Part shown: positions 1 through 32,000 of the stretch, one piece after another
Layout of the letters: each line of letters starts with the position of its first letter
How positions within the stretch are numbered: position 1 is the first letter of the stretch
Assembly (NCBI GenBank): GCA_026016245.1
Contig: CP061211.1
Span: forward strand, 1-32,000
Source of the DNA: Candidatus Pacearchaeota archaeon
GTDB lineage: Archaea; Nanobdellota; Nanobdellia; Pacearchaeales; UBA284
Direction: 5' to 3'
DNA: 32,000 nt
Notes under the pieces: model-generated
What the model saw: only the letters and a program-made list of their open reading frames with translations
Told to the model about the DNA's origin: nothing
The model's database searches: none
Made by a program: the position numbers and the translations under genes

Positions 1-3000
1 AAGAACCAGAAGAACCAATAGAAGAACCAGAAGAACCAATAGAAGAACCAGAAGAACCAATAGAAGAACCAGAGGAACTAGAAGAACCAGAAGAACCAGA
101 AGAACAGCCTGCTGAAGAACCTGTTGAAACTGAAATAGATATTCCAGATTTAACTGGAGCTGCTGTAGAAGAAGTTAGAGTGATAGATGGAATTTGTACA
201 ATAGAAGAATCTTTTATTTATGAGATAGATGAAGATGAATTTGCCCAGCTTATTCCTGGTAGCGTGATTTCCAAAAATGAAACATTGAAAGATTCTGTTA
301 TAAAAGTGATAAACAAAAAAACTGAAGTTGAGGTAACAACTAGCTATGCTGAAAAGGAATATGGTTATGGTTCTGATTTTCTTAGAGATAAAAAGATTAT
401 AGGTATTAATCTAAGTAAATTCAATTTTACAGTTTATGAACCTGGCACTTACAAATTTGATGTTAATTTTGTTTATTCAAATATTTCTTTGGCTTCTATT
501 TCCACAGAAGTTTTATTTGAAAATATAACTGAGATGGAACTTATGAATATTACAAATATTACTAACATAACAGAAATTAACGTAACTAATGTAACTAACT
601 TTACAATAACTTTTGTTGATAGAAAAGGAGAAGTGAAGGACATTATTGAGATTGAGTTTGATAAGAGTAAAGAACAGCTATTGAATCTCAAGGTGGCTGA
701 GACAAATATGATAGCTAGTATTATAGAGAAACAAGAAGAGATAAAAGAGGAAATTATAGAAAATAATTTTACAAAAGGAATAATAGGATTAGTTATTGTT
801 CAAGAATTATTGCCTGAAACTGAATTGAATATAGTAGAATTATCCCAGGACATAACTATTCAGATAGATTATCCTACATCAGAACAAGAAGTTATGGGCA
901 TTAAAACAGAAATTTTTGCTCTTGAGCCAACTAATGGACTTGTTTTAGAAGAGTCAATTATAACATTAGAAAAAGTTGAGGAAAATGTAACTTCTATATT
1001 ATATTGTTCTAAATGGGATATTGGATCTTTTTCATGTGATAATGATTGGTCAACTAAAAATATAGGGTTCTTGGATAATGGCACACATATTAGTTTTAAC
1101 ATAACAAGCTTTTCTGCTTATGCTGGTGGCAAGATCATGAATGTAACAAATATCACAAACATAACAGAGGTTTATTTGGAAATATGGGACGAAACAGATT
1201 ATGAAACAAAATATCCTGGCGATGAAGTTGGTTTTTATGCTAATTATAGAGACCAAGATGGAAATCAGATATTAAGTGGATGTAGTATTTTCTTTGATGA
1301 TAAAGAATATAGTATGCTTTTTATAGATCCTTTTTATGAATATATTAAGGTATTTGATTCTTCAGGAGAATTTGATTATAACCTTGTTTGTAATGTTTCT
1401 GAAGCAAGTGACATAGTAGAAATAAAGGAAGTTGAAAAAATAGAAGTAGAGAGAGGCCCTAATTGGGATGGTTATGAAAAAGAAGAAGGTATACACACAA
1501 GAATATTTTATTCAACCAGAGTAAATATAAAAGATTCTGATGGAAATTACTATCCTATTGATGATGTTGTCAAAATTGAGAAAATAAAAGAACATAAGTT
1601 TAATGTAAAATGGAGAGATAATGAGGTGGATATTAATATCATAGGACTTGGTCCAAATAATTTGCTATCAACAAAACTATACAAGCATGAAAAAGAGATT
1701 AGATATGATTATAAATTTAAAATAAATGATTCTAAATTTATCCCAAAAGTTCTCATAAAATCAAATAAAGAACTAGAACTATTAGAATATGGTTTTAGAT
1801 TAGAAGATATTGAATTTGATTTTTCAGAAAAAGCTAAGGAAGATTTTGATGTTAGAATACTAAATGAAGAAACAGGATACAGAATAACAGGATTAGCAGT
1901 AGAACAAAATATAAAAACCAAAACAGGAAGAGTAGAACTAGTGAAGGATTTCTCCAAAAAAGTAGGAGATTTTGTGATAATAGATCCTGTGATTAAATTA
2001 ACTTCTGGCAATGATTCAGCAGATATTCATGGTAGTGCACCTGCTCTGCCACCATCTCATGAATTACAGATGAAATGGGATATAAGTAGTATTCCTGATG
2101 ACTCCAGAATAGATGATGCAAAAGTTTGTTTATATATAATTGATAAACAAGGCAGTCCAGATAATGATGCAAATTTTTCAAGAGTAAATAACCAGACATG
2201 GGATGAAAGTATTGATGCAACAGGATATAATAATTTAGAAGAAACAAACATAACAAAACGCTATATATGGAGCAGCACAACTATTAACACATGGTCTTGC
2301 ATTAATGTGGCTGCCGCAGTATCAACAGATTATAATTTAGATAACCAGAATACAAGTTTTAGAATAGAAGATTTAGATGCTGTTATATCTTCTGTTGGAA
2401 AAATAAATGATTTAACTTACATGAGGTTTGGTGTAGAAGGATTTATGACTCCTGGACCTTTTCTTGATTTTGCTTCAAGAGAATACACTGAGACTGAGGG
2501 TTTAAAGCCTTATCTTAATATTACTTATACAGATATTGTAAACCCAAATATAGAATTTGTTTCTCCTACTCCTGGAAATGGAACAACACGATCAGAAGAT
2601 TATATTTATGTTAATGTTACTACAAGTGACACAAGTGATCATTATGCTGTCTTAGATTGGAATTATTCTTTAAGAGGATGGTGGAGATTTGAGAATAATG
2701 CTAATGATAACAGCACTTATAGTAATCATGGTGTTGTAAGTGGTGCAACTTATGAATCTTCAGGAAAATTTGGAGGAGCATATAATTTTGACGGAAGTGA
2801 TGATTCTGTAAATATATCAGATGCCACTGGTATAGGTTTAGAAGGTAGTGAATTTACTTTAACAACATGGGTAAAACCAAAGCAGTTAAAAAATTATGGT
2901 AATGCATTTGAGAAATTCCCATCAGCTTTGACATCTGGATGGGGGGTTATTACTTATGCTAATGGTAAATGGGATTTCCAAAGCAGAGATAGTTCTGGCT

Positions 3001-5750
3001 GGTCAAATATTAATGGTGGAGCAGCAGGATCTCTAGTTAATGGTGTATGGGCCTTCCTTACAGTAACTTATAATAGTACTCATGTCAGAACTTATACCAA
3101 CACAAATCTTGTTTCAACAGTTGCAAGAAGTCAAATTGTAGATAATGCTCTTGACTTGCATATTGGGTGTGATGCTGGCTATAACAGATATTTTAGTGGG
3201 ACCATAGATGAAGTTCAGATTTATGACAGGGCCTTGTCTATAAAAGAAATTAGAGCAAGTTATAATGCTGGCTCATATAGACTTGAAAATAATTTTACTA
3301 ATTTATCAAATGGAGAATACAAGTTTAGGGCTTATGCCATTGATATAAGTGGAAATACAAATCAGACAGAAGAAAGACAAGTAAATGTACATTTATGCGG
3401 CTGTAATAATGGAACATATAATTATATCTGTGGTGAAACAATAACAAGTTCTTGTACAATGAACTGTGATTTAAATGCCTCTGGAACTTGTTTTACAATT
3501 GGAGCAGATGATATTATAGTAGATGGAGATGGATATACAATCAATTACTCTTCTTCAAGTACTGGATATGGAATAAACAACTCAGCAGGTTATGACAACA
3601 TAACAATAACCAACTGCACAATCAATCAAACCAATGCTTCTGTGTGGAGCTTTGGTATAGTCTTAAATGAGTCTGATGACAGTACAGTAGAATATTGTAA
3701 TATGACAAATGGCAAGGCAGGAATTCTTGTCATGAATTCTTTTAATACAACTATTCAGCATAATTATGGATATAAATTTGATTATGGAGCAGCAACAGAG
3801 TGGGCAACTTGTGATCCTTTTAATGACACAATTCCTTACAAATTCTATGAATCTGGAATTTGGTTTGTTGAAAGCAGTAATGGAACAATATATAATAATT
3901 CAATTTATGGAGATGATTCTGAGTCAGGAGTTATGAATCATAATGGAACAGAAGCTGGAGTAACATTATGTAAAAGCAATTATACAAACATAACAGCAAA
4001 TAAGATTTATTATACAGATACTTTTGGATTTATTCTTTCTCAAAGCCATTATAATGATTTCTTTTATAATTTCATAAATGGCTCAAATACAACTGGTGCT
4101 CATAATACAAATGATGGGATTATCCTTGGAGGACCAAGTGGAGATGTTGATGCTGGAGCTTGCAATAATAATAATCTCAGCTTTAATGAGTTTTATGATT
4201 GTTCAGAATGGGGTCTTTTCCTAACAGGATCAAATAATAATACAATTTATAATAACACTGCAAATAGCAATACTGTTGGGATAAGAATTGGAGGAACTTC
4301 AAGTTCTAATAAAGTATATGATAATATTGTTAATGATAATACTGATTTTGGACTTGGAATAGAGGGAAATTATAATGAGGTAATAAACATTACAATCTTA
4401 TCAAATAATCAAAAAGGGATCCATATTTCTGATGCTTCTGCTCCAGGATATTGTCATGACAATATTATAATCAATGCAGAAATAGATTCAAGTGCTTTTG
4501 GAGTTTATATTAGTGCAGATAATCTTGCTGGATGTCAGGATAATATACTAAAAGATTCAAAAATAACAAACTCTGCAACAAAAGACATCTATGCATCAGC
4601 AGGTTTAGAAGGAACCCAGACTTTAAATGCAACTTTTTTAAATGTTTCCTTCAATAAAACCAGCATATTTTTTAGTCCAGAGCTTGAGAGTGGAGCTCTT
4701 TACATAAAATGGTATGTAGATGTTTATGTTAAAAATAAGCTAAATCAACCTATTGATCAAGCCAATGTAACTGCTTGGGATGTTAATAATACTTTAACAT
4801 TTACTAAATTAACAAACAGCTCAGGCTATATAGAAAGACAGAATGTAACTGAATTTTTTGAAAATGCGACAGGAAAATATTATTATACCAATTATAGCAT
4901 GAATGCAAGTAAAACTTCAGAAAATTATAAGGAAAAATCTCAAGAAGTTAATTTAACTATAAATAAACTTGTTATATTTATTTTAAATAGACCACCTACT
5001 AAACCTGTATTAATTAGTCCTGGAAATGAAAGCCATATAACAGATAGAACTCCTTTGTTTAATTGGACTAATGCTATAGATGAGGATGGTGATTCAATAC
5101 ATTATGTTTTGAATTTAACTTGTAATAAACAATTTGGTAATTGTGATCCTCTTGATAATAGATTTATTGAAAATATTGCTCAGTCAAATTATACCCCTAA
5201 TGATGATGAGTTTTTGAAAAATTTTTGGGATACTCTTGAATATTACAATTGGACTATTAAAGCGTGGGATGGTGAGGATTATGGTCCTGTTAGTGATGAA
5301 TGGCGTTTTAATATTGATAGTTTAGTAGCTGTAAGTCCGATAAATGATACATCTAATTTTGGTTCTATGCAACCTGGGACAAGCAATGATACTACTGATA
5401 ATAATCCATGGCCTGTTTCAATACAAAATGATGGAAATTGTTTTGTTAACATGAGTATTTATGCTACACAATTATGGGATATTACTCCTGCAACAAATGA
5501 ATCTTATCAATACAAATTTGATTTTTTAGAATCAAATTCATTTAATTGGAGCACTAGTACAATATCTTGGGCTAATATTCCAATTGGCTTTACAACACCT
5601 AATGTTTTAAATGAATTCAATTGGAGCTGGGATGATTTGAATGATAGCGCTGAATTAGATATTAAGCTTGCTCCATTAAGCAAAGAACCTCCCGGAGATA
5701 AAAATTCAATCATAACTCTAACAGGAACTTTTGAAGACATAGCAGAATAA
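1..5750 (+). CDS. Giant secreted or surface adhesin-like protein, 5'-partial. Order of recognisable parts: acidic EPEEPIE linker, DNRLRE-like domain, LamG/ConA-like lectin domain, right-handed parallel beta-helix (NosD-like) repeats, CarboxypepD_reg-like beta-sandwich, Fn3-like module.
   Basis: The frame of the 180..5750 ORF stays open to the window edge (codons from nt 3 read EPEEPIEEPEEPIE...VEEVRVIDG), so the GTG at 180 is probably not the true start. LamG-like signature: FDGSDDSVNISD...FTLTTWVKP...GTIDEVQIYDRALSIKEIRASY (~2680-3270). Beta-helix repeats: ITITNCTINQTN / STVEYCNMTNGKAGILV / NNTIYNNTANSNTVGIRIGG (~3400-4600). DNRLRE-like: LQMKWDISSIPDDSRIDDAKVCLYI (~2000-2530). About 80 N-x-S/T sequons counted by eye. 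There is no C-terminal TM anchor. Confidence 0.85.
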   Translation, partial: EPEEPIEEPEEPIEEPEEPIEEPEELEEPEEPEEQPAEEPVETEIDIPDLTGAAVEEVRVIDGICTIEESFIYEIDEDEFAQLIPGSVISKNETLKDSVIKVINKKTEVEVTTSYAEKEYGYGSDFLRDKKIIGINLSKFNFTVYEPGTYKFDVNFVYSNISLASISTEVLFENITEMELMNITNITNITEINVTNVTNFTITFVDRKGEVKDIIEIEFDKSKEQLLNLKVAETNMIASIIEKQEEIKEEIIENNFTKGIIGLVIVQELLPETELNIVELSQDITIQIDYPTSEQEVMGIKTEIFALEPTNGLVLEESIITLEKVEENVTSILYCSKWDIGSFSCDNDWSTKNIGFLDNGTHISFNITSFSAYAGGKIMNVTNITNITEVYLEIWDETDYETKYPGDEVGFYANYRDQDGNQILSGCSIFFDDKEYSMLFIDPFYEYIKVFDSSGEFDYNLVCNVSEASDIVEIKEVEKIEVERGPNWDGYEKEEGIHTRIFYSTRVNIKDSDGNYYPIDDVVKIEKIKEHKFNVKWRDNEVDINIIGLGPNNLLSTKLYKHEKEIRYDYKFKINDSKFIPKVLIKSNKELELLEYGFRLEDIEFDFSEKAKEDFDVRILNEETGYRITGLAVEQNIKTKTGRVELVKDFSKKVGDFVIIDPVIKLTSGNDSADIHGSAPALPPSHELQMKWDISSIPDDSRIDDAKVCLYIIDKQGSPDNDANFSRVNNQTWDESIDATGYNNLEETNITKRYIWSSTTINTWSCINVAAAVSTDYNLDNQNTSFRIEDLDAVISSVGKINDLTYMRFGVEGFMTPGPFLDFASREYTETEGLKPYLNITYTDIVNPNIEFVSPTPGNGTTRSEDYIYVNVTTSDTSDHYAVLDWNYSLRGWWRFENNANDNSTYSNHGVVSGATYESSGKFGGAYNFDGSDDSVNISDATGIGLEGSEFTLTTWVKPKQLKNYGNAFEKFPSALTSGWGVITYANGKWDFQSRDSSGWSNINGGAAGSLVNGVWAFLTVTYNSTHVRTYTNTNLVSTVARSQIVDNALDLHIGCDAGYNRYFSGTIDEVQIYDRALSIKEIRASYNAGSYRLENNFTNLSNGEYKFRAYAIDISGNTNQTEERQVNVHLCGCNNGTYNYICGETITSSCTMNCDLNASGTCFTIGADDIIVDGDGYTINYSSSSTGYGINNSAGYDNITITNCTINQTNASVWSFGIVLNESDDSTVEYCNMTNGKAGILVMNSFNTTIQHNYGYKFDYGAATEWATCDPFNDTIPYKFYESGIWFVESSNGTIYNNSIYGDDSESGVMNHNGTEAGVTLCKSNYTNITANKIYYTDTFGFILSQSHYNDFFYNFINGSNTTGAHNTNDGIILGGPSGDVDAGACNNNNLSFNEFYDCSEWGLFLTGSNNNTIYNNTANSNTVGIRIGGTSSSNKVYDNIVNDNTDFGLGIEGNYNEVINITILSNNQKGIHISDASAPGYCHDNIIINAEIDSSAFGVYISADNLAGCQDNILKDSKITNSATKDIYASAGLEGTQTLNATFLNVSFNKTSIFFSPELESGALYIKWYVDVYVKNKLNQPIDQANVTAWDVNNTLTFTKLTNSSGYIERQNVTEFFENATGKYYYTNYSMNASKTSENYKEKSQEVNLTINKLVIFILNRPPTKPVLISPGNESHITDRTPLFNWTNAIDEDGDSIHYVLNLTCNKQFGNCDPLDNRFIENIAQSNYTPNDDEFLKNFWDTLEYYNWTIKAWDGEDYGPVSDEWRFNIDSLVAVSPINDTSNFGSMQPGTSNDTTDNNPWPVSIQNDGNCFVNMSIYATQLWDITPATNESYQYKFDFLESNSFNWSTSTISWANIPIGFTTPNVLNEFNWSWDDLNDSAELDIKLAPLSKEPPGDKNSIITLTGTFEDIAE
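3..110 (+). repeat. In-frame 21-nt tandem repeat encoding an EPEEPIE acidic Pro/Glu linker
   Basis: The unit gaaccagaagaaccaatagaa is perfect at 3-23, 24-44 and 45-65, with degenerate copies to ~110 (EPEELE, EPEEPEEQP). The repeat may continue left of the window. Confidence 0.9.
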
Positions 5751-5768
5751 AAGGAGGAATAAATAAAA

Positions 5769-6734
5769 ATGAGAAATAAAATAAAAAGAAGGAAAGAGGG
5801 AAAAAAGAAGATATTTTTATTAGTTATAACTTTTTTTATATTTACCTTCTTGTTTAGCAATGTTAATGCTCTTGGAATTACTCCTGGAAGAACTAGTTTT
5901 GAATTTGAACCAGATATTGAAAAAATAGTTGAATTTAGACTTGTTAATACTGAAAACAAAGCTATGAATATTTCTTTGAAAGTAGGAGGAGAATGGTCTG
6001 ATTTTGTCATTTTAAATCAGACATCTGTTAAATTTAATGCAGATGAATATATGAAAACTTTAAGTTATAAGGTTAGATTTCCTTCTAGTATTGATAGTGG
6101 AGGGATAAAAGCAAAAATAATTGCTTCAGAAACAGCTTCTAATAATTTAGCTCAAGGAACAACAATTGGTATAAATATTGCTGTAGAACATCAGCTTTAT
6201 GTTTTATCAAATATAACTGCCCCTGAAAAAGAGGAAATAAATGTTACTAAAGTATTTGTTAAGCACTATCAGAAAGGAGAACCTGCAAAAGTTGAAGTAG
6301 AAATAATAAATCCTTCAGCAGAGACAATGAAAAATGTTTATTCTACAATGCTGGTTTATGATAGATATGGCCTTCTTAGAAGCCAGTTTAATTCTACTCA
6401 TATAGATATTGAGCCAAATAAGACTGAGACAATAGAGGCTTATTGGGATACTTATGGTTTTGAAAAAGGGGATTATGGAGCCAATCTTATTATTTATTAT
6501 AATAATAAGACAGAAGAACAAGGCCTTATAATTTCTTTAGGTAGTGATAGAATAGAGATTGGTTTTGGGAAGTTTGAATTTGAAAAACATCCTACAGTTC
6601 CAATATCAATAACAGAAATTAAAAAAATAAATCCAGTGATAATAGCTCTTATTGTTGCTATTATCTTGTTTATTATTGTAGATATTATCGTCTTTATTTA
6701 TTTAAAAAAGAAAACGAAAAAAATCATAAATTAA
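5769..6734 (+). CDS. Membrane-anchored surface protein with a signal peptide, an N-terminal beta-sandwich module, one CARDB-like domain and a C-terminal TM helix with a Lys-rich tail
   Basis: An AAGGAGG Shine-Dalgarno sits 5751-5757, just after the upstream stop. N-terminus: KKKIFLLVITFFIFTFLFSNVNA|LG. C-terminus: VIIALIVAIILFIIVDIIVFIYLKKKTKK. It is a paralogue of the 7862..9079 product (YWDTYGFEKGDYGANLIIYYNNKTEEQG vs YWDTTGIETGEYDAKVVLHYEDKTTVKEG). Confidence 0.8.
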   Translation: MRNKIKRRKEGKKKIFLLVITFFIFTFLFSNVNALGITPGRTSFEFEPDIEKIVEFRLVNTENKAMNISLKVGGEWSDFVILNQTSVKFNADEYMKTLSYKVRFPSSIDSGGIKAKIIASETASNNLAQGTTIGINIAVEHQLYVLSNITAPEKEEINVTKVFVKHYQKGEPAKVEVEIINPSAETMKNVYSTMLVYDRYGLLRSQFNSTHIDIEPNKTETIEAYWDTYGFEKGDYGANLIIYYNNKTEEQGLIISLGSDRIEIGFGKFEFEKHPTVPISITEIKKINPVIIALIVAIILFIIVDIIVFIYLKKKTKKIIN

Positions 6735-6841
6735 TTTTGTTACATCAAGTAACATCAGCATCGGAGTAATAAACTAAACATTTAAATATTTCTTTTTTCT
6801 ATTAATTTTAATTTAAAAAGAGATAAAAAGAAAAAGAAAGA

Positions 6842-7072
6842 ATGGGAGATATTTCAAAGACAGTAGTTGTTATCCTTCTTATCGCCACTATTTTAGTTTC
6901 AGTTATTGGAACCTGGTTTATTTTGAATACTATAGATAATGCAATGGTGGGAGTTTCTACTGGGCAGATGAAAAGTACTGGGGGAGTTAGTGTCACAGTG
7001 GCTAATCCATCAGATTATATGTCTTCAGGAGCTGGGCAAGTAGGAGTTAATATTGAAAACCCCCCAGCTTAA
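6842..7072 (+). CDS. Small (76 aa) protein with a pilin-like N-terminal hydrophobic helix. It may be a minor filament subunit or a signal-anchored protein.
   Basis: The N-terminus MGDISKTVVVILLIATILVSVIGTWFILNTIDNAMVG is homologous to the N-terminus of the next gene. From memory it resembles the archaeal Pilin_N/DUF1628 consensus (..[27 protein letters not shown]). A TATA-like TTTAAAAA at 6812-6819 lies ~26 nt upstream of the ATG and there is no SD, which suggests a leaderless mRNA. Confidence 0.6.
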   Translation: MGDISKTVVVILLIATILVSVIGTWFILNTIDNAMVGVSTGQMKSTGGVSVTVANPSDYMSSGAGQVGVNIENPPA

Positions 7073-7154
7073 AAAGATATAGAAGATAAGAAGGTCAATA
7101 GAATAATATTAATTTAAATATTATTAAATTTATAAATCAAAGAAAAAAGAGAAA

Positions 7155-7799
7155 ATGGCTGAAATATCAAATAAATTCCTTGTGTTTTTGTTAGTAGTAG
7201 CTATTTTAGTAACAATTGTAGGAACTTGGTATAGTATTGACAGAGTTAATAGATTAGCAGGAGTGACAGGTTATGGAACAGCTGGTTATGTCAATGTTAC
7301 AATTACAGGAAAGATATCAATTAATATAACACAGCCTTATTGTGGTTTTGGAAGTGGGCATGTTACAGAAGGATATGACTATGCAATTCTAGCTCCTGGA
7401 TCAACAGGTGAACCGCCATGTTGTGAACTTGGGGATACAAAAGCAAACTGGACAAACACAACATCATATGCCCCAGATTGTATGGTAATAAAGAATGTAG
7501 GAAACACTAATGCAAAGATTAATGTAAGTTCAGATAAGGATGCAGCAACAATGATTGGAGGAAGTAGTCCAAATGTTACAGTATGGTTTGAGGATAAAAC
7601 TTCTGATGCTTGTATTGGTGGTGCTGGTCTGATAGGGTATCCTGGAAGTGAGATATCAACAGCAAACATAACAATATGTAATAGCTTAGACACAACTAAT
7701 GATGAGATGTATGTTGGCTGTTATCTAAAAATTCCAAAGGATGCAATAGCTAGTGCAAAAACAGCGGAATGGACATTTACTGGAACAGCAGCTCCATAA
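7155..7799 (+). CDS. 214-aa protein with a pilin-like N-terminal helix and a Cys- and sequon-rich extracellular domain. Candidate filament or surface subunit.
   Basis: N-terminus: MAEISNKFLVFLLVVAILVTIVGTWYSIDRVNRLAGV. The motif IS.K....L.A.ILV.(V/I)(I/V)GTW(F/Y) is shared with the 6842 gene. Seven N-x-S/T sequons and about eight Cys. TTTATAAA at 7129-7136 lies ~23 nt upstream of the ATG and there is no SD. Confidence 0.65.
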   Translation: MAEISNKFLVFLLVVAILVTIVGTWYSIDRVNRLAGVTGYGTAGYVNVTITGKISINITQPYCGFGSGHVTEGYDYAILAPGSTGEPPCCELGDTKANWTNTTSYAPDCMVIKNVGNTNAKINVSSDKDAATMIGGSSPNVTVWFEDKTSDACIGGAGLIGYPGSEISTANITICNSLDTTNDEMYVGCYLKIPKDAIASAKTAEWTFTGTAAP

Positions 7800-7861
7800 A
7801 TAAAATTTTTAAATTTATTTAGAATTTATTTTTTTATTTATAAAAATCCAAAAAGAGAAGA

Positions 7862-9079
7862 ATGAACAAAAAGATTTTTATTTTTATTTTTTTATTTCTA
7901 TTTTTAGTAATAATATTCAATTCAACTTTAATTACTGCCCCAGGTATAGCTGGTGCTGTGTATGAAGTTCTTTTTTTTGAACCTGGACTAGAAAAAACAT
8001 ATGTTTATCATGTAGATTCCAATACTATTAGGCCAATGGATCATTATATTGATATGAATGGTGATCTAACACCATATTTTACTTTGAGTACTAGTGTTTT
8101 TGAAGATCTTGCTCCTGGAGAACTTAGAAGTTTTGAGGCTCATATGAAATTACCTCAAGAACTTGAGCCAGGAGAGCATAGATTATATATTTGCGCAACA
8201 GAGGCTGAAGGAAGAACCCCTGAGGGCGCAGGAGCAGGTATCGGAACCAGGGTAAGAGTTTGTGCTGTAATTATTGTAATTTCACCACATCTAGGCAAAC
8301 ATGTTGAAGTTTCTATGGATGTTGAAAATGTTGCTAAAGGCGAAGATGCTGAATTCAAACTTAATGTTTTTAATATAGGCACTGAAGCAATTGATATTCA
8401 TAGTGTGATAGATATTTATAGTCAAGAGGTTAGTGCTGGGAAAGAAACGAAAATTGTTACACTTAAAACAGATAAAGATTATTTAGTTAGTGGTCAAAAA
8501 ACAACTTTGAGTGCATCTCATAATACAAGTGATATGGATATAGGGGAATATAAGGTAAAGGCAATACTTTATTATGATGGACTTCAAGAAACTGTAGAAA
8601 AAACTTTCCGTGTTGGGGAACTTAATATTGAGATTTTGGAATTTACAGAAGAAGTATCTCAGAATCAGTTAAATCCTATAAATGTCAAAGTCAAAAACGG
8701 GTGGAAAGGTGAAATTAAGGATATTTATGCTTCTATTGAAGTCAAACACCCTACGAAGAATTTAGTTATAGCCACCATAAAAACTCCCCCAACTAATATT
8801 AAAGCGTGGGAAACAAGGAATCTTGTGGCTTATTGGGATACTACTGGAATTGAGACTGGGGAGTATGATGCTAAAGTTGTATTACATTATGAGGATAAAA
8901 CAACTGTAAAAGAGGGAAAAATAAAGGTAAAAGAATTTGTGGAAGGGCCAGCCATCTCTTTAACTGCCATCTTATTATTCATGCTTATAATTGCTGTTCT
9001 TGTATTAATTATTTTAATAATACATATGATGAAAAAAAGACAGGGACGAGTTGTGAAAAAGAAAAAGATTAAAAAATAG
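7862..9079 (+). CDS. Membrane-anchored surface protein with a signal peptide, an N-terminal beta-sandwich module, two CARDB-like domains and a C-terminal TM helix with a Lys-rich tail
   Basis: N-terminus: MNKKIFIFIFLFLFLVIIFNSTLITA|PG. C-terminus: LTAILLFMLIIAVLVLIILIIHMMKKRQGRVVKKKKIKK. It is a paralogue of the 5769..6734 product. TTTATAAAAA at 7837-7846 lies ~21 nt upstream of the ATG. Confidence 0.8.
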   Translation: MNKKIFIFIFLFLFLVIIFNSTLITAPGIAGAVYEVLFFEPGLEKTYVYHVDSNTIRPMDHYIDMNGDLTPYFTLSTSVFEDLAPGELRSFEAHMKLPQELEPGEHRLYICATEAEGRTPEGAGAGIGTRVRVCAVIIVISPHLGKHVEVSMDVENVAKGEDAEFKLNVFNIGTEAIDIHSVIDIYSQEVSAGKETKIVTLKTDKDYLVSGQKTTLSASHNTSDMDIGEYKVKAILYYDGLQETVEKTFRVGELNIEILEFTEEVSQNQLNPINVKVKNGWKGEIKDIYASIEVKHPTKNLVIATIKTPPTNIKAWETRNLVAYWDTTGIETGEYDAKVVLHYEDKTTVKEGKIKVKEFVEGPAISLTAILLFMLIIAVLVLIILIIHMMKKRQGRVVKKKKIKK

Positions 9080-9098
9080 TAAAACATCAATAATTTAT

Positions 9099-9551
9099 AT
9101 GGTAAAGGCTAAGACAAGAACTAAAACTAAAAAAAAGATAAGATGGGGCAGGCTTTTTCTTATGCTTATCATAATTGCTATGGTAGTAACAGCCATAACA
9201 CAATTTCTTTATTATTATTTAAATTATCAATATGGCGTCAGGCAGAGACAGGTTTATGAGATGAAATTGAAGGTTGCTGATTATGTTGGTTTTAGCGTTG
9301 ATCCAGATATTTTAAATTTTGGAGTGGTTATGCCTTCAGGAGGATCAAAACGTTCTGTTGAGCTTTCAGCTGATGAGCCGACAAAAGTGAAGGTCATACT
9401 TAAAGGTGATTTAGCACCTTGGGTTATGGTTTCAGAGAATAATTTTGTTTTTGAAGGTGATAAGAGTATTGAATTTACAGCAGTAGTGCCAGAAGATGTA
9501 GAAGAAGGAGAATACACAGGAACAGCAATCATATTATTCAAGAAACCTTAA
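9099..9551 (+). CDS. N-terminally anchored 150-aa protein with a single beta-sandwich domain
   Basis: A basic N-terminus is followed by a TM helix (RWGRLFLMLIIIAMVVTAITQFLYYYL). The segment KVILKGDLAPWVMVSENNFVF matches LKVGGEWSDFVILNQTSVKF (5769 gene) and MNGDLTPYFTLSTSVFE (7862 gene). The C-terminal VPEDVEEGEYTGTAIILF strand is typical of PapD/CARDB-like sandwiches. Confidence 0.7.
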   Translation: MVKAKTRTKTKKKIRWGRLFLMLIIIAMVVTAITQFLYYYLNYQYGVRQRQVYEMKLKVADYVGFSVDPDILNFGVVMPSGGSKRSVELSADEPTKVKVILKGDLAPWVMVSENNFVFEGDKSIEFTAVVPEDVEEGEYTGTAIILFKKP

Positions 9552-10162
9552 GTCTTCATTAGAATATCAATTTCTTTTTTTATGTCTTTAGCAACTGTTT
9601 GTATTGGCCTGTTTCCTTCTATAATCTTGATATTGTCTTTTAGATAATTTGGCAGGAGAAGGAACTTTTTTCTTGTTTTACGCAATATTTTCAATTTTTC
9701 AAAATAAGATCTTTTTTCTTTGGTAATCTCATATTTCTCTTTTACTCGCTCTAGAGCAATATCAGCTGGAACATCAATTATAAAAGTAATTGTTGGCATT
9801 AAAAATTCTTTTGTATATTCTTGCCATTCTTCTTCGTCAAGTTGATAAGCGAGAGTGCTGTAATAATAACGGTCACATATTACAATTTTTCTTTCTTCCA
9901 GCGCTGTTTTTATATTCCTAACAACATCTTTTGTATCAAGTCTAAAAAGTTCTAACCATTTTTCCTTGCTTACTCTTGCTGCCTCTTTTCTTCTCAATAA
10001 ATTTTCTATCTTTTTTCCATATTCTCCTTCAGAAGGCTCACTTATTAAAAAAACATCAAAGCCAAGTTTTTCTAGATATTTTTTAAGAATTTCTACTTGT
10101 GCGCTTTTACCATTCCCATCAATTCCATCAAAAACAATAAAAATATTTTTTTGTTGTTTCAT
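9548..10162 (-). CDS. tmk: Thymidylate kinase
   Basis: P-loop FIVFDGIDGNGKSAQ and DRYYYSTLAYQ motif; 204 aa. Its stop codon overlaps the convergent upstream gene's stop in a TTAA palindrome. Confidence 0.85.
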   Translation of the reverse strand: MKQQKNIFIVFDGIDGNGKSAQVEILKKYLEKLGFDVFLISEPSEGEYGKKIENLLRRKEAARVSKEKWLELFRLDTKDVVRNIKTALEERKIVICDRYYYSTLAYQLDEEEWQEYTKEFLMPTITFIIDVPADIALERVKEKYEITKEKRSYFEKLKILRKTRKKFLLLPNYLKDNIKIIEGNRPIQTVAKDIKKEIDILMKT

Positions 10163-10163
10163 T

Positions 10164-10553
10164 TTATTTTAAATTAATAATAATTCTTCTTTCACGAGGG
10201 CCGTCAAATTCACAAAACATTATGCCTTGCCATCTTCCTAATGCCAGTTTTGAATTTTTTATTGGGATAACTTCACTTGGCCCTATAATTGCTGCTTTAA
10301 TATGAGCATCACCATTTCCATCTATTTTGTCATGTTTCCAAATTCCTTTTGGTGCTATTTTCCTTAAAGCTTCAAGAAAATCTTCACATACAGCAGGATC
10401 ATAATTTTCATTAATAGTTATGGCAGCTGTAGCATGAGGAACATAGACAAGACACAAACCTTCCTTGAGTTTTGATTTTTTAACAAGATTTTCTATCTGT
10501 ATTGTTATATCAACTATTTCCTCTCTTTTTTTAGTCTTTATTTTCAATTCCAT
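10164..10553 (-). CDS. YjbQ/UPF0047 family protein (secondary thiamine-phosphate synthase-like)
   Basis: Family signatures seen: LCLVYVPHATAAITINENYDP, DGNGDAHIKAAIIG and LALGRWQGIMFCEFDGPRERR. It ends 1 nt before tmk, so the two are probably one operon. Confidence 0.8.
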   Translation of the reverse strand: MELKIKTKKREEIVDITIQIENLVKKSKLKEGLCLVYVPHATAAITINENYDPAVCEDFLEALRKIAPKGIWKHDKIDGNGDAHIKAAIIGPSEVIPIKNSKLALGRWQGIMFCEFDGPRERRIIINLK

Positions 10554-10571
10554 AAATTTTTAAATTTAATT

Positions 10572-10907
10572 ATGTTTATAAAAGTTATGAAGGAAAAGAA
10601 GATAAGGAAGATAAAGAAGATAGAGAAGATTAATTTAGTGTGTAAAAGCCATCTAAAAAAATATTTTAGACTTACTAGCAAGGCTCTTAAAATTGCAAAG
10701 AAAGCAATGAACAAGAAAAAGAAAAAGGAAGCTTTGGTTGTTATTGATATGGCTCAGAGATATTATGATGATGCCAAGTATTTTGAATCTAAAGGTCATA
10801 TGGTTAATGCTTTTGCTGCCCTGAATTATGCTCATGGATGGTTAGACTGTGGAAGCAGGCTTGGTTTTTTCAGGGTTAAAGACTCAAAACTTTTTGTTGT
10901 AAAATGA
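10572..10907 (+). CDS. DUF357 family protein
   Basis: The DMAQRYYDDAKYFESKGHMVNAFAALNYAHGWLDCGSRLG core is recalled from DUF357. The Lys-rich N-terminal ~45 aa may not be translated; alternative starts lie at 10587 and 10707. The stop overlaps the next start (ATGA). Confidence 0.6.
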   Translation: MFIKVMKEKKIRKIKKIEKINLVCKSHLKKYFRLTSKALKIAKKAMNKKKKKEALVVIDMAQRYYDDAKYFESKGHMVNAFAALNYAHGWLDCGSRLGFFRVKDSKLFVVK

Positions 10908-11692
10908 TATTTGTTGGATTAGATTTAGCATGGTCTTCAAGGAATAATAGTGCAATTGCTATCCTCGAAGGAAACAAGAAAGAAGCAAAATTAATTTCAT
11001 TCAAAGATAAAATTTTGACAAACGAAGAAATAATTGATTTTATAACAAGGGAAACAAAAAATAAAAATACAATTATTGCTATAGATGCTCCTCTTCTTGT
11101 TCCAAATGAGAATGGAAGAAGAATAGCAGAAGATTACACAGGACATCTTTTTAGAGAATATCACGCGGGAGCACATCCTGCAAATAGAAAAAGATTAAGT
11201 TGGGATGGAGAAGTTAGAGGTGAAAGAATAGTCAAATTACTAGAAAAAAAAGGTTTTGAACATAATCCTTTTCTAAAACGTTTTGAAAAAACAAATAAAA
11301 TCATTGAAGTTTATCCTCATCCTTCAATTGTTGTCTTATTTAATCTTAAACATATTCTTAGATATAAAGCCAGGCCAAAAAGAAATTATGAATTTAGATG
11401 GAAAGAATTTGAGAAATATAAGAAATATCTAAAGAATTTAGAAAAAGCGAATCCAAAATTAAAACTTCCAAAAGAAATTTTTAAGAAAAAAATAAAAGGA
11501 TTGAAAGGAAAAGCATTAAAAGAATTTGAAGATTTACTTGATTCAATAATCTGCGCATATATTTCTTATTATTATTGGTGTTACCCAGAAAAATGTGAAG
11601 TTCTTGGTAATATGAAGAAAGGCTATATTATGACTCCTGTATTTGATTTTATGAAAGAAAAATTAAAAAAATTTAAATCTATGAAAAAATGA
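10904..11692 (+). CDS. DUF429 family protein (predicted RNase H-fold nuclease)
   Basis: N-terminal FVGLDLAWSSRNNSAIAIL and IIAIDAPLLVPNENGRR are typical of DUF429. It has ATGA start/stop overlaps with both neighbouring genes. Confidence 0.65.
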   Translation: MIFVGLDLAWSSRNNSAIAILEGNKKEAKLISFKDKILTNEEIIDFITRETKNKNTIIAIDAPLLVPNENGRRIAEDYTGHLFREYHAGAHPANRKRLSWDGEVRGERIVKLLEKKGFEHNPFLKRFEKTNKIIEVYPHPSIVVLFNLKHILRYKARPKRNYEFRWKEFEKYKKYLKNLEKANPKLKLPKEIFKKKIKGLKGKALKEFEDLLDSIICAYISYYYWCYPEKCEVLGNMKKGYIMTPVFDFMKEKLKKFKSMKK

Positions 11693-12267
11693 TATGTTTT
11701 TTTATTGGAAAAAGAAACAAGAAAATAGAATATTCTTTCAAGAAATTAGGTTTTGATAAAGTTTATTTTGTAAAGGAAGTGTCTAAATTAAAGGAAATAA
11801 GAAAAGAAGACAAAAGTACTTATAATGCTTTTTTAATTAAAACTAAGGGAATAGAGATGTTGAGGAGGATGGTTGATAAAGCATCTAATTATATTTCCTT
11901 TATTCTTGTTTTAGGGATAAATGATGAAATAAATCGTATCACTTTAGAACATAAAAAAGTCAGGGCTTTGGTAAGTCCTGAATACAAAAGAGAAAAGGAT
12001 TTCTTGCATTATAGAAATTCTGGTTTAAATCAGGTATTATGTAAGATAGCTAGAGACAATGATAAGATAATTATAGAGAATTTTAGTGATTTTATTTTAG
12101 AGAGCAAAGATATAACAAAAGCTCTTATTTTAGGAAGAATGATTCAGAATGCTCGACTTTGTAAAAAATATAAAACAAGACTTATTATAGGGAATTTTGT
12201 TAGAAATAATTCTGAATTTAGGTCAAAATATGATTTAGAAACTTTTAAGAGAATTCTATTTGTTTAG
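11689..12267 (+). CDS. rnp3: RNase P protein component 3 (Rpp30/Rnp3 family)
   Basis: VRALVSPEYKREKDF..SGLNQVLCKIARDNDKIIIENFSDF...LILGRMIQNARLCKKYKTRLIIGNF aligns by eye with the Pyrococcus Rpp30 segment [30 protein letters not shown]...[24 protein letters not shown]. Confidence 0.65.
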   Translation: MICFFIGKRNKKIEYSFKKLGFDKVYFVKEVSKLKEIRKEDKSTYNAFLIKTKGIEMLRRMVDKASNYISFILVLGINDEINRITLEHKKVRALVSPEYKREKDFLHYRNSGLNQVLCKIARDNDKIIIENFSDFILESKDITKALILGRMIQNARLCKKYKTRLIIGNFVRNNSEFRSKYDLETFKRILFV

Positions 12268-12540
12268 AATCTTAATGTTTTTGTTTTTATATGGCCAAGG
12301 GCTATGGCCTAATTGGATAATCAGGTCTATATTCAGGTTTTTAAGTTCAAGAGGCAGGTCGCAAGCACCATAACAAGAACCAAGCCAAATAAGACATTTT
12401 GCTTTTGTTTTTTTCTCAATCTTATCTACTAACTTTGTGGCTTCTAGCTTTAATCCTTCTGGAAGTTGCAAACAGACAAGTTTTGCTTTTTCCTTTTTAA
12501 TTGTTCTAATAATTTTGTCTATCTCCAAATCATATTTCAT
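12256..12540 (-). CDS. dph2: Dph2 (2-(3-amino-3-carboxypropyl)histidine synthase) N-terminal fragment. It is only 94 aa where full-length Dph2 is ~330-340 aa.
   Basis: KAKLVCLQLPEGLKLEATKLVDKIE...CLIWLGSCYGACDLPL...DLIIQLGHS matches the first ~85 residues of archaeal Dph2 (..RVLIQSPEGLRREAEELA...INYGACDP...DALIHLGHS). It has its own AAGGAGA SD about 10 nt upstream. The ORF ends inside the 3' end of the convergent rnp3 gene. Confidence 0.6.
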   Translation of the reverse strand: MKYDLEIDKIIRTIKKEKAKLVCLQLPEGLKLEATKLVDKIEKKTKAKCLIWLGSCYGACDLPLELKNLNIDLIIQLGHSPWPYKNKNIKILNK

Positions 12541-12574
12541 GAATCTTTAATCTCCTTAATCTTTTTATAGTTTT

Positions 12575-13090
12575 TTATTTTAGTTCATAAAGATAAAGTT
12601 TCTCAAAGAAAAATTTCTCCTCATCAATTTTTTTGAAATTGTATTGATATTTTTTAAACAACTGTTCAACATTTTTATTTAAGCTACTACATAACAATAA
12701 AATTTTTCCATTTTTTTCTAGATAATTTTTCGCTTCTCTTAAAAATCTGTTGATGATTTCTGTTCCGCTCTTGCCGCCATCTATTTCTTTATATTTAATT
12801 TTTTTGCTTGGAAGGTAAGGTGGATTGAATAAAATGAGATTGAATTTTCCTTTTATATTTGAAAATAAATCTGAATATATGAATTTTATTTTGGGATTTT
12901 TATTATTTCTTTTTAGTTTCTTAATTAATTCTTTATTAATATCACAAGCTATAACTTCTCTAGCATATTTAGATGATTCTTTTGCGAGAATTCCTGATCC
13001 TGTTCCTATATCAAGAACAATATCATTTTTATTTATGTAATTTTTAATATGTTTCAATAAAAGAAAAGAATCCTCTCTAGGCTCATACAT
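12575..13090 (-). CDS. HemK/Mtq2-type SAM-dependent methyltransferase (probable release-factor glutamine N5-methyltransferase)
   Basis: N-terminal YEPREDSFLLL, SAM motif I VLDIGTGSGILA, and NPPY motif (LFNPPYLPS). Confidence 0.75.
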   Translation of the reverse strand: MYEPREDSFLLLKHIKNYINKNDIVLDIGTGSGILAKESSKYAREVIACDINKELIKKLKRNNKNPKIKFIYSDLFSNIKGKFNLILFNPPYLPSKKIKYKEIDGGKSGTEIINRFLREAKNYLEKNGKILLLCSSLNKNVEQLFKKYQYNFKKIDEEKFFFEKLYLYELK

Positions 13091-13097
13091 TTTATTT

Positions 13098-13523
13098 TTA
13101 TTTGATTATTACCTTTTTAATACTAAAGAACTTTTCAAGAATATCAGAAAGCTCATGGAGTCTTCTTTTCCCTCTTCCAATCAGGGCTGCCTTTTCTCTT
13201 AGTGCACTAAAAATTATAAGCTCATTATTTTGAAGTAAGAGTTTTCTGAATTTATGTGGGAATATGAGAACCTTGATAAAGTATTCAAGATCAGCTCTGC
13301 TTGTTGGTACAGCAACTATCTTTACCTTCCTATTTATTCTCCTCATGAGCCTATTTACATTCTCTGCATTTCTTCCTATGGCTTTGGTGACTAATTTTCT
13401 TGGCACCGCGAAAATGATGATTGAATCATAATTAAAGCAATATTTTGCTTTTAGTCCAACAACTTTTTCAAAAACATTCATATATTGTATTTTTTGGATG
13501 TCAAGTTTTGCTATAATCTTCAT
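13098..13523 (-). CDS. nusA: Archaeal NusA-like transcription termination/antitermination protein (two KH domains)
   Basis: 141 aa with two GxxG KH signatures (AIGRNAENVNRL, LIGRGKRRLHEL). It sits at the conserved position after rpl30e in the RNAP operon. Confidence 0.8.
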   Translation of the reverse strand: MKIIAKLDIQKIQYMNVFEKVVGLKAKYCFNYDSIIIFAVPRKLVTKAIGRNAENVNRLMRRINRKVKIVAVPTSRADLEYFIKVLIFPHKFRKLLLQNNELIIFSALREKAALIGRGKRRLHELSDILEKFFSIKKVIIK

Positions 13524-13801
13524 TTTTTGCTTCCTGTTTTTTTCTTTATTTCTTTTTCTTCTTTTAATACAGAAACAACTGAGATATTAAAACTTTTCTT
13601 ACACAACTCTTTTAGTTCTTCTCTTGTCAGATCTGTTTTTATTACTATGCTTGTTTTTGGGAATTCTTTAGAGTCTATTGAACAATCCTTAGACAAGTAG
13701 ATTTTTTCAATATCCCTAAATTTTTTAAAAGCTATTTTTGGTCCGAAAATTACATCTCTCTTTTTCAATTCTTTTGTAAGGCTATTTGTAATCTGTGCCA
13801 T
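13520..13801 (-). CDS. rpl30e: Ribosomal protein L30e (eL30)
   Basis: 93 aa at the conserved position directly after rpoA. The pattern ELKKRDVIFGPKIAFKKF...IYLSKDCS...TREELKELCKKSFNISVVSVL follows the L30e consensus. AAGGAGAA SD upstream. Confidence 0.7.
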   Translation of the reverse strand: MAQITNSLTKELKKRDVIFGPKIAFKKFRDIEKIYLSKDCSIDSKEFPKTSIVIKTDLTREELKELCKKSFNISVVSVLKEEKEIKKKTGSKK

Positions 13802-13840
13802 TTTCTCCTTTGTTTTAGTTTTTTATTTTTATTTGATTTA

Positions 13841-16800
13841 TTATTTCCTAGCTAAGTCTTCTTGTTTTGTTATTTTTACAAGTAGTCCAGGAAGCCCTGT
13901 TCCTACTGGTACAGGTTGGTTGAGAATTAGGTTTTCAATCACACTCACAAGATGGTCTGTTGATGCTGTGATAGAAGCATTAACAAAATGTTTTATAGGT
14001 GTTTCGAATGAAGCTCTAGCAAGAATAGATGATTTATCTGATATTATTCCAACTCTTGTAACCCCCTTAACACTTCCGCTTGAAGTCATGGCATCAGCAA
14101 CCAGTTTAATGTGTTTATCATTTATGGCAAGACTTTGTTTTTCTATAACCTTCTTTGCTTCATTAATTATTGCTTGTCTTGCTGCCTCTATTCCAAGGAC
14201 ATTATAGATCTCATAAATATTGTTTGTTATTACCTTATTTTTATCAATACCTTTTATTTTGAAAATATCTTCAAGATTAGAACCAGCTGTAAGAATAATA
14301 TAGTCTGAATCTCTTTTTACGATGAGGATTTGAGATATTCCCTTGACTCCAGCAACATTTGTCTCTTTTAATTTTTCTTTTATCTTATATAGACCTTTAA
14401 AATCTTCTTCTTCCTTTGGTTTTATTGATAATCCTTCATCTGTTTTTTTTATTCTGATATATTTTGATTCTAGAGCTGAGATGATTTTTTCCTTGCTTAG
14501 ATGTAACTCTCTAAGGGATTTTTTGTTTAGTTTTATATTGATTTTGGATTCGCTAAAATTTACCTGGATTTCTTCAGTAATATCATTTAATTTTATCTCT
14601 CTTATCTTTGCAGCTATTCTTTTGGCAGCCCCTGAATTATTATGCTGTCTTTCTAGATAAATCTCCATACTAGGAGTGCTTGGTTTCTTCCTTGCGTCAA
14701 ATATTTCTATTAATCTTGGAAGGCCAACTGTAATCTGCATTTCTGAAACGCCGGCGAAATGGAAAACATTAAGTGTCATCTGTGTAGCTGGTTCACCAAA
14801 ACTCTCTGCTGTTATAACTCCTATAGCCTCTCCAGGAGCAATTTTGTTATCTTCAAGATGTTCTTTTGTTATGTCTATACCATCTTCCCCATATTCAAAT
14901 TGAATAATGTTTGCATTAGAATCTCTTACAGTCCCATCATATTCCACCCTCAAATCTTGTAGTGCATTTACAAGCCTTCTGTACAAGTAGCCGGATTTTG
15001 GTGTTCTTAGTGCTGTATCCATGAGTCCATCTCTTCCTGTAACTGCTGTAAAGAAAAACTCGTCTGCTTTTAATCCATTTAAATAGTTAGAATAAATAAA
15101 TCCGCCTGCCCTAGCTGCAAAATCCCTCTCTTTGTAAAATGATAGAGTCCTGTTATTATATCCAAAGTTTATTCTTTTAGCCCAGAGAGACTGCTGTCCC
15201 ACTGTGGAAGCCATTTGTGTTAAGAACAAAAGACTTCCTCTGGAGCCACACACAGCCATTATATAGGCAGGATTATCCTTTTTGAGTTCTTTTTTAACAG
15301 AATCTCCTACTTTTGTTCTTACCTCATTAAGTGTCTGTAAGATTTTAATTTCTCTGCTCTCTTCAAATGTTTTTCCAGGAATTATTTCTAAAGTATTGTC
15401 ATAGAAAGAGGCAATTATTTTCTGTACTTTCTTTTCAGCTCCTTTGATTATTTCTTTTGTTTCTTCCTTAACCTTATCTGTGGTTTCAATATCTGCTATT
15501 GAGATAGTGAAACCCTTTCTTGTCAAATAAAGGACGCCAAGCAGGAATACTCTCTTTAAGAAATCTATTGTTCTTTTTCTTCCTGCCTGTCTATCTAACT
15601 CTCTTGTTAGAGTATTTGTTTCAACACCAATTATTTTTTCATCGATAAGACCAGAAATAAGCTTTCCATTTTTGATTGCAACATATGCATTATATGGGCA
15701 ATTTTCCTTTTTGCATCTTTCAAAGTAAGGACAGCCCCTTCCTTTACAAGCTTTTGATTTTGTTTCAAAATTTATTTTTGGAAGTAATGCTGAGAATATT
15801 TCTCTTCCATAAACCTTTTCTTTAAAGTGTATGTTTTTTATATTAGTACCACATGCTGAGAGAAGTTGTATAGCCTCTTCTCTTGGGATATTTTTTGCTG
15901 ATGTCAATAGATAGAGGCCGGTTATAGCATCTTCAACACAACCTAACACATTGGCATTTATTTTTGGCGATATGAGATGGTTTGCTACGTCAAGCAGAAC
16001 TTTAGCTTCAGCTCTAGCTTCTTCTGTTTGTGGCACGTGAATATTCATAGCATCACCATCAAAGTCTGCATTGTATGGGAAGGTTGCTGCTGGGTGTATT
16101 CTAAATGTTCTTCCTGGGAGTACTTTTACAAAATGCCCCATAAGACTCATTCTATGTAGTGAGGGATGTCTGTTGAAAAGAACAATATCATTATCTTCTA
16201 GGTGTCTCTCAACAAGATAGCCAATATCAAGTTCTTCTTTAAGTTGTTCTCTTAATTCTTCTGTGATTCTTTTTCTCTTGCCGTCTAGTCTAATAATACT
16301 GTTTGCAGCTGGGTAAATTGTTTTTTCAATTTTTTTGCTAAGAAGGCCCATGTTAGATGTTGTGATTCTTTCAGGGACAGTAAGAACTTTTGCTATTTCA
16401 AGAGGGACGCCAACATCATTAATTTCAATGTATGGATCTGGGCTTATGATTGTTCTTGAGCTGAAATTGACTCTTTTACCAGCAAGATTATGCCTGATTC
16501 TTCCTTGTTTTCCTTTAATTCTTTCAGTTATTGTTTTTAATGGCTGTCCACTTCTATGTCTTGCTGGAGGAACATGACTTATTGTATTATCAAAGAAAGT
16601 TGTTGAATGGTATTGTAATAAATCCCATAGATCCTCGATGATAACTTCTGGGGCCCCTGCATTAAGATTCTCCCACAGACGCTGGTTTGCTCTAACAATA
16701 TCACTTAGCTTATGTGTCAAATCATCCTCACTTCTCTCTCCTGTTTCAAGAGTTATGCTAGGGCGAACTGTTACCGGTGGGACTAACAAAAGAGTTAGAA

Positions 16801-17353
16801 TAGCCCACTCTGGTCTACAAGATTTTGGATTTATTCCTAGAACACGAGCATCACTGTCACTTATCCTAACAAGTCTTTCACGAATTTCTGTAGGGAAGAT
16901 TCTTTTTTTGCCAATGTAAAAAGAAGATGGCTTGTCTAGTTTTACTTTTTCTTGTTTTGTTCCACAATAAGGGCATTTTTTTGCTGTTCTTGCTTTATCT
17001 ACTCTTTTTAATTTTATGTATTCCTCTGTCAAGAGAATCCTTCCACATTCCTGGCATGTAGCTTTTAAACATAGATATATAAGAGGAAGGAATTTTATGT
17101 GCAGAACAGGACGAGCTAGTTCAATATATCCAAAATGACCCAAACACTCTTTAAGCAATCCTCCACAAGTTCTGCATCTGACTCCTGGACCTATTGCTCC
17201 TAGTCTTAGATCCATCAAGCCACCATCTACTGGATAGCCGTCCATGTCATAAAGTTCTGGAGTTACAATTTTAGCAGCACCAAATTTCTTTATCTGCTCA
17301 GGAGAGAACAAGGAAAATTGAATTTCCTTGATCTGTTTAATTATTGGTTCCAT
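13841..17353 (-). CDS. rpoA: DNA-directed RNA polymerase subunit A, with the A' and A'' regions in a single unsplit 1170-aa ORF
   Basis: N-terminal Zn ribbon RCRTCGG..CLGHFGYIEL. Catalytic YNADFDGDAMNIHVPQ. Bridge helix TGRDGLMDTALRTPKSGYLYRRL. Trigger loop (normally in A'') GEAIGVITAESFGEPATQMTLNVFHFAG. A''-type C-terminus NQPVPVGTGLPGLLV. All are in one frame with no stop. Confidence 0.95.
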   Translation of the reverse strand: MEPIIKQIKEIQFSLFSPEQIKKFGAAKIVTPELYDMDGYPVDGGLMDLRLGAIGPGVRCRTCGGLLKECLGHFGYIELARPVLHIKFLPLIYLCLKATCQECGRILLTEEYIKLKRVDKARTAKKCPYCGTKQEKVKLDKPSSFYIGKKRIFPTEIRERLVRISDSDARVLGINPKSCRPEWAILTLLLVPPVTVRPSITLETGERSEDDLTHKLSDIVRANQRLWENLNAGAPEVIIEDLWDLLQYHSTTFFDNTISHVPPARHRSGQPLKTITERIKGKQGRIRHNLAGKRVNFSSRTIISPDPYIEINDVGVPLEIAKVLTVPERITTSNMGLLSKKIEKTIYPAANSIIRLDGKRKRITEELREQLKEELDIGYLVERHLEDNDIVLFNRHPSLHRMSLMGHFVKVLPGRTFRIHPAATFPYNADFDGDAMNIHVPQTEEARAEAKVLLDVANHLISPKINANVLGCVEDAITGLYLLTSAKNIPREEAIQLLSACGTNIKNIHFKEKVYGREIFSALLPKINFETKSKACKGRGCPYFERCKKENCPYNAYVAIKNGKLISGLIDEKIIGVETNTLTRELDRQAGRKRTIDFLKRVFLLGVLYLTRKGFTISIADIETTDKVKEETKEIIKGAEKKVQKIIASFYDNTLEIIPGKTFEESREIKILQTLNEVRTKVGDSVKKELKKDNPAYIMAVCGSRGSLLFLTQMASTVGQQSLWAKRINFGYNNRTLSFYKERDFAARAGGFIYSNYLNGLKADEFFFTAVTGRDGLMDTALRTPKSGYLYRRLVNALQDLRVEYDGTVRDSNANIIQFEYGEDGIDITKEHLEDNKIAPGEAIGVITAESFGEPATQMTLNVFHFAGVSEMQITVGLPRLIEIFDARKKPSTPSMEIYLERQHNNSGAAKRIAAKIREIKLNDITEEIQVNFSESKINIKLNKKSLRELHLSKEKIISALESKYIRIKKTDEGLSIKPKEEEDFKGLYKIKEKLKETNVAGVKGISQILIVKRDSDYIILTAGSNLEDIFKIKGIDKNKVITNNIYEIYNVLGIEAARQAIINEAKKVIEKQSLAINDKHIKLVADAMTSSGSVKGVTRVGIISDKSSILARASFETPIKHFVNASITASTDHLVSVIENLILNQPVPVGTGLPGLLVKITKQEDLARK

Positions 17354-17376
17354 TTTGTTTTTTCTTTTTTTTATTC

Positions 17377-19176
17377 TTAATCCTCATATTTGTTCTTGAG
17401 CATTAGATGAGGGAATAAGCTGAGAGAGATGAGCTCTTCCATTAATAACTTGGAGGCATAAGAAATTTCTACTGGCTCTAATTTCTGGCCACCACAAAGA
17501 GGGCAAATTTCTCTTTTCCTTAGCTTATCTCGAATTCCAAAACTTCCACATTTTGGGCATATGTGTGCAACGATATTATCTGAGCTGAATCTTTCTTTAA
17601 GCAATAAGGAAGCTCCATGGGCTACTAAAACATCTTTTTCCATCTCCCCTAATCTTAATGCACCACCTTTTGCTCTTCCTTCAACTGGTTGTCTCGTTAA
17701 CAAGGTAATTTTACCAGAAGCCCTCATTTGTATTGTGTTTGCAACCATATATTTTAGCTTTAAATAATAAATATTGCCGATGAAAATTTTTGCTTCAAGA
17801 GGCTTTCCTGTCAAACCATCATACAGAGTTTCTTTTCCATCTGGCCTGAAACCTAAGTCAAGCAGCATTTTTTCAAATTCTTTAATATTAGGTTTACTAA
17901 AAGAAGAACCATCTATTATTCTTCCATTTAGACAGCCTATTTTTCCAGTCAGTAGTTCTAGAAGATAGCCAACTGTCATTCTGCCTGGAATCCCATGAGG
18001 ATTAAAAATAAGGTCTGGCTTGATTCCTTTGGAAGTGAAGGGTAGATCTTCTTCATTAACTATTGCTCCTATGACACCTTTTTGTCCGTGTGGGGAGGCA
18101 AATTTATCTCCGATTTCAGGAATTCTATTATCTCTTGTTCTAACCTGCACAATCTTGTGACCTTGAGAGTCTGTTGTAAGAAAAACACCATCTACGATAC
18201 CTTTTTCAGCCTGTCTTATTACAGTACTATTCTCTTTTGTTACCCTGGCTAAAGAAATTTCTTCCATCTCAAGCAAGAATTTTGGAGGGGACATCTTTCC
18301 TATAACCACCTCACTTTCTTCTAATTCTGCTTCTGGGTAAACCACCCCATCCTCTTCTAGATAACGGTAAGATTTCTCTGTTCTGTAACCACTAACATCC
18401 TTTGTTGGCACACCTATTTTATCTTTCAAGTTACCTGTGTAATGCAATTCAGTTGAAGTATATGGTCTAAAGTATGTGCTTCTTCCTAATCCTCTATCCA
18501 CACTTGCCTTGTTTAGAACTATAGCATCACTCATGTTATATCCTTCATAAGGCATGATAGCAACGATAACATTCTGACCAGCCGGATAAAAGTTTATTGT
18601 ATCATAAACAAAACTTCTCACGATTGGTTTCTGAGGATAATGGAGAATACTTACATCAGTATCTATAAGATTAAGGTAATTAGCAGCATAAAGGCCAAGA
18701 GCTTGTTTATGTGTTCTTCCTACTTTATTTAATCTTGAGCTCTGGTCATGGTTTCCATAAGGTATCAAAGATATGATTGCTCCAAACATTGCCATTGGAT
18801 CTACCTCTAGATGCGTGTGTTCTGGGGTTAAATCTTCTTCTGATATTGCCACAAACAAATTATCCTCTTCAGCAGCATCCACATATTCTATTATGCCAAG
18901 AGCTATCAAGTCATCCCAACTCAATTCATCTTTTTTTAGTGCTTCTATGTGTTCTTCCTTTAATTTTGGCTGTCCATCTTTGATAATTATTAGGGGCCTT
19001 AAAACTCTGCCAACATCAGTTGTCAAGAAAATTATATCGCCAACTTTATCATATCTAATGCTTAGCTCAGAAGGTAATTCCTGAGCTCTTCTTTTTTCTC
19101 TCAATACTTCTATAAAATGCTTATTGTCTTCTACTTCACCAATAAAATGACCATTGTAAAATACATCTGTTTCCAT
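17377..19176 (-). CDS. rpoB1: DNA-directed RNA polymerase subunit B' (C-terminal half of the split RpoB)
   Basis: Motifs seen: GDKFASPHGQKGV, NPHGIPGRMTVG, GGALRLGEMEKDVLVAHGA and the C-terminal Zn motif CPKCGS...CPLCGG. Confidence 0.95.
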   Translation of the reverse strand: METDVFYNGHFIGEVEDNKHFIEVLREKRRAQELPSELSIRYDKVGDIIFLTTDVGRVLRPLIIIKDGQPKLKEEHIEALKKDELSWDDLIALGIIEYVDAAEEDNLFVAISEEDLTPEHTHLEVDPMAMFGAIISLIPYGNHDQSSRLNKVGRTHKQALGLYAANYLNLIDTDVSILHYPQKPIVRSFVYDTINFYPAGQNVIVAIMPYEGYNMSDAIVLNKASVDRGLGRSTYFRPYTSTELHYTGNLKDKIGVPTKDVSGYRTEKSYRYLEEDGVVYPEAELEESEVVIGKMSPPKFLLEMEEISLARVTKENSTVIRQAEKGIVDGVFLTTDSQGHKIVQVRTRDNRIPEIGDKFASPHGQKGVIGAIVNEEDLPFTSKGIKPDLIFNPHGIPGRMTVGYLLELLTGKIGCLNGRIIDGSSFSKPNIKEFEKMLLDLGFRPDGKETLYDGLTGKPLEAKIFIGNIYYLKLKYMVANTIQMRASGKITLLTRQPVEGRAKGGALRLGEMEKDVLVAHGASLLLKERFSSDNIVAHICPKCGSFGIRDKLRKREICPLCGGQKLEPVEISYASKLLMEELISLSLFPHLMLKNKYED

Positions 19177-19180
19177 TTTT

Positions 19181-20728
19181 TTATTTGAAGGTTTTTAATC
19201 CTATATTTTCAAGAGTATTTATGAATTCTTTATCTGAAAGTTTTACAGAAGTGCTCACCTTTGCTAGCAATGATAAATTTTTTCTTAAGCCAATAGATGT
19301 TCCTTCAGGTGTCTCTATTGGGCAGAATCTTCCATAGTGTGTTGGGTGTAATGTCCTTGCCTTGAAATTTTCTTGTTCACTAGGGAGCAGACTTATCACA
19401 CGCTGCAATTGGGATAGTTTAGAGAGGATATTTGTTTTATCCATATTTTGCGTGACCCCAGAACGCTGTCCTATCCAGGAACCTGTTGCAAGAGCACTTT
19501 CAATACGGTGTGAAAATAAGGTGGATTTCGCAAGACTTCTTATGGAATAAAATTTCTTTTTCCTTGCAATCTTCTGCAAATTATGTTGGAGGTCTCTGAT
19601 GAAAATTGTCAGGTTAACTCTAAATAAGTCAGTAAGAAGATTACCACTTAATCTCACACGTTTGTTAGAATAATGATCCTTATCACTCTCTAGCTTATGT
19701 TCCTTTGCTACTAGAAATTGTTTGATTAATTTGCATAATGTGATTGCTTTTTCCTTTCTTGAGTCTGGCTTTGTCCCTATATGAGGCAATAATGCTGAGT
19801 CAAATCTCAGTTTTACTCTATCAAGCATTTCTTTTTTTGTCCCTTGTATTTTCATGATTTCTGCTATTGCCATCAAGGCGTCATTCATATCCTGCACTTT
19901 TGCATGTTCGAACAGATTAACTATGAGACTGTCAGATTCGCTACCAATAAAGGAAGCTATGTCTGAATCTTTTGTTATTCCTAAAGCCTTGATAAGAAGA
20001 AAGGAGGGGATGCTTTTGAAGCGAGAAAAAGAGACAAGAATTAACCCATCTTGAGTTTGGGTTATAGAAACAGGAATCCTATAACTGCCACGAGAAGAAT
20101 ACATTCTTAAAGAAATACCTTTTATTGTTTCTTCTGTAAATGCCTGGTTTTGTGCTAAATCCTCAATCATAACAAGAACACGTTCGTTTCCATTAATGAT
20201 AAAGTAACCACCAGAATCAGCAGGATCTTCATAATTCTTCACAAGGTCGGCAGTGGACATACCATGTAAATTACACCACTTACTTTTTGCCATTATGGGC
20301 ATTCTTCCTATCTCTACATTACTGTATTCTTTGCCGCCAACTCCTATCTCGAGATAAACAGGAGCTGAATAAGTTATTTTTCTTAACTTGGCCTCTATAG
20401 GTAAAATGCTTCTGATAGAACCATCAGCCTCTATAATTTGTGGCCTTCCAACAGAGATTTTACCTAGCCAGAGCTCGACCTCTTCCCTTGAGATTTCTTC
20501 ATTTATGTTGTTAACAATCTCCTGAAGTCTGTTCTCAATAAAATCATTAAAAGATAGAATATTAGATTCAATAAGAGAGTGCTGTTGCAAGTATCTTCTA
20601 ATAAGGAAGTGTTTTTTCTTCTTATCTTCCTCGATTTGTTCTTTCCCCTTCCCTTTTTCCTTTTCCTCGACCTTTTGGGCTTCTTCCTTTTTGTTTTTTC
20701 CTTCTTCAACCATTTTAAGATAAAACAA
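19181..20728 (-). CDS. rpoB2: DNA-directed RNA polymerase subunit B'' (N-terminal half of the split RpoB)
   Basis: Motifs seen: SGGYFIINGNERVLV, DHYSNKRVRLSG, HPTHYGRFCPIETPEGTSIGL. Stop and next start are separated by 4 nt. The N-terminal ~45 aa form a Lys/Glu-rich extension. Confidence 0.95.
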   Translation of the reverse strand: MFYLKMVEEGKNKKEEAQKVEEKEKGKGKEQIEEDKKKKHFLIRRYLQQHSLIESNILSFNDFIENRLQEIVNNINEEISREEVELWLGKISVGRPQIIEADGSIRSILPIEAKLRKITYSAPVYLEIGVGGKEYSNVEIGRMPIMAKSKWCNLHGMSTADLVKNYEDPADSGGYFIINGNERVLVMIEDLAQNQAFTEETIKGISLRMYSSRGSYRIPVSITQTQDGLILVSFSRFKSIPSFLLIKALGITKDSDIASFIGSESDSLIVNLFEHAKVQDMNDALMAIAEIMKIQGTKKEMLDRVKLRFDSALLPHIGTKPDSRKEKAITLCKLIKQFLVAKEHKLESDKDHYSNKRVRLSGNLLTDLFRVNLTIFIRDLQHNLQKIARKKKFYSIRSLAKSTLFSHRIESALATGSWIGQRSGVTQNMDKTNILSKLSQLQRVISLLPSEQENFKARTLHPTHYGRFCPIETPEGTSIGLRKNLSLLAKVSTSVKLSDKEFINTLENIGLKTFK

Positions 20729-20738
20729 TCAAAATTAA

Positions 20739-20948
20739 TTAAGGAACAACAATACGGTAATATATAACTTTGCCGTTGGATGTTTTTCTTTCAATCTTAA
20801 TTATATCTCCTACTTTTATATCGTCGGACAAAATAGGATCTTTTTTTTTGATTTTAGGTAGTTGAGTTGCAGTAATATTAAGTTTTTCCAATAATAATCT
20901 GGCTTCTTCTGGCTTCAGTTTAAGGTGTTTGGATTGTAGAACATACAT
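20739..20948 (-). CDS. rpoH: DNA-directed RNA polymerase subunit H (Rpb5-like)
   Basis: 69 aa. KPEEARLLLEKLNITATQLPKIKKKDPI...GDIIKIERKT...VIYYRIVV matches the RpoH consensus. It is the first gene of the operon. Confidence 0.9.
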   Translation of the reverse strand: MYVLQSKHLKLKPEEARLLLEKLNITATQLPKIKKKDPILSDDIKVGDIIKIERKTSNGKVIYYRIVVP

Positions 20949-21167
20949 TTTTCAGACAAACTCAACAAGATATTTTATTGAAAATGGTTTTTAAATCTTT
21001 TGTTTTTTAAGACCACAATTTACAGATTCTTATTTTTAGATTTTTCCTCTATAAAATATATCTTAAGGTTTTTGATTTAAAACAAAATAGTTTTTTGTAG
21101 TCACTTATCAATAATTAAAAAATAGAAAGGTTTTTAAATCCCTTTGTCCTTGTCGAATAGTAATAAA
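20949..21167. promoter_or_regulatory. Divergent promoter region between the RNAP operon (minus strand) and the small-ORF/TrmB operon (plus strand)
   Basis: This is the largest non-coding gap in the window. GGTTTTTAAATC occurs at 20986-20997 and 21129-21140, and a variant GGTTTTTGATTT at 21067-21078. The third copy sits ~30 nt upstream of the ATG at 21168. The first copy read on the minus strand (AAAAGATTTAAAAACC) sits ~40 nt upstream of rpoH. Confidence 0.5.
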
Positions 21168-21350
21168 ATGGAACCAACTGAACTTCAAAAAAACTTGAAA
21201 TTAGATAGATTTGGTATAATTATTGATGAAAAGGATGGGTCACACACAATAACCGACCCTGTTTCTAAAACACCCTATATTATTTTTGATCCTTCTACAC
21301 AATTAAAAGAAAAATCAAAAATAAATAAACAAAAAATATATGTAATATAA
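21168..21350 (+). CDS. Small hypothetical protein (60 aa from the ATG; the ORF track starts at a TTG at 21144)
   Basis: MEPTELQKNLKLDRFGIIIDEKDGSHTITDP... with no recognisable family. It ends 1 nt before the TrmB-family gene. A TATA-like element lies upstream. Confidence 0.45.
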   Translation: MEPTELQKNLKLDRFGIIIDEKDGSHTITDPVSKTPYIIFDPSTQLKEKSKINKQKIYVI

Positions 21351-21351
21351 G

Positions 21352-22164
21352 ATGATAGCTAAAACTGAACTTATCAAAAAAGTGAAGTACCATTTTAGTT
21401 TGAACATTTATGAGAGTAAGGTTTGGATAGCCCTCTTAAACAAGACTATAGCTACTGTTGGTGAGATAGCTGAGATAAGTGGTGTTCCAAGAAGCCGTGT
21501 CTATGATGTTTTAGAAAGCCTGGAAAAGAGAGGCTTTGCAATAGCCAAATTAGGAAAGCCTGTTAGATACATAGCAGTTAAACCTTCTGTTGTTATTGAG
21601 CATATGAAAAATAACATGCTAAGAAATGCTGAAGAGAGGGCAAAGAATCTGACAACTATGAAAGATAGTGTAGAATATAGGGAGTTAGAGGTTTTGCATA
21701 GTAAAGGAATCAAACCTATACAGCCAGAGGATTTAAGTTCAGCAATTAAAGGAAGACAGAATATTTATAGTCACATAAAAGACTTACTCGGAGGAGCTGA
21801 GAAGGAAATTATTTTTATTTCAACCTCTGATGCACTTAAGAGAAAAGCACATTTTCTTAAACCTATTTTAAAGAAATTAAAAAATCAAGGTGTTACTGTG
21901 AATATAGCTGCAAGTGCAAAGAATCCTGGAGACGAAAAAGAAAAATTAAACTTGATTAGTTTAAGCAAAGAACTTGGAGTTCCTATAAGAAGAATTAAGA
22001 TCAATGCTAGATTCTGTATTGTTGATGGTTCAAAACTCTTGATTTTTATAACTCCTGATAGTGATGTTGAAGGTGACATAGCTATCTGGATCAATAGTCC
22101 TTTCTTTGGAAAAGCATTAACAACTTTTTTAAGTCCTGTATGGAGAATATCTAGAGCAAGATAA
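21352..22164 (+). CDS. TrmB-family transcriptional regulator
   Basis: The N-terminal wHTH LNIYESKVWIALLNKTIATVGEIAEISGVPRSRVYDVLESLEKRGFA is the typical TrmB signature. The 270-aa length includes the C-terminal effector-type domain. Confidence 0.8.
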   Translation: MIAKTELIKKVKYHFSLNIYESKVWIALLNKTIATVGEIAEISGVPRSRVYDVLESLEKRGFAIAKLGKPVRYIAVKPSVVIEHMKNNMLRNAEERAKNLTTMKDSVEYRELEVLHSKGIKPIQPEDLSSAIKGRQNIYSHIKDLLGGAEKEIIFISTSDALKRKAHFLKPILKKLKNQGVTVNIAASAKNPGDEKEKLNLISLSKELGVPIRRIKINARFCIVDGSKLLIFITPDSDVEGDIAIWINSPFFGKALTTFLSPVWRISRAR

Positions 22165-22165
22165 A

Positions 22166-22396
22166 ATGGAAGAACAAAATAAACCCTCAAAATTAGATTA
22201 TATTATGTCACTTACCCCTATTCCAGTAATAGGTGAAAGATGTGCAAAAAAAGTTTGGTCTTATGAAGCTGAGAAAGATTCAAAAGGAGATGTTAGTGGA
22301 AGAGTTTTTATATCAAGATATATCGCATATTGCGTTATTCCTTCAATGATTGCTGGCCCATGTGCACTAGCACTTAAAATAAAAAATCTTATATAA
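22166..22396 (+). CDS. Hypothetical small protein (76 aa), possibly with one C-terminal hydrophobic segment
   Basis: The ORF starts 1 nt after the TrmB-family stop. No family was recognised. Confidence 0.4.
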   Translation: MEEQNKPSKLDYIMSLTPIPVIGERCAKKVWSYEAEKDSKGDVSGRVFISRYIAYCVIPSMIAGPCALALKIKNLI

Positions 22397-22482
22397 TTCT
22401 AATTAGTGCTATTTTATTAACTATCTTTTCTATTTTTAAAACTAAGAAAATTAAAAATAAAATAAAAAATAAAAACAAAAAT

Positions 22483-22827
22483 TTAACGTTTAGCCAAGCT
22501 AAAAACAGATTTTAGGGCAACAATGATTGTTGCTGGCACGAACAATATCAGTAGATTCTCTAGGATTTGTGCTAAGAAATTGACGCCAAGTTTGTCTACT
22601 CCAAATACACTACCTCCGAAATAGCTAACAATAACTAAGATTACACCAGCTATCAGGAAAGGCTGTGCTTCAACATCAGTTATGTTCAATAGACCAATAA
22701 GGATACCAATAACTACTAGAACCCAATAAACCCATGTTGCCATGGCAAGAAATCCGAAGATCACTGCTATAATCACACCAATAAGAAATGCCCATGCACC
22801 TAGCATGTTTCCTTTCTTTTTAGGCAT
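22483..22827 (-). CDS. Small integral membrane protein (about 4 TM helices)
   Basis: Strong AAGGAGGTAAAG SD upstream. The sequence is hydrophobic throughout (GAWAFLIGVIIAVIFGFLAMATWVYWVLVVIGILIGLL...). Confidence 0.65.
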   Translation of the reverse strand: MPKKKGNMLGAWAFLIGVIIAVIFGFLAMATWVYWVLVVIGILIGLLNITDVEAQPFLIAGVILVIVSYFGGSVFGVDKLGVNFLAQILENLLILFVPATIIVALKSVFSLAKR

Positions 22828-22940
22828 TTTATTCTTTACCTCCTTTTAGATTTAAAATTACTAATATAAGAGGAATGTTCTTTTTAAAGTTTTTGCTTCA
22901 TTTTTTCTATCTTTTAGTAATATAAAATAAAAAAAATAGT

Positions 22941-23687
22941 TTATTTCTTTTTTAACCAATTTATAAGAATTTTTAGTGACTTTTCATAGTTTTCATTAAT
23001 TCCAAGACTATGGTCCGCTCCTTTAATTAATTCTAACTTTGCATCAGGAAAATTTTTTGTTAGCTTCTTAGTATTTTCAGGATTAACACATTCATCATCT
23101 GTTCCTTGTATAATTAAAGTTGGAATTTTAATATTCTTTACTTTATCATACATTGTATACTGGTGACCATCTTCTACAAATTCATATCTTATCTTGTGTT
23201 TAGTGCCATCTGATTTTATATGATATGTGTAACCTTGTTCTTTCCATTTTTTTAATCCTTTTTTTCCTTTCATTAACAATACATCTTCATCATTGGAGGA
23301 GGTTGGAGATCTTAAAATTAAAAACTTTAGTTCTGGATGTTTTAAAGTTGTGGCCATAGCTACCAAACCACCTGTACTTGTGCCAAGCAAACTAATCTTT
23401 TTGTAGCCTTTATCTTTACAAAATTTTATTGCAGATTCAACAACCCCTATATATTTTGTTATTGTTGCAAATTCAAATTTTGGTTCTGATTCTCCTAGGT
23501 TATCTAAGTCTATTCTTAAAGTGTTGATTTTATTTTTACCTAGTTCTTCTGCAATTATTTTTGTACCTTTATCTTTGTTTGAAGAAAACCCATGAATAAG
23601 TATTATAATTTTTTTTTCTGGGCTTGGTTCATCAATAACGCCACAGATCTTTTCATTAAATTTATTTTTAAAGAATATTTTTTTCAT
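22941..23687 (-). CDS. Alpha/beta hydrolase (serine hydrolase, dienelactone-hydrolase/S9-like)
   Basis: Nucleophile elbow LLGTSTGG (G-x-S-x-G), acid GTDDECV, His GADHSL. The start is set at MKKIFFKNKF (ATG 23687-23685) because the 26 upstream ORF codons overlap tRNA-Cys. Confidence 0.8.
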   Translation of the reverse strand: MKKIFFKNKFNEKICGVIDEPSPEKKIIILIHGFSSNKDKGTKIIAEELGKNKINTLRIDLDNLGESEPKFEFATITKYIGVVESAIKFCKDKGYKKISLLGTSTGGLVAMATTLKHPELKFLILRSPTSSNDEDVLLMKGKKGLKKWKEQGYTYHIKSDGTKHKIRYEFVEDGHQYTMYDKVKNIKIPTLIIQGTDDECVNPENTKKLTKNFPDAKLELIKGADHSLGINENYEKSLKILINWLKKK

Positions 23688-23700
23688 CTTTGTTTTGGTA

Positions 23701-23771
23701 AGCAGGGGAGGGGAATTGAACCCCCGTACGTCGGTCTGCAACCGACTGCATAACCACTCTGCCACCCCTGC
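23701..23771 (-). tRNA. tRNA-Cys (GCA)
   Basis: The reverse complement folds by hand as GCAGGGG TG GCA..TGC A GTCGG TTGCAGA CCGAC GTAC GGGGG TTCAATT CCCCT CCCCTGC U. The acceptor stem has 7 bp, the anticodon is GCA, and the U73 discriminator is characteristic of tRNA-Cys. No CCA is encoded. Confidence 0.85.
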
Positions 23772-23773
23772 AG

Positions 23774-23881
23774 AGGGCCTGACGGGACTCGAACCCGCAA
23801 CATCCAGCTTTCTCCGTTCGGGTTGATAAGGGCTTGCCCTTATTTAGAAGGCTGGCGCTCTATCCATTGAGCTACAGGCCC
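23774..23881 (-). tRNA. tRNA-Arg (UCU) with a ~35-nt intron at the canonical 37/38 position
   Basis: Reverse complement: GGGCCTG TA GCTC AATGGATA GAGC G CCAGC CUUCUA[intron AATAAGGGCAAGCCCTTATCAACCCGAACGGAGAA]A GCTGG ATGTT GCGGG TTCGAGT CCCGT CAGGCCC. The intron lies at about 23810-23844 and contains an 8-bp hairpin (ATAAGGGC/GCCCTTAT). Mature length is 73 nt. Confidence 0.8.
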
Positions 23882-23911
23882 AATATAAAAAGAAAGAAGA
23901 AACTTTTAAAT

Positions 23912-24655
23912 TTAACTTTTATCCCCAACAAATTGTTTTTCTATTTTTTCAAGAAAAGAAATCTTACTGATATCATCATATTCCATATAACAATTCTTAC
24001 CATGTTCTTTGGCATATCTTAGAGCTATGTTGGCTTTCTCAAACAAATCTAGATTACCATTTCTCTTCCCATTTTTACTTTTTGGCATAAATTTTTCATA
24101 AGCACTTTTCATCTTTGATGTGGCTAATTCAGTTTTTTTATTATGTGAGGCGACTCCAATACTTGCTGTAAGATTAAAAGAAGCAAGAAATTTATCCTCT
24201 TGAATAAACTTCCTAATTCTTTCAGCCATATTTTTAGCATCTTCTGAGGGAGTTTCAGGCATTAAAACAACAAATTCTTCACCGCCAAACCTAGCAGCGA
24301 CATCTGTTTCTCGGACATTACTTTTGATAATCATTGAAACCATCTGTAAAACCTCATCGCCACGAAGATAACCATGCTTATCATTGATCCTTTTAAAATC
24401 ATCTAAATCAAGAAGCAACATTGAGATAGTTCTGCCATAACGTTCAGCTATTGCCATCTCATGTTTAAAGACAGAATTAAAATACCTATAATTGTAAAGT
24501 TGTGTTTTAGTATCCACAGTAGCTAGATAATAAAGCTTGGCTATTTTTTTAGCATCAAGACCTTTCTTAAGATCTTCTTTTCTACCTAAAATTTTCTTTA
24601 ACCAGTCTGCCATCTTAAAATTCAAATATATCAAATAATATAATCCAACAAACAC
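23912..24655 (-). CDS. Stand-alone GGDEF-domain protein (putative diguanylate cyclase) with intact GGEEF active site and RxxD I-site
   Basis: LLDLDDFKRINDKHGYLRGDEVL (metal and substrate motifs), RETD-VAARF-GGEEF (I-site with the same spacing as PleD RESD-LLGRY-GGEEF; GGEEF is at 24272-24286), and SIGVA...ANIALRYAKEHGKN. The more likely start is MADWLKK (ATG at 24613), because the 14 upstream codons lie in an AT-rich promoter-like stretch. Confidence 0.85.
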   Translation of the reverse strand: MFVGLYYLIYLNFKMADWLKKILGRKEDLKKGLDAKKIAKLYYLATVDTKTQLYNYRYFNSVFKHEMAIAERYGRTISMLLLDLDDFKRINDKHGYLRGDEVLQMVSMIIKSNVRETDVAARFGGEEFVVLMPETPSEDAKNMAERIRKFIQEDKFLASFNLTASIGVASHNKKTELATSKMKSAYEKFMPKSKNGKRNGNLDLFEKANIALRYAKEHGKNCYMEYDDISKISFLEKIEKQFVGDKS

Positions 24656-24690
24656 AATACCTTTAAAAATTTAACCTTTATCAATTTATT

Positions 24691-25455
24691 ATGATAGATT
24701 GCCATTGCCATTTTGAGCAAAAAGAGTATGATAAAGATAGAAACAAAATCATAGAAAAGTGTAAAAAACAACTAAAAGCAATAATAACATCATCAGCGCA
24801 TCCAAAAGATATAAAATTAACACTAGAACTAACAAAAAAATATCCAAATTTTATATTTGCAGCAATAGGTTTACATCCAACTTATATTAAGGAACTGACA
24901 GAAGAGCAAATAAACAAAACAATAGAAGCAATAAAAAATAACAAAGACAAGATTGTTGCAGTTGGAGAGATAGGTTTAGATTATTTCTGGATCAAAGAAG
25001 AGGAATGGCAAGAAAAACAAAGACAACTTTTCAAAAAAATGATAAAAATAGTAAAAGAACTAGGATTGCCTTTAGTAATTCATAGCAGAAATGCCAGAGA
25101 AGATACAATAAAAATTTTAGAAGAAGAAGGAATGAAAAGGAAAAAGGTTTTAATGCATCTATTTACTGACAGAAAAAATTTACAAAGAGTGATAGATAAT
25201 GGCTGGTTTGTTTCAATAGGTCCTGGCATCAAGAGATCAAAAAATCTAAGAAAGATAGCGAGAGATACTCCTTTAAATAAAATTCTTCTGGAAACTGATT
25301 CTCCGTGGTTTGCTCAAGAAAATCAAAAATATGGAACTCCACTCAATATAAAAATTGCAGCAAAAAAAATCGCAGAAATAAAAAAATTAACCATAGAACA
25401 GGTAGAAAAGCAAACAGATTTAAATGCAATTGAATTTTTTAATTTAGAATGGTAG
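24691..25455 (+). CDS. tatD: TatD-family metal-dependent hydrolase/DNase
   Basis: N-terminal MIDCHCHF, GEIGLDYF, LPLVIHSR, LETDSPW. Confidence 0.85.
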   Translation: MIDCHCHFEQKEYDKDRNKIIEKCKKQLKAIITSSAHPKDIKLTLELTKKYPNFIFAAIGLHPTYIKELTEEQINKTIEAIKNNKDKIVAVGEIGLDYFWIKEEEWQEKQRQLFKKMIKIVKELGLPLVIHSRNAREDTIKILEEEGMKRKKVLMHLFTDRKNLQRVIDNGWFVSIGPGIKRSKNLRKIARDTPLNKILLETDSPWFAQENQKYGTPLNIKIAAKKIAEIKKLTIEQVEKQTDLNAIEFFNLEW

Positions 25456-25733
25456 ATTTATTCATGATTTTAGCAATAATCGTCGCATTATTAGGTTATC
25501 CTCTTGGCCTCATTCTTGCAAAAATAACAAAAGAAGAATTAAAAACAGGAAAAAAATGGTTTAGGTTGATTATTGCTGTTTGTGTAATAGCAATAGTAGT
25601 TTCAGTCATATTTACAGGAGGAAAAACTTTCTTGTTTCTTATTTTAAGTTTTGTTTTTATTATTCTAGTCACTTTGCCATCATTGATTAAGAAAGAAAAA
25701 CAAAAGAAGAAAAAGAAGAAAAAGAAAAAATAA
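25449..25733 (+). CDS. Small membrane protein (about 3 TM helices) with a C-terminal poly-lysine tail
   Basis: It overlaps the tatD stop by 7 nt, has hydrophobic segments, and ends KKEKQKKKKKKKKK. Confidence 0.55.
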   Translation: MVDLFMILAIIVALLGYPLGLILAKITKEELKTGKKWFRLIIAVCVIAIVVSVIFTGGKTFLFLILSFVFIILVTLPSLIKKEKQKKKKKKKKK

Positions 25734-25734
25734 A

Positions 25735-26445
25735 ATGCTCTATTTGATTGGTTTGGGTTTAGAAAAGAAAGATATTAATATTAAAGCCCTAGAAATAATA
25801 AAGAAATGCAAAAAAATCTATCTTGAAATTTATACAACAAAACTGCCTTATAAAAAAATAGATCTTGAAAAAGTAATTAAGAAAAAAGTAATTGATGCAA
25901 AAAGAGATTTAGTTGAGTCTGATTTTTTAATTAAAGAAGCTAAGAAACAAAATATTGCCTTATTAATTTATGGTGATCCTCTTTCTGCAACTACTCATGT
26001 ATCTTTGATGAATGAGGCAAAGAAAGCTAAAGTTAAAATACAAATTATGCATAATACATCAATTTTCAATGCGATTAGTGAAACAGGCCTTCACTTATAT
26101 AAATTTGGTAAAACAGTCAGCATACCAAAATGGAAAGAACATTATGAGCCCATGAGTTTTTATCAAACTATAAAGGAAAATTTGAATATAGAAGCACATA
26201 CTTTATTGTTAGTAGATATTGATTTGAGTTTAAAAGAAGCATTAAGAGAGCTGGCTGAAGCGTCAAATAAGGAATTAGATAATAAAACAATAATTATATG
26301 CTCACAATTAGGAACAAAAAATCAGAAAATTGTGAATGGAAAGTTTAAAGAATTAGTAAAAAAAATTCCAAGAGTTAAGGAACCTTTTTGCATTATAATT
26401 CCTGCTTCATTACATTTCACAGAAGCAGAATTCCTTAAAATTTAG
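25735..26445 (+). CDS. dph5: Diphthine synthase (Dph5/DphB)
   Basis: MLYLIGLGL...YLEIYT...YGDPLSATTHVSL...GLHLYKFGKTVSI...AHTLLLVDI...LHFTEAEFL aligns along its full length with archaeal Dph5. Confidence 0.9.
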   Translation: MLYLIGLGLEKKDINIKALEIIKKCKKIYLEIYTTKLPYKKIDLEKVIKKKVIDAKRDLVESDFLIKEAKKQNIALLIYGDPLSATTHVSLMNEAKKAKVKIQIMHNTSIFNAISETGLHLYKFGKTVSIPKWKEHYEPMSFYQTIKENLNIEAHTLLLVDIDLSLKEALRELAEASNKELDNKTIIICSQLGTKNQKIVNGKFKELVKKIPRVKEPFCIIIPASLHFTEAEFLKI

Positions 26446-26487
26446 ATATTCTTGAATATAAACATTTATATACCCTAAGGAACATAT

Positions 26488-27024
26488 ATGTTTACTATGA
26501 AACAAAAATGTAGCCTTTGGCGGGTTTTTGATGTATTTGTTGAAAAACCCTTAAAGATTTATTATATCAAAGAAATAGCTAGAAAAATAAATCTTGCTCC
26601 AACATCTGTTAAAAAGCATTTGTTATATTTACTCAAACAAAATTTAATACTTAAAAAGAAAGGTGAAAGGTTTTTTGGTTTTGTAGCTAATAGAGATAAT
26701 AAAGATTTTTTATTCTACAAGAAGATATTCAATATAATCAGACTTAAAGAATCTGGATTTCTTGATTTTTTAATTGATTCTCTTCATCCACAAGCAATAG
26801 TTCTATATGGTTCATACTTTAGAGGGGAAGATATAGAGACTAGCGATATAGATATGCTAATACTCTCAAAAATTAAAAAAAGATTAATATTGGAGAAATT
26901 TGAGAGAATTTTAAAGAAGGGAATTCATCTTATAACTATAGCTAGTCTGAAAAAATTAACACCTGGGTTAAAAATGGAAGTAATTAATGGATTGGTTTTA
27001 CATGGATATTTAAAAAATGATTGA
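26488..27024 (+). CDS. wHTH-fused minimal nucleotidyltransferase (MNT-type antitoxin-like)
   Basis: The N-terminal ~70 aa are wHTH-like (IKEIARKINLAPTSVKKHLLYLLKQNLILKK). NTase motif LYGSYFRGEDIETSDIDMLIL (G-S...D-x-D) lies at 26809-26853. A perfect TTTATATA box at 26466-26473 suggests a near-leaderless transcript, possibly using the second ATG at 26497. Confidence 0.75.
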   Translation: MFTMKQKCSLWRVFDVFVEKPLKIYYIKEIARKINLAPTSVKKHLLYLLKQNLILKKKGERFFGFVANRDNKDFLFYKKIFNIIRLKESGFLDFLIDSLHPQAIVLYGSYFRGEDIETSDIDMLILSKIKKRLILEKFERILKKGIHLITIASLKKLTPGLKMEVINGLVLHGYLKND

Positions 27025-27421
27025 AGAGATATTTAAAATTTCAAAGAGCATGGGAAGGGCAAAAGCATTAAAAGAAATGGCGCAAGAAAGATTTAGTGAT
27101 GTTGAAAAAGAGAAGAAAACCTACAAAATTATAGAGCAATATTATGAAGTAATAAAAGAACTTATAACTGCATTAATGTATCTAGATGGATTCAAAACAT
27201 TGAGCCATAAGGCCCTTCTTTTTTATTTAGAAAAAAATTATAATAGATTCTTCAGTAAAGATGAGTTTATTTTAATAGATGAAACAAGAAGATTAAGAAA
27301 TGATATCTTATATTATGGAAAAAAAATTGATTTAACTTTCTTGACAAATAATGAAGAAAGAATAAAAAAGATAACAAATAAACTTATTAGGATAGTTAAT
27401 AAAAAACTTCCCAACATTTAA
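27017..27421 (+). CDS. HEPN-domain protein (partner of the MNT gene; toxin-like)
   Basis: It overlaps the MNT gene by 8 nt. It is a 134-aa helical protein with ETRRLRNDILYYG (27287-27316) where the HEPN R-x4-6-H motif would sit, here reading R-x4-Y. Confidence 0.65.
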   Translation: MIEEIFKISKSMGRAKALKEMAQERFSDVEKEKKTYKIIEQYYEVIKELITALMYLDGFKTLSHKALLFYLEKNYNRFFSKDEFILIDETRRLRNDILYYGKKIDLTFLTNNEERIKKITNKLIRIVNKKLPNI

Positions 27422-27457
27422 AGCAAATTTTAAAAACCTGAAAATCCTTAAAACAAC

Positions 27458-30400
27458 ATGGAAAAAAAGGTGAAGAAATTATTATTAGTGAGCATTTTTC
27501 TTGTTATGATTTTCTTGGTTTTGATGGTTAATGTTAGTGCTGCTGTTAGTTTATGTCGCAGCTCTGAGCTTGTTAAAGTATTTTGTAAGGGTATGGGTTG
27601 CCATCCTCTTTGGGAGTCTGTTGAATCTGAAACAGCATGTCAATATGAAATGTGGGGCGGCCCACCATATGCTAATTACTGTTATGATAATGGTTTTTAT
27701 CCAATAGCAACAACCACACATAAAGGTTCGTCAAAAGCGTGTAGATTTGCAAAAACGATTACTGGTTGTGGCCTGTTGTATCGAAATCGTAAATGTTGGG
27801 GTATTTGTTCAAAAGGTGAAGAATATGCATATAGAACAACAAAATATAATCATATGTTTATAAAAACTAAAATAAATGATACAGACATGATTCCAGATGC
27901 TCAGACTTGTTATAATTCTATTCTGTGCGATTCTGGTTGGACTGAATATATTAAGTGGCATGATCATGTAAAAATAAGTCCAGGCGGAGATAGGTATCAT
28001 TGTGTAAGAGTATGTGTTAAATGTGAGGATGGATATGTTAATGTTGATAATAACTGGGATAATGGTTGTGAACCTGCTACTGGTTGTGATGCTGTTTGTT
28101 ATGCTGCATGCCGTCAAAGACCATATCTACCTACAGGGTGTCATACACCAATGATGGGTTGGCCACATCCTTTTTGTGAAAGCAGTTGCAAATGTCACTG
28201 TAGACATACCCCAGAAGATGGATGTATTCTGAATTATGCTGAAGACTGTGCTGCTCAAGGAGGAATTTGTCGTGAGATTGGTAATGGAGCAGAATGTCAG
28301 ACTTTTGGTATAGAACATTGTAGTGGTTCTTGTCAGGTTTGTCAGAATGTGCTTGATGATATGCCTGATAATCATATTTTAATGATTGATTCTGATATTT
28401 CTGCTCCATTTGGCGGCTATGGAAAATACTGTTTAAGTTTTGGAGGAACAAATAAAACAATTGATTGTGGAGATAATTGGATTACTGGAGGAGAAGGCCG
28501 TGTCACAGGAATTTTTGTTTTAGGCACTGGCCATACAATTCAAAACTGTAAAATAAAATCCTTTTACGGAGAAAGTGATGGCATTTGGCGAGGTGGGAGA
28601 GGAATACAGACTGTTTATGGTGTTAATATTAATATAAAAAATATAGAAATAACTGATATAAAAGGTAAATCTAAATACATTCCTCCGGAAGAACCGCCAA
28701 TACAATATTCAAGTAACAATAATTTTTATCCAGAGCTAGAATTCCAAGGAGGAGGTTCTTGGGAACACTATCCAGGTGCGGGAATTGAAATATTAGCTAA
28801 TACTGGACCTACTTTTATTGGAGCATATCTTTCTGATGTAAATATACATAATAATGAATGGTATGGTTTATATTTAAGACAAGGTGAGGTTAGTGTAACA
28901 AATTCAAGATTTTGTTTTAACAGTCAATTTGACATTAAAAAAGATGCTGGAAGTGTTAAATATCACTCTGGCCTTACTTGTGATCAAAATAAAGTTCCTG
29001 CTGGAGTGACTTGTGAAGAACCTTGCGGACTTCCAGGAGAATGTGTTGTAAATTCAATAAGTGTCACACCAGATTGTGAAGGTGGTTCAAGTCCTGCCTG
29101 TGAGCTAGGTGAAGAGATAATGATAAGTATAAGTTATTCTGGAACTGAGTGTCCTACTCCTTCTTATATTCAGGTCGATGCTAACTCTACTGGAGATCCT
29201 CTTGGTGAAAAATGTACTATTGCATGGAAATCTCCTCCAGCATCAATCAAAGGAATGGAAACAACATGCACAAGCTCACCTTGCACAGAAAATTGGGTAA
29301 TTAATATACCTTCAATTCCTTCTGAATGTTTAGGAAAAACAGTTTATGCTTGGGCAGTTGGCTTGTATGATGATCCTAGCTACACCCCAGGACATCATGT
29401 AACAGGCAACACAACTACAATTCCTTATCCAAGTTATGGTCATTTCACTTTTGCTGAAGAAGAAATACCACCAACAGAATGTAAAATTATAGATGCAGAT
29501 GTTAAGACATATTGTGGAACTGAAGGATGTGATAATGGAGACAAAGTTGAATTGAATATAACAGTAGAAGATATGAGTAAGTGTGAGGCATTAAATGTCA
29601 ATAAAATGCAAATAGATGCTTTTTCAGATGCGCAATCACAACCAACAGGCATGGTTATTGGTGGAGGAGCTTTATGTAATGTTTATATGGTTAATTCAAG
29701 TGTAATAAAACAAGGTGATACTTATTTAGGAAATTGGACTGTTATAGTTCCTCAAGGCTGTCAAGGAGAAACTGTAGATGCGAATATAGCAAAAGTTTTC
29801 AATAATACTGGACAAATAGCACAAAAATTTGGAAATTTCGGATCTTTTGATTTTGTTGATGAACCTACAAACTGGTATGTACTTGAAGATATTAGTGTTT
29901 CACCTTCAGTTTTTGTTTTGAATATTACTGACACACAACAACTTGAAGTTATTGCATTAATGAAATGGGTAAAAAACAATAGCTTCTTTACTTTGGATGT
30001 AACCCAACAAGCAGATTATATTTCAAATGATACTAGCGTTGCTTCTGTTTCAGCACTCGGCTTAGTTACTGGAATTGGAGATGGGACAGGAAAAATAACT
30101 GCAGAATACACACATTCTGAGGTCACAAAAGAAGACTCTAGTATTGTTAATGTCAGATATTTTGAAGATGATTATATTAGATATATTAATCTGGCTTTAA
30201 ATAAATATGAAATTGAAATAAATGAAGAAACAAGTTATGAAGTTAAGGCTTATTGGTCTAATGGTCTGACAACTGATATAACTTCTGAATCAGATGTTCA
30301 GAGTTTAAATCCAAATGTTGCTTCTGTAAATCAAAATACTCATAGAGTTAAGGGAGAGGATGAAGGAATAGCCATCATAAATGCTAGCTATATTCATAAT

Positions 30401-31681
30401 AATCTTCCTTATGGAGATGAAAAATTTATAATTGTTACTGGAGAAGCAGTTGGAGAATATAATCTTTCAGTTGACACATGTGGAGATACATCTATTCCAC
30501 CAGATGGAGATTGTGAAGATTTTATTAATGTGAAAGGTGAAATAACTGTTAATCAAGAATCTTGGGGCATTGCACCACAAGAAAGATTCCCACTTCCTTC
30601 AGATAATTATAGAGTTTCTTTTGGTCCTCTTCAGGATTGGTATGAACCTGGGGAGATGTCAGTATTTTTGCCTCCAAATGTTTCTTTGATGGGTATTTAT
30701 ACTAAAGAGCCTGTGGAGTATGCTCTAATAATTGTCCAAGCTAAAGATGAACAGACAGGACAATTTATCAATGCTTTAATTAACTTATATCTTGAAGATG
30801 ATCTTGTTAATTCTACTATAAATGATGTGAGATATAATTATTCAGAGACATATCCTATTGAATTCACAGCTGAATTTGAAGACCAAAGTGGTTACATTAC
30901 ACCATCTAATTTAACAATAACAATTTATGGAAATGGAATTTATTTCTTTACAGTTTATTATGAAAAAGAAGCAGTTGGAGAATGTTTCTGTGAACCAAAG
31001 CATGTTCCTTGTGGTTTTTGTTATGATTTTTATTCTGAATGTGATGGCCCTCCACAAGGACCTGGACAAATAATTCCTTGTTCACCTGGTTGGATATGTA
31101 ATTATGTGACAGGAAAATGTCAACCAACTTCAACCCAAGATGAGTGTCATGATAATGCTACTACTTGTAATATTATCACTGGTTGTTATTGGGATTATCC
31201 AGACATCCCTCCTCCTTATTGTAAACATTGCCAAACAGAAGGTCCTGAAACATGTTCAGGTTATGATAATCAGGGAACTTGTAATTTAGATCCTTGTGTT
31301 GTCAAGAATGTTGGTTGTCCTTCTGGTGCTAGTGACTGTAGATGTGAATGGGAAACTGATGAATGTATTCTTAAATATCAACAACAAACAAATGGAGATT
31401 TTTGTGAGATAACTTTAAGACAGGGGACTTGTGAAGAAGGTTGCCAAGGAAAAATAAATTATAGATGGCAAAATTATACTTGTGATCCTGGTTCATGTTC
31501 AGAACAAGCTTGCGTGGATTTAACCTATCCTCCCCCAGATTATACAAAATCAGAATGTGTGATTTGTCCGACACCTTTTAGAGAGCTTCCATTTTTTTCA
31601 TGGTGGAATATTTTAGCTGTTGTGTCTGTATTGATAGTGTTTTATATATTCATGCTTAGAAAAAAGAGAATTAATTATTAA
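27458..31681 (+). CDS. 1407-aa cysteine-rich secreted surface protein with a C-terminal TM anchor. Order of parts: signal peptide, N-terminal Cys-rich region, beta-helix-like region, two Big_2-like Ig domains, C-terminal Cys-rich region, TM helix.
   Basis: Signal peptide LLLVSIFLVMIFLVLMVNVSA|AV. About 30 Cys in residues ~30-300 (27550-28360). Big_2-like segments ISVSPSVFVLNITDTQQLEV...ISNDTSVASVSALGLVTGIGDGTGKITAEY (~29885-30110) and YEIEINEETSYEVKAYW...LNPNVASVNQNTHRVKGEDEGIAIINASY (~30200-30390). About 28 Cys in 30976-31580. Anchor WWNILAVVSVLIVFYIFMLRKKR. Confidence 0.85.
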   Translation: MEKKVKKLLLVSIFLVMIFLVLMVNVSAAVSLCRSSELVKVFCKGMGCHPLWESVESETACQYEMWGGPPYANYCYDNGFYPIATTTHKGSSKACRFAKTITGCGLLYRNRKCWGICSKGEEYAYRTTKYNHMFIKTKINDTDMIPDAQTCYNSILCDSGWTEYIKWHDHVKISPGGDRYHCVRVCVKCEDGYVNVDNNWDNGCEPATGCDAVCYAACRQRPYLPTGCHTPMMGWPHPFCESSCKCHCRHTPEDGCILNYAEDCAAQGGICREIGNGAECQTFGIEHCSGSCQVCQNVLDDMPDNHILMIDSDISAPFGGYGKYCLSFGGTNKTIDCGDNWITGGEGRVTGIFVLGTGHTIQNCKIKSFYGESDGIWRGGRGIQTVYGVNINIKNIEITDIKGKSKYIPPEEPPIQYSSNNNFYPELEFQGGGSWEHYPGAGIEILANTGPTFIGAYLSDVNIHNNEWYGLYLRQGEVSVTNSRFCFNSQFDIKKDAGSVKYHSGLTCDQNKVPAGVTCEEPCGLPGECVVNSISVTPDCEGGSSPACELGEEIMISISYSGTECPTPSYIQVDANSTGDPLGEKCTIAWKSPPASIKGMETTCTSSPCTENWVINIPSIPSECLGKTVYAWAVGLYDDPSYTPGHHVTGNTTTIPYPSYGHFTFAEEEIPPTECKIIDADVKTYCGTEGCDNGDKVELNITVEDMSKCEALNVNKMQIDAFSDAQSQPTGMVIGGGALCNVYMVNSSVIKQGDTYLGNWTVIVPQGCQGETVDANIAKVFNNTGQIAQKFGNFGSFDFVDEPTNWYVLEDISVSPSVFVLNITDTQQLEVIALMKWVKNNSFFTLDVTQQADYISNDTSVASVSALGLVTGIGDGTGKITAEYTHSEVTKEDSSIVNVRYFEDDYIRYINLALNKYEIEINEETSYEVKAYWSNGLTTDITSESDVQSLNPNVASVNQNTHRVKGEDEGIAIINASYIHNNLPYGDEKFIIVTGEAVGEYNLSVDTCGDTSIPPDGDCEDFINVKGEITVNQESWGIAPQERFPLPSDNYRVSFGPLQDWYEPGEMSVFLPPNVSLMGIYTKEPVEYALIIVQAKDEQTGQFINALINLYLEDDLVNSTINDVRYNYSETYPIEFTAEFEDQSGYITPSNLTITIYGNGIYFFTVYYEKEAVGECFCEPKHVPCGFCYDFYSECDGPPQGPGQIIPCSPGWICNYVTGKCQPTSTQDECHDNATTCNIITGCYWDYPDIPPPYCKHCQTEGPETCSGYDNQGTCNLDPCVVKNVGCPSGASDCRCEWETDECILKYQQQTNGDFCEITLRQGTCEEGCQGKINYRWQNYTCDPGSCSEQACVDLTYPPPDYTKSECVICPTPFRELPFFSWWNILAVVSVLIVFYIFMLRKKRINY

Positions 31682-31712
31682 ATTATTTTTTCCTGGTAAA
31701 AAAGAGGTGAAA

Positions 31713-32000
31713 TGATAAAAAAAGAAGGAGTGATTTTAGTATTAGTATTTTTTATTTTATGTTGTTCTTTTAGTTCTGCTTCTGTTATTCCTGGAAATCC
31801 TTTTTTTAATTTAAGTCAAGGAAGTTTTGGTCCAGGCCAAGTTCTTGAGGGTTATTTTAACTTTTCTTTGGAAAATGAACCTGGTAATATTATGGTTAGC
31901 GGGCAAGTTGCTGCTGAGATGAAAGAGATGAATCTTCTTGATTTTTTACAAGAAGGAGAAGTAGATTTTAATTGTGATCCTAGTGATTGTGATGTTACTT
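31713..32000 (+). CDS. Secreted protein, 3'-partial (runs off the right edge)
   Basis: GAGGTGA SD at 31705-31711. The ATG at 31713 opens a frame that stays open for 96 codons to the window end. Signal peptide MIKKEGVILVLVFFILCCSFSSA|SV. Not in the supplied ORF track because it has no stop. Confidence 0.7.

What the first reader, a model, noticed from the sequence alone, without database searches (positions are those of the whole stretch)
1..9551. Six-gene cell-surface module with no recognisable assembly machinery
Six co-directional genes fill 9.5 kb.
- A giant adhesin-like protein of more than 1850 aa carries LamG, beta-helix and other carbohydrate-binding-type modules and has no membrane anchor of its own.
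- Three membrane-anchored proteins (5769, 7862, 9099) share a beta-sandwich module. The motif reads G-[DE]-[LW]-x-x-[WFY]-[VF]-x-[VL]-[SN]: LKGDLAPWVMVSENNFVF / VGGEWSDFVILNQTSVKF / MNGDLTPYFTLSTSVFE.
- Between them sit two small proteins with a shared pilin-like N-terminal helix.

The window contains no secretion ATPase, prepilin peptidase, sortase/archaeosortase signal or S-layer-type anchor. The architecture (anchorless adhesin, small helix-headed subunits, chaperone-like beta-sandwich membrane proteins) resembles an ATPase-independent filament or a docking platform for the adhesin. The Sulfolobus 'threads' and the Pyrobaculum bundling pili are precedents for donor-strand-type archaeal filaments. 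In a host-dependent DPANN-type archaeon this would be a candidate host-attachment apparatus. I do not recognise it as any named system.
Basis: partly seen in the sequence, partly recalled or inferred. Interest (0 to 1): 0.8.

Follow-up and report, generated by a model that had tools for sequence, protein, structure and literature searches.

The report
DPANN surface adhesin-display gene cluster
A tiny symbiotic-type archaeon (Pacearchaeota) carries a conserved six-gene cluster for a giant sugar-binding adhesin, small pilin-like proteins and membrane-anchored Ig-like partners. It looks like an undescribed, motor-free way of building or anchoring a cell-surface attachment structure.

Summary
The six co-directional genes are real. 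The contig is a Candidatus Pacearchaeota MAG. The same gene order recurs in at least nine contigs with at least four different flanking neighbourhoods, so this is a conserved module and not chance adjacency.

Main findings:
- **Large unannotated family.** The 214-aa protein belongs to a family with 1,742 cluster representatives at E<=1e-3. It has no Pfam, NCBIfam or PDB sequence match.
- **Pilin-like fold.** Its AlphaFold model is an N-terminal helix, a flexible linker and a beta-sandwich. The best PDB fold matches are almost all donor-strand pilins (FimG/F/A, PapE, Csu, Caf1, Pyrodictium CanA), but weakly (best E 2.5e-3).
- **Same domain on the adhesin.** The giant adhesin ends in a domain of the same family.
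- **Strand-only small protein.** The 76-aa protein is that family's helix plus conserved strand, with no globular domain.
- **Related Ig proteins.** The 321- and 405-aa proteins are paralogous tandem ASH/PapD-like Ig proteins with C-terminal anchors. The 150-aa protein is a truncated copy of their first domain.
- **No machinery nearby.** No type IV pilus ATPase, platform or peptidase lies in the window or within 10 kb in related loci, and the small proteins have no class III signal peptide.

Best reading: a Sec-dependent, ATPase-independent strand-complementation fibre or docking complex, architecturally parallel to WxL/Csc clusters and chaperone-usher pili. Polymerisation is unproven.

The parts
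1..5750 (+). Giant surface adhesin, N-terminally truncated by the window edge (at least 1915 aa here; the orthologue is 2139 aa). There are 81 N-glycosylation sequons against ~32 expected.
   Evidence: Searches show the open frame running from base 3. One search gives 60% identity to L007 669-7085. One search shows the orthologue's N-terminal 'MPYKRYIKIGGKVYGPYEY' head, and one search places its TM helix at residues 48-77. One search also gives the sequon count.
2790..3251 (+). Laminin_G_3 (concanavalin-like lectin) domain of the adhesin, residues 930-1083.
   Evidence: PF13385, E 1.4e-24. One search gives only a partial TafC match (44.8 bits against a cut-off of 410), confined to the region that overlaps this LamG domain.
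3957..4565 (+). Right-handed beta-helix / NosD repeats of the adhesin, residues 1319-1521.
   Evidence: PF13229, E 1.2e-15, and PF05048, E 1e-13.
5385..5729 (+). C-terminal domain of the adhesin that belongs to the same family as the 214-aa protein, residues ~1795-1909. Motifs: 'IQNDGNCFVNMS' and 'DSAELDIKLAPLSKEPPGDKNSIITLTGT'.
   Evidence: the family profile A3 gives 23.6 bits, E 1e-8. The same domain is found at the C-terminus of all seven adhesin homologues tested (L011 E 1.5e-16, L009 1.5e-14). One search shows this is the best-conserved part of the adhesin.
5769..6734 (+). 321-aa membrane protein: signal or TM segment at residues 14-37, two Ig-like domains matching domains 1 and 3 of the 405-aa protein, C-terminal TM at residues 283-316, then a basic tail. 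It follows the adhesin gene after 18 bases.
   Evidence: (E 4.5e-50 to the 405-aa family profile).
6842..7072 (+). 76-aa protein: the family's conserved N-terminal helix (residues 1-31), a linker, then two short amphipathic strands ('GGVSVTVAN', 'GQVGVNIEN'). It has no globular domain.
   Evidence: One search aligns A3 positions 1-53 at E 5e-12. One search shows the same design in six lineages.
7155..7799 (+). 214-aa pilin-like subunit: helix at residues 3-37, low-confidence linker, beta-sandwich at residues 56-212, 7 Cys, 7 sequons. It belongs to a large unannotated family.
   Evidence: pLDDT 82.7. One search gives the fold matches to FimG/F/A, PapE, Csu, Caf1 and CanA. One search finds 1,742 representatives. 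Searches find no Pfam, NCBIfam or PDB sequence match.
7284..7331 (+). Conserved amphipathic segment of the 214-aa protein, residues 44-59 ('GYVNVTITGKISINIT'). The family pattern is TG-x4-G-x-[VA]-N-[VLI]-[TS]-[IV]...[IVL]-N-[FVL]-T. This is the candidate complementing (donor) strand.
   Evidence: One search gives the column counts (T38 61/68, G39 66/68, G44 62/68). One search shows that AF2 leaves residues 38-55 unpaired at pLDDT ~50 despite the conservation.
7862..9079 (+). 405-aa membrane protein: signal helix at residues 3-19, three tandem Ig-like domains (28-141, 148-251, 256-357), C-terminal TM at residues 359-393 and a Lys/Arg tail. A Gly-rich, low-confidence loop (residues 115-131, bases 8204-8254) lies between the last two strands of domain 1.
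   Evidence: pLDDT 85.8. One search gives fold matches to ASH-type Ig domains (E 5e-14) and to WxLIP 9i1y/9i25 (E 4e-9, TM 0.41-0.43). One search gives the hydropathy.
9099..9551 (+). 150-aa membrane protein: basic N-terminal tail, TM at residues 14-41, and one Ig-like module (residues 62-145). The module is homologous to domain 1 of the 405-aa protein but ends right after the sixth strand, so it lacks that domain's loop and last strand.
   Evidence: hhalign probability 84%, E 7e-6, residues 62-145 aligned to residues 26-112 of the 405-aa protein. One search gives a weak Pfam ASH hit on a homologue.

Best explanation
This is a lineage-specific (Pacearchaeota/Woesearchaeota-type DPANN) cell-surface module. 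It displays a giant, glycosylated, carbohydrate-binding adhesin without a dedicated motor.

**Design.** It consists of two repeats of one plan:
- a protein that carries the '214-type' beta-sandwich domain, either the giant adhesin at its C-terminus or the free-standing 214-aa subunit;
- followed by a tandem-Ig protein with a C-terminal anchor (321 or 405 aa);
- and, in the second repeat, a truncated single-Ig protein with an N-terminal anchor (150 aa).

**Proposed mechanism (inferred).**
1. All parts are exported by Sec.
2. The membrane-tethered Ig proteins hold the 214-type domains by beta-strand complementation. A chaperone holds a pilin this way, and WxLIP holds a WxL domain this way.
3. 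The conserved N-terminal strand of the 214-aa subunit can either complete a neighbouring 214-type domain, giving a short fibre or stalk tipped by the adhesin, or complete the truncated Ig module of the 150-aa protein, giving a docking complex.
4. The 76-aa protein supplies a membrane-anchored strand with no acceptor domain, so it would act as base anchor or terminator.
5. The energy comes from folding, not from ATP.

**Shown:** gene content, homologies, conserved synteny, folds, and the absence of pilus machinery nearby.

**Inferred:** every protein-protein contact, polymerisation, and the attachment function.
For: - **Conserved order.** The order is kept across at least nine contigs and at least four neighbourhoods: tmk/RNA polymerase; TsaD/L7Ae/gyrase; MoxR-DUF58-VWA; tRNA endonuclease or enolase/ribosomal genes. 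Homology of the members was checked.
- **Shared domain.** The 214-type domain occurs free-standing and at the C-terminus of the adhesins. In other members it sits at the C-terminus of beta-helix proteins or is interrupted by a Kelch-like repeat insert.
- **Fold of the 214-aa protein.** About two-thirds of the top 50 PDB matches are donor-strand-exchange subunits: Fim, Pap, Csu, Caf1 and CanA, with probability up to 0.96. Isolated weak Pfam hits to DUF4402 and Fimbrial_K88 appear in family members.
- **Unpaired strand.** A strongly conserved amphipathic strand follows a TG...G linker, and AF2 leaves it unpaired.
- **76-aa protein.** It consists of helix plus strands only.
- **405-aa protein.** It is three ASH/PapD-like Ig domains plus a TM, and its best TM-scores are to WxLIP. 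It has a disordered Gly-rich loop before the last, very hydrophobic strand of domain 1. That is the position of the donor loop in PapD-type chaperones (my knowledge) and resembles the WxLIP hairpin (PMC10599100).
- **150-aa protein.** It stops after the sixth strand of that domain in all eight lineages aligned.
- **No machinery.** No ATPase, platform or peptidase lies in the window or in any related locus.
- **Extracellular location.** Sequons are enriched 2.5-fold, and two cysteines (C153, C175) are conserved across the wider family, four within the close Pacearchaeota group.
Against: - Fold matches for the 214-aa protein are weak (best E 2.5e-3, TM 0.35-0.55). No coordinates could be inspected to see whether the sandwich really has an open groove.
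- The adhesin's copy of the domain appears to contain the equivalent strand in cis (L011 alignment from profile position 38). The strand may therefore simply be strand A of a complete domain that AF2 placed poorly from a 22-sequence alignment.
- The N-terminal helix is far more conserved than a disposable signal peptide. That points to a helix-based function.
- There is no sequence homology to any known donor-strand system, chaperone or WxL protein.
- No multimer prediction could be run.
Confidence: 0.4

Rival explanations
1. Type IV filament (TFF) pilins. The 76-aa protein would be a helix-only major pilin of the Flp/Epd kind, and the 214-aa protein a pilin with a globular head. They would co-assemble through their shared N-terminal helix, driven by an ATPase, platform and peptidase encoded elsewhere in the genome. 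The Ig proteins and the adhesin would be accessory or tip components.
For: - The first ~28 residues are near-identical between the 76- and 214-aa proteins and strongly conserved across a family that is otherwise ~25% identical: an acidic residue at position 2-3, S5, N6, K7, L9, A16, S20 and G23. Pilins that share a filament core behave this way.
- Helix-only Epd pilins and TFF system 1 are reported in DPANN archaea (bioRxiv 10.64898/2026.04.22.720090).
- Pilin genes are often unlinked from their machinery.
Against: - There is no class III signal peptide. The proteins start M-A/G-[DE]-I-S, with in-frame stop codons just upstream in several lineages, and no [KR]-[GA] cleavage motif.
- AF2 separates the helix from the sandwich by a low-confidence linker of roughly 15-25 residues instead of packing it on the sheet.
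- No archaeal or bacterial type IV pilin appears among the top 50 fold matches.
- No T2SSE, T2SSF or Peptidase_A24 gene lies within 10 kb in any of the contexts examined.
- Some family members have ordinary Sec-type signal peptides with a short c-region ending in TG-R-A.
Confidence: 0.2
2. No special assembly. The genes encode a set of independently Sec-inserted, membrane-anchored surface glycoproteins, forming a glycocalyx or S-layer-like coat, or a SlaA/SlaB-style canopy plus stalk. They would be co-regulated because they share a compartment. The conserved helix would be only a membrane anchor.
For: - Every protein has its own hydrophobic anchor, including the adhesin orthologue.
- Ig-tandem plus C-terminal TM is also the plan of S-layer stalk proteins such as SlaB (my knowledge). 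The Haloferax S-layer protein appears among the fold matches of the 405-aa protein (rank 32).
- All proteins are glycosylation-rich.
Against: - Strict conservation of gene order and of the paired design across neighbourhoods and down to 25-30% identity argues for physical interaction.
- The same small domain is shared by the free subunit and the adhesin C-terminus.
- The 76-aa strand-only protein and the truncated 150-aa Ig module are hard to explain as stand-alone surface proteins.
- The adhesin's variable LamG, beta-helix and DUF2341 content is typical of adhesins and not of lattice proteins.
Confidence: 0.25
3. Same architecture, different purpose: a Csc-like cell-surface complex for capturing or degrading polysaccharide (nutrient scavenging) instead of host attachment.
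For: - LamG and pectate-lyase-like beta-helix/NosD domains are present in the adhesin. Pel9A-like and DUF2341 domains are present in homologues.
- The architecturally parallel WxL/Csc clusters of lactobacilli were first proposed to act in carbohydrate utilisation (Siezen 2006, as cited in PMC10599100).
Against: - No glycoside hydrolase or lyase catalytic family reaches significance.
- No transporter gene is linked.
- These domains are equally typical of adhesins.
Confidence: 0.1

Closest known systems
WxL / Csc cell-surface clusters of Firmicutes (small WxL, large WxL, WxLIP = DUF916-DUF3324-TM, small LPXTG protein)
   Same: - The architecture matches four for four. A small protein is essentially one domain (214 aa). 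A large protein carries the same domain at its C-terminus behind host- or carbohydrate-binding domains (the giant adhesin). A tandem-Ig protein has a signal peptide and a C-terminal TM helix (321/405 aa). A very small anchored protein completes the set (76 aa).
- WxLIP is among the fold matches of the 405-aa protein and gives the best TM-scores (9i1y/9i25, E 4e-9, TM 0.41-0.43).
- A few 405-family members carry faint PF11797 hits.
- In WxL clusters a disordered WxLIP hairpin is predicted to complete the WxL sandwich (PMC10599100).
   Different: - No WxL domain (PF13731) or dual W-x-L motif is present, and no DUF916 signature.
- There is no sequence homology.
- The host is an archaeon without peptidoglycan.
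- The small subunit has a conserved N-terminal helix instead of a plain signal peptide.
- The Ig protein has three domains, and an extra 150-aa partner exists.
- The top fold matches of the 214-aa protein are pilins, and no WxL chain appears among them.
Chaperone-usher pili (Fim, Pap, Csu, Caf1)
   Same: - The top fold matches of the 214-aa protein are FimG, FimF, FimA, PapE, CsuA/B and Caf1.
- The two-part tip adhesin logic matches: a binding region plus a C-terminal pilin-like domain, as in FimH.
- There is an N-terminal amphipathic strand on a flexible linker, and several paralogous subunits per genome.
- The partner proteins are Ig proteins of the PapD-like/ASH kind, with a disordered loop before the last strand of domain 1.
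- Assembly would not depend on ATP.
   Different: - There is no usher and no outer membrane.
- The candidate 'chaperones' are membrane-anchored, have three domains, and do not match PF00345/PF02753.
- Fold matches are weak.
- Subunits carry a conserved TM helix.
- Donor-strand exchange is not demonstrated.
Archaeal donor-strand filaments: Haloarcula tafi (TafA/C/E/F with TafD, TafG), Sulfolobus threads, Pyrobaculum bundling pili, Pyrodictium cannulae
   Same: - These are archaeal, Sec/Tat-exported, ATPase-independent fibres.
- Tafi have a LamG-bearing tip subunit (TafC) and a membrane-anchored terminal subunit (TafF) (PMC11821415).
- The window adhesin gives a partial NCBIfam TafC match confined to the region that overlaps its LamG domain.
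- CanA is among the fold matches of the 214-aa protein (ranks 9, 37 and 43).
   Different: - No TafD/SipW-type peptidase and no TafG/DUF5305 gene lies in the window or in the related loci examined.
- There is no Tat motif.
- There are no DUF1102, TasA, thread or AbpA matches by sequence or among the top 50 fold matches.
- Tafi clusters, as that paper describes them, have no tandem-Ig plus single-Ig membrane pair like the one here.
Archaeal type IV filaments (Epd/Aap/archaellum-type TFF)
   Same: - The hydrophobic N-terminal helix is shared by several proteins.
- A helix-only small protein resembles Epd/Flp pilins.
- Adhesin-like and Ig-rich accessory genes are common in TFF loci.
   Different: - There is no class III signal peptide.
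- No ATPase, platform or peptidase is linked.
- The helix is not packed on the globular domain in the model.

Membership tests
Chaperone-usher pili | Subunit with an incomplete Ig fold completed in trans by an N-terminal donor strand | tested here: inconclusive
   The fold matches are dominated by CU pilins but are weak. A conserved strand is left unpaired by AF2. No coordinates or multimer model were available.
Chaperone-usher pili | PapD-family periplasmic chaperone (PF00345/PF02753) | tested here: not met
   The 321-, 405- and 150-aa proteins give no Pfam hit to these families. The only link is a fold-level resemblance to ASH/PapD-like Ig domains.
Chaperone-usher pili | Outer-membrane usher | tested here: not met
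   No usher-like gene is present in the window or in related loci. The organism is an archaeon.
Type IV filament superfamily | Class III signal peptide with a [KR]-[GA] cleavage site before the hydrophobic helix | tested here: not met
   The proteins begin M-A/G-[DE]-I-S-N/K. In-frame stop codons lie just upstream in L001, L002, L004 and in the window.
Type IV filament superfamily | Secretion ATPase, platform protein and prepilin peptidase | tested here: inconclusive
   All are absent from the 32-kb window and from within 10 kb of the cluster in nine related contigs. The rest of the 710-kb genome could not be searched.
WxL / Csc clusters | WxL domain (PF13731) with two W-x-L motifs on a small and a large protein | tested here: not met
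   No Pfam hit at E<=1 for the 214-aa protein, and none at E<=0.1 in 68 family members. The shared domain is a different family, although the small-plus-large arrangement is the same.
WxL / Csc clusters | WxLIP: DUF916 + DUF3324 + C-terminal TM helix | tested here: inconclusive
   PF11797 is faint (E 0.19) and is precomputed on two homologues. DUF916 is not detected. The fold match to 9i1y/9i25 has E 4e-9 and TM 0.41-0.43. The signal peptide and C-terminal TM are present.
Tafi / TasA-like / DUF1102 fibres | Dedicated SipW/TafD-type signal peptidase and a DUF5305 (TafG) gene in the cluster | tested here: not met
   Neither is present in the window or in the related loci examined (and the gene tables). 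The features are as defined in PMC11821415.
Tafi / TasA-like / DUF1102 fibres | Subunit of the TafA / DUF1102 / TasA family | tested here: not met
   There are no NCBIfam or Pfam hits. The only TafC match is 44.8 bits against a cut-off of 410 and is confined to the region overlapping the LamG domain. No TasA, AbpA or thread chain appears in the top 50 fold matches.
Archaeal S-layer (SlaA/SlaB- or csg-type) | Lattice-forming major protein with a PGF-CTERM or stalk anchor | tested here: inconclusive
   No PGF-CTERM is present. The Ig-tandem plus TM plan resembles a stalk protein, and csg appears at rank 32 of the fold matches. Lattice formation cannot be tested with these tools.

The most novel reading that the evidence does not exclude
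The 214-aa family and its two membrane-tethered Ig partners would define a previously undescribed surface-fibre and adhesin-anchoring system. The family has at least 1,700 cluster representatives with no annotation, and every named hit is a DPANN archaeon or an unclassified 'archaeon'. Subunits would be polymerised or docked purely by beta-strand complementation on membrane-anchored, chaperone-like Ig proteins, with no usher, sortase, ATPase or dedicated peptidase. The resulting structure would carry the giant variable adhesins through which these ultra-small archaea bind their hosts.
Probability: 0.25. Interest if true: 0.85.

Novelty: new variant of a known kind. Interest (0 to 1): 0.65.

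Why it matters
How Pacearchaeota/Woesearchaeota-type DPANN archaea hold on to hosts or substrates is essentially unknown, because none of this group is well cultivated. This cluster supplies several concrete things to test:
- a widespread and completely unannotated set of proteins: a pilin-like domain family with more than 1,700 representatives, two Ig-protein families, and a strand-only mini-protein;
- a fixed gene order;
- a clear link to the giant variable adhesins.

If the strand-complementation model holds, the chaperone/pilin or WxLIP/WxL principle would have arisen in archaea in a membrane-tethered, usher-free form. That would add another motor-independent route to archaeal surface appendages beside threads, bundling pili, cannulae and tafi.

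Even if it is only a docking complex, the shared C-terminal domain is a practical handle. It can be used to find the surface adhesins of these genomes and to design pull-down or cryo-ET labelling experiments.

Tried and rejected
**Searches that found nothing or little**
- Pfam and NCBIfam on all six proteins gave only generic or sub-threshold hits for five of them.
- PDB sequence searches with the 214-aa protein, the 405-aa protein and the 68-member family profile found nothing useful.
- Pfam on 68 family members gave only isolated weak hits.
- hhalign of the narrow 22-sequence profile against the adhesin C-terminus and the 150-aa protein found nothing. The adhesin relationship appeared only with the broader profile and HMMER filters off.

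With A1 it returned only six close loci, so broad taxonomy rests on the source names.

**Ideas considered and rejected**
- *A class III signal peptide hidden by a wrong start codon.* Rejected because of upstream in-frame stop codons.
- *TasA/SipW-type signal* (the 'GTW' motif resembles TasA's 'GGTWA', from memory). NCBIfam returned no match at all for the 214-aa protein, and no SipW-like gene is linked.
- *TafC membership for the adhesin.* Rejected: 44.8 bits against a cut-off of 410, confined to the region overlapping the LamG domain.
- *The cluster is syntenic only because close relatives share whole-genome order.* Rejected because distant lineages keep the cluster in different neighbourhoods.

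**Literature**
Searches for DPANN plus donor strand, adhesin or pilin found no description of this system.

Full report
**What is in the sequence**

The window is 30% G+C. It carries split archaeal RNA polymerase B, subunit A' and other archaeal housekeeping genes. The 214-aa product of 7155-7799 is identical to IB618_00020 of a Candidatus Pacearchaeota MAG on a 710,724-bp contig. That locus tag would make it the fourth gene, so I infer that the window starts at the contig start and that the first gene is cut.

Six + strand ORFs occupy 1-9551:
- an open frame from base 3 to 5750 (at least 1915 codons);
- 5769-6734 (321 aa);
- 6842-7072 (76 aa);
- 7155-7799 (214 aa);
- 7862-9079 (405 aa);
- 9099-9551 (150 aa).

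Thymidylate kinase follows on the opposite strand.

The giant protein has Laminin_G_3 (E 1.4e-24) and Beta_helix/NosD repeats. It has 81 N-glycosylation sequons against ~32 expected, and no hydrophobic segment in the part we can see.

The window copy lacks its N-terminus. The 60%-identical orthologue in GCA_964396475 (L007, 2139 aa) begins ~246 residues earlier, with a cytoplasmic 'MPYKRYIKIGGKVYGPYEY...' head and a TM helix at residues 48-77.

**The three 'sandwich' proteins**

- The 321- and 405-aa proteins are paralogues over their whole length (BLASTP 1e-9 and 1e-7; profile E 4.5e-50). The 321-aa protein matches domains 1 and 3 of the 405-aa protein.
- AlphaFold2 on a 19-sequence alignment (pLDDT 85.8) gives the 405-aa protein a signal helix, three tandem beta-sandwich domains (28-141, 148-251, 256-357) and a C-terminal TM helix followed by a Lys/Arg tail.
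- Foldseek against the PDB returns ASH-type Ig domains of ciliary central-pair proteins (E 5e-14) and RbmA. The best TM-scores go to the Enterococcus WxL-interacting protein WxLIP (9i1y, 9i25; E 4e-9; TM 0.41-0.43).
- The 150-aa protein is a remote but significant relative of that domain (HMM 4.8e-7; hhalign probability 84%, E 7e-6). A homologue has a weak Pfam ASH hit.
- In all eight lineages aligned, the 150-aa protein ends a few residues after the strand that aligns with the sixth strand of domain 1. The 405-aa protein continues with a Gly-rich, low-confidence loop (residues 115-131) and a very hydrophobic last strand (residues 132-141).
- I read the 150-aa protein as a truncated Ig module. 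Whether its extra N-terminal strand fills the gap is unknown.

**The two small proteins**

They share residues 1-50. A word-indexed search found only 22 relatives of the 214-aa protein, and the few hits that carry a source name are all Pacearchaeota. A full profile search of 1.84 billion representatives found 1,742 proteins at E<=1e-3 and 1,133 at E<=1e-10. Nearly all are 190-250 aa.

The family design is:
- M-x-[DE]-[IV]-S-N-K-x-L followed by a conserved hydrophobic helix (A16, S20, G23);
- a linker with near-invariant T38-G39 and G44;
- an amphipathic segment G-x-[VA]-N-[VLI]-[TS]-[IV] ... [IVL]-N-[FVL]-T;
- the motif [DN]-[FW]-G-[ST]-G;
- a sandwich containing 'ENxGN', 'FIGGTxP' and two conserved Cys, ending 'IPxDAPxGxK...TFTA'.

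Source names for relatives are Pacearchaeota, Woesearchaeota, 'Nanoarchaeota archaeon' or 'archaeon'. The family has no Pfam, NCBIfam or PDB sequence match.

AlphaFold2 (22 sequences, pLDDT 82.7) gives a helix at residues 3-37, a low-confidence stretch (pLDDT ~46-57 across residues ~21-50, below 50 at residues 29-36 and 39-41) and a confident sandwich at residues 56-212. Foldseek against the PDB gives no hit at E<=0.001. About two-thirds of the top 50 matches are donor-strand-exchange subunits:
- FimG, FimF and FimA (best E 2.5e-3, probability up to 0.96);
- PapE;
- CsuA/B;
- Caf1;
- the Pyrodictium cannula protein CanA.

No type IV pilin, TasA, AbpA or thread subunit appears. The 76-aa protein aligns to family positions 1-53 only (E 5e-12). 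It then has two short amphipathic strands and nothing else, a design kept in six lineages.

There is no hidden leader peptide. In-frame stop codons lie just upstream of the starts in several genomes, and there is no [KR]-[GA] site.

With the broader 68-sequence profile, the C-terminal ~115-165 residues of every adhesin homologue tested match the 214-aa family:

| Adhesin homologue | E-value |
|---|---|
| Window giant (residues ~1795-1909, 23.6 bits, HMMER filters off, 7-sequence database) | 1e-8 |
| L011 | 1.5e-16 |
| L009 | 1.5e-14 |
| L001 | 4.6e-13 |
| L005 | 6e-11 |
| L016 | 1e-10 |
| L007 | 1.3e-8 |

This is also the best-conserved part of the adhesin, while its N-terminal domain content varies. 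In relatives, the LamG-plus-C-terminal-domain part is a separate ~600-aa gene that follows beta-helix/DUF2341 giants.

Elsewhere the family domain is found at the C-terminus of a 927-aa beta-helix protein, or is interrupted by a Kelch-like repeat insert.

**Synteny**

The gene order is adhesin, [146-173 aa N-anchored protein, absent in the window's lineage], ~320-412 aa Ig protein, 63-80 aa, 190-215 aa (one to three copies), 360-407 aa, 133-166 aa. It recurs in these loci:
- L001/L017, L005 and L006 (42-45% identity to the 214-aa protein), next to tmk, YjbQ and RNA polymerase;
- L007 (61-65% identity), in the same neighbourhood;
- L008/L009 and L018 (25-30% identity), next to TsaD, L7Ae and gyrase;
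- L010 and a JGI contig, next to MoxR-DUF58-VWA;
- L011, next to tRNA endonuclease;
- another JGI contig, next to enolase and ribosomal genes.

Homology of the members was verified by BLASTP, HMM and hhalign. Extra copies of the 214-aa family also occur alone elsewhere in one genome.

None of the gene tables shows a secretion ATPase, platform protein, prepilin peptidase, signal peptidase or sortase within 10 kb.

**Interpretation**

The cluster is two repeats of one plan: a carrier of the 214-type domain (adhesin or free subunit), followed by a tandem-Ig protein with a C-terminal anchor and, in most lineages, a small single-Ig protein with an N-terminal anchor.

The following features all fit assembly by beta-strand complementation, powered by folding and not by ATP:
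- a pilin-like fold;
- a conserved strand on a flexible linker that the model leaves unpaired;
- a strand-only mini-protein;
- a truncated Ig module;
- an Ig protein with a disordered loop before the last strand of its first domain.

Two forms are possible and I cannot separate them. One is a short fibre of 214-aa subunits tipped by the adhesin and based on the 76-aa protein, which is chaperone-usher or tafi logic. The other is a non-polymeric docking complex, in which the anchored Ig proteins complete and hold the 214-type domains. That second form is WxL/WxLIP logic, where a disordered WxLIP hairpin is predicted to complete the WxL sandwich (PMC10599100).

The architectural match to WxL/Csc clusters is four for four: a small one-domain protein, a large protein with the same C-terminal domain, a tandem-Ig protein with a TM helix, and a tiny anchored protein. 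There is no sequence homology, and the organism has no peptidoglycan.

**Weak points**

- The fold matches are marginal.
- I could not inspect coordinates or run multimer predictions.
- In L011 the adhesin's copy of the domain aligns from profile position 38, so it seems to contain the 'donor' strand in cis. That strand may be an ordinary edge strand.
- The N-terminal helix is conserved far beyond what a signal peptide needs. This is the best argument for the type IV pilin rival, since helix-only Epd pilins and TFF systems occur in DPANN. It could also reflect a specific membrane partner.
- Some family members have ordinary Sec signal peptides ending in TG-R-A just before the conserved strand. 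That hints at cleavage there, but it is untested.

**Verdict**

What is established is a conserved, unannotated surface-protein cluster built around a new pilin-like domain family that links small subunits to giant adhesins. All named relatives are DPANN archaea or unclassified 'archaeon' entries. The assembly mechanism and the host-attachment role remain inference.

I rate it a new variant of a known kind (motor-independent, strand-complementation surface assemblies), with interest 0.65.

Noticed in passing
window 23912-24655 (-): A 247-aa protein has a strong GGDEF diguanylate-cyclase domain (PF00990, E 5e-40, motif GGEEF). To my knowledge, cyclic-di-GMP signalling is rarely reported in archaea, so its presence in a reduced DPANN genome is unexpected. 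It could be a bacterial acquisition.
   Followed up: no
window 27458-31681 (+): A second giant surface protein (1407 aa) is extremely Cys-rich, with a signal peptide, a Big_2 domain and a C-terminal TM anchor. It is unrelated to the cluster studied here.
   Followed up: no
L007 669-900 (orthologue of the window's giant gene) and protein P0056: An N-terminal cytoplasmic motif, 'M-x-YKRYI-x-I-x-GK-x-YGPYEY-x-S-x-R', precedes the TM helix. It occurs on the adhesin orthologue and on one 248-aa member of the 214-aa family. It may be a shared sorting or tethering head. No family was assigned.
   Followed up: partly
L010 18384-20621 and the JGI 3300072015 contig: A MoxR-type AAA ATPase, DUF58 and VWA (Bat-like) operon, together with 687-aa, ~55-aa and ~1300-aa genes, lies next to the cluster in two divergent lineages. 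It is absent from the window. It may be a linked surface-protein maturation module.
   Followed up: no
L002 10001-10681, L004 10001-10648 (GCA_964396475): Extra copies of the 214-aa family sit alone, away from the cluster. One lies between archease and RtcB, and one lies next to SecD/SecF. The same genome also has two tandem copies inside the cluster.
   Followed up: partly
proteins P0119, P0136: These family members have a ~330-residue insert between the N-terminal strands and the C-terminal half of the 214-type domain. By eye the insert is a Kelch/beta-propeller-like repeat. This shows that the domain tolerates a large insertion.
   Followed up: no
window 3-182 (+): An acidic Pro/Glu repeat ('EPEEPIEEPEEP...') lies in the giant protein just upstream of the ORF start reported by the ORF lister. 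The orthologue has the same low-complexity spacer after its TM helix.
   Followed up: partly
window 26488-27421 (+): A nucleotidyltransferase (PF01909) gene overlaps a small gene with no Pfam hit. From its position and size I guess this is a toxin-antitoxin-type MNT/HEPN pair.
   Followed up: no

Follow-up and report, generated by a model that had tools for sequence, protein, structure and literature searches.

The adjacent genes for two proteins of 76 and 214 amino acids (aa), located in the genome of a Pacearchaeota archaeon, are components of a conserved six-gene surface module of DPANN archaea (Pacearchaeota/Woesearchaeota), and their products are not type IV pilins. By analogy with known systems, the two proteins may be subunits with a Sec-type signal anchor in an adhesion complex that resembles WxL clusters and is joined by strand complementation; we assign a probability of roughly 0.5 to this reading. 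The host of the module is a tiny symbiotic archaeon. The window hereafter means the whole stretch of DNA that was analyzed (32 kb), and the coordinates of all features are collected in Table 1.

Table 1. Features of the gene pair and of the neighboring genes (positions in the window; TM, transmembrane)
Feature	Position (nt)	Strand	Description
76-aa "headless" subunit	6842..7072	+	start MGDISKT...; ORF list, orthologues, alignment A5
76-aa subunit, short tail			MGDISK
76-aa subunit, TM helix	6860-6925		aa 7-28
76-aa subunit, two G-x-V-x-V-x-[VI] strands	6980-7000; 7034-7057		aa 47-53; aa 65-72
214-aa subunit	7155..7799	+	tail MAEISNK
214-aa subunit, TM helix	7176-7238		aa 8-28
214-aa subunit, end of linker	7263-7271		VTG
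214-aa subunit, strand GYVNVTI	7284-7304		aa 44-50; conserved, unplaced in the model
214-aa subunit, beta-sandwich	7314-7790		aa 54-212; rich in glycosylation sequons
Giant surface adhesin	3..5750	+	open at the 5' end of the window (frame open to base 3)
Giant adhesin, acidic repeats			EPEEPIE repeats; tandem repeat covering 1-105
Giant adhesin, LamG domain	about 2790-3251		Pfam Laminin_G_3, 1.3e-24
Giant adhesin, right-handed beta-helix/NosD repeats	about 3957-4565		Pfam NosD, 1.3e-13; Beta_helix, 2.7e-13
Giant adhesin, C-terminal domain	5385..5729	+	aa 1736-1850 of the ORF; divergent, Cys-less domain of the 214-aa family, without the first (A1) strand
321-aa protein, WxLIP-like in its model	5769..6734	+	AF2 model, Foldseek, Pfam WxLIP_HBD
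321-aa protein, layout			signal peptide of the cleavable type (..SNVNA|LGITPGR), followed by two Ig-like domains, a TM helix near the C-terminus, and a basic tail
405-aa paralogue of the 321-aa protein	7862..9079	+	BLASTP to the 321-aa protein, E 1e-9 and 1e-7
405-aa protein, layout			signal peptide, three Ig-like domains (one extra, CARDB-like), C-terminal TM helix, basic tail
150-aa protein, final gene of the module	9099..9551	+	basic N-terminus, TM anchor, single (predicted) Ig-like domain

The gene pair and its neighbors

The module consisted of the genes for the giant adhesin and the 321-, 76-, 214-, 405-, and 150-aa proteins, in this order, which was kept in six loci (the window, L001, L004, L010, L012, and L014), down to relatives with ~35-40% identity. 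The 405-aa gene was present in every module examined, and was followed by the 150-aa gene in the other five loci as well. A locus search with alignment A1 returned only close Pacearchaeota/Woesearchaeota relatives. The module is widespread and unnamed, and looks built for attachment. A TATA-like box (TTTAAATA) found upstream of both genes of the pair (6781 and 7113) was set aside because its window-wide count equaled the chance expectation.

The 76- and 214-aa proteins were clearly homologous: BLASTP gave an E value of 2e-9 with 34% identity over 74 residues, and hhalign of the two families gave a probability of 97.5% (E 7e-12; columns 1-58 versus 1-55). The original prediction had limited this homology to ~37 residues, with the rest of the two proteins differing; the homology itself was confirmed, but it extended past the helix into the linker and the first beta-strand, so that the N-terminal tail, the helix of 21-22 residues, the linker, and the first strand (GGVSVTV and GYVNVTI in the 76- and 214-aa proteins, respectively) all correspond. 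By eye, a second strand also corresponds: QVGVNIENP in the 76-aa protein and ISINITQP in the 214-aa protein. Among the 76-aa orthologues (alignment A5), S5, K6, G47, and V49 were invariant. The 76-aa protein is a headless paralogue of the 214-aa protein, consisting of the helix and two beta-strands without the globular domain. The space between the upstream stop codon and the start codon was 5 and 9 codons in the 76- and 214-aa ORFs, respectively (stop-to-stop frames), and none of these codons was ATG, GTG, or TTG; the leaders of merely 2-3 residues, as originally noted, are thus real.

The C-terminal domain of the giant adhesin in the window was a weak match to the domain HMM of the 214-aa family (alignment A2): 19.8 bits, E 1.4e-7, at HMM positions 50-161. 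Higher scores on this domain were obtained for the adhesin orthologues in L001 (32.5 bits, E 5.6e-9) and L010 (24.9 bits), and a beta-helix protein of 927 aa (P0146), the first in a module, carried the domain at residues 758-924 (101 bits). The 150-aa protein showed no significant match in Pfam, and the presence of an Ig-like domain in it is suggested by its sequence.

The AF2 model of the 321-aa protein (pLDDT 71.5) pointed to a WxLIP-like fold. Its top Foldseek matches were WxLIP of E. faecium (9i1y/9i25; E 7e-11 to 1.3e-10), among them a complex of WxLIP with a long WxL protein, followed by two-Ig proteins of many kinds (for example, RbmA and arrestins, 1e-8 to 1e-7) and FimC-type chaperones (about 6e-7). 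WxLIP_HBD was the most frequent Pfam match in the family of this protein (6 of 15 members; best E 1.2e-6), although the WxLIP-like proteins of the window itself were below the Pfam cut-off; the 405-aa protein gave CARDB at 9e-5 and WxLIP_HBD at 0.19. Neither a DUF916 match nor the NQIDKxxxYFDLK motif was found in the WxLIP-like proteins.

Among the nearest systems compared was the WxL/WxLIP (Csc) cluster of Lactobacillales/Bacillales (PMC10599100, PMC9772566, PMC1534035; PDB 9i1y, 9i25), in which the cluster logic of a small protein, a large protein, and an Ig-Ig-TM protein has been described, and a strand of WxLIP completes the WxL sandwich in a published AF2 prediction (PMC10599100). Similar to this system, the archaeal module contains a small protein with one beta-sandwich (214 aa, in comparison with 226-260 aa in small WxL proteins); a large adhesin in the same cluster that has binding domains, such as a beta-helix, and ends in the domain of the small protein; and a protein with the signal peptide/Ig/Ig/C-terminal TM layout. 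On the other hand, the archaeal host has no peptidoglycan to bind, the small subunit carries an N-terminal anchor helix instead of a plain signal peptide, and the module has extra components, namely, the 76-aa protein with its TM helix and hairpin, the second WxLIP-like paralogue, and the TM-plus-Ig protein. The homology of the 214-aa domain with WxL was judged by the Pfam HMM, the PDB sequences, and the Foldseek list: Pfam WxL did not match the 214-aa family at E<=10 (22 + 36 members), no WxL chain, including the solved one of 9i25, was among the top 50 Foldseek matches, the 9i25 chain was unmatched in PDB-wide profile searches, and the dual W-x-L motif was absent from the domain. Since the WxL chain, Pfam WxL, and DUF916 gave no match, homology with the WxL system is limited to the WxLIP-like fold.

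The 214-aa family and donor-strand fibers

The 214-aa protein belongs to a large, unannotated family with at least 1742 clusters at 50% identity, for which neither Pfam nor NCBIfam has a model; scans of both the 76- and 214-aa proteins against these databases gave no match. A literature search found no account of this family in DPANN, nor of DUF3324, one of the two Ig-like domains of WxLIP-type proteins, in archaea. Several paralogous subunit genes of this type occurred per genome, with a strongly conserved N-terminus and variable globular domains. The mean pairwise identity of the tail plus helix was 0.65-0.67 versus 0.48 for the mature domain in alignment A1, and 0.41-0.46 versus 0.32 in alignment A2. 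G39 of the [IL]TG motif was nearly invariant across the family, and conserved Trp residues were found in NWT and (W/L)TF contexts, not in W-x-L.

Seven sequons were counted in the 214-aa protein, as originally reported, in comparison with 2.3 +/- 1.3 expected by shuffling (p about 0.002), and three of them were kept in 23-28 of 36 diverse relatives. The number of Cys residues was seven (63, 89, 90, 109, 153, 175, and 189) rather than about eight. This excess of sequons, together with the conserved sites and the fusion of the domain to the C-terminus of beta-helix adhesins, is sequence evidence for an extracellular location.

In the AF2 model of the 214-aa protein (pLDDT 82.6), a helix spans residues 3-38, and residues 29-55 are of low confidence. 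The most conserved strand of the family, GYVNVTI (G44 in >=90% of members and V46 invariant in alignment A1), had a pLDDT of about 51 and no DSSP strand in this monomer; its residues alternate, with V-V-I as the hydrophobic positions, and it forms a conserved N-terminal extension outside the monomer core. The best Foldseek matches were the donor-strand pilins FimG, FimA, PapE, Caf1, and CsuA/B and the cannula protein CanA (probability 0.9-0.97), but these were weak (E>=2.4e-3, none <=1e-3; TM-score <=0.51). Profiles A1, A2, and A3 against all PDB sequences returned nothing relevant.

Shared with donor-strand fibers (FimA/FimG/PapE/Caf1/CsuA/B; the Sulfolobus threads Saci_0406/0405; and CanA of Pyrodictium) is an N-terminal strand that is conserved, has hydrophobic residues at alternate positions, and is not accommodated in the monomer model. 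With the threads, the module also shares a heavily glycosylated ectodomain, as far as glycosylation of the 214-aa protein can be predicted from its sequons, and a companion that could donate strands and has no acceptor domain (the 76-aa protein; compare the proposed cap Saci_0405, PMC9715654). In common with chaperone-usher pilins, two-Ig proteins resembling FimC are encoded nearby. However, an usher is missing from the module, the putative "chaperones" are fixed in the membrane, and the 214-aa subunit has a long conserved TM helix instead of a short cleaved signal; polymerization, which is known for the fibers, is hypothetical for this subunit. Furthermore, the strand (as GYVNVSI) is retained in cis in the C-terminal fusions P0171 and P0173, so that an integral A strand fits as well as a donor strand.

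The N-terminal helix

Several features set the helix of the pair apart from ordinary signal peptides. The uncharged stretch was 21-22 residues long, versus 15-16 in the signal peptides of the neighboring genes. No A-x-A-like site was found near the helix of the 76- and 214-aa proteins, whereas the 321- and 405-aa neighbors both have one. Conservation is higher in the tail and helix than in the mature domain (see above), unlike in a disposable signal peptide. In some members of the family (P0051) and in the giant adhesin of L004, a basic cytoplasmic segment precedes the same arrangement of TM helix, [IL]TG, and strand, which implies an N-in topology. We infer from these features that the helix of the pair is probably an N-in anchor that is not cleaved.

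The alternative to be weighed most seriously, possible although we doubt it, is that the helix is a long conserved Sec signal peptide, which signal peptidase I of the archaeon, or some other protease, would cut off at [IL]TG or close to it; the freed 214-aa protein would then polymerize into a chaperone-free donor-strand fiber similar to Sulfolobus threads, Pyrodictium cannulae, or TasA/Abp pili, with the 76-aa protein as a cap or nucleator peptide. The near invariance of G39 and the fold matches to donor-strand fiber subunits, including CanA, are in line with this, as are the multiple paralogous subunit genes per genome; threads and cannulae use signals of the signal peptidase I type and need no ATPase (PMC9715654). 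In addition, remote members (P0092, P0149, P0152, and the 203-aa protein of L014) have textbook n-h-c signal peptides ending in ..ITG|R or ..TSG|A, so that the helix in the window might be cleaved too, and cleavage at [IL]TG was kept as a rival for this reason. In the window subfamily, however, the motif lies 12 to >20 residues past the 21-residue helix, and it was rejected there as a site at which signal peptidase I would cut close to the membrane: its distance from the helix varies (3 to >20 residues), and its spacing is fixed to the strand, not to the membrane. The conservation of the tail and helix and the absence of an A-x-A-like site also argue against cleavage, and the membrane anchoring of all other module proteins points to a complex that stays on the cell, not to a released fiber. 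A signal of the TasA/SipW type, prompted by "GTW" and by the TasA sequence GGGTWAAFND, was rejected since neither TIGR04088 nor Peptidase_M73 matched and neither TasA nor AbpA was among the top 50 Foldseek matches.

It is very improbable that the 214-aa protein is a divergent type IV-pilin-like subunit, in which the helix would be a filament polymerization module, unprocessed or trimmed by 1-3 residues by a divergent peptidase, with the machinery encoded elsewhere. The original prediction had likened the helix to the N-terminal domain of archaeal type IV pilins, and archaeal pilins and archaellins do share with the 214-aa protein a layout in which a hydrophobic helix at the N-terminus leads into a beta-sandwich; a conserved N-terminus with variable heads among paralogues and an acidic residue near the N-terminus are further points of resemblance, and related DPANN genomes do carry type IV pilus systems (L013). 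However, TIGR02537 (archaellin/type IV pilin N-terminal domain) matched neither the two window proteins nor two relatives at E<=10, whereas a control DPANN pilin (L013:2520-3053(-), MKILRNMLKGKRG|VSPLIATVLL...) matched with 32.2 bits (cut-off 20). Pfam Pilin_N (PF07790) gave no match for the window proteins either; this negative carries no information on its own, since Pilin_N also failed to match the canonical control pilin. The class III signal peptide was indeed missing, as had been predicted: no [KR][GA] cleavage site was present in the N-termini of the pair, and there was no upstream start codon. Instead, the N-termini are MG-DISK and MA-EISN, with Asp or Glu just before the helix motif, and [IVL]S[NK] occurred within the first 6-7 residues in 103 of the 166 family members with <=300 aa; the residue in front of it was nearly always Asp or Glu. 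No gene for a pilus ATPase, platform, or prepilin peptidase was found in the 32-kb window or within the modules at the other five loci (L001, L004, L010, L012, and L014). In some members of the 214-aa family, basic cytoplasmic extensions of 20-47 residues or ordinary signal peptides replace the tail, and in divergent modules the signal sequences are of the ordinary, positively charged kind; the domain also works without the helix at the C-terminus of giant proteins. Finally, there was no archaeal pilin or archaellin among the top 50 Foldseek matches of the 214-aa model. With neither a Pilin_N-type match nor homologues in pilus loci, the pilin reading fails, and the third option of the original prediction, a new family of signal-anchored subunits, comes close to what the evidence supports.

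The suggestion that the shared helix is a generic TM segment, similar by low-complexity composition or chance in a 30%-GC genome whose TM helices all have a high content of Ile, Leu, and Val, can be dismissed: an HMM made from residues 1-40 of the 214-aa family alone picked just these two families (28-70 bits; 28 bits, E 1e-7, for the 76-aa protein), with all other TM helices from 14 sources (the window and 13 loci) at <=9 bits, and the hhalign probability, the invariant polar positions (S5, N/K6, G23, and W25), the post-helix strand common to both proteins, and the synteny of the pair in six loci all refute it. Judging from the sequences, the N-terminal module of the pair is family-specific: an acidic/Lys tail of 3-7 residues, (D/E)(I/V)S(N/K)K, the helix, the linker, and the strand.

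A proposed adhesion complex

In the reading that we prefer, a WxL-cluster-like complex of signal-anchor subunits, the helix would serve as a Sec-dependent signal anchor of N-in/C-out orientation that is either kept or cut off at a late stage only, and would put the conserved strand beside the membrane. Subunits would then be joined by beta-strand complementation, as is predicted for WxL-WxLIP and known for donor-strand fibers. The 76-aa protein, anchored in the membrane, may donate a strand and thereby tether or prime the 214-aa subunit, the C-terminal domain of the adhesin, or both, with the 321- and 405-aa proteins as putative membrane-bound partners of the WxLIP or chaperone type. The finished complex would display the adhesin, and thereby might function in attachment to a host cell or surface.

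A more far-reaching version, which is speculative and rather unlikely, is a new archaeal fiber/adhesin pathway, i.e., an usher-less "chaperone-usher-like" system of a monoderm. Membrane-bound WxLIP-like Ig-Ig proteins would hold incomplete sandwiches, the 76-aa membrane-anchored "strand-only" mini-subunit would prime or anchor the chain through donor-strand complementation, and the 214-aa subunits would polymerize outward with the giant beta-helix adhesin for the attachment of DPANN to their hosts.

Little is known, to our knowledge, about how DPANN archaea attach to their hosts, and the majority of their surface proteins lack annotation. The present results caution that an N-terminal helix plus a beta-sandwich is insufficient alone to call archaeal type IV pilins. 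The conserved six-gene module ties giant adhesins to the membrane via small, strongly conserved subunits. If strand complementation is true, the principle of WxL/WxLIP, so far known from Firmicutes alone, would apply in archaea as well; the donor-strand repertoire would gain a membrane-anchored "strand-only" subunit; and Pacearchaeota/Woesearchaeota enrichments would offer concrete targets for cryo-ET and proteomics.

Homology and N-termini of the 76-aa and 214-aa proteins

Archaeal RNA polymerase subunits are encoded in the window (GC content ~30%), whose relatives carry the labels Pacearchaeota or Woesearchaeota. The ORFs of the 76-aa and 214-aa proteins are separated by 83 nt. Since no start codon was found among the in-frame codons upstream of their ATG (5 and 9, respectively), the N-termini, MGDISK... 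and MAEISN..., are fixed. The likeness of these N-termini, proposed in the original prediction, was confirmed by BLASTP between the two proteins (E 2e-9), an N-terminal HMM and hhalign. With a 40-column HMM constructed from the 214-aa family only, the 76-aa protein and its orthologues scored 21-28 bits, and all other transmembrane (TM) helices in the window and 13 other loci scored 9 bits or less. The alignment between the two families by hhalign (97.5% probability, E 7e-12) spanned the helix, linker and first strand (GGVSVTV/GYVNVTI), and a second strand pair (QVGVNIENP/ISINITQP) also matched by eye; therefore, at the sequence level, the 76-aa protein is a headless paralogue that corresponds to the ~60 N-terminal residues of its 214-aa neighbour. 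The latter contains 7 Cys residues and 7 sequons (2.3 +/- 1.3 in shuffles), three of which were kept across the family.

A word-indexed search yielded 22 relatives of the 214-aa protein, all unannotated and from Pacearchaeota-type MAGs, and scanning all 1.84 billion representative proteins with an HMM yielded 1742 clusters at E<=1e-3 (1133 at E<=1e-10); no match to the family was found in Pfam or NCBIfam models. Members are usually ~200 aa in length, and 103 of 166 short members start with M-x(0-2)-[DE]-[IV]-S-[NK]-K. This start is replaced by ordinary basic signal peptides in P0092, P0149, P0152, P0047 and P0048, and P0051 and P0083 carry a long cytoplasmic extension of basic character. A nearly invariant [IL]TG is located 4-8 residues ahead of the first strand, at 3 to >20 residues from the helix. 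Mean pairwise identity was higher in the tail and helix than in the mature domain, among both close (0.65-0.67 vs 0.48) and diverse members (0.41-0.46 vs 0.32). Orphan paralogues of the 214-aa gene with near-identical N-terminal 50 residues, located between archease and RtcB genes and adjoining SecD/SecF, were found in a Woesearchaeota MAG that also holds the full module described below.

The likeness to type IV pilins, also proposed originally, was not sustained, and this reading was rejected on five grounds: the absence of a class III motif in both N-termini; a negative result with TIGR02537, which detected a positive control pilin; the absence of type IV pilus machinery in any module examined; the use of ordinary signal peptides in place of the helix by divergent modules; and the function of the 214-aa-type domain also at protein C-termini. 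Pilins of the canonical type in a related genome are very unlike these proteins (e.g. KGKRG|VSPLIATVLLIAF). The control was derived from L013, a canonical DPANN type IV pilus locus with a T2SSE/PilB3 ATPase, beta-helix proteins and several small pilin-like genes (KGKRG|VSPLIATV-type signals), located 1.3 kb from P0114, which belongs to the 214-aa family and contains Kelch repeats.

A recurrent gene module

Co-directional genes for six components recurred in the same order in the window and in related loci (L001, L004/L006, L010, L012 and L014), the second being missing in the more divergent L012 and L014; one genome carrying the module contains further 214-type paralogues elsewhere.

Features of the window and related loci
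Feature	Locus	Position	Strand	Module gene (size)
Tandem repeat, 21 nt	window	1-105
Giant beta-helix/LamG adhesin	window	3-5750	+	1
321-aa protein	window	5769-6734	+	2 (~320-350 aa)
76-aa protein	window	6842-7072	+	3 (~71-76 aa)
214-aa protein	window	7155-7799	+	4 (one or two, ~205-220 aa)
405-aa protein	window	7862-9079	+	5 (~385-410 aa)
150-aa protein	window	9099-9551	+	6 (~136-160 aa)
Diphthamide_syn ORF	window	12256-12540	-
RNA polymerase subunit A	window	13841-17353	-
RNA polymerase subunit B, split	window	17377-19176; 19181-20728	-
GGDEF protein	window	23912-24655	-
1407-aa protein	window	27458-31681	+
Adhesin N-terminus	L004	1377-1800
EpsH-family protein	L012	8984-9943	-
Type IV pilus locus	L013	1-8687	-
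Orphan paralogue	L002/L003	10001-10681
Orphan paralogue	L005	10001-10648

The adhesin C-terminus is a divergent 214-aa domain: the copy in the window scored 19.8 bits, and those of orthologues 32.5 and 24.9 bits. This domain also forms the C-terminus of the large multidomain proteins P0146, P0171 and P0173, and is interrupted by Kelch repeats in P0114 and P0131. The adhesin ORF is open to the 5' end of the window (frame 3), so that the predicted start, GTG at 180, is not the true one; the tandem repeat (4.8 copies) codes for its acidic EPEEPIE linker. In L004, a basic motif (M-x-YKRYI..GK.YGPYEY.S.R) opens the orthologous adhesin and precedes a TM helix and LTGKISLDL; this repeats the TM-[IL]TG-strand arrangement of the 214-aa family. 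P0051 (248 aa) shares this motif (residues 1-62, BLASTP E 9e-13), which seems to be a conserved and unannotated cytoplasmic element at the N-terminus of DPANN surface proteins.

The 321-aa and 405-aa proteins are mutually paralogous. Behind a typical signal peptide, each carries Ig-like domains and, at the C-terminus, a TM helix followed by a basic tail; the commonest Pfam match in their family was WxLIP_HBD (DUF3324; 6/15 members, best E 1.2e-6). Directly downstream of the divergent module in L012 is a convergent gene for an exosortase/archaeosortase-family (EpsH) membrane protein; the equivalent position in the window is occupied by thymidylate kinase, with no EpsH there.

Elsewhere in the window, RNA polymerase subunit A is a single 1170-aa protein (Rpb1 domains 1-5, fused A'/A''), and subunit B is split into proteins of 515 and 599 aa. 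A 247-aa protein with a complete GGDEF (diguanylate cyclase) domain (Pfam E 5e-40) is present in this Pacearchaeota-type genome; signalling by cyclic-di-GMP is uncommon in archaea. The Diphthamide_syn match is limited to a 94-aa ORF (first ~64 of 302 model positions), which may be a gene remnant or split gene; the same short ORF also occurs in L001 and L004. The sole match of the second giant protein (1407 aa) was a Big_2 Ig-like domain, and its C-terminus did not match the 214-aa domain HMM.

Predicted structures and possible assembly

The AF2 model of the 214-aa protein (pLDDT 82.6) consists of a helix (3-38) and a confident beta-sandwich, with the conserved GYVNVTI inside a low-confidence stretch (29-55). 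The closest PDB folds were donor-strand pilins (FimG, FimA, PapE, Caf1 and CsuA/B) and the Pyrodictium cannula CanA, with probabilities of 0.9-0.97, but E values of at least 2.4e-3 and TM scores of at most 0.51; this modelled likeness is suggestive, not conclusive. No archaeal pilin/archaellin, TasA/AbpA or WxL chain was found among the top 50 matches. The top three matches of the 321-aa model (pLDDT 71.5) were E. faecium WxLIP (9i1y, 9i25; E 7e-11 to 1.3e-10), one of them in complex with a long WxL protein; further two-Ig proteins and FimC-type chaperones ranked next.

WxL clusters in Firmicutes encode three components (PMC10599100, PMC9772566): a small protein with the WxL domain only; a large protein with N-terminal, often beta-helical, adhesion domains and a C-terminal WxL domain; and WxLIP, in which a signal peptide is combined with two Ig domains and a TM helix. 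AF2 predicts that a strand of WxLIP completes the WxL sandwich. The archaeal module has the same cluster logic and a WxLIP-like component; however, its partner domain is not recognisable as WxL, and there is no peptidoglycan.

In the main rival reading, the helix would be removed by cleavage and the 214-aa protein would assemble into a free donor-strand fibre; donor-strand fibres without ATPases do occur in archaea, as threads (PMC9715654) and cannulae. Processing is the only difference from the most likely reading, each step of which we infer in silico: the tail and helix would act as an N-in/C-out signal anchor of Sec type, specific to the 76-aa and 214-aa subunit families, with the N-in topology supported by members whose basic cytoplasmic extensions are homologous to the L004 adhesin N-terminus. 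This anchor would place the conserved strand close to the membrane, and the components would join by strand complementation, the 76-aa protein donating a strand while anchored in the membrane, into a complex or short fibre that stays bound to the cell and displays the adhesin.

The originally suggested alternative of a new family of signal-anchored subunits gains support in silico, and extends to a conserved, unannotated surface module, which by analogy may be related in kind to known WxL/WxLIP-like or donor-strand surface assemblies of this kind in DPANN.

Follow-up and report, generated by a model that had tools for sequence, protein, structure and literature searches.

The GGDEF gene and its surroundings

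The window, that is, the whole 32-kb stretch of DNA analysed here, contains a gene encoding a stand-alone GGDEF protein of 233 aa (GenBank UZE93973.1) on a 710-kb Pacearchaeota contig. Proteins of this type are already known in GenBank under the name "GGDEF domain-containing protein". The gene is flanked by two tRNA genes on one side and by a divergent operon on the other:

23701–23771, minus strand: tRNA-Cys(GCA), downstream, after tRNA-Arg(UCU)
23774–23881, minus strand: tRNA-Arg(UCU) with a 35-nt intron, directly downstream of the GGDEF gene
23912–24613, minus strand: coding sequence of the stand-alone GGDEF protein (start from the orthologue alignment, domain from profile matches)
24614–24690: divergent promoter spacer of 77 bp, common to the GGDEF gene and tatD
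24691–26445, plus strand: operon of tatD, a gene for a small poly-Lys-tailed membrane protein (25449–25733), and dph5

The open reading frame was originally given as 23912–24655 on the minus strand. The frame is indeed present, but the GTG at 24655 is an artefact of the ORF caller. The true start is the ATG at 24613, since all orthologues begin with M-x-D-W-[LI]-K-K and a TATA-like sequence, TTATATTATTT, is situated 21–31 nt before this ATG (24634–24644, minus strand). The TATA box of the gene is of archaeal type, and the layout is leaderless. The spacer also features a palindromic TATA-like sequence, TTTAAAAATTTAA, at 24662–24674, which is kept in seven loci.

The genes reported earlier around this frame are all in place. 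The intron-bearing tRNA 30 nt past the stop codon is recognised by Rfam (61 bits), and the pair of tRNA-Arg and tRNA-Cys also follows the GGDEF gene in three other loci (L082, L084, L086). On the other side, tatD (24691–25455, plus strand) matches TIGR00010 with 219 bits, and dph5 (25735–26445, plus strand) matches TIGR00522 with 207 bits at a cut-off of 114; no other neighbour of the GGDEF gene is as conserved as the tatD-dph5 operon. The GC content of the gene, about 0.30, equals that of its flanks, in agreement with the earlier remark on composition. The same contig carries a split rpoB, an Rpb1-type rpoA, rpoH and the TrmB gene, in addition to dph5 and the intron-bearing tRNA.

Archaeal residence and inheritance

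Diguanylate cyclases are viewed as almost exclusively bacterial, with c-di-GMP undescribed in archaea (review, PMC10249747) and so far undetected in any archaeon (PMC10249747, PMC8646023). On the other hand, Braun et al. 2021 listed more than 300 archaeal BLAST matches to GGDEF, mostly from Asgard and DPANN genomes (PMC8646023), and such matches have raised calls for proof that the contigs are genuinely archaeal (PMC5847659; PMC10086821). Our literature search found no study devoted to the GGDEF proteins of archaea, DPANN or Pacearchaeota.

The general concern voiced by Galperin et al. 2018 and Romling 2022 could apply to this gene as well: the archaeal contig might contain bacterial DNA through mis-binning or a chimeric join, and the nearest source-named relatives outside the family are bacterial. 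However, the gene order tatD–GGDEF (divergent)–tRNA-Arg–tRNA-Cys, followed at some distance by rpoH, rpoB and rpoA, is repeated in independent assemblies, and the junctions on both sides are identical in assemblies made from different samples by different assemblers. Assemblies from NCBI, JGI, ENA and Logan together contain 12 loci with the divergent tatD–GGDEF pair, down to 39% identity, on contigs that include ones of 710, 620, 192 and 187 kb. Moreover, the GGDEF protein diverges in parallel with the neighbouring core proteins TatD, Dph5 and TrmB, the identities being 75% vs. 73–82%, 65% vs. 66–71%, 48% vs. 53–57%, and 39% vs. 40–57%. The GC content equal to that of the flanks, the archaeal-type TATA box and the leaderless layout also argue against foreign DNA. 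Hence a mis-binned or chimeric origin, to which we assign a negligible probability, is effectively refuted, as the original prediction had expected. The GGDEF gene is genuinely archaeal: its linkage to archaeal core genes is reproduced across independent assemblies, and the locus provides the called-for confirmation of an archaeal contig for one GGDEF family.

This lineage-specific family comprises about 40 clusters when grouped at 90% identity. It is recognised by GY in place of GH and GKN in place of GRN, by a Lys-rich disordered insert bearing a conserved Y..FMP, and by short helices at both termini. The original prediction was to count as refuted if a survey showed such genes to be routine in the lineage. 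This is partly so: the gene belongs to a conserved Pacearchaeota family and is not a one-off, but some relatives (L095, L096, L097) lack it. Since these related genomes do without it, the GGDEF gene is dispensable. Besides the 710,724-bp record that encodes UZE93973.1, the gene is carried by GCA_038886195.1, GCA_038885395.1, GCA_964354405.1, GCA_964396475.1, GCA_040960625.1 and GCA_002499185.1, while CP070794.1 (GCA_020343435.1) is one of the relatives that lack it. Samples rich in these archaea include DRR463595 and JGI 3300031355.

In NJ trees the proteins with GY form a clade with 66% bootstrap support, and the nearest relatives of named source outside it are bacterial. The scan of the genome collection with the family alignment yielded mostly bacterial GGDEF domains; no close relatives of the protein were among the 600 matches listed, and only one of these, L003, was an archaeal locus. 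Short relatives (P0137, P0193, P0215, P0236, P0244) came from the search of representative proteins, which ranks by whole-protein score, so that bacterial proteins with tandem GGDEF domains fill its list. It may be suggested that a bacterial-type GGDEF domain was acquired by an ancestor of the Pacearchaeota clade and settled beside the tatD-dph5 operon. Vertical descent of the gene is evident since then, under purifying selection, and some lineages have probably lost it.

The L003 locus (Woesearchaeota CAZCCD010000001.1, 196 aa) lies on an archaeal contig next to the genes for aIF2-gamma and DTD2. Its protein is likewise short and has no sensor; the N-terminus is rich in Lys, the entry motif reads D-x-KT-x-LYN, RxxD-x5-GGEEF is present, and the protein groups loosely with the Pacearchaeota family (49% bootstrap). 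Unlike the latter, it has the canonical GH and GRD, no insert and no link to TatD. Other GGDEF domains attributed to archaea are CAJ37382 of Methanocella arvoryzae and the WspR-like inactivated domain of Ca. Micrarchaeum (PMC5847659). As described, these are isolated cases, one with a degenerate domain, and their authors warned that contamination could be involved (PMC5847659), whereas the Pacearchaeota family has motifs that appear intact and its archaeal residence is proven by synteny.

The constancy of the tatD neighbourhood could have a functional cause. The GGDEF protein and the divergently encoded TatD nuclease might form a pair, in which a cyclic nucleotide controls the nuclease, as in defence systems, or TatD serves as the degrading phosphodiesterase. 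Indeed, the two genes are adjacent, with a shared spacer of 50–90 bp, in all 12 loci that have upstream sequence, while the other flank changes, and TatD scores 114–128 bits against QatD, the model of a defence nuclease. However, TatD also scores above the cut-off of the housekeeping model TIGR00010 and is in an operon with dph5. Further, tatD occurs without any GGDEF gene in L095, L096 and L097, the unit of tatD, small ORF and dph5 being intact in L095 and L097; hence TatD is independent of GGDEF, and we reject it as an obligate partner in the main reading. A single insertion in compact, slowly rearranging genomes can explain the adjacency, and a functional pair seems improbable. Of the defence models, none in PADLOC matches the GGDEF protein, and the mCpol match has 22 bits, below the cut-off of 40, so a defence system was rejected too.

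Domain structure and conserved residues

The protein matches Pfam PF00990 (GGDEF) with E 5.2e-40 and 137.3 bits (cut-off 23.8) over profile positions 1–160 of 161, with the C-terminus of the domain wrongly placed by the HMMER and Pfam alignments on the Lys-rich insert, the true last helix being aa 190–203. It also matches TIGR00254 with 149.1 bits (cut-off 37.4). The AF2 model of the 233-aa protein has the GGDEF fold, with core pLDDT above 90. The top Foldseek matches of this model are all GGDEF structures (probability 1.0, E 2.5e-16), with TM scores up to 0.89 as normalised to target length, and thus a palm-type GGDEF fold is predicted. The protein is a stand-alone one without a sensor domain, as was noted originally, and the earlier description of its GGDEF domain as intact agrees with the profile matches and with the conservation of the mapped residues. 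The following features may be delineated, all on the minus strand:

24587–24610 (aa 2–9): N-terminal amphipathic helix DWLKKIL, conserved; low AF2 confidence
24518–24553 (aa 21–32): stalk helix AKKIAKLYYLAT, leading straight into the GGDEF domain (AF2, Foldseek)
24479–24514 (aa 34–45): entry motif DTKTQLYNYRYF, a variant of the canonical D-x-LTGL-x-NRR-x-F; Y42 is the cross-dimer residue equivalent to GacA Y304
24380–24409 (aa 69–78): DLDDFKRIND, with metal-binding D69 (PleD D327), F73/K74 and guanine-contacting N77 (PleD N335)
24356–24373: G81-Y82 to D86; Y82 is family-invariant in place of a near-universal His, D86 is PleD D344, the guanine-specificity Asp
24302–24313 (aa 101–104): RETD, the RxxD of the primary inhibitory site, completed by R132 (PleD R390)
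24272–24286 (aa 110–114): GGEEF active-site motif, from alignment and motif mapping
24047–24142 (aa 158–189): Lys-rich disordered insert with a conserved KS-x-Y-x-x-FMP motif at 24083–24109
23993–24046 (aa 190–203): true last helix of the domain, LFEKANIALRYAKE; the range includes K202 and GKN (aa 205–207)
23918–23980 (aa 212–232): extra C-terminal amphipathic helix with SFLEKIEKQ, beyond the GGDEF domain

The three motifs originally seen in the frame, DLDDFKRIND, RETD and, five residues further, GGEEF, are all present, GGEEF exactly at the coordinates first given for it. In an alignment of 24 sequences, D69, D71, F73, K74, N77, D86, R101 and D104 are invariant, as are RFGGEEF (108–114), R132, K202 and G205-K206-N207, and the R..D-x5-GGEEF block is present in 38 of 38 family clusters. 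These residues map to PleD D327, N335, D344, R359, D362, GGEEF368–372 and R390. The putative active site is formed by GGEEF 110–114 and the metal Asp D69, equivalents of PleD E370 and D327; guanine would be recognised by N77 and D86 (PleD Asn335, Asp344), and the inhibitory site consists of R101, D104 and R132 at the same spacing as in PleD. Of the two phosphate-binding residues in the last helix of PleD, Lys442 is taken by us to match K202, and Lys206 of GKN presumably stands at the Arg446 position. The latter is an invariant Lys in the family, a variant observed in 37 of 225 domains from outside it. Every residue that can be mapped to PleD, or to the mutational study of DosC, is conserved and shows no variation among the 24 aligned sequences, and DosC mutants at the matching residues had their function abolished or reduced (PMC5549716).

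PleD of Caulobacter (PDB 1W25/2V0N) thus shows identical spacing of the metal Asp, Asn335, Asp344, RxxD-x5-GGEEF and R390. It has the same fold as that predicted for the archaeal protein, and by analogy product inhibition is expected to work alike. The difference is that PleD is driven by two receiver domains, while the archaeal protein has no sensor and features GY instead of GH, NYR instead of NRR, GKN instead of GRN, and an additional C-terminal helix.

One reading of the motifs has to be changed. The original prediction described a swap of the ND-x-[YF]-G-H pattern to NDKHGY, but it is the conserved His of ND-x-x-G-H that is replaced by an invariant Tyr, the residue before GY varying across the family (H/Y/F/Q/E). 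Outside the family, His occupies this position in 279 of 287 sampled domains, and Tyr in four. Similarly, members of the family have Tyr, Ser or Ala instead of the first Arg of NRR, the protein from the window having Tyr. The family thus lacks both the ND-x-x-G-H and the N-R-R patterns, which are consensus features rather than proven catalytic requirements.

These rare changes of His to Tyr and Arg to Tyr at otherwise highly conserved positions could indicate a catalytically weak or dead protein that binds a nucleotide or c-di-GMP, or acts as a scaffold, through its inhibitory site or termini. The DosC mutant R306A, at the first Arg of NRR, is non-functional (PMC5549716), an inactivated archaeal GGDEF domain has been reported in Micrarchaeum (PMC5847659), and the window and five related loci show no partner enzymes. 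However, GacA is active despite having Tyr at the NRR position. Further, degenerate GGDEF receptors usually lose GG[DE]EF, the metal-binding or the base-binding residues, whereas here all of these are invariant down to about 41% identity to the protein from the window, and a receptor requires a source of the ligand, none being known in these genomes. We regard an inactive protein as unlikely, with roughly one chance in ten.

Marginally less unlikely is an active enzyme that makes another product or a mixture of products (3',3'-cGAMP, c-di-AMP or linear pppGpG) and is related to the Hypr (hybrid promiscuous) GGDEF enzymes. Both by sequence and by fold, the best match among solved structures is the Hypr GGDEF domain of Geobacter GacA (PDB 6D9M, PMC6456294), with E 2.4e-32 compared to 6.8e-26 for the next one. 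An L[YF]NYRY[FL] entry motif is common to the two proteins, and with it the cross-dimer Tyr: Y42 corresponds to Tyr304, the Hypr "signature" residue. In a distant archaeal subgroup this position is S, A or V, like in cGAMP-biased enzymes. Ser at the specificity position combined with GGDEF, the signature of Hypr enzymes, is seen in 57 of the 82 nearest matches outside the 38-cluster family, although the list of nearest matches is biased by word matching. On the other hand, GacA, which also has a receiver domain, combines Ser348 with GGDEF and makes mainly cGAMP, while all members of the archaeal family have Asp86 and GGEEF, and none has Ser or Thr at the GacA 348 position with GGDEF. In the Goldilocks model, Asp at the specificity position together with GGEEF defines a strict diguanylate cyclase; c-di-GMP is the sole product of the GacA mutant S348D/D374E, and the same combination yields only c-di-GMP in WspR mutants (PMC6456294). 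Moreover, GacA and the archaeal family do not group in NJ trees, the archaeal and Hypr clades being joined in none of 200 bootstrap replicates. Hence a Hypr-derived origin, suggested by the scores, is supported neither by the specificity residues nor by the trees.

Proposed function

As judged from its sequence, the GGDEF gene encodes a minimal, sensor-less diguanylate cyclase belonging to the archaeon itself; we assign this reading a probability of about 0.65. Against it speak the changes at the ND-x-x-G-H, NRR and PleD R446 positions, the c-di-GMP partners looked for and not found in the window and five related loci, the fact that c-di-GMP has so far been seen in no archaeon, and the dispensability of the gene. 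The most likely function is that of a diguanylate cyclase regulated by product inhibition without a sensor. Two copies would pair, probably via the short stalk helix and perhaps via the terminal helices. Each would bind one GTP through D69/E112 and Mg2+, N77, D86 and K202/K206, and the dimer would condense two GTPs to c-di-GMP. In the absence of a sensor domain, the output probably depends on how strongly the gene is expressed and on feedback by the product at the intact RxxD/R132 inhibitory site.

Dimerisation through the stalk helix is plausible by analogy with coiled-coil GGDEF structures. In GCN4-WspR (3I5C), DgcB (6TTR) and DgcR (6ZXB) a helix runs directly into the GGDEF domain, as in the archaeal model, and the Foldseek alignments with such coiled-coil or stalk-helix structures cover 218–226 columns, including the N-terminal helix. 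Unlike in these enzymes, the archaeal stalk extends for no more than about 12 residues (1.5 heptads), and no signalling domain precedes it. It may serve as a short dimerisation stalk. The N-terminal amphipathic helix may be a membrane- or partner-binding peptide. The Lys-rich insert does lie between the SIGVA strand and the last helix, as noted originally, but it is longer than the 25 residues ascribed to it, about 32, which makes the loop some 22 residues longer than the matching one in PleD. Along with the terminal amphipathic helices, the insert and its Y..FMP motif are the likeliest sites of lineage-specific regulation or localisation.

The Pfam scan of the 32-kb window confirmed that none of the plausible ORFs encodes a PilZ, EAL or HD-GYP domain, and searches of the window and five related loci with Pfam and Rfam yielded neither these domains nor a c-di-GMP riboswitch. 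As the window covers 32 kb of a 710-kb genome, this absence of partners carries little weight. It is conceivable, though we would put it at somewhat less than even odds, that the Pacearchaeota clade makes c-di-GMP as a second messenger, with receptors and degrading enzymes unrelated to PilZ, EAL and HD-GYP, or with the nucleotide passed to neighbouring or host cells. If so, this would be the first c-di-GMP signalling system in Archaea.

What is seen at this locus is a seemingly intact enzyme under selection, fixed by the tatD-dph5 operon in a clade of ultra-small archaea. As this small protein of 233 aa looks soluble and has no sensor domain, archaeal c-di-GMP synthesis becomes directly testable, and the natural presence and absence of the gene among related genomes provide a route to receptors. 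In the closer relatives, the GGDEF gene is also situated near the RNA polymerase operon.

The gene and its assignment

The GGDEF gene encodes a stand-alone protein of 233 aa. The original prediction placed the ORF at 23912-24655. This ORF exists, on the reverse strand, but its start has to be moved. All orthologues in the alignment begin with M-x-D-W-[LI]-K-K, and a TATA-like box is situated 21-31 nt upstream of the ATG at 24613; hence the true CDS is 23912-24613. The match to the Pfam GGDEF profile covers the domain from one end to the other (137 bits with a cut-off of 23.8; E 5.2e-40), and TIGR00254 matches with 149 bits (cut-off 37.4). The proposed motif positions are exact: GGEEF at 24272-24286, and RETD, five residues upstream of it, at 24302-24313. 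In GenBank it has a 100% identical entry, UZE93973.1, from a 710,724-bp contig and titled 'GGDEF domain-containing protein [Candidatus Pacearchaeota archaeon]'. The databases already label it, and as an enzyme it is unexceptional within a very large family, with 465,060 cluster representatives matching at E ≤ 1e-3. Its interest lies in secure archaeal residence, conservation and ease of testing.

Galperin et al. 2018 listed one archaeal GGDEF protein and one inactivated, with a warning of contamination (PMC5847659). Braun et al. 2021 reported more than 300 archaeal GGDEF BLAST matches, many in Asgard and DPANN (PMC8646023), and according to Romling 2022 the presence of such proteins 'needs to be confirmed in archaeal contigs' (PMC10086821). 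A 2023 review notes that there is no description of c-di-GMP in archaea (PMC10249747). Our literature searches yielded no dedicated study of archaeal, DPANN or Pacearchaeota GGDEF proteins.

Archaeal residence and distribution

The neighbours are those originally predicted: divergent tatD (TIGR00010, 219 bits) and dph5 (TIGR00522, 207 bits against 114) upstream, and an intron-containing tRNA gene (Rfam, 61 bits) 30 nt after the stop codon. The window also contains split RpoB''/B', Rpb1-type RpoA, RpoH, TrmB, DUF357 and a Dph2 fragment. The recurrent order is dph5, a small membrane protein gene and tatD, divergent from the GGDEF gene, which is followed by tRNA-Arg, tRNA-Cys, a 114-aa membrane protein gene, trmB, rpoH, rpoB'', rpoB' and rpoA. 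This dph5-to-rpoA order is seen again in several independent assemblies: Logan DRR463595, GCA_038886195.1 (620-kb contig), GCA_038885395.1, GCA_964396475.1 and JGI 3300031355. In GCA_964354405.1 the tatD side and both tRNAs are kept, and a mobile element follows tRNA-Cys, so that the rpo side falls outside the stretch examined. More distant relatives (39-48% identity; loci L088-L091, L092 and L098 of other assemblies) keep only the tatD-x-dph5 side. The GGDEF protein diverges in step with the products of the adjacent core genes.

Identity to the window proteins (%) at four related loci
Locus: GGDEF, TatD, Dph5, TrmB
L086: 75, 73, 79, 82
L082: 65, 71, 66, 70
L090: 48, 57, 53, -
L092: 39, 55, 57, 40

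The GC content of the gene equals that of its flanks, as had been claimed. Given the recurrent order, the parallel divergence and the flank-like GC, chimerism and contamination, judged unlikely from the start, are excluded for practical purposes. The gene was acquired long ago and has been inherited vertically since.

The Pacearchaeota GGDEF proteins with Tyr in place of the His of ND-x-x-G-H (the GY family) account for some 30 clusters with 54-80% identity, and roughly 8 more with 38-49%, in a 90%-identity protein collection; P0137, P0193 and the L098 protein are additional short relatives. At comparable depth they are outnumbered by TatD orthologues (at least 120, all with at least 54% identity). 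Four TatD loci in the range of 59-63% identity were sampled. Only L098 has the gene; L095, L096 (the 648-kb genome CP070794.1) and L097 contain neither the gene nor a remnant within 4 kb. An M64 peptidase gene adjoins tatD in L097 (2152-4756), whereas in L092 (9137-12943) the two are separated by the GGDEF gene plus an 84-aa ORF. This is a clean presence/absence polymorphism, which could serve in the hunt for partners. The gene is therefore a trait that part of the Pacearchaeota conserves but can do without. Wherever the upstream flank is readable, it lies beside tatD; this favours a single insertion with subsequent losses.

A second archaeal GGDEF lineage is represented on a 152-kb Woesearchaeota contig (L003, 9959-10549, forward strand) by a separate canonical stand-alone protein of 196 aa with GH, RKSD-x5-GGEEF and GRD motifs, adjoining aIF2-gamma and a DTD2-type deacylase.

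Fold, residues and predicted product

The AF2 model has a mean pLDDT of 81.6, with the core above 90:
aa 2-9, N-terminal amphipathic helix (low confidence)
aa 21-32, stalk helix leading into the standard GGDEF fold
aa 158-189, disordered segment (the insert)
aa 190-203, true last helix of the domain
aa 209-211, strand
aa 212-232, extra C-terminal helix

The Pfam boundaries understate the domain, because HMMER-based tools place its C-terminus onto the insert. Residues invariant in the 24-sequence alignment correspond to PleD as follows:
D69, PleD D327
N77, PleD N335
D86, PleD D344
R101 and D104, PleD R359 and D362
GGEEF 110-114, PleD 368-372
R132, PleD R390

K202 and K206 are presumably the counterparts of PleD K442 and R446, judging by motif position. 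The conserved residues match those whose mutation abolishes or reduces the function of DosC (D333, F337, K338, N341, D342, D350, L353, R372 and GGDEF; PMC5549716). The GY family departs from the usual pattern at several points. What had been described as a swap to NDKHGY is really a His-to-Tyr change, the preceding His not being conserved; the non-family domains have 279 His against 4 Tyr (n=287). Other departures are NRR to NYR, GRN to GKN, AD to AN, and the insert, in which a KS-x-Y-x-x-FMP motif is conserved (Y-D-Q-FMP in L098).

Foldseek retrieves GGDEF structures only, the best being GacA (6D9M), GCN4-WspR, GcbC and PleD, each with probability 1.0. Hypr-type (hybrid promiscuous) enzymes such as GacA are marked by Ser at the specificity position together with GGDEF. 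The closest solved structure and the majority of the closest bacterial matches are of this type, and Y42 is the equivalent of the Hypr cross-dimer Tyr304. A Hypr-like product (cGAMP promiscuity) is a minority possibility; against it, the GY family carries Asp86 with GGEEF, and NJ bootstraps give 0% for any union of the archaeal proteins with the Hypr clade. The Asp and GGEEF combination turns GacA and WspR mutants into strict diguanylate cyclases (PMC6456294). Hence we predict from these residues and the tree that the product is c-di-GMP. The GY family itself has 66% NJ support, and a broader group that takes in short stand-alone proteins such as the Woesearchaeota one has 49%. Overall, the finding is real and its original interpretation is supported.

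Beyond residue conservation and the predicted fold, we infer a sensor-less, constitutively expressed cyclase that would dimerise via the short stalk and terminal helices and whose output would be limited when the product binds to the intact I-site (R101/D104/R132); regulation or localisation may involve the insert and the terminal helices. The spacer shared with tatD (50-90 bp) contains a palindromic TATA-like TTTAAAAATTTAA (24662-24674), which is conserved across seven loci. This element, 17-29 nt before the ATG of tatD, may serve as a core promoter in both directions, and the arrangement is compatible with co-expression with the housekeeping operon. As noted initially, EAL, HD-GYP and PilZ are absent from the plausible ORFs of the window, which covers less than 5% of the genome, and no riboswitch is seen in the window or five related loci.

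Other features of the locus

The downstream tRNA gene (23774-23881, reverse strand) specifies tRNA-Arg(UCU) and contains an intron of 35 nt (about 23809-23843) at or next to position 37/38; identity and intron follow from alignment with intron-less orthologues, ARAGORN in bacterial mode having missed the gene. As the orthologues in L082, L084 and L086 have no intron, it was gained or lost recently within the clade. Rfam tRNA matches spanning 170 and 212 nt in L090 (3831-4000; 7695-7906, reverse strand) suggest unusually long introns or insertions. In L084 (11232-20708) and L085, a mobile or defence island that the window lacks is integrated at tRNA-Cys, on the downstream side of the GGDEF gene; it comprises an integrase directly 3' of the tRNA and then N6/N4 DNA methylase and ResIII helicase genes.

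RpoA' and RpoA'' form one fused ORF of 1170-1178 aa (window 13841-17353, reverse strand; L082 16241-19777; L086 16278-19790), with NCBIfam A' on residues 4-834 and A'' on 826-1154. The rpoB gene is divided into B'' and B'. In most archaea A is split. A 94-aa ORF (12256-12540, reverse strand) matches only positions 1-64 of 302 of the Diphthamide_syn (Dph2) profile (E 1.6e-12) and may be a truncated or split dph2. The small membrane protein (25449-25733, forward strand) ends in a poly-lysine tail, KKEKQKKKKKKKKK; most related loci have a small ORF of 85-101 aa in this tatD-dph5 slot. At 26488-27421 (forward strand), an MNT-like nucleotidyltransferase (NTP_transf_2) overlaps a 134-aa ORF with no Pfam match; since relatives carry HEPN or HepT-like proteins there, a toxin-antitoxin pair is suggested. 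Finally, two giant predicted surface proteins are encoded at 180-5750 and 27458-31681 (both forward). The first (1856 aa) has Laminin_G_3 and NosD/beta-helix domains and the second (1407 aa) a Big_2 domain; comparable PKD/NosD giants border the locus in relatives.
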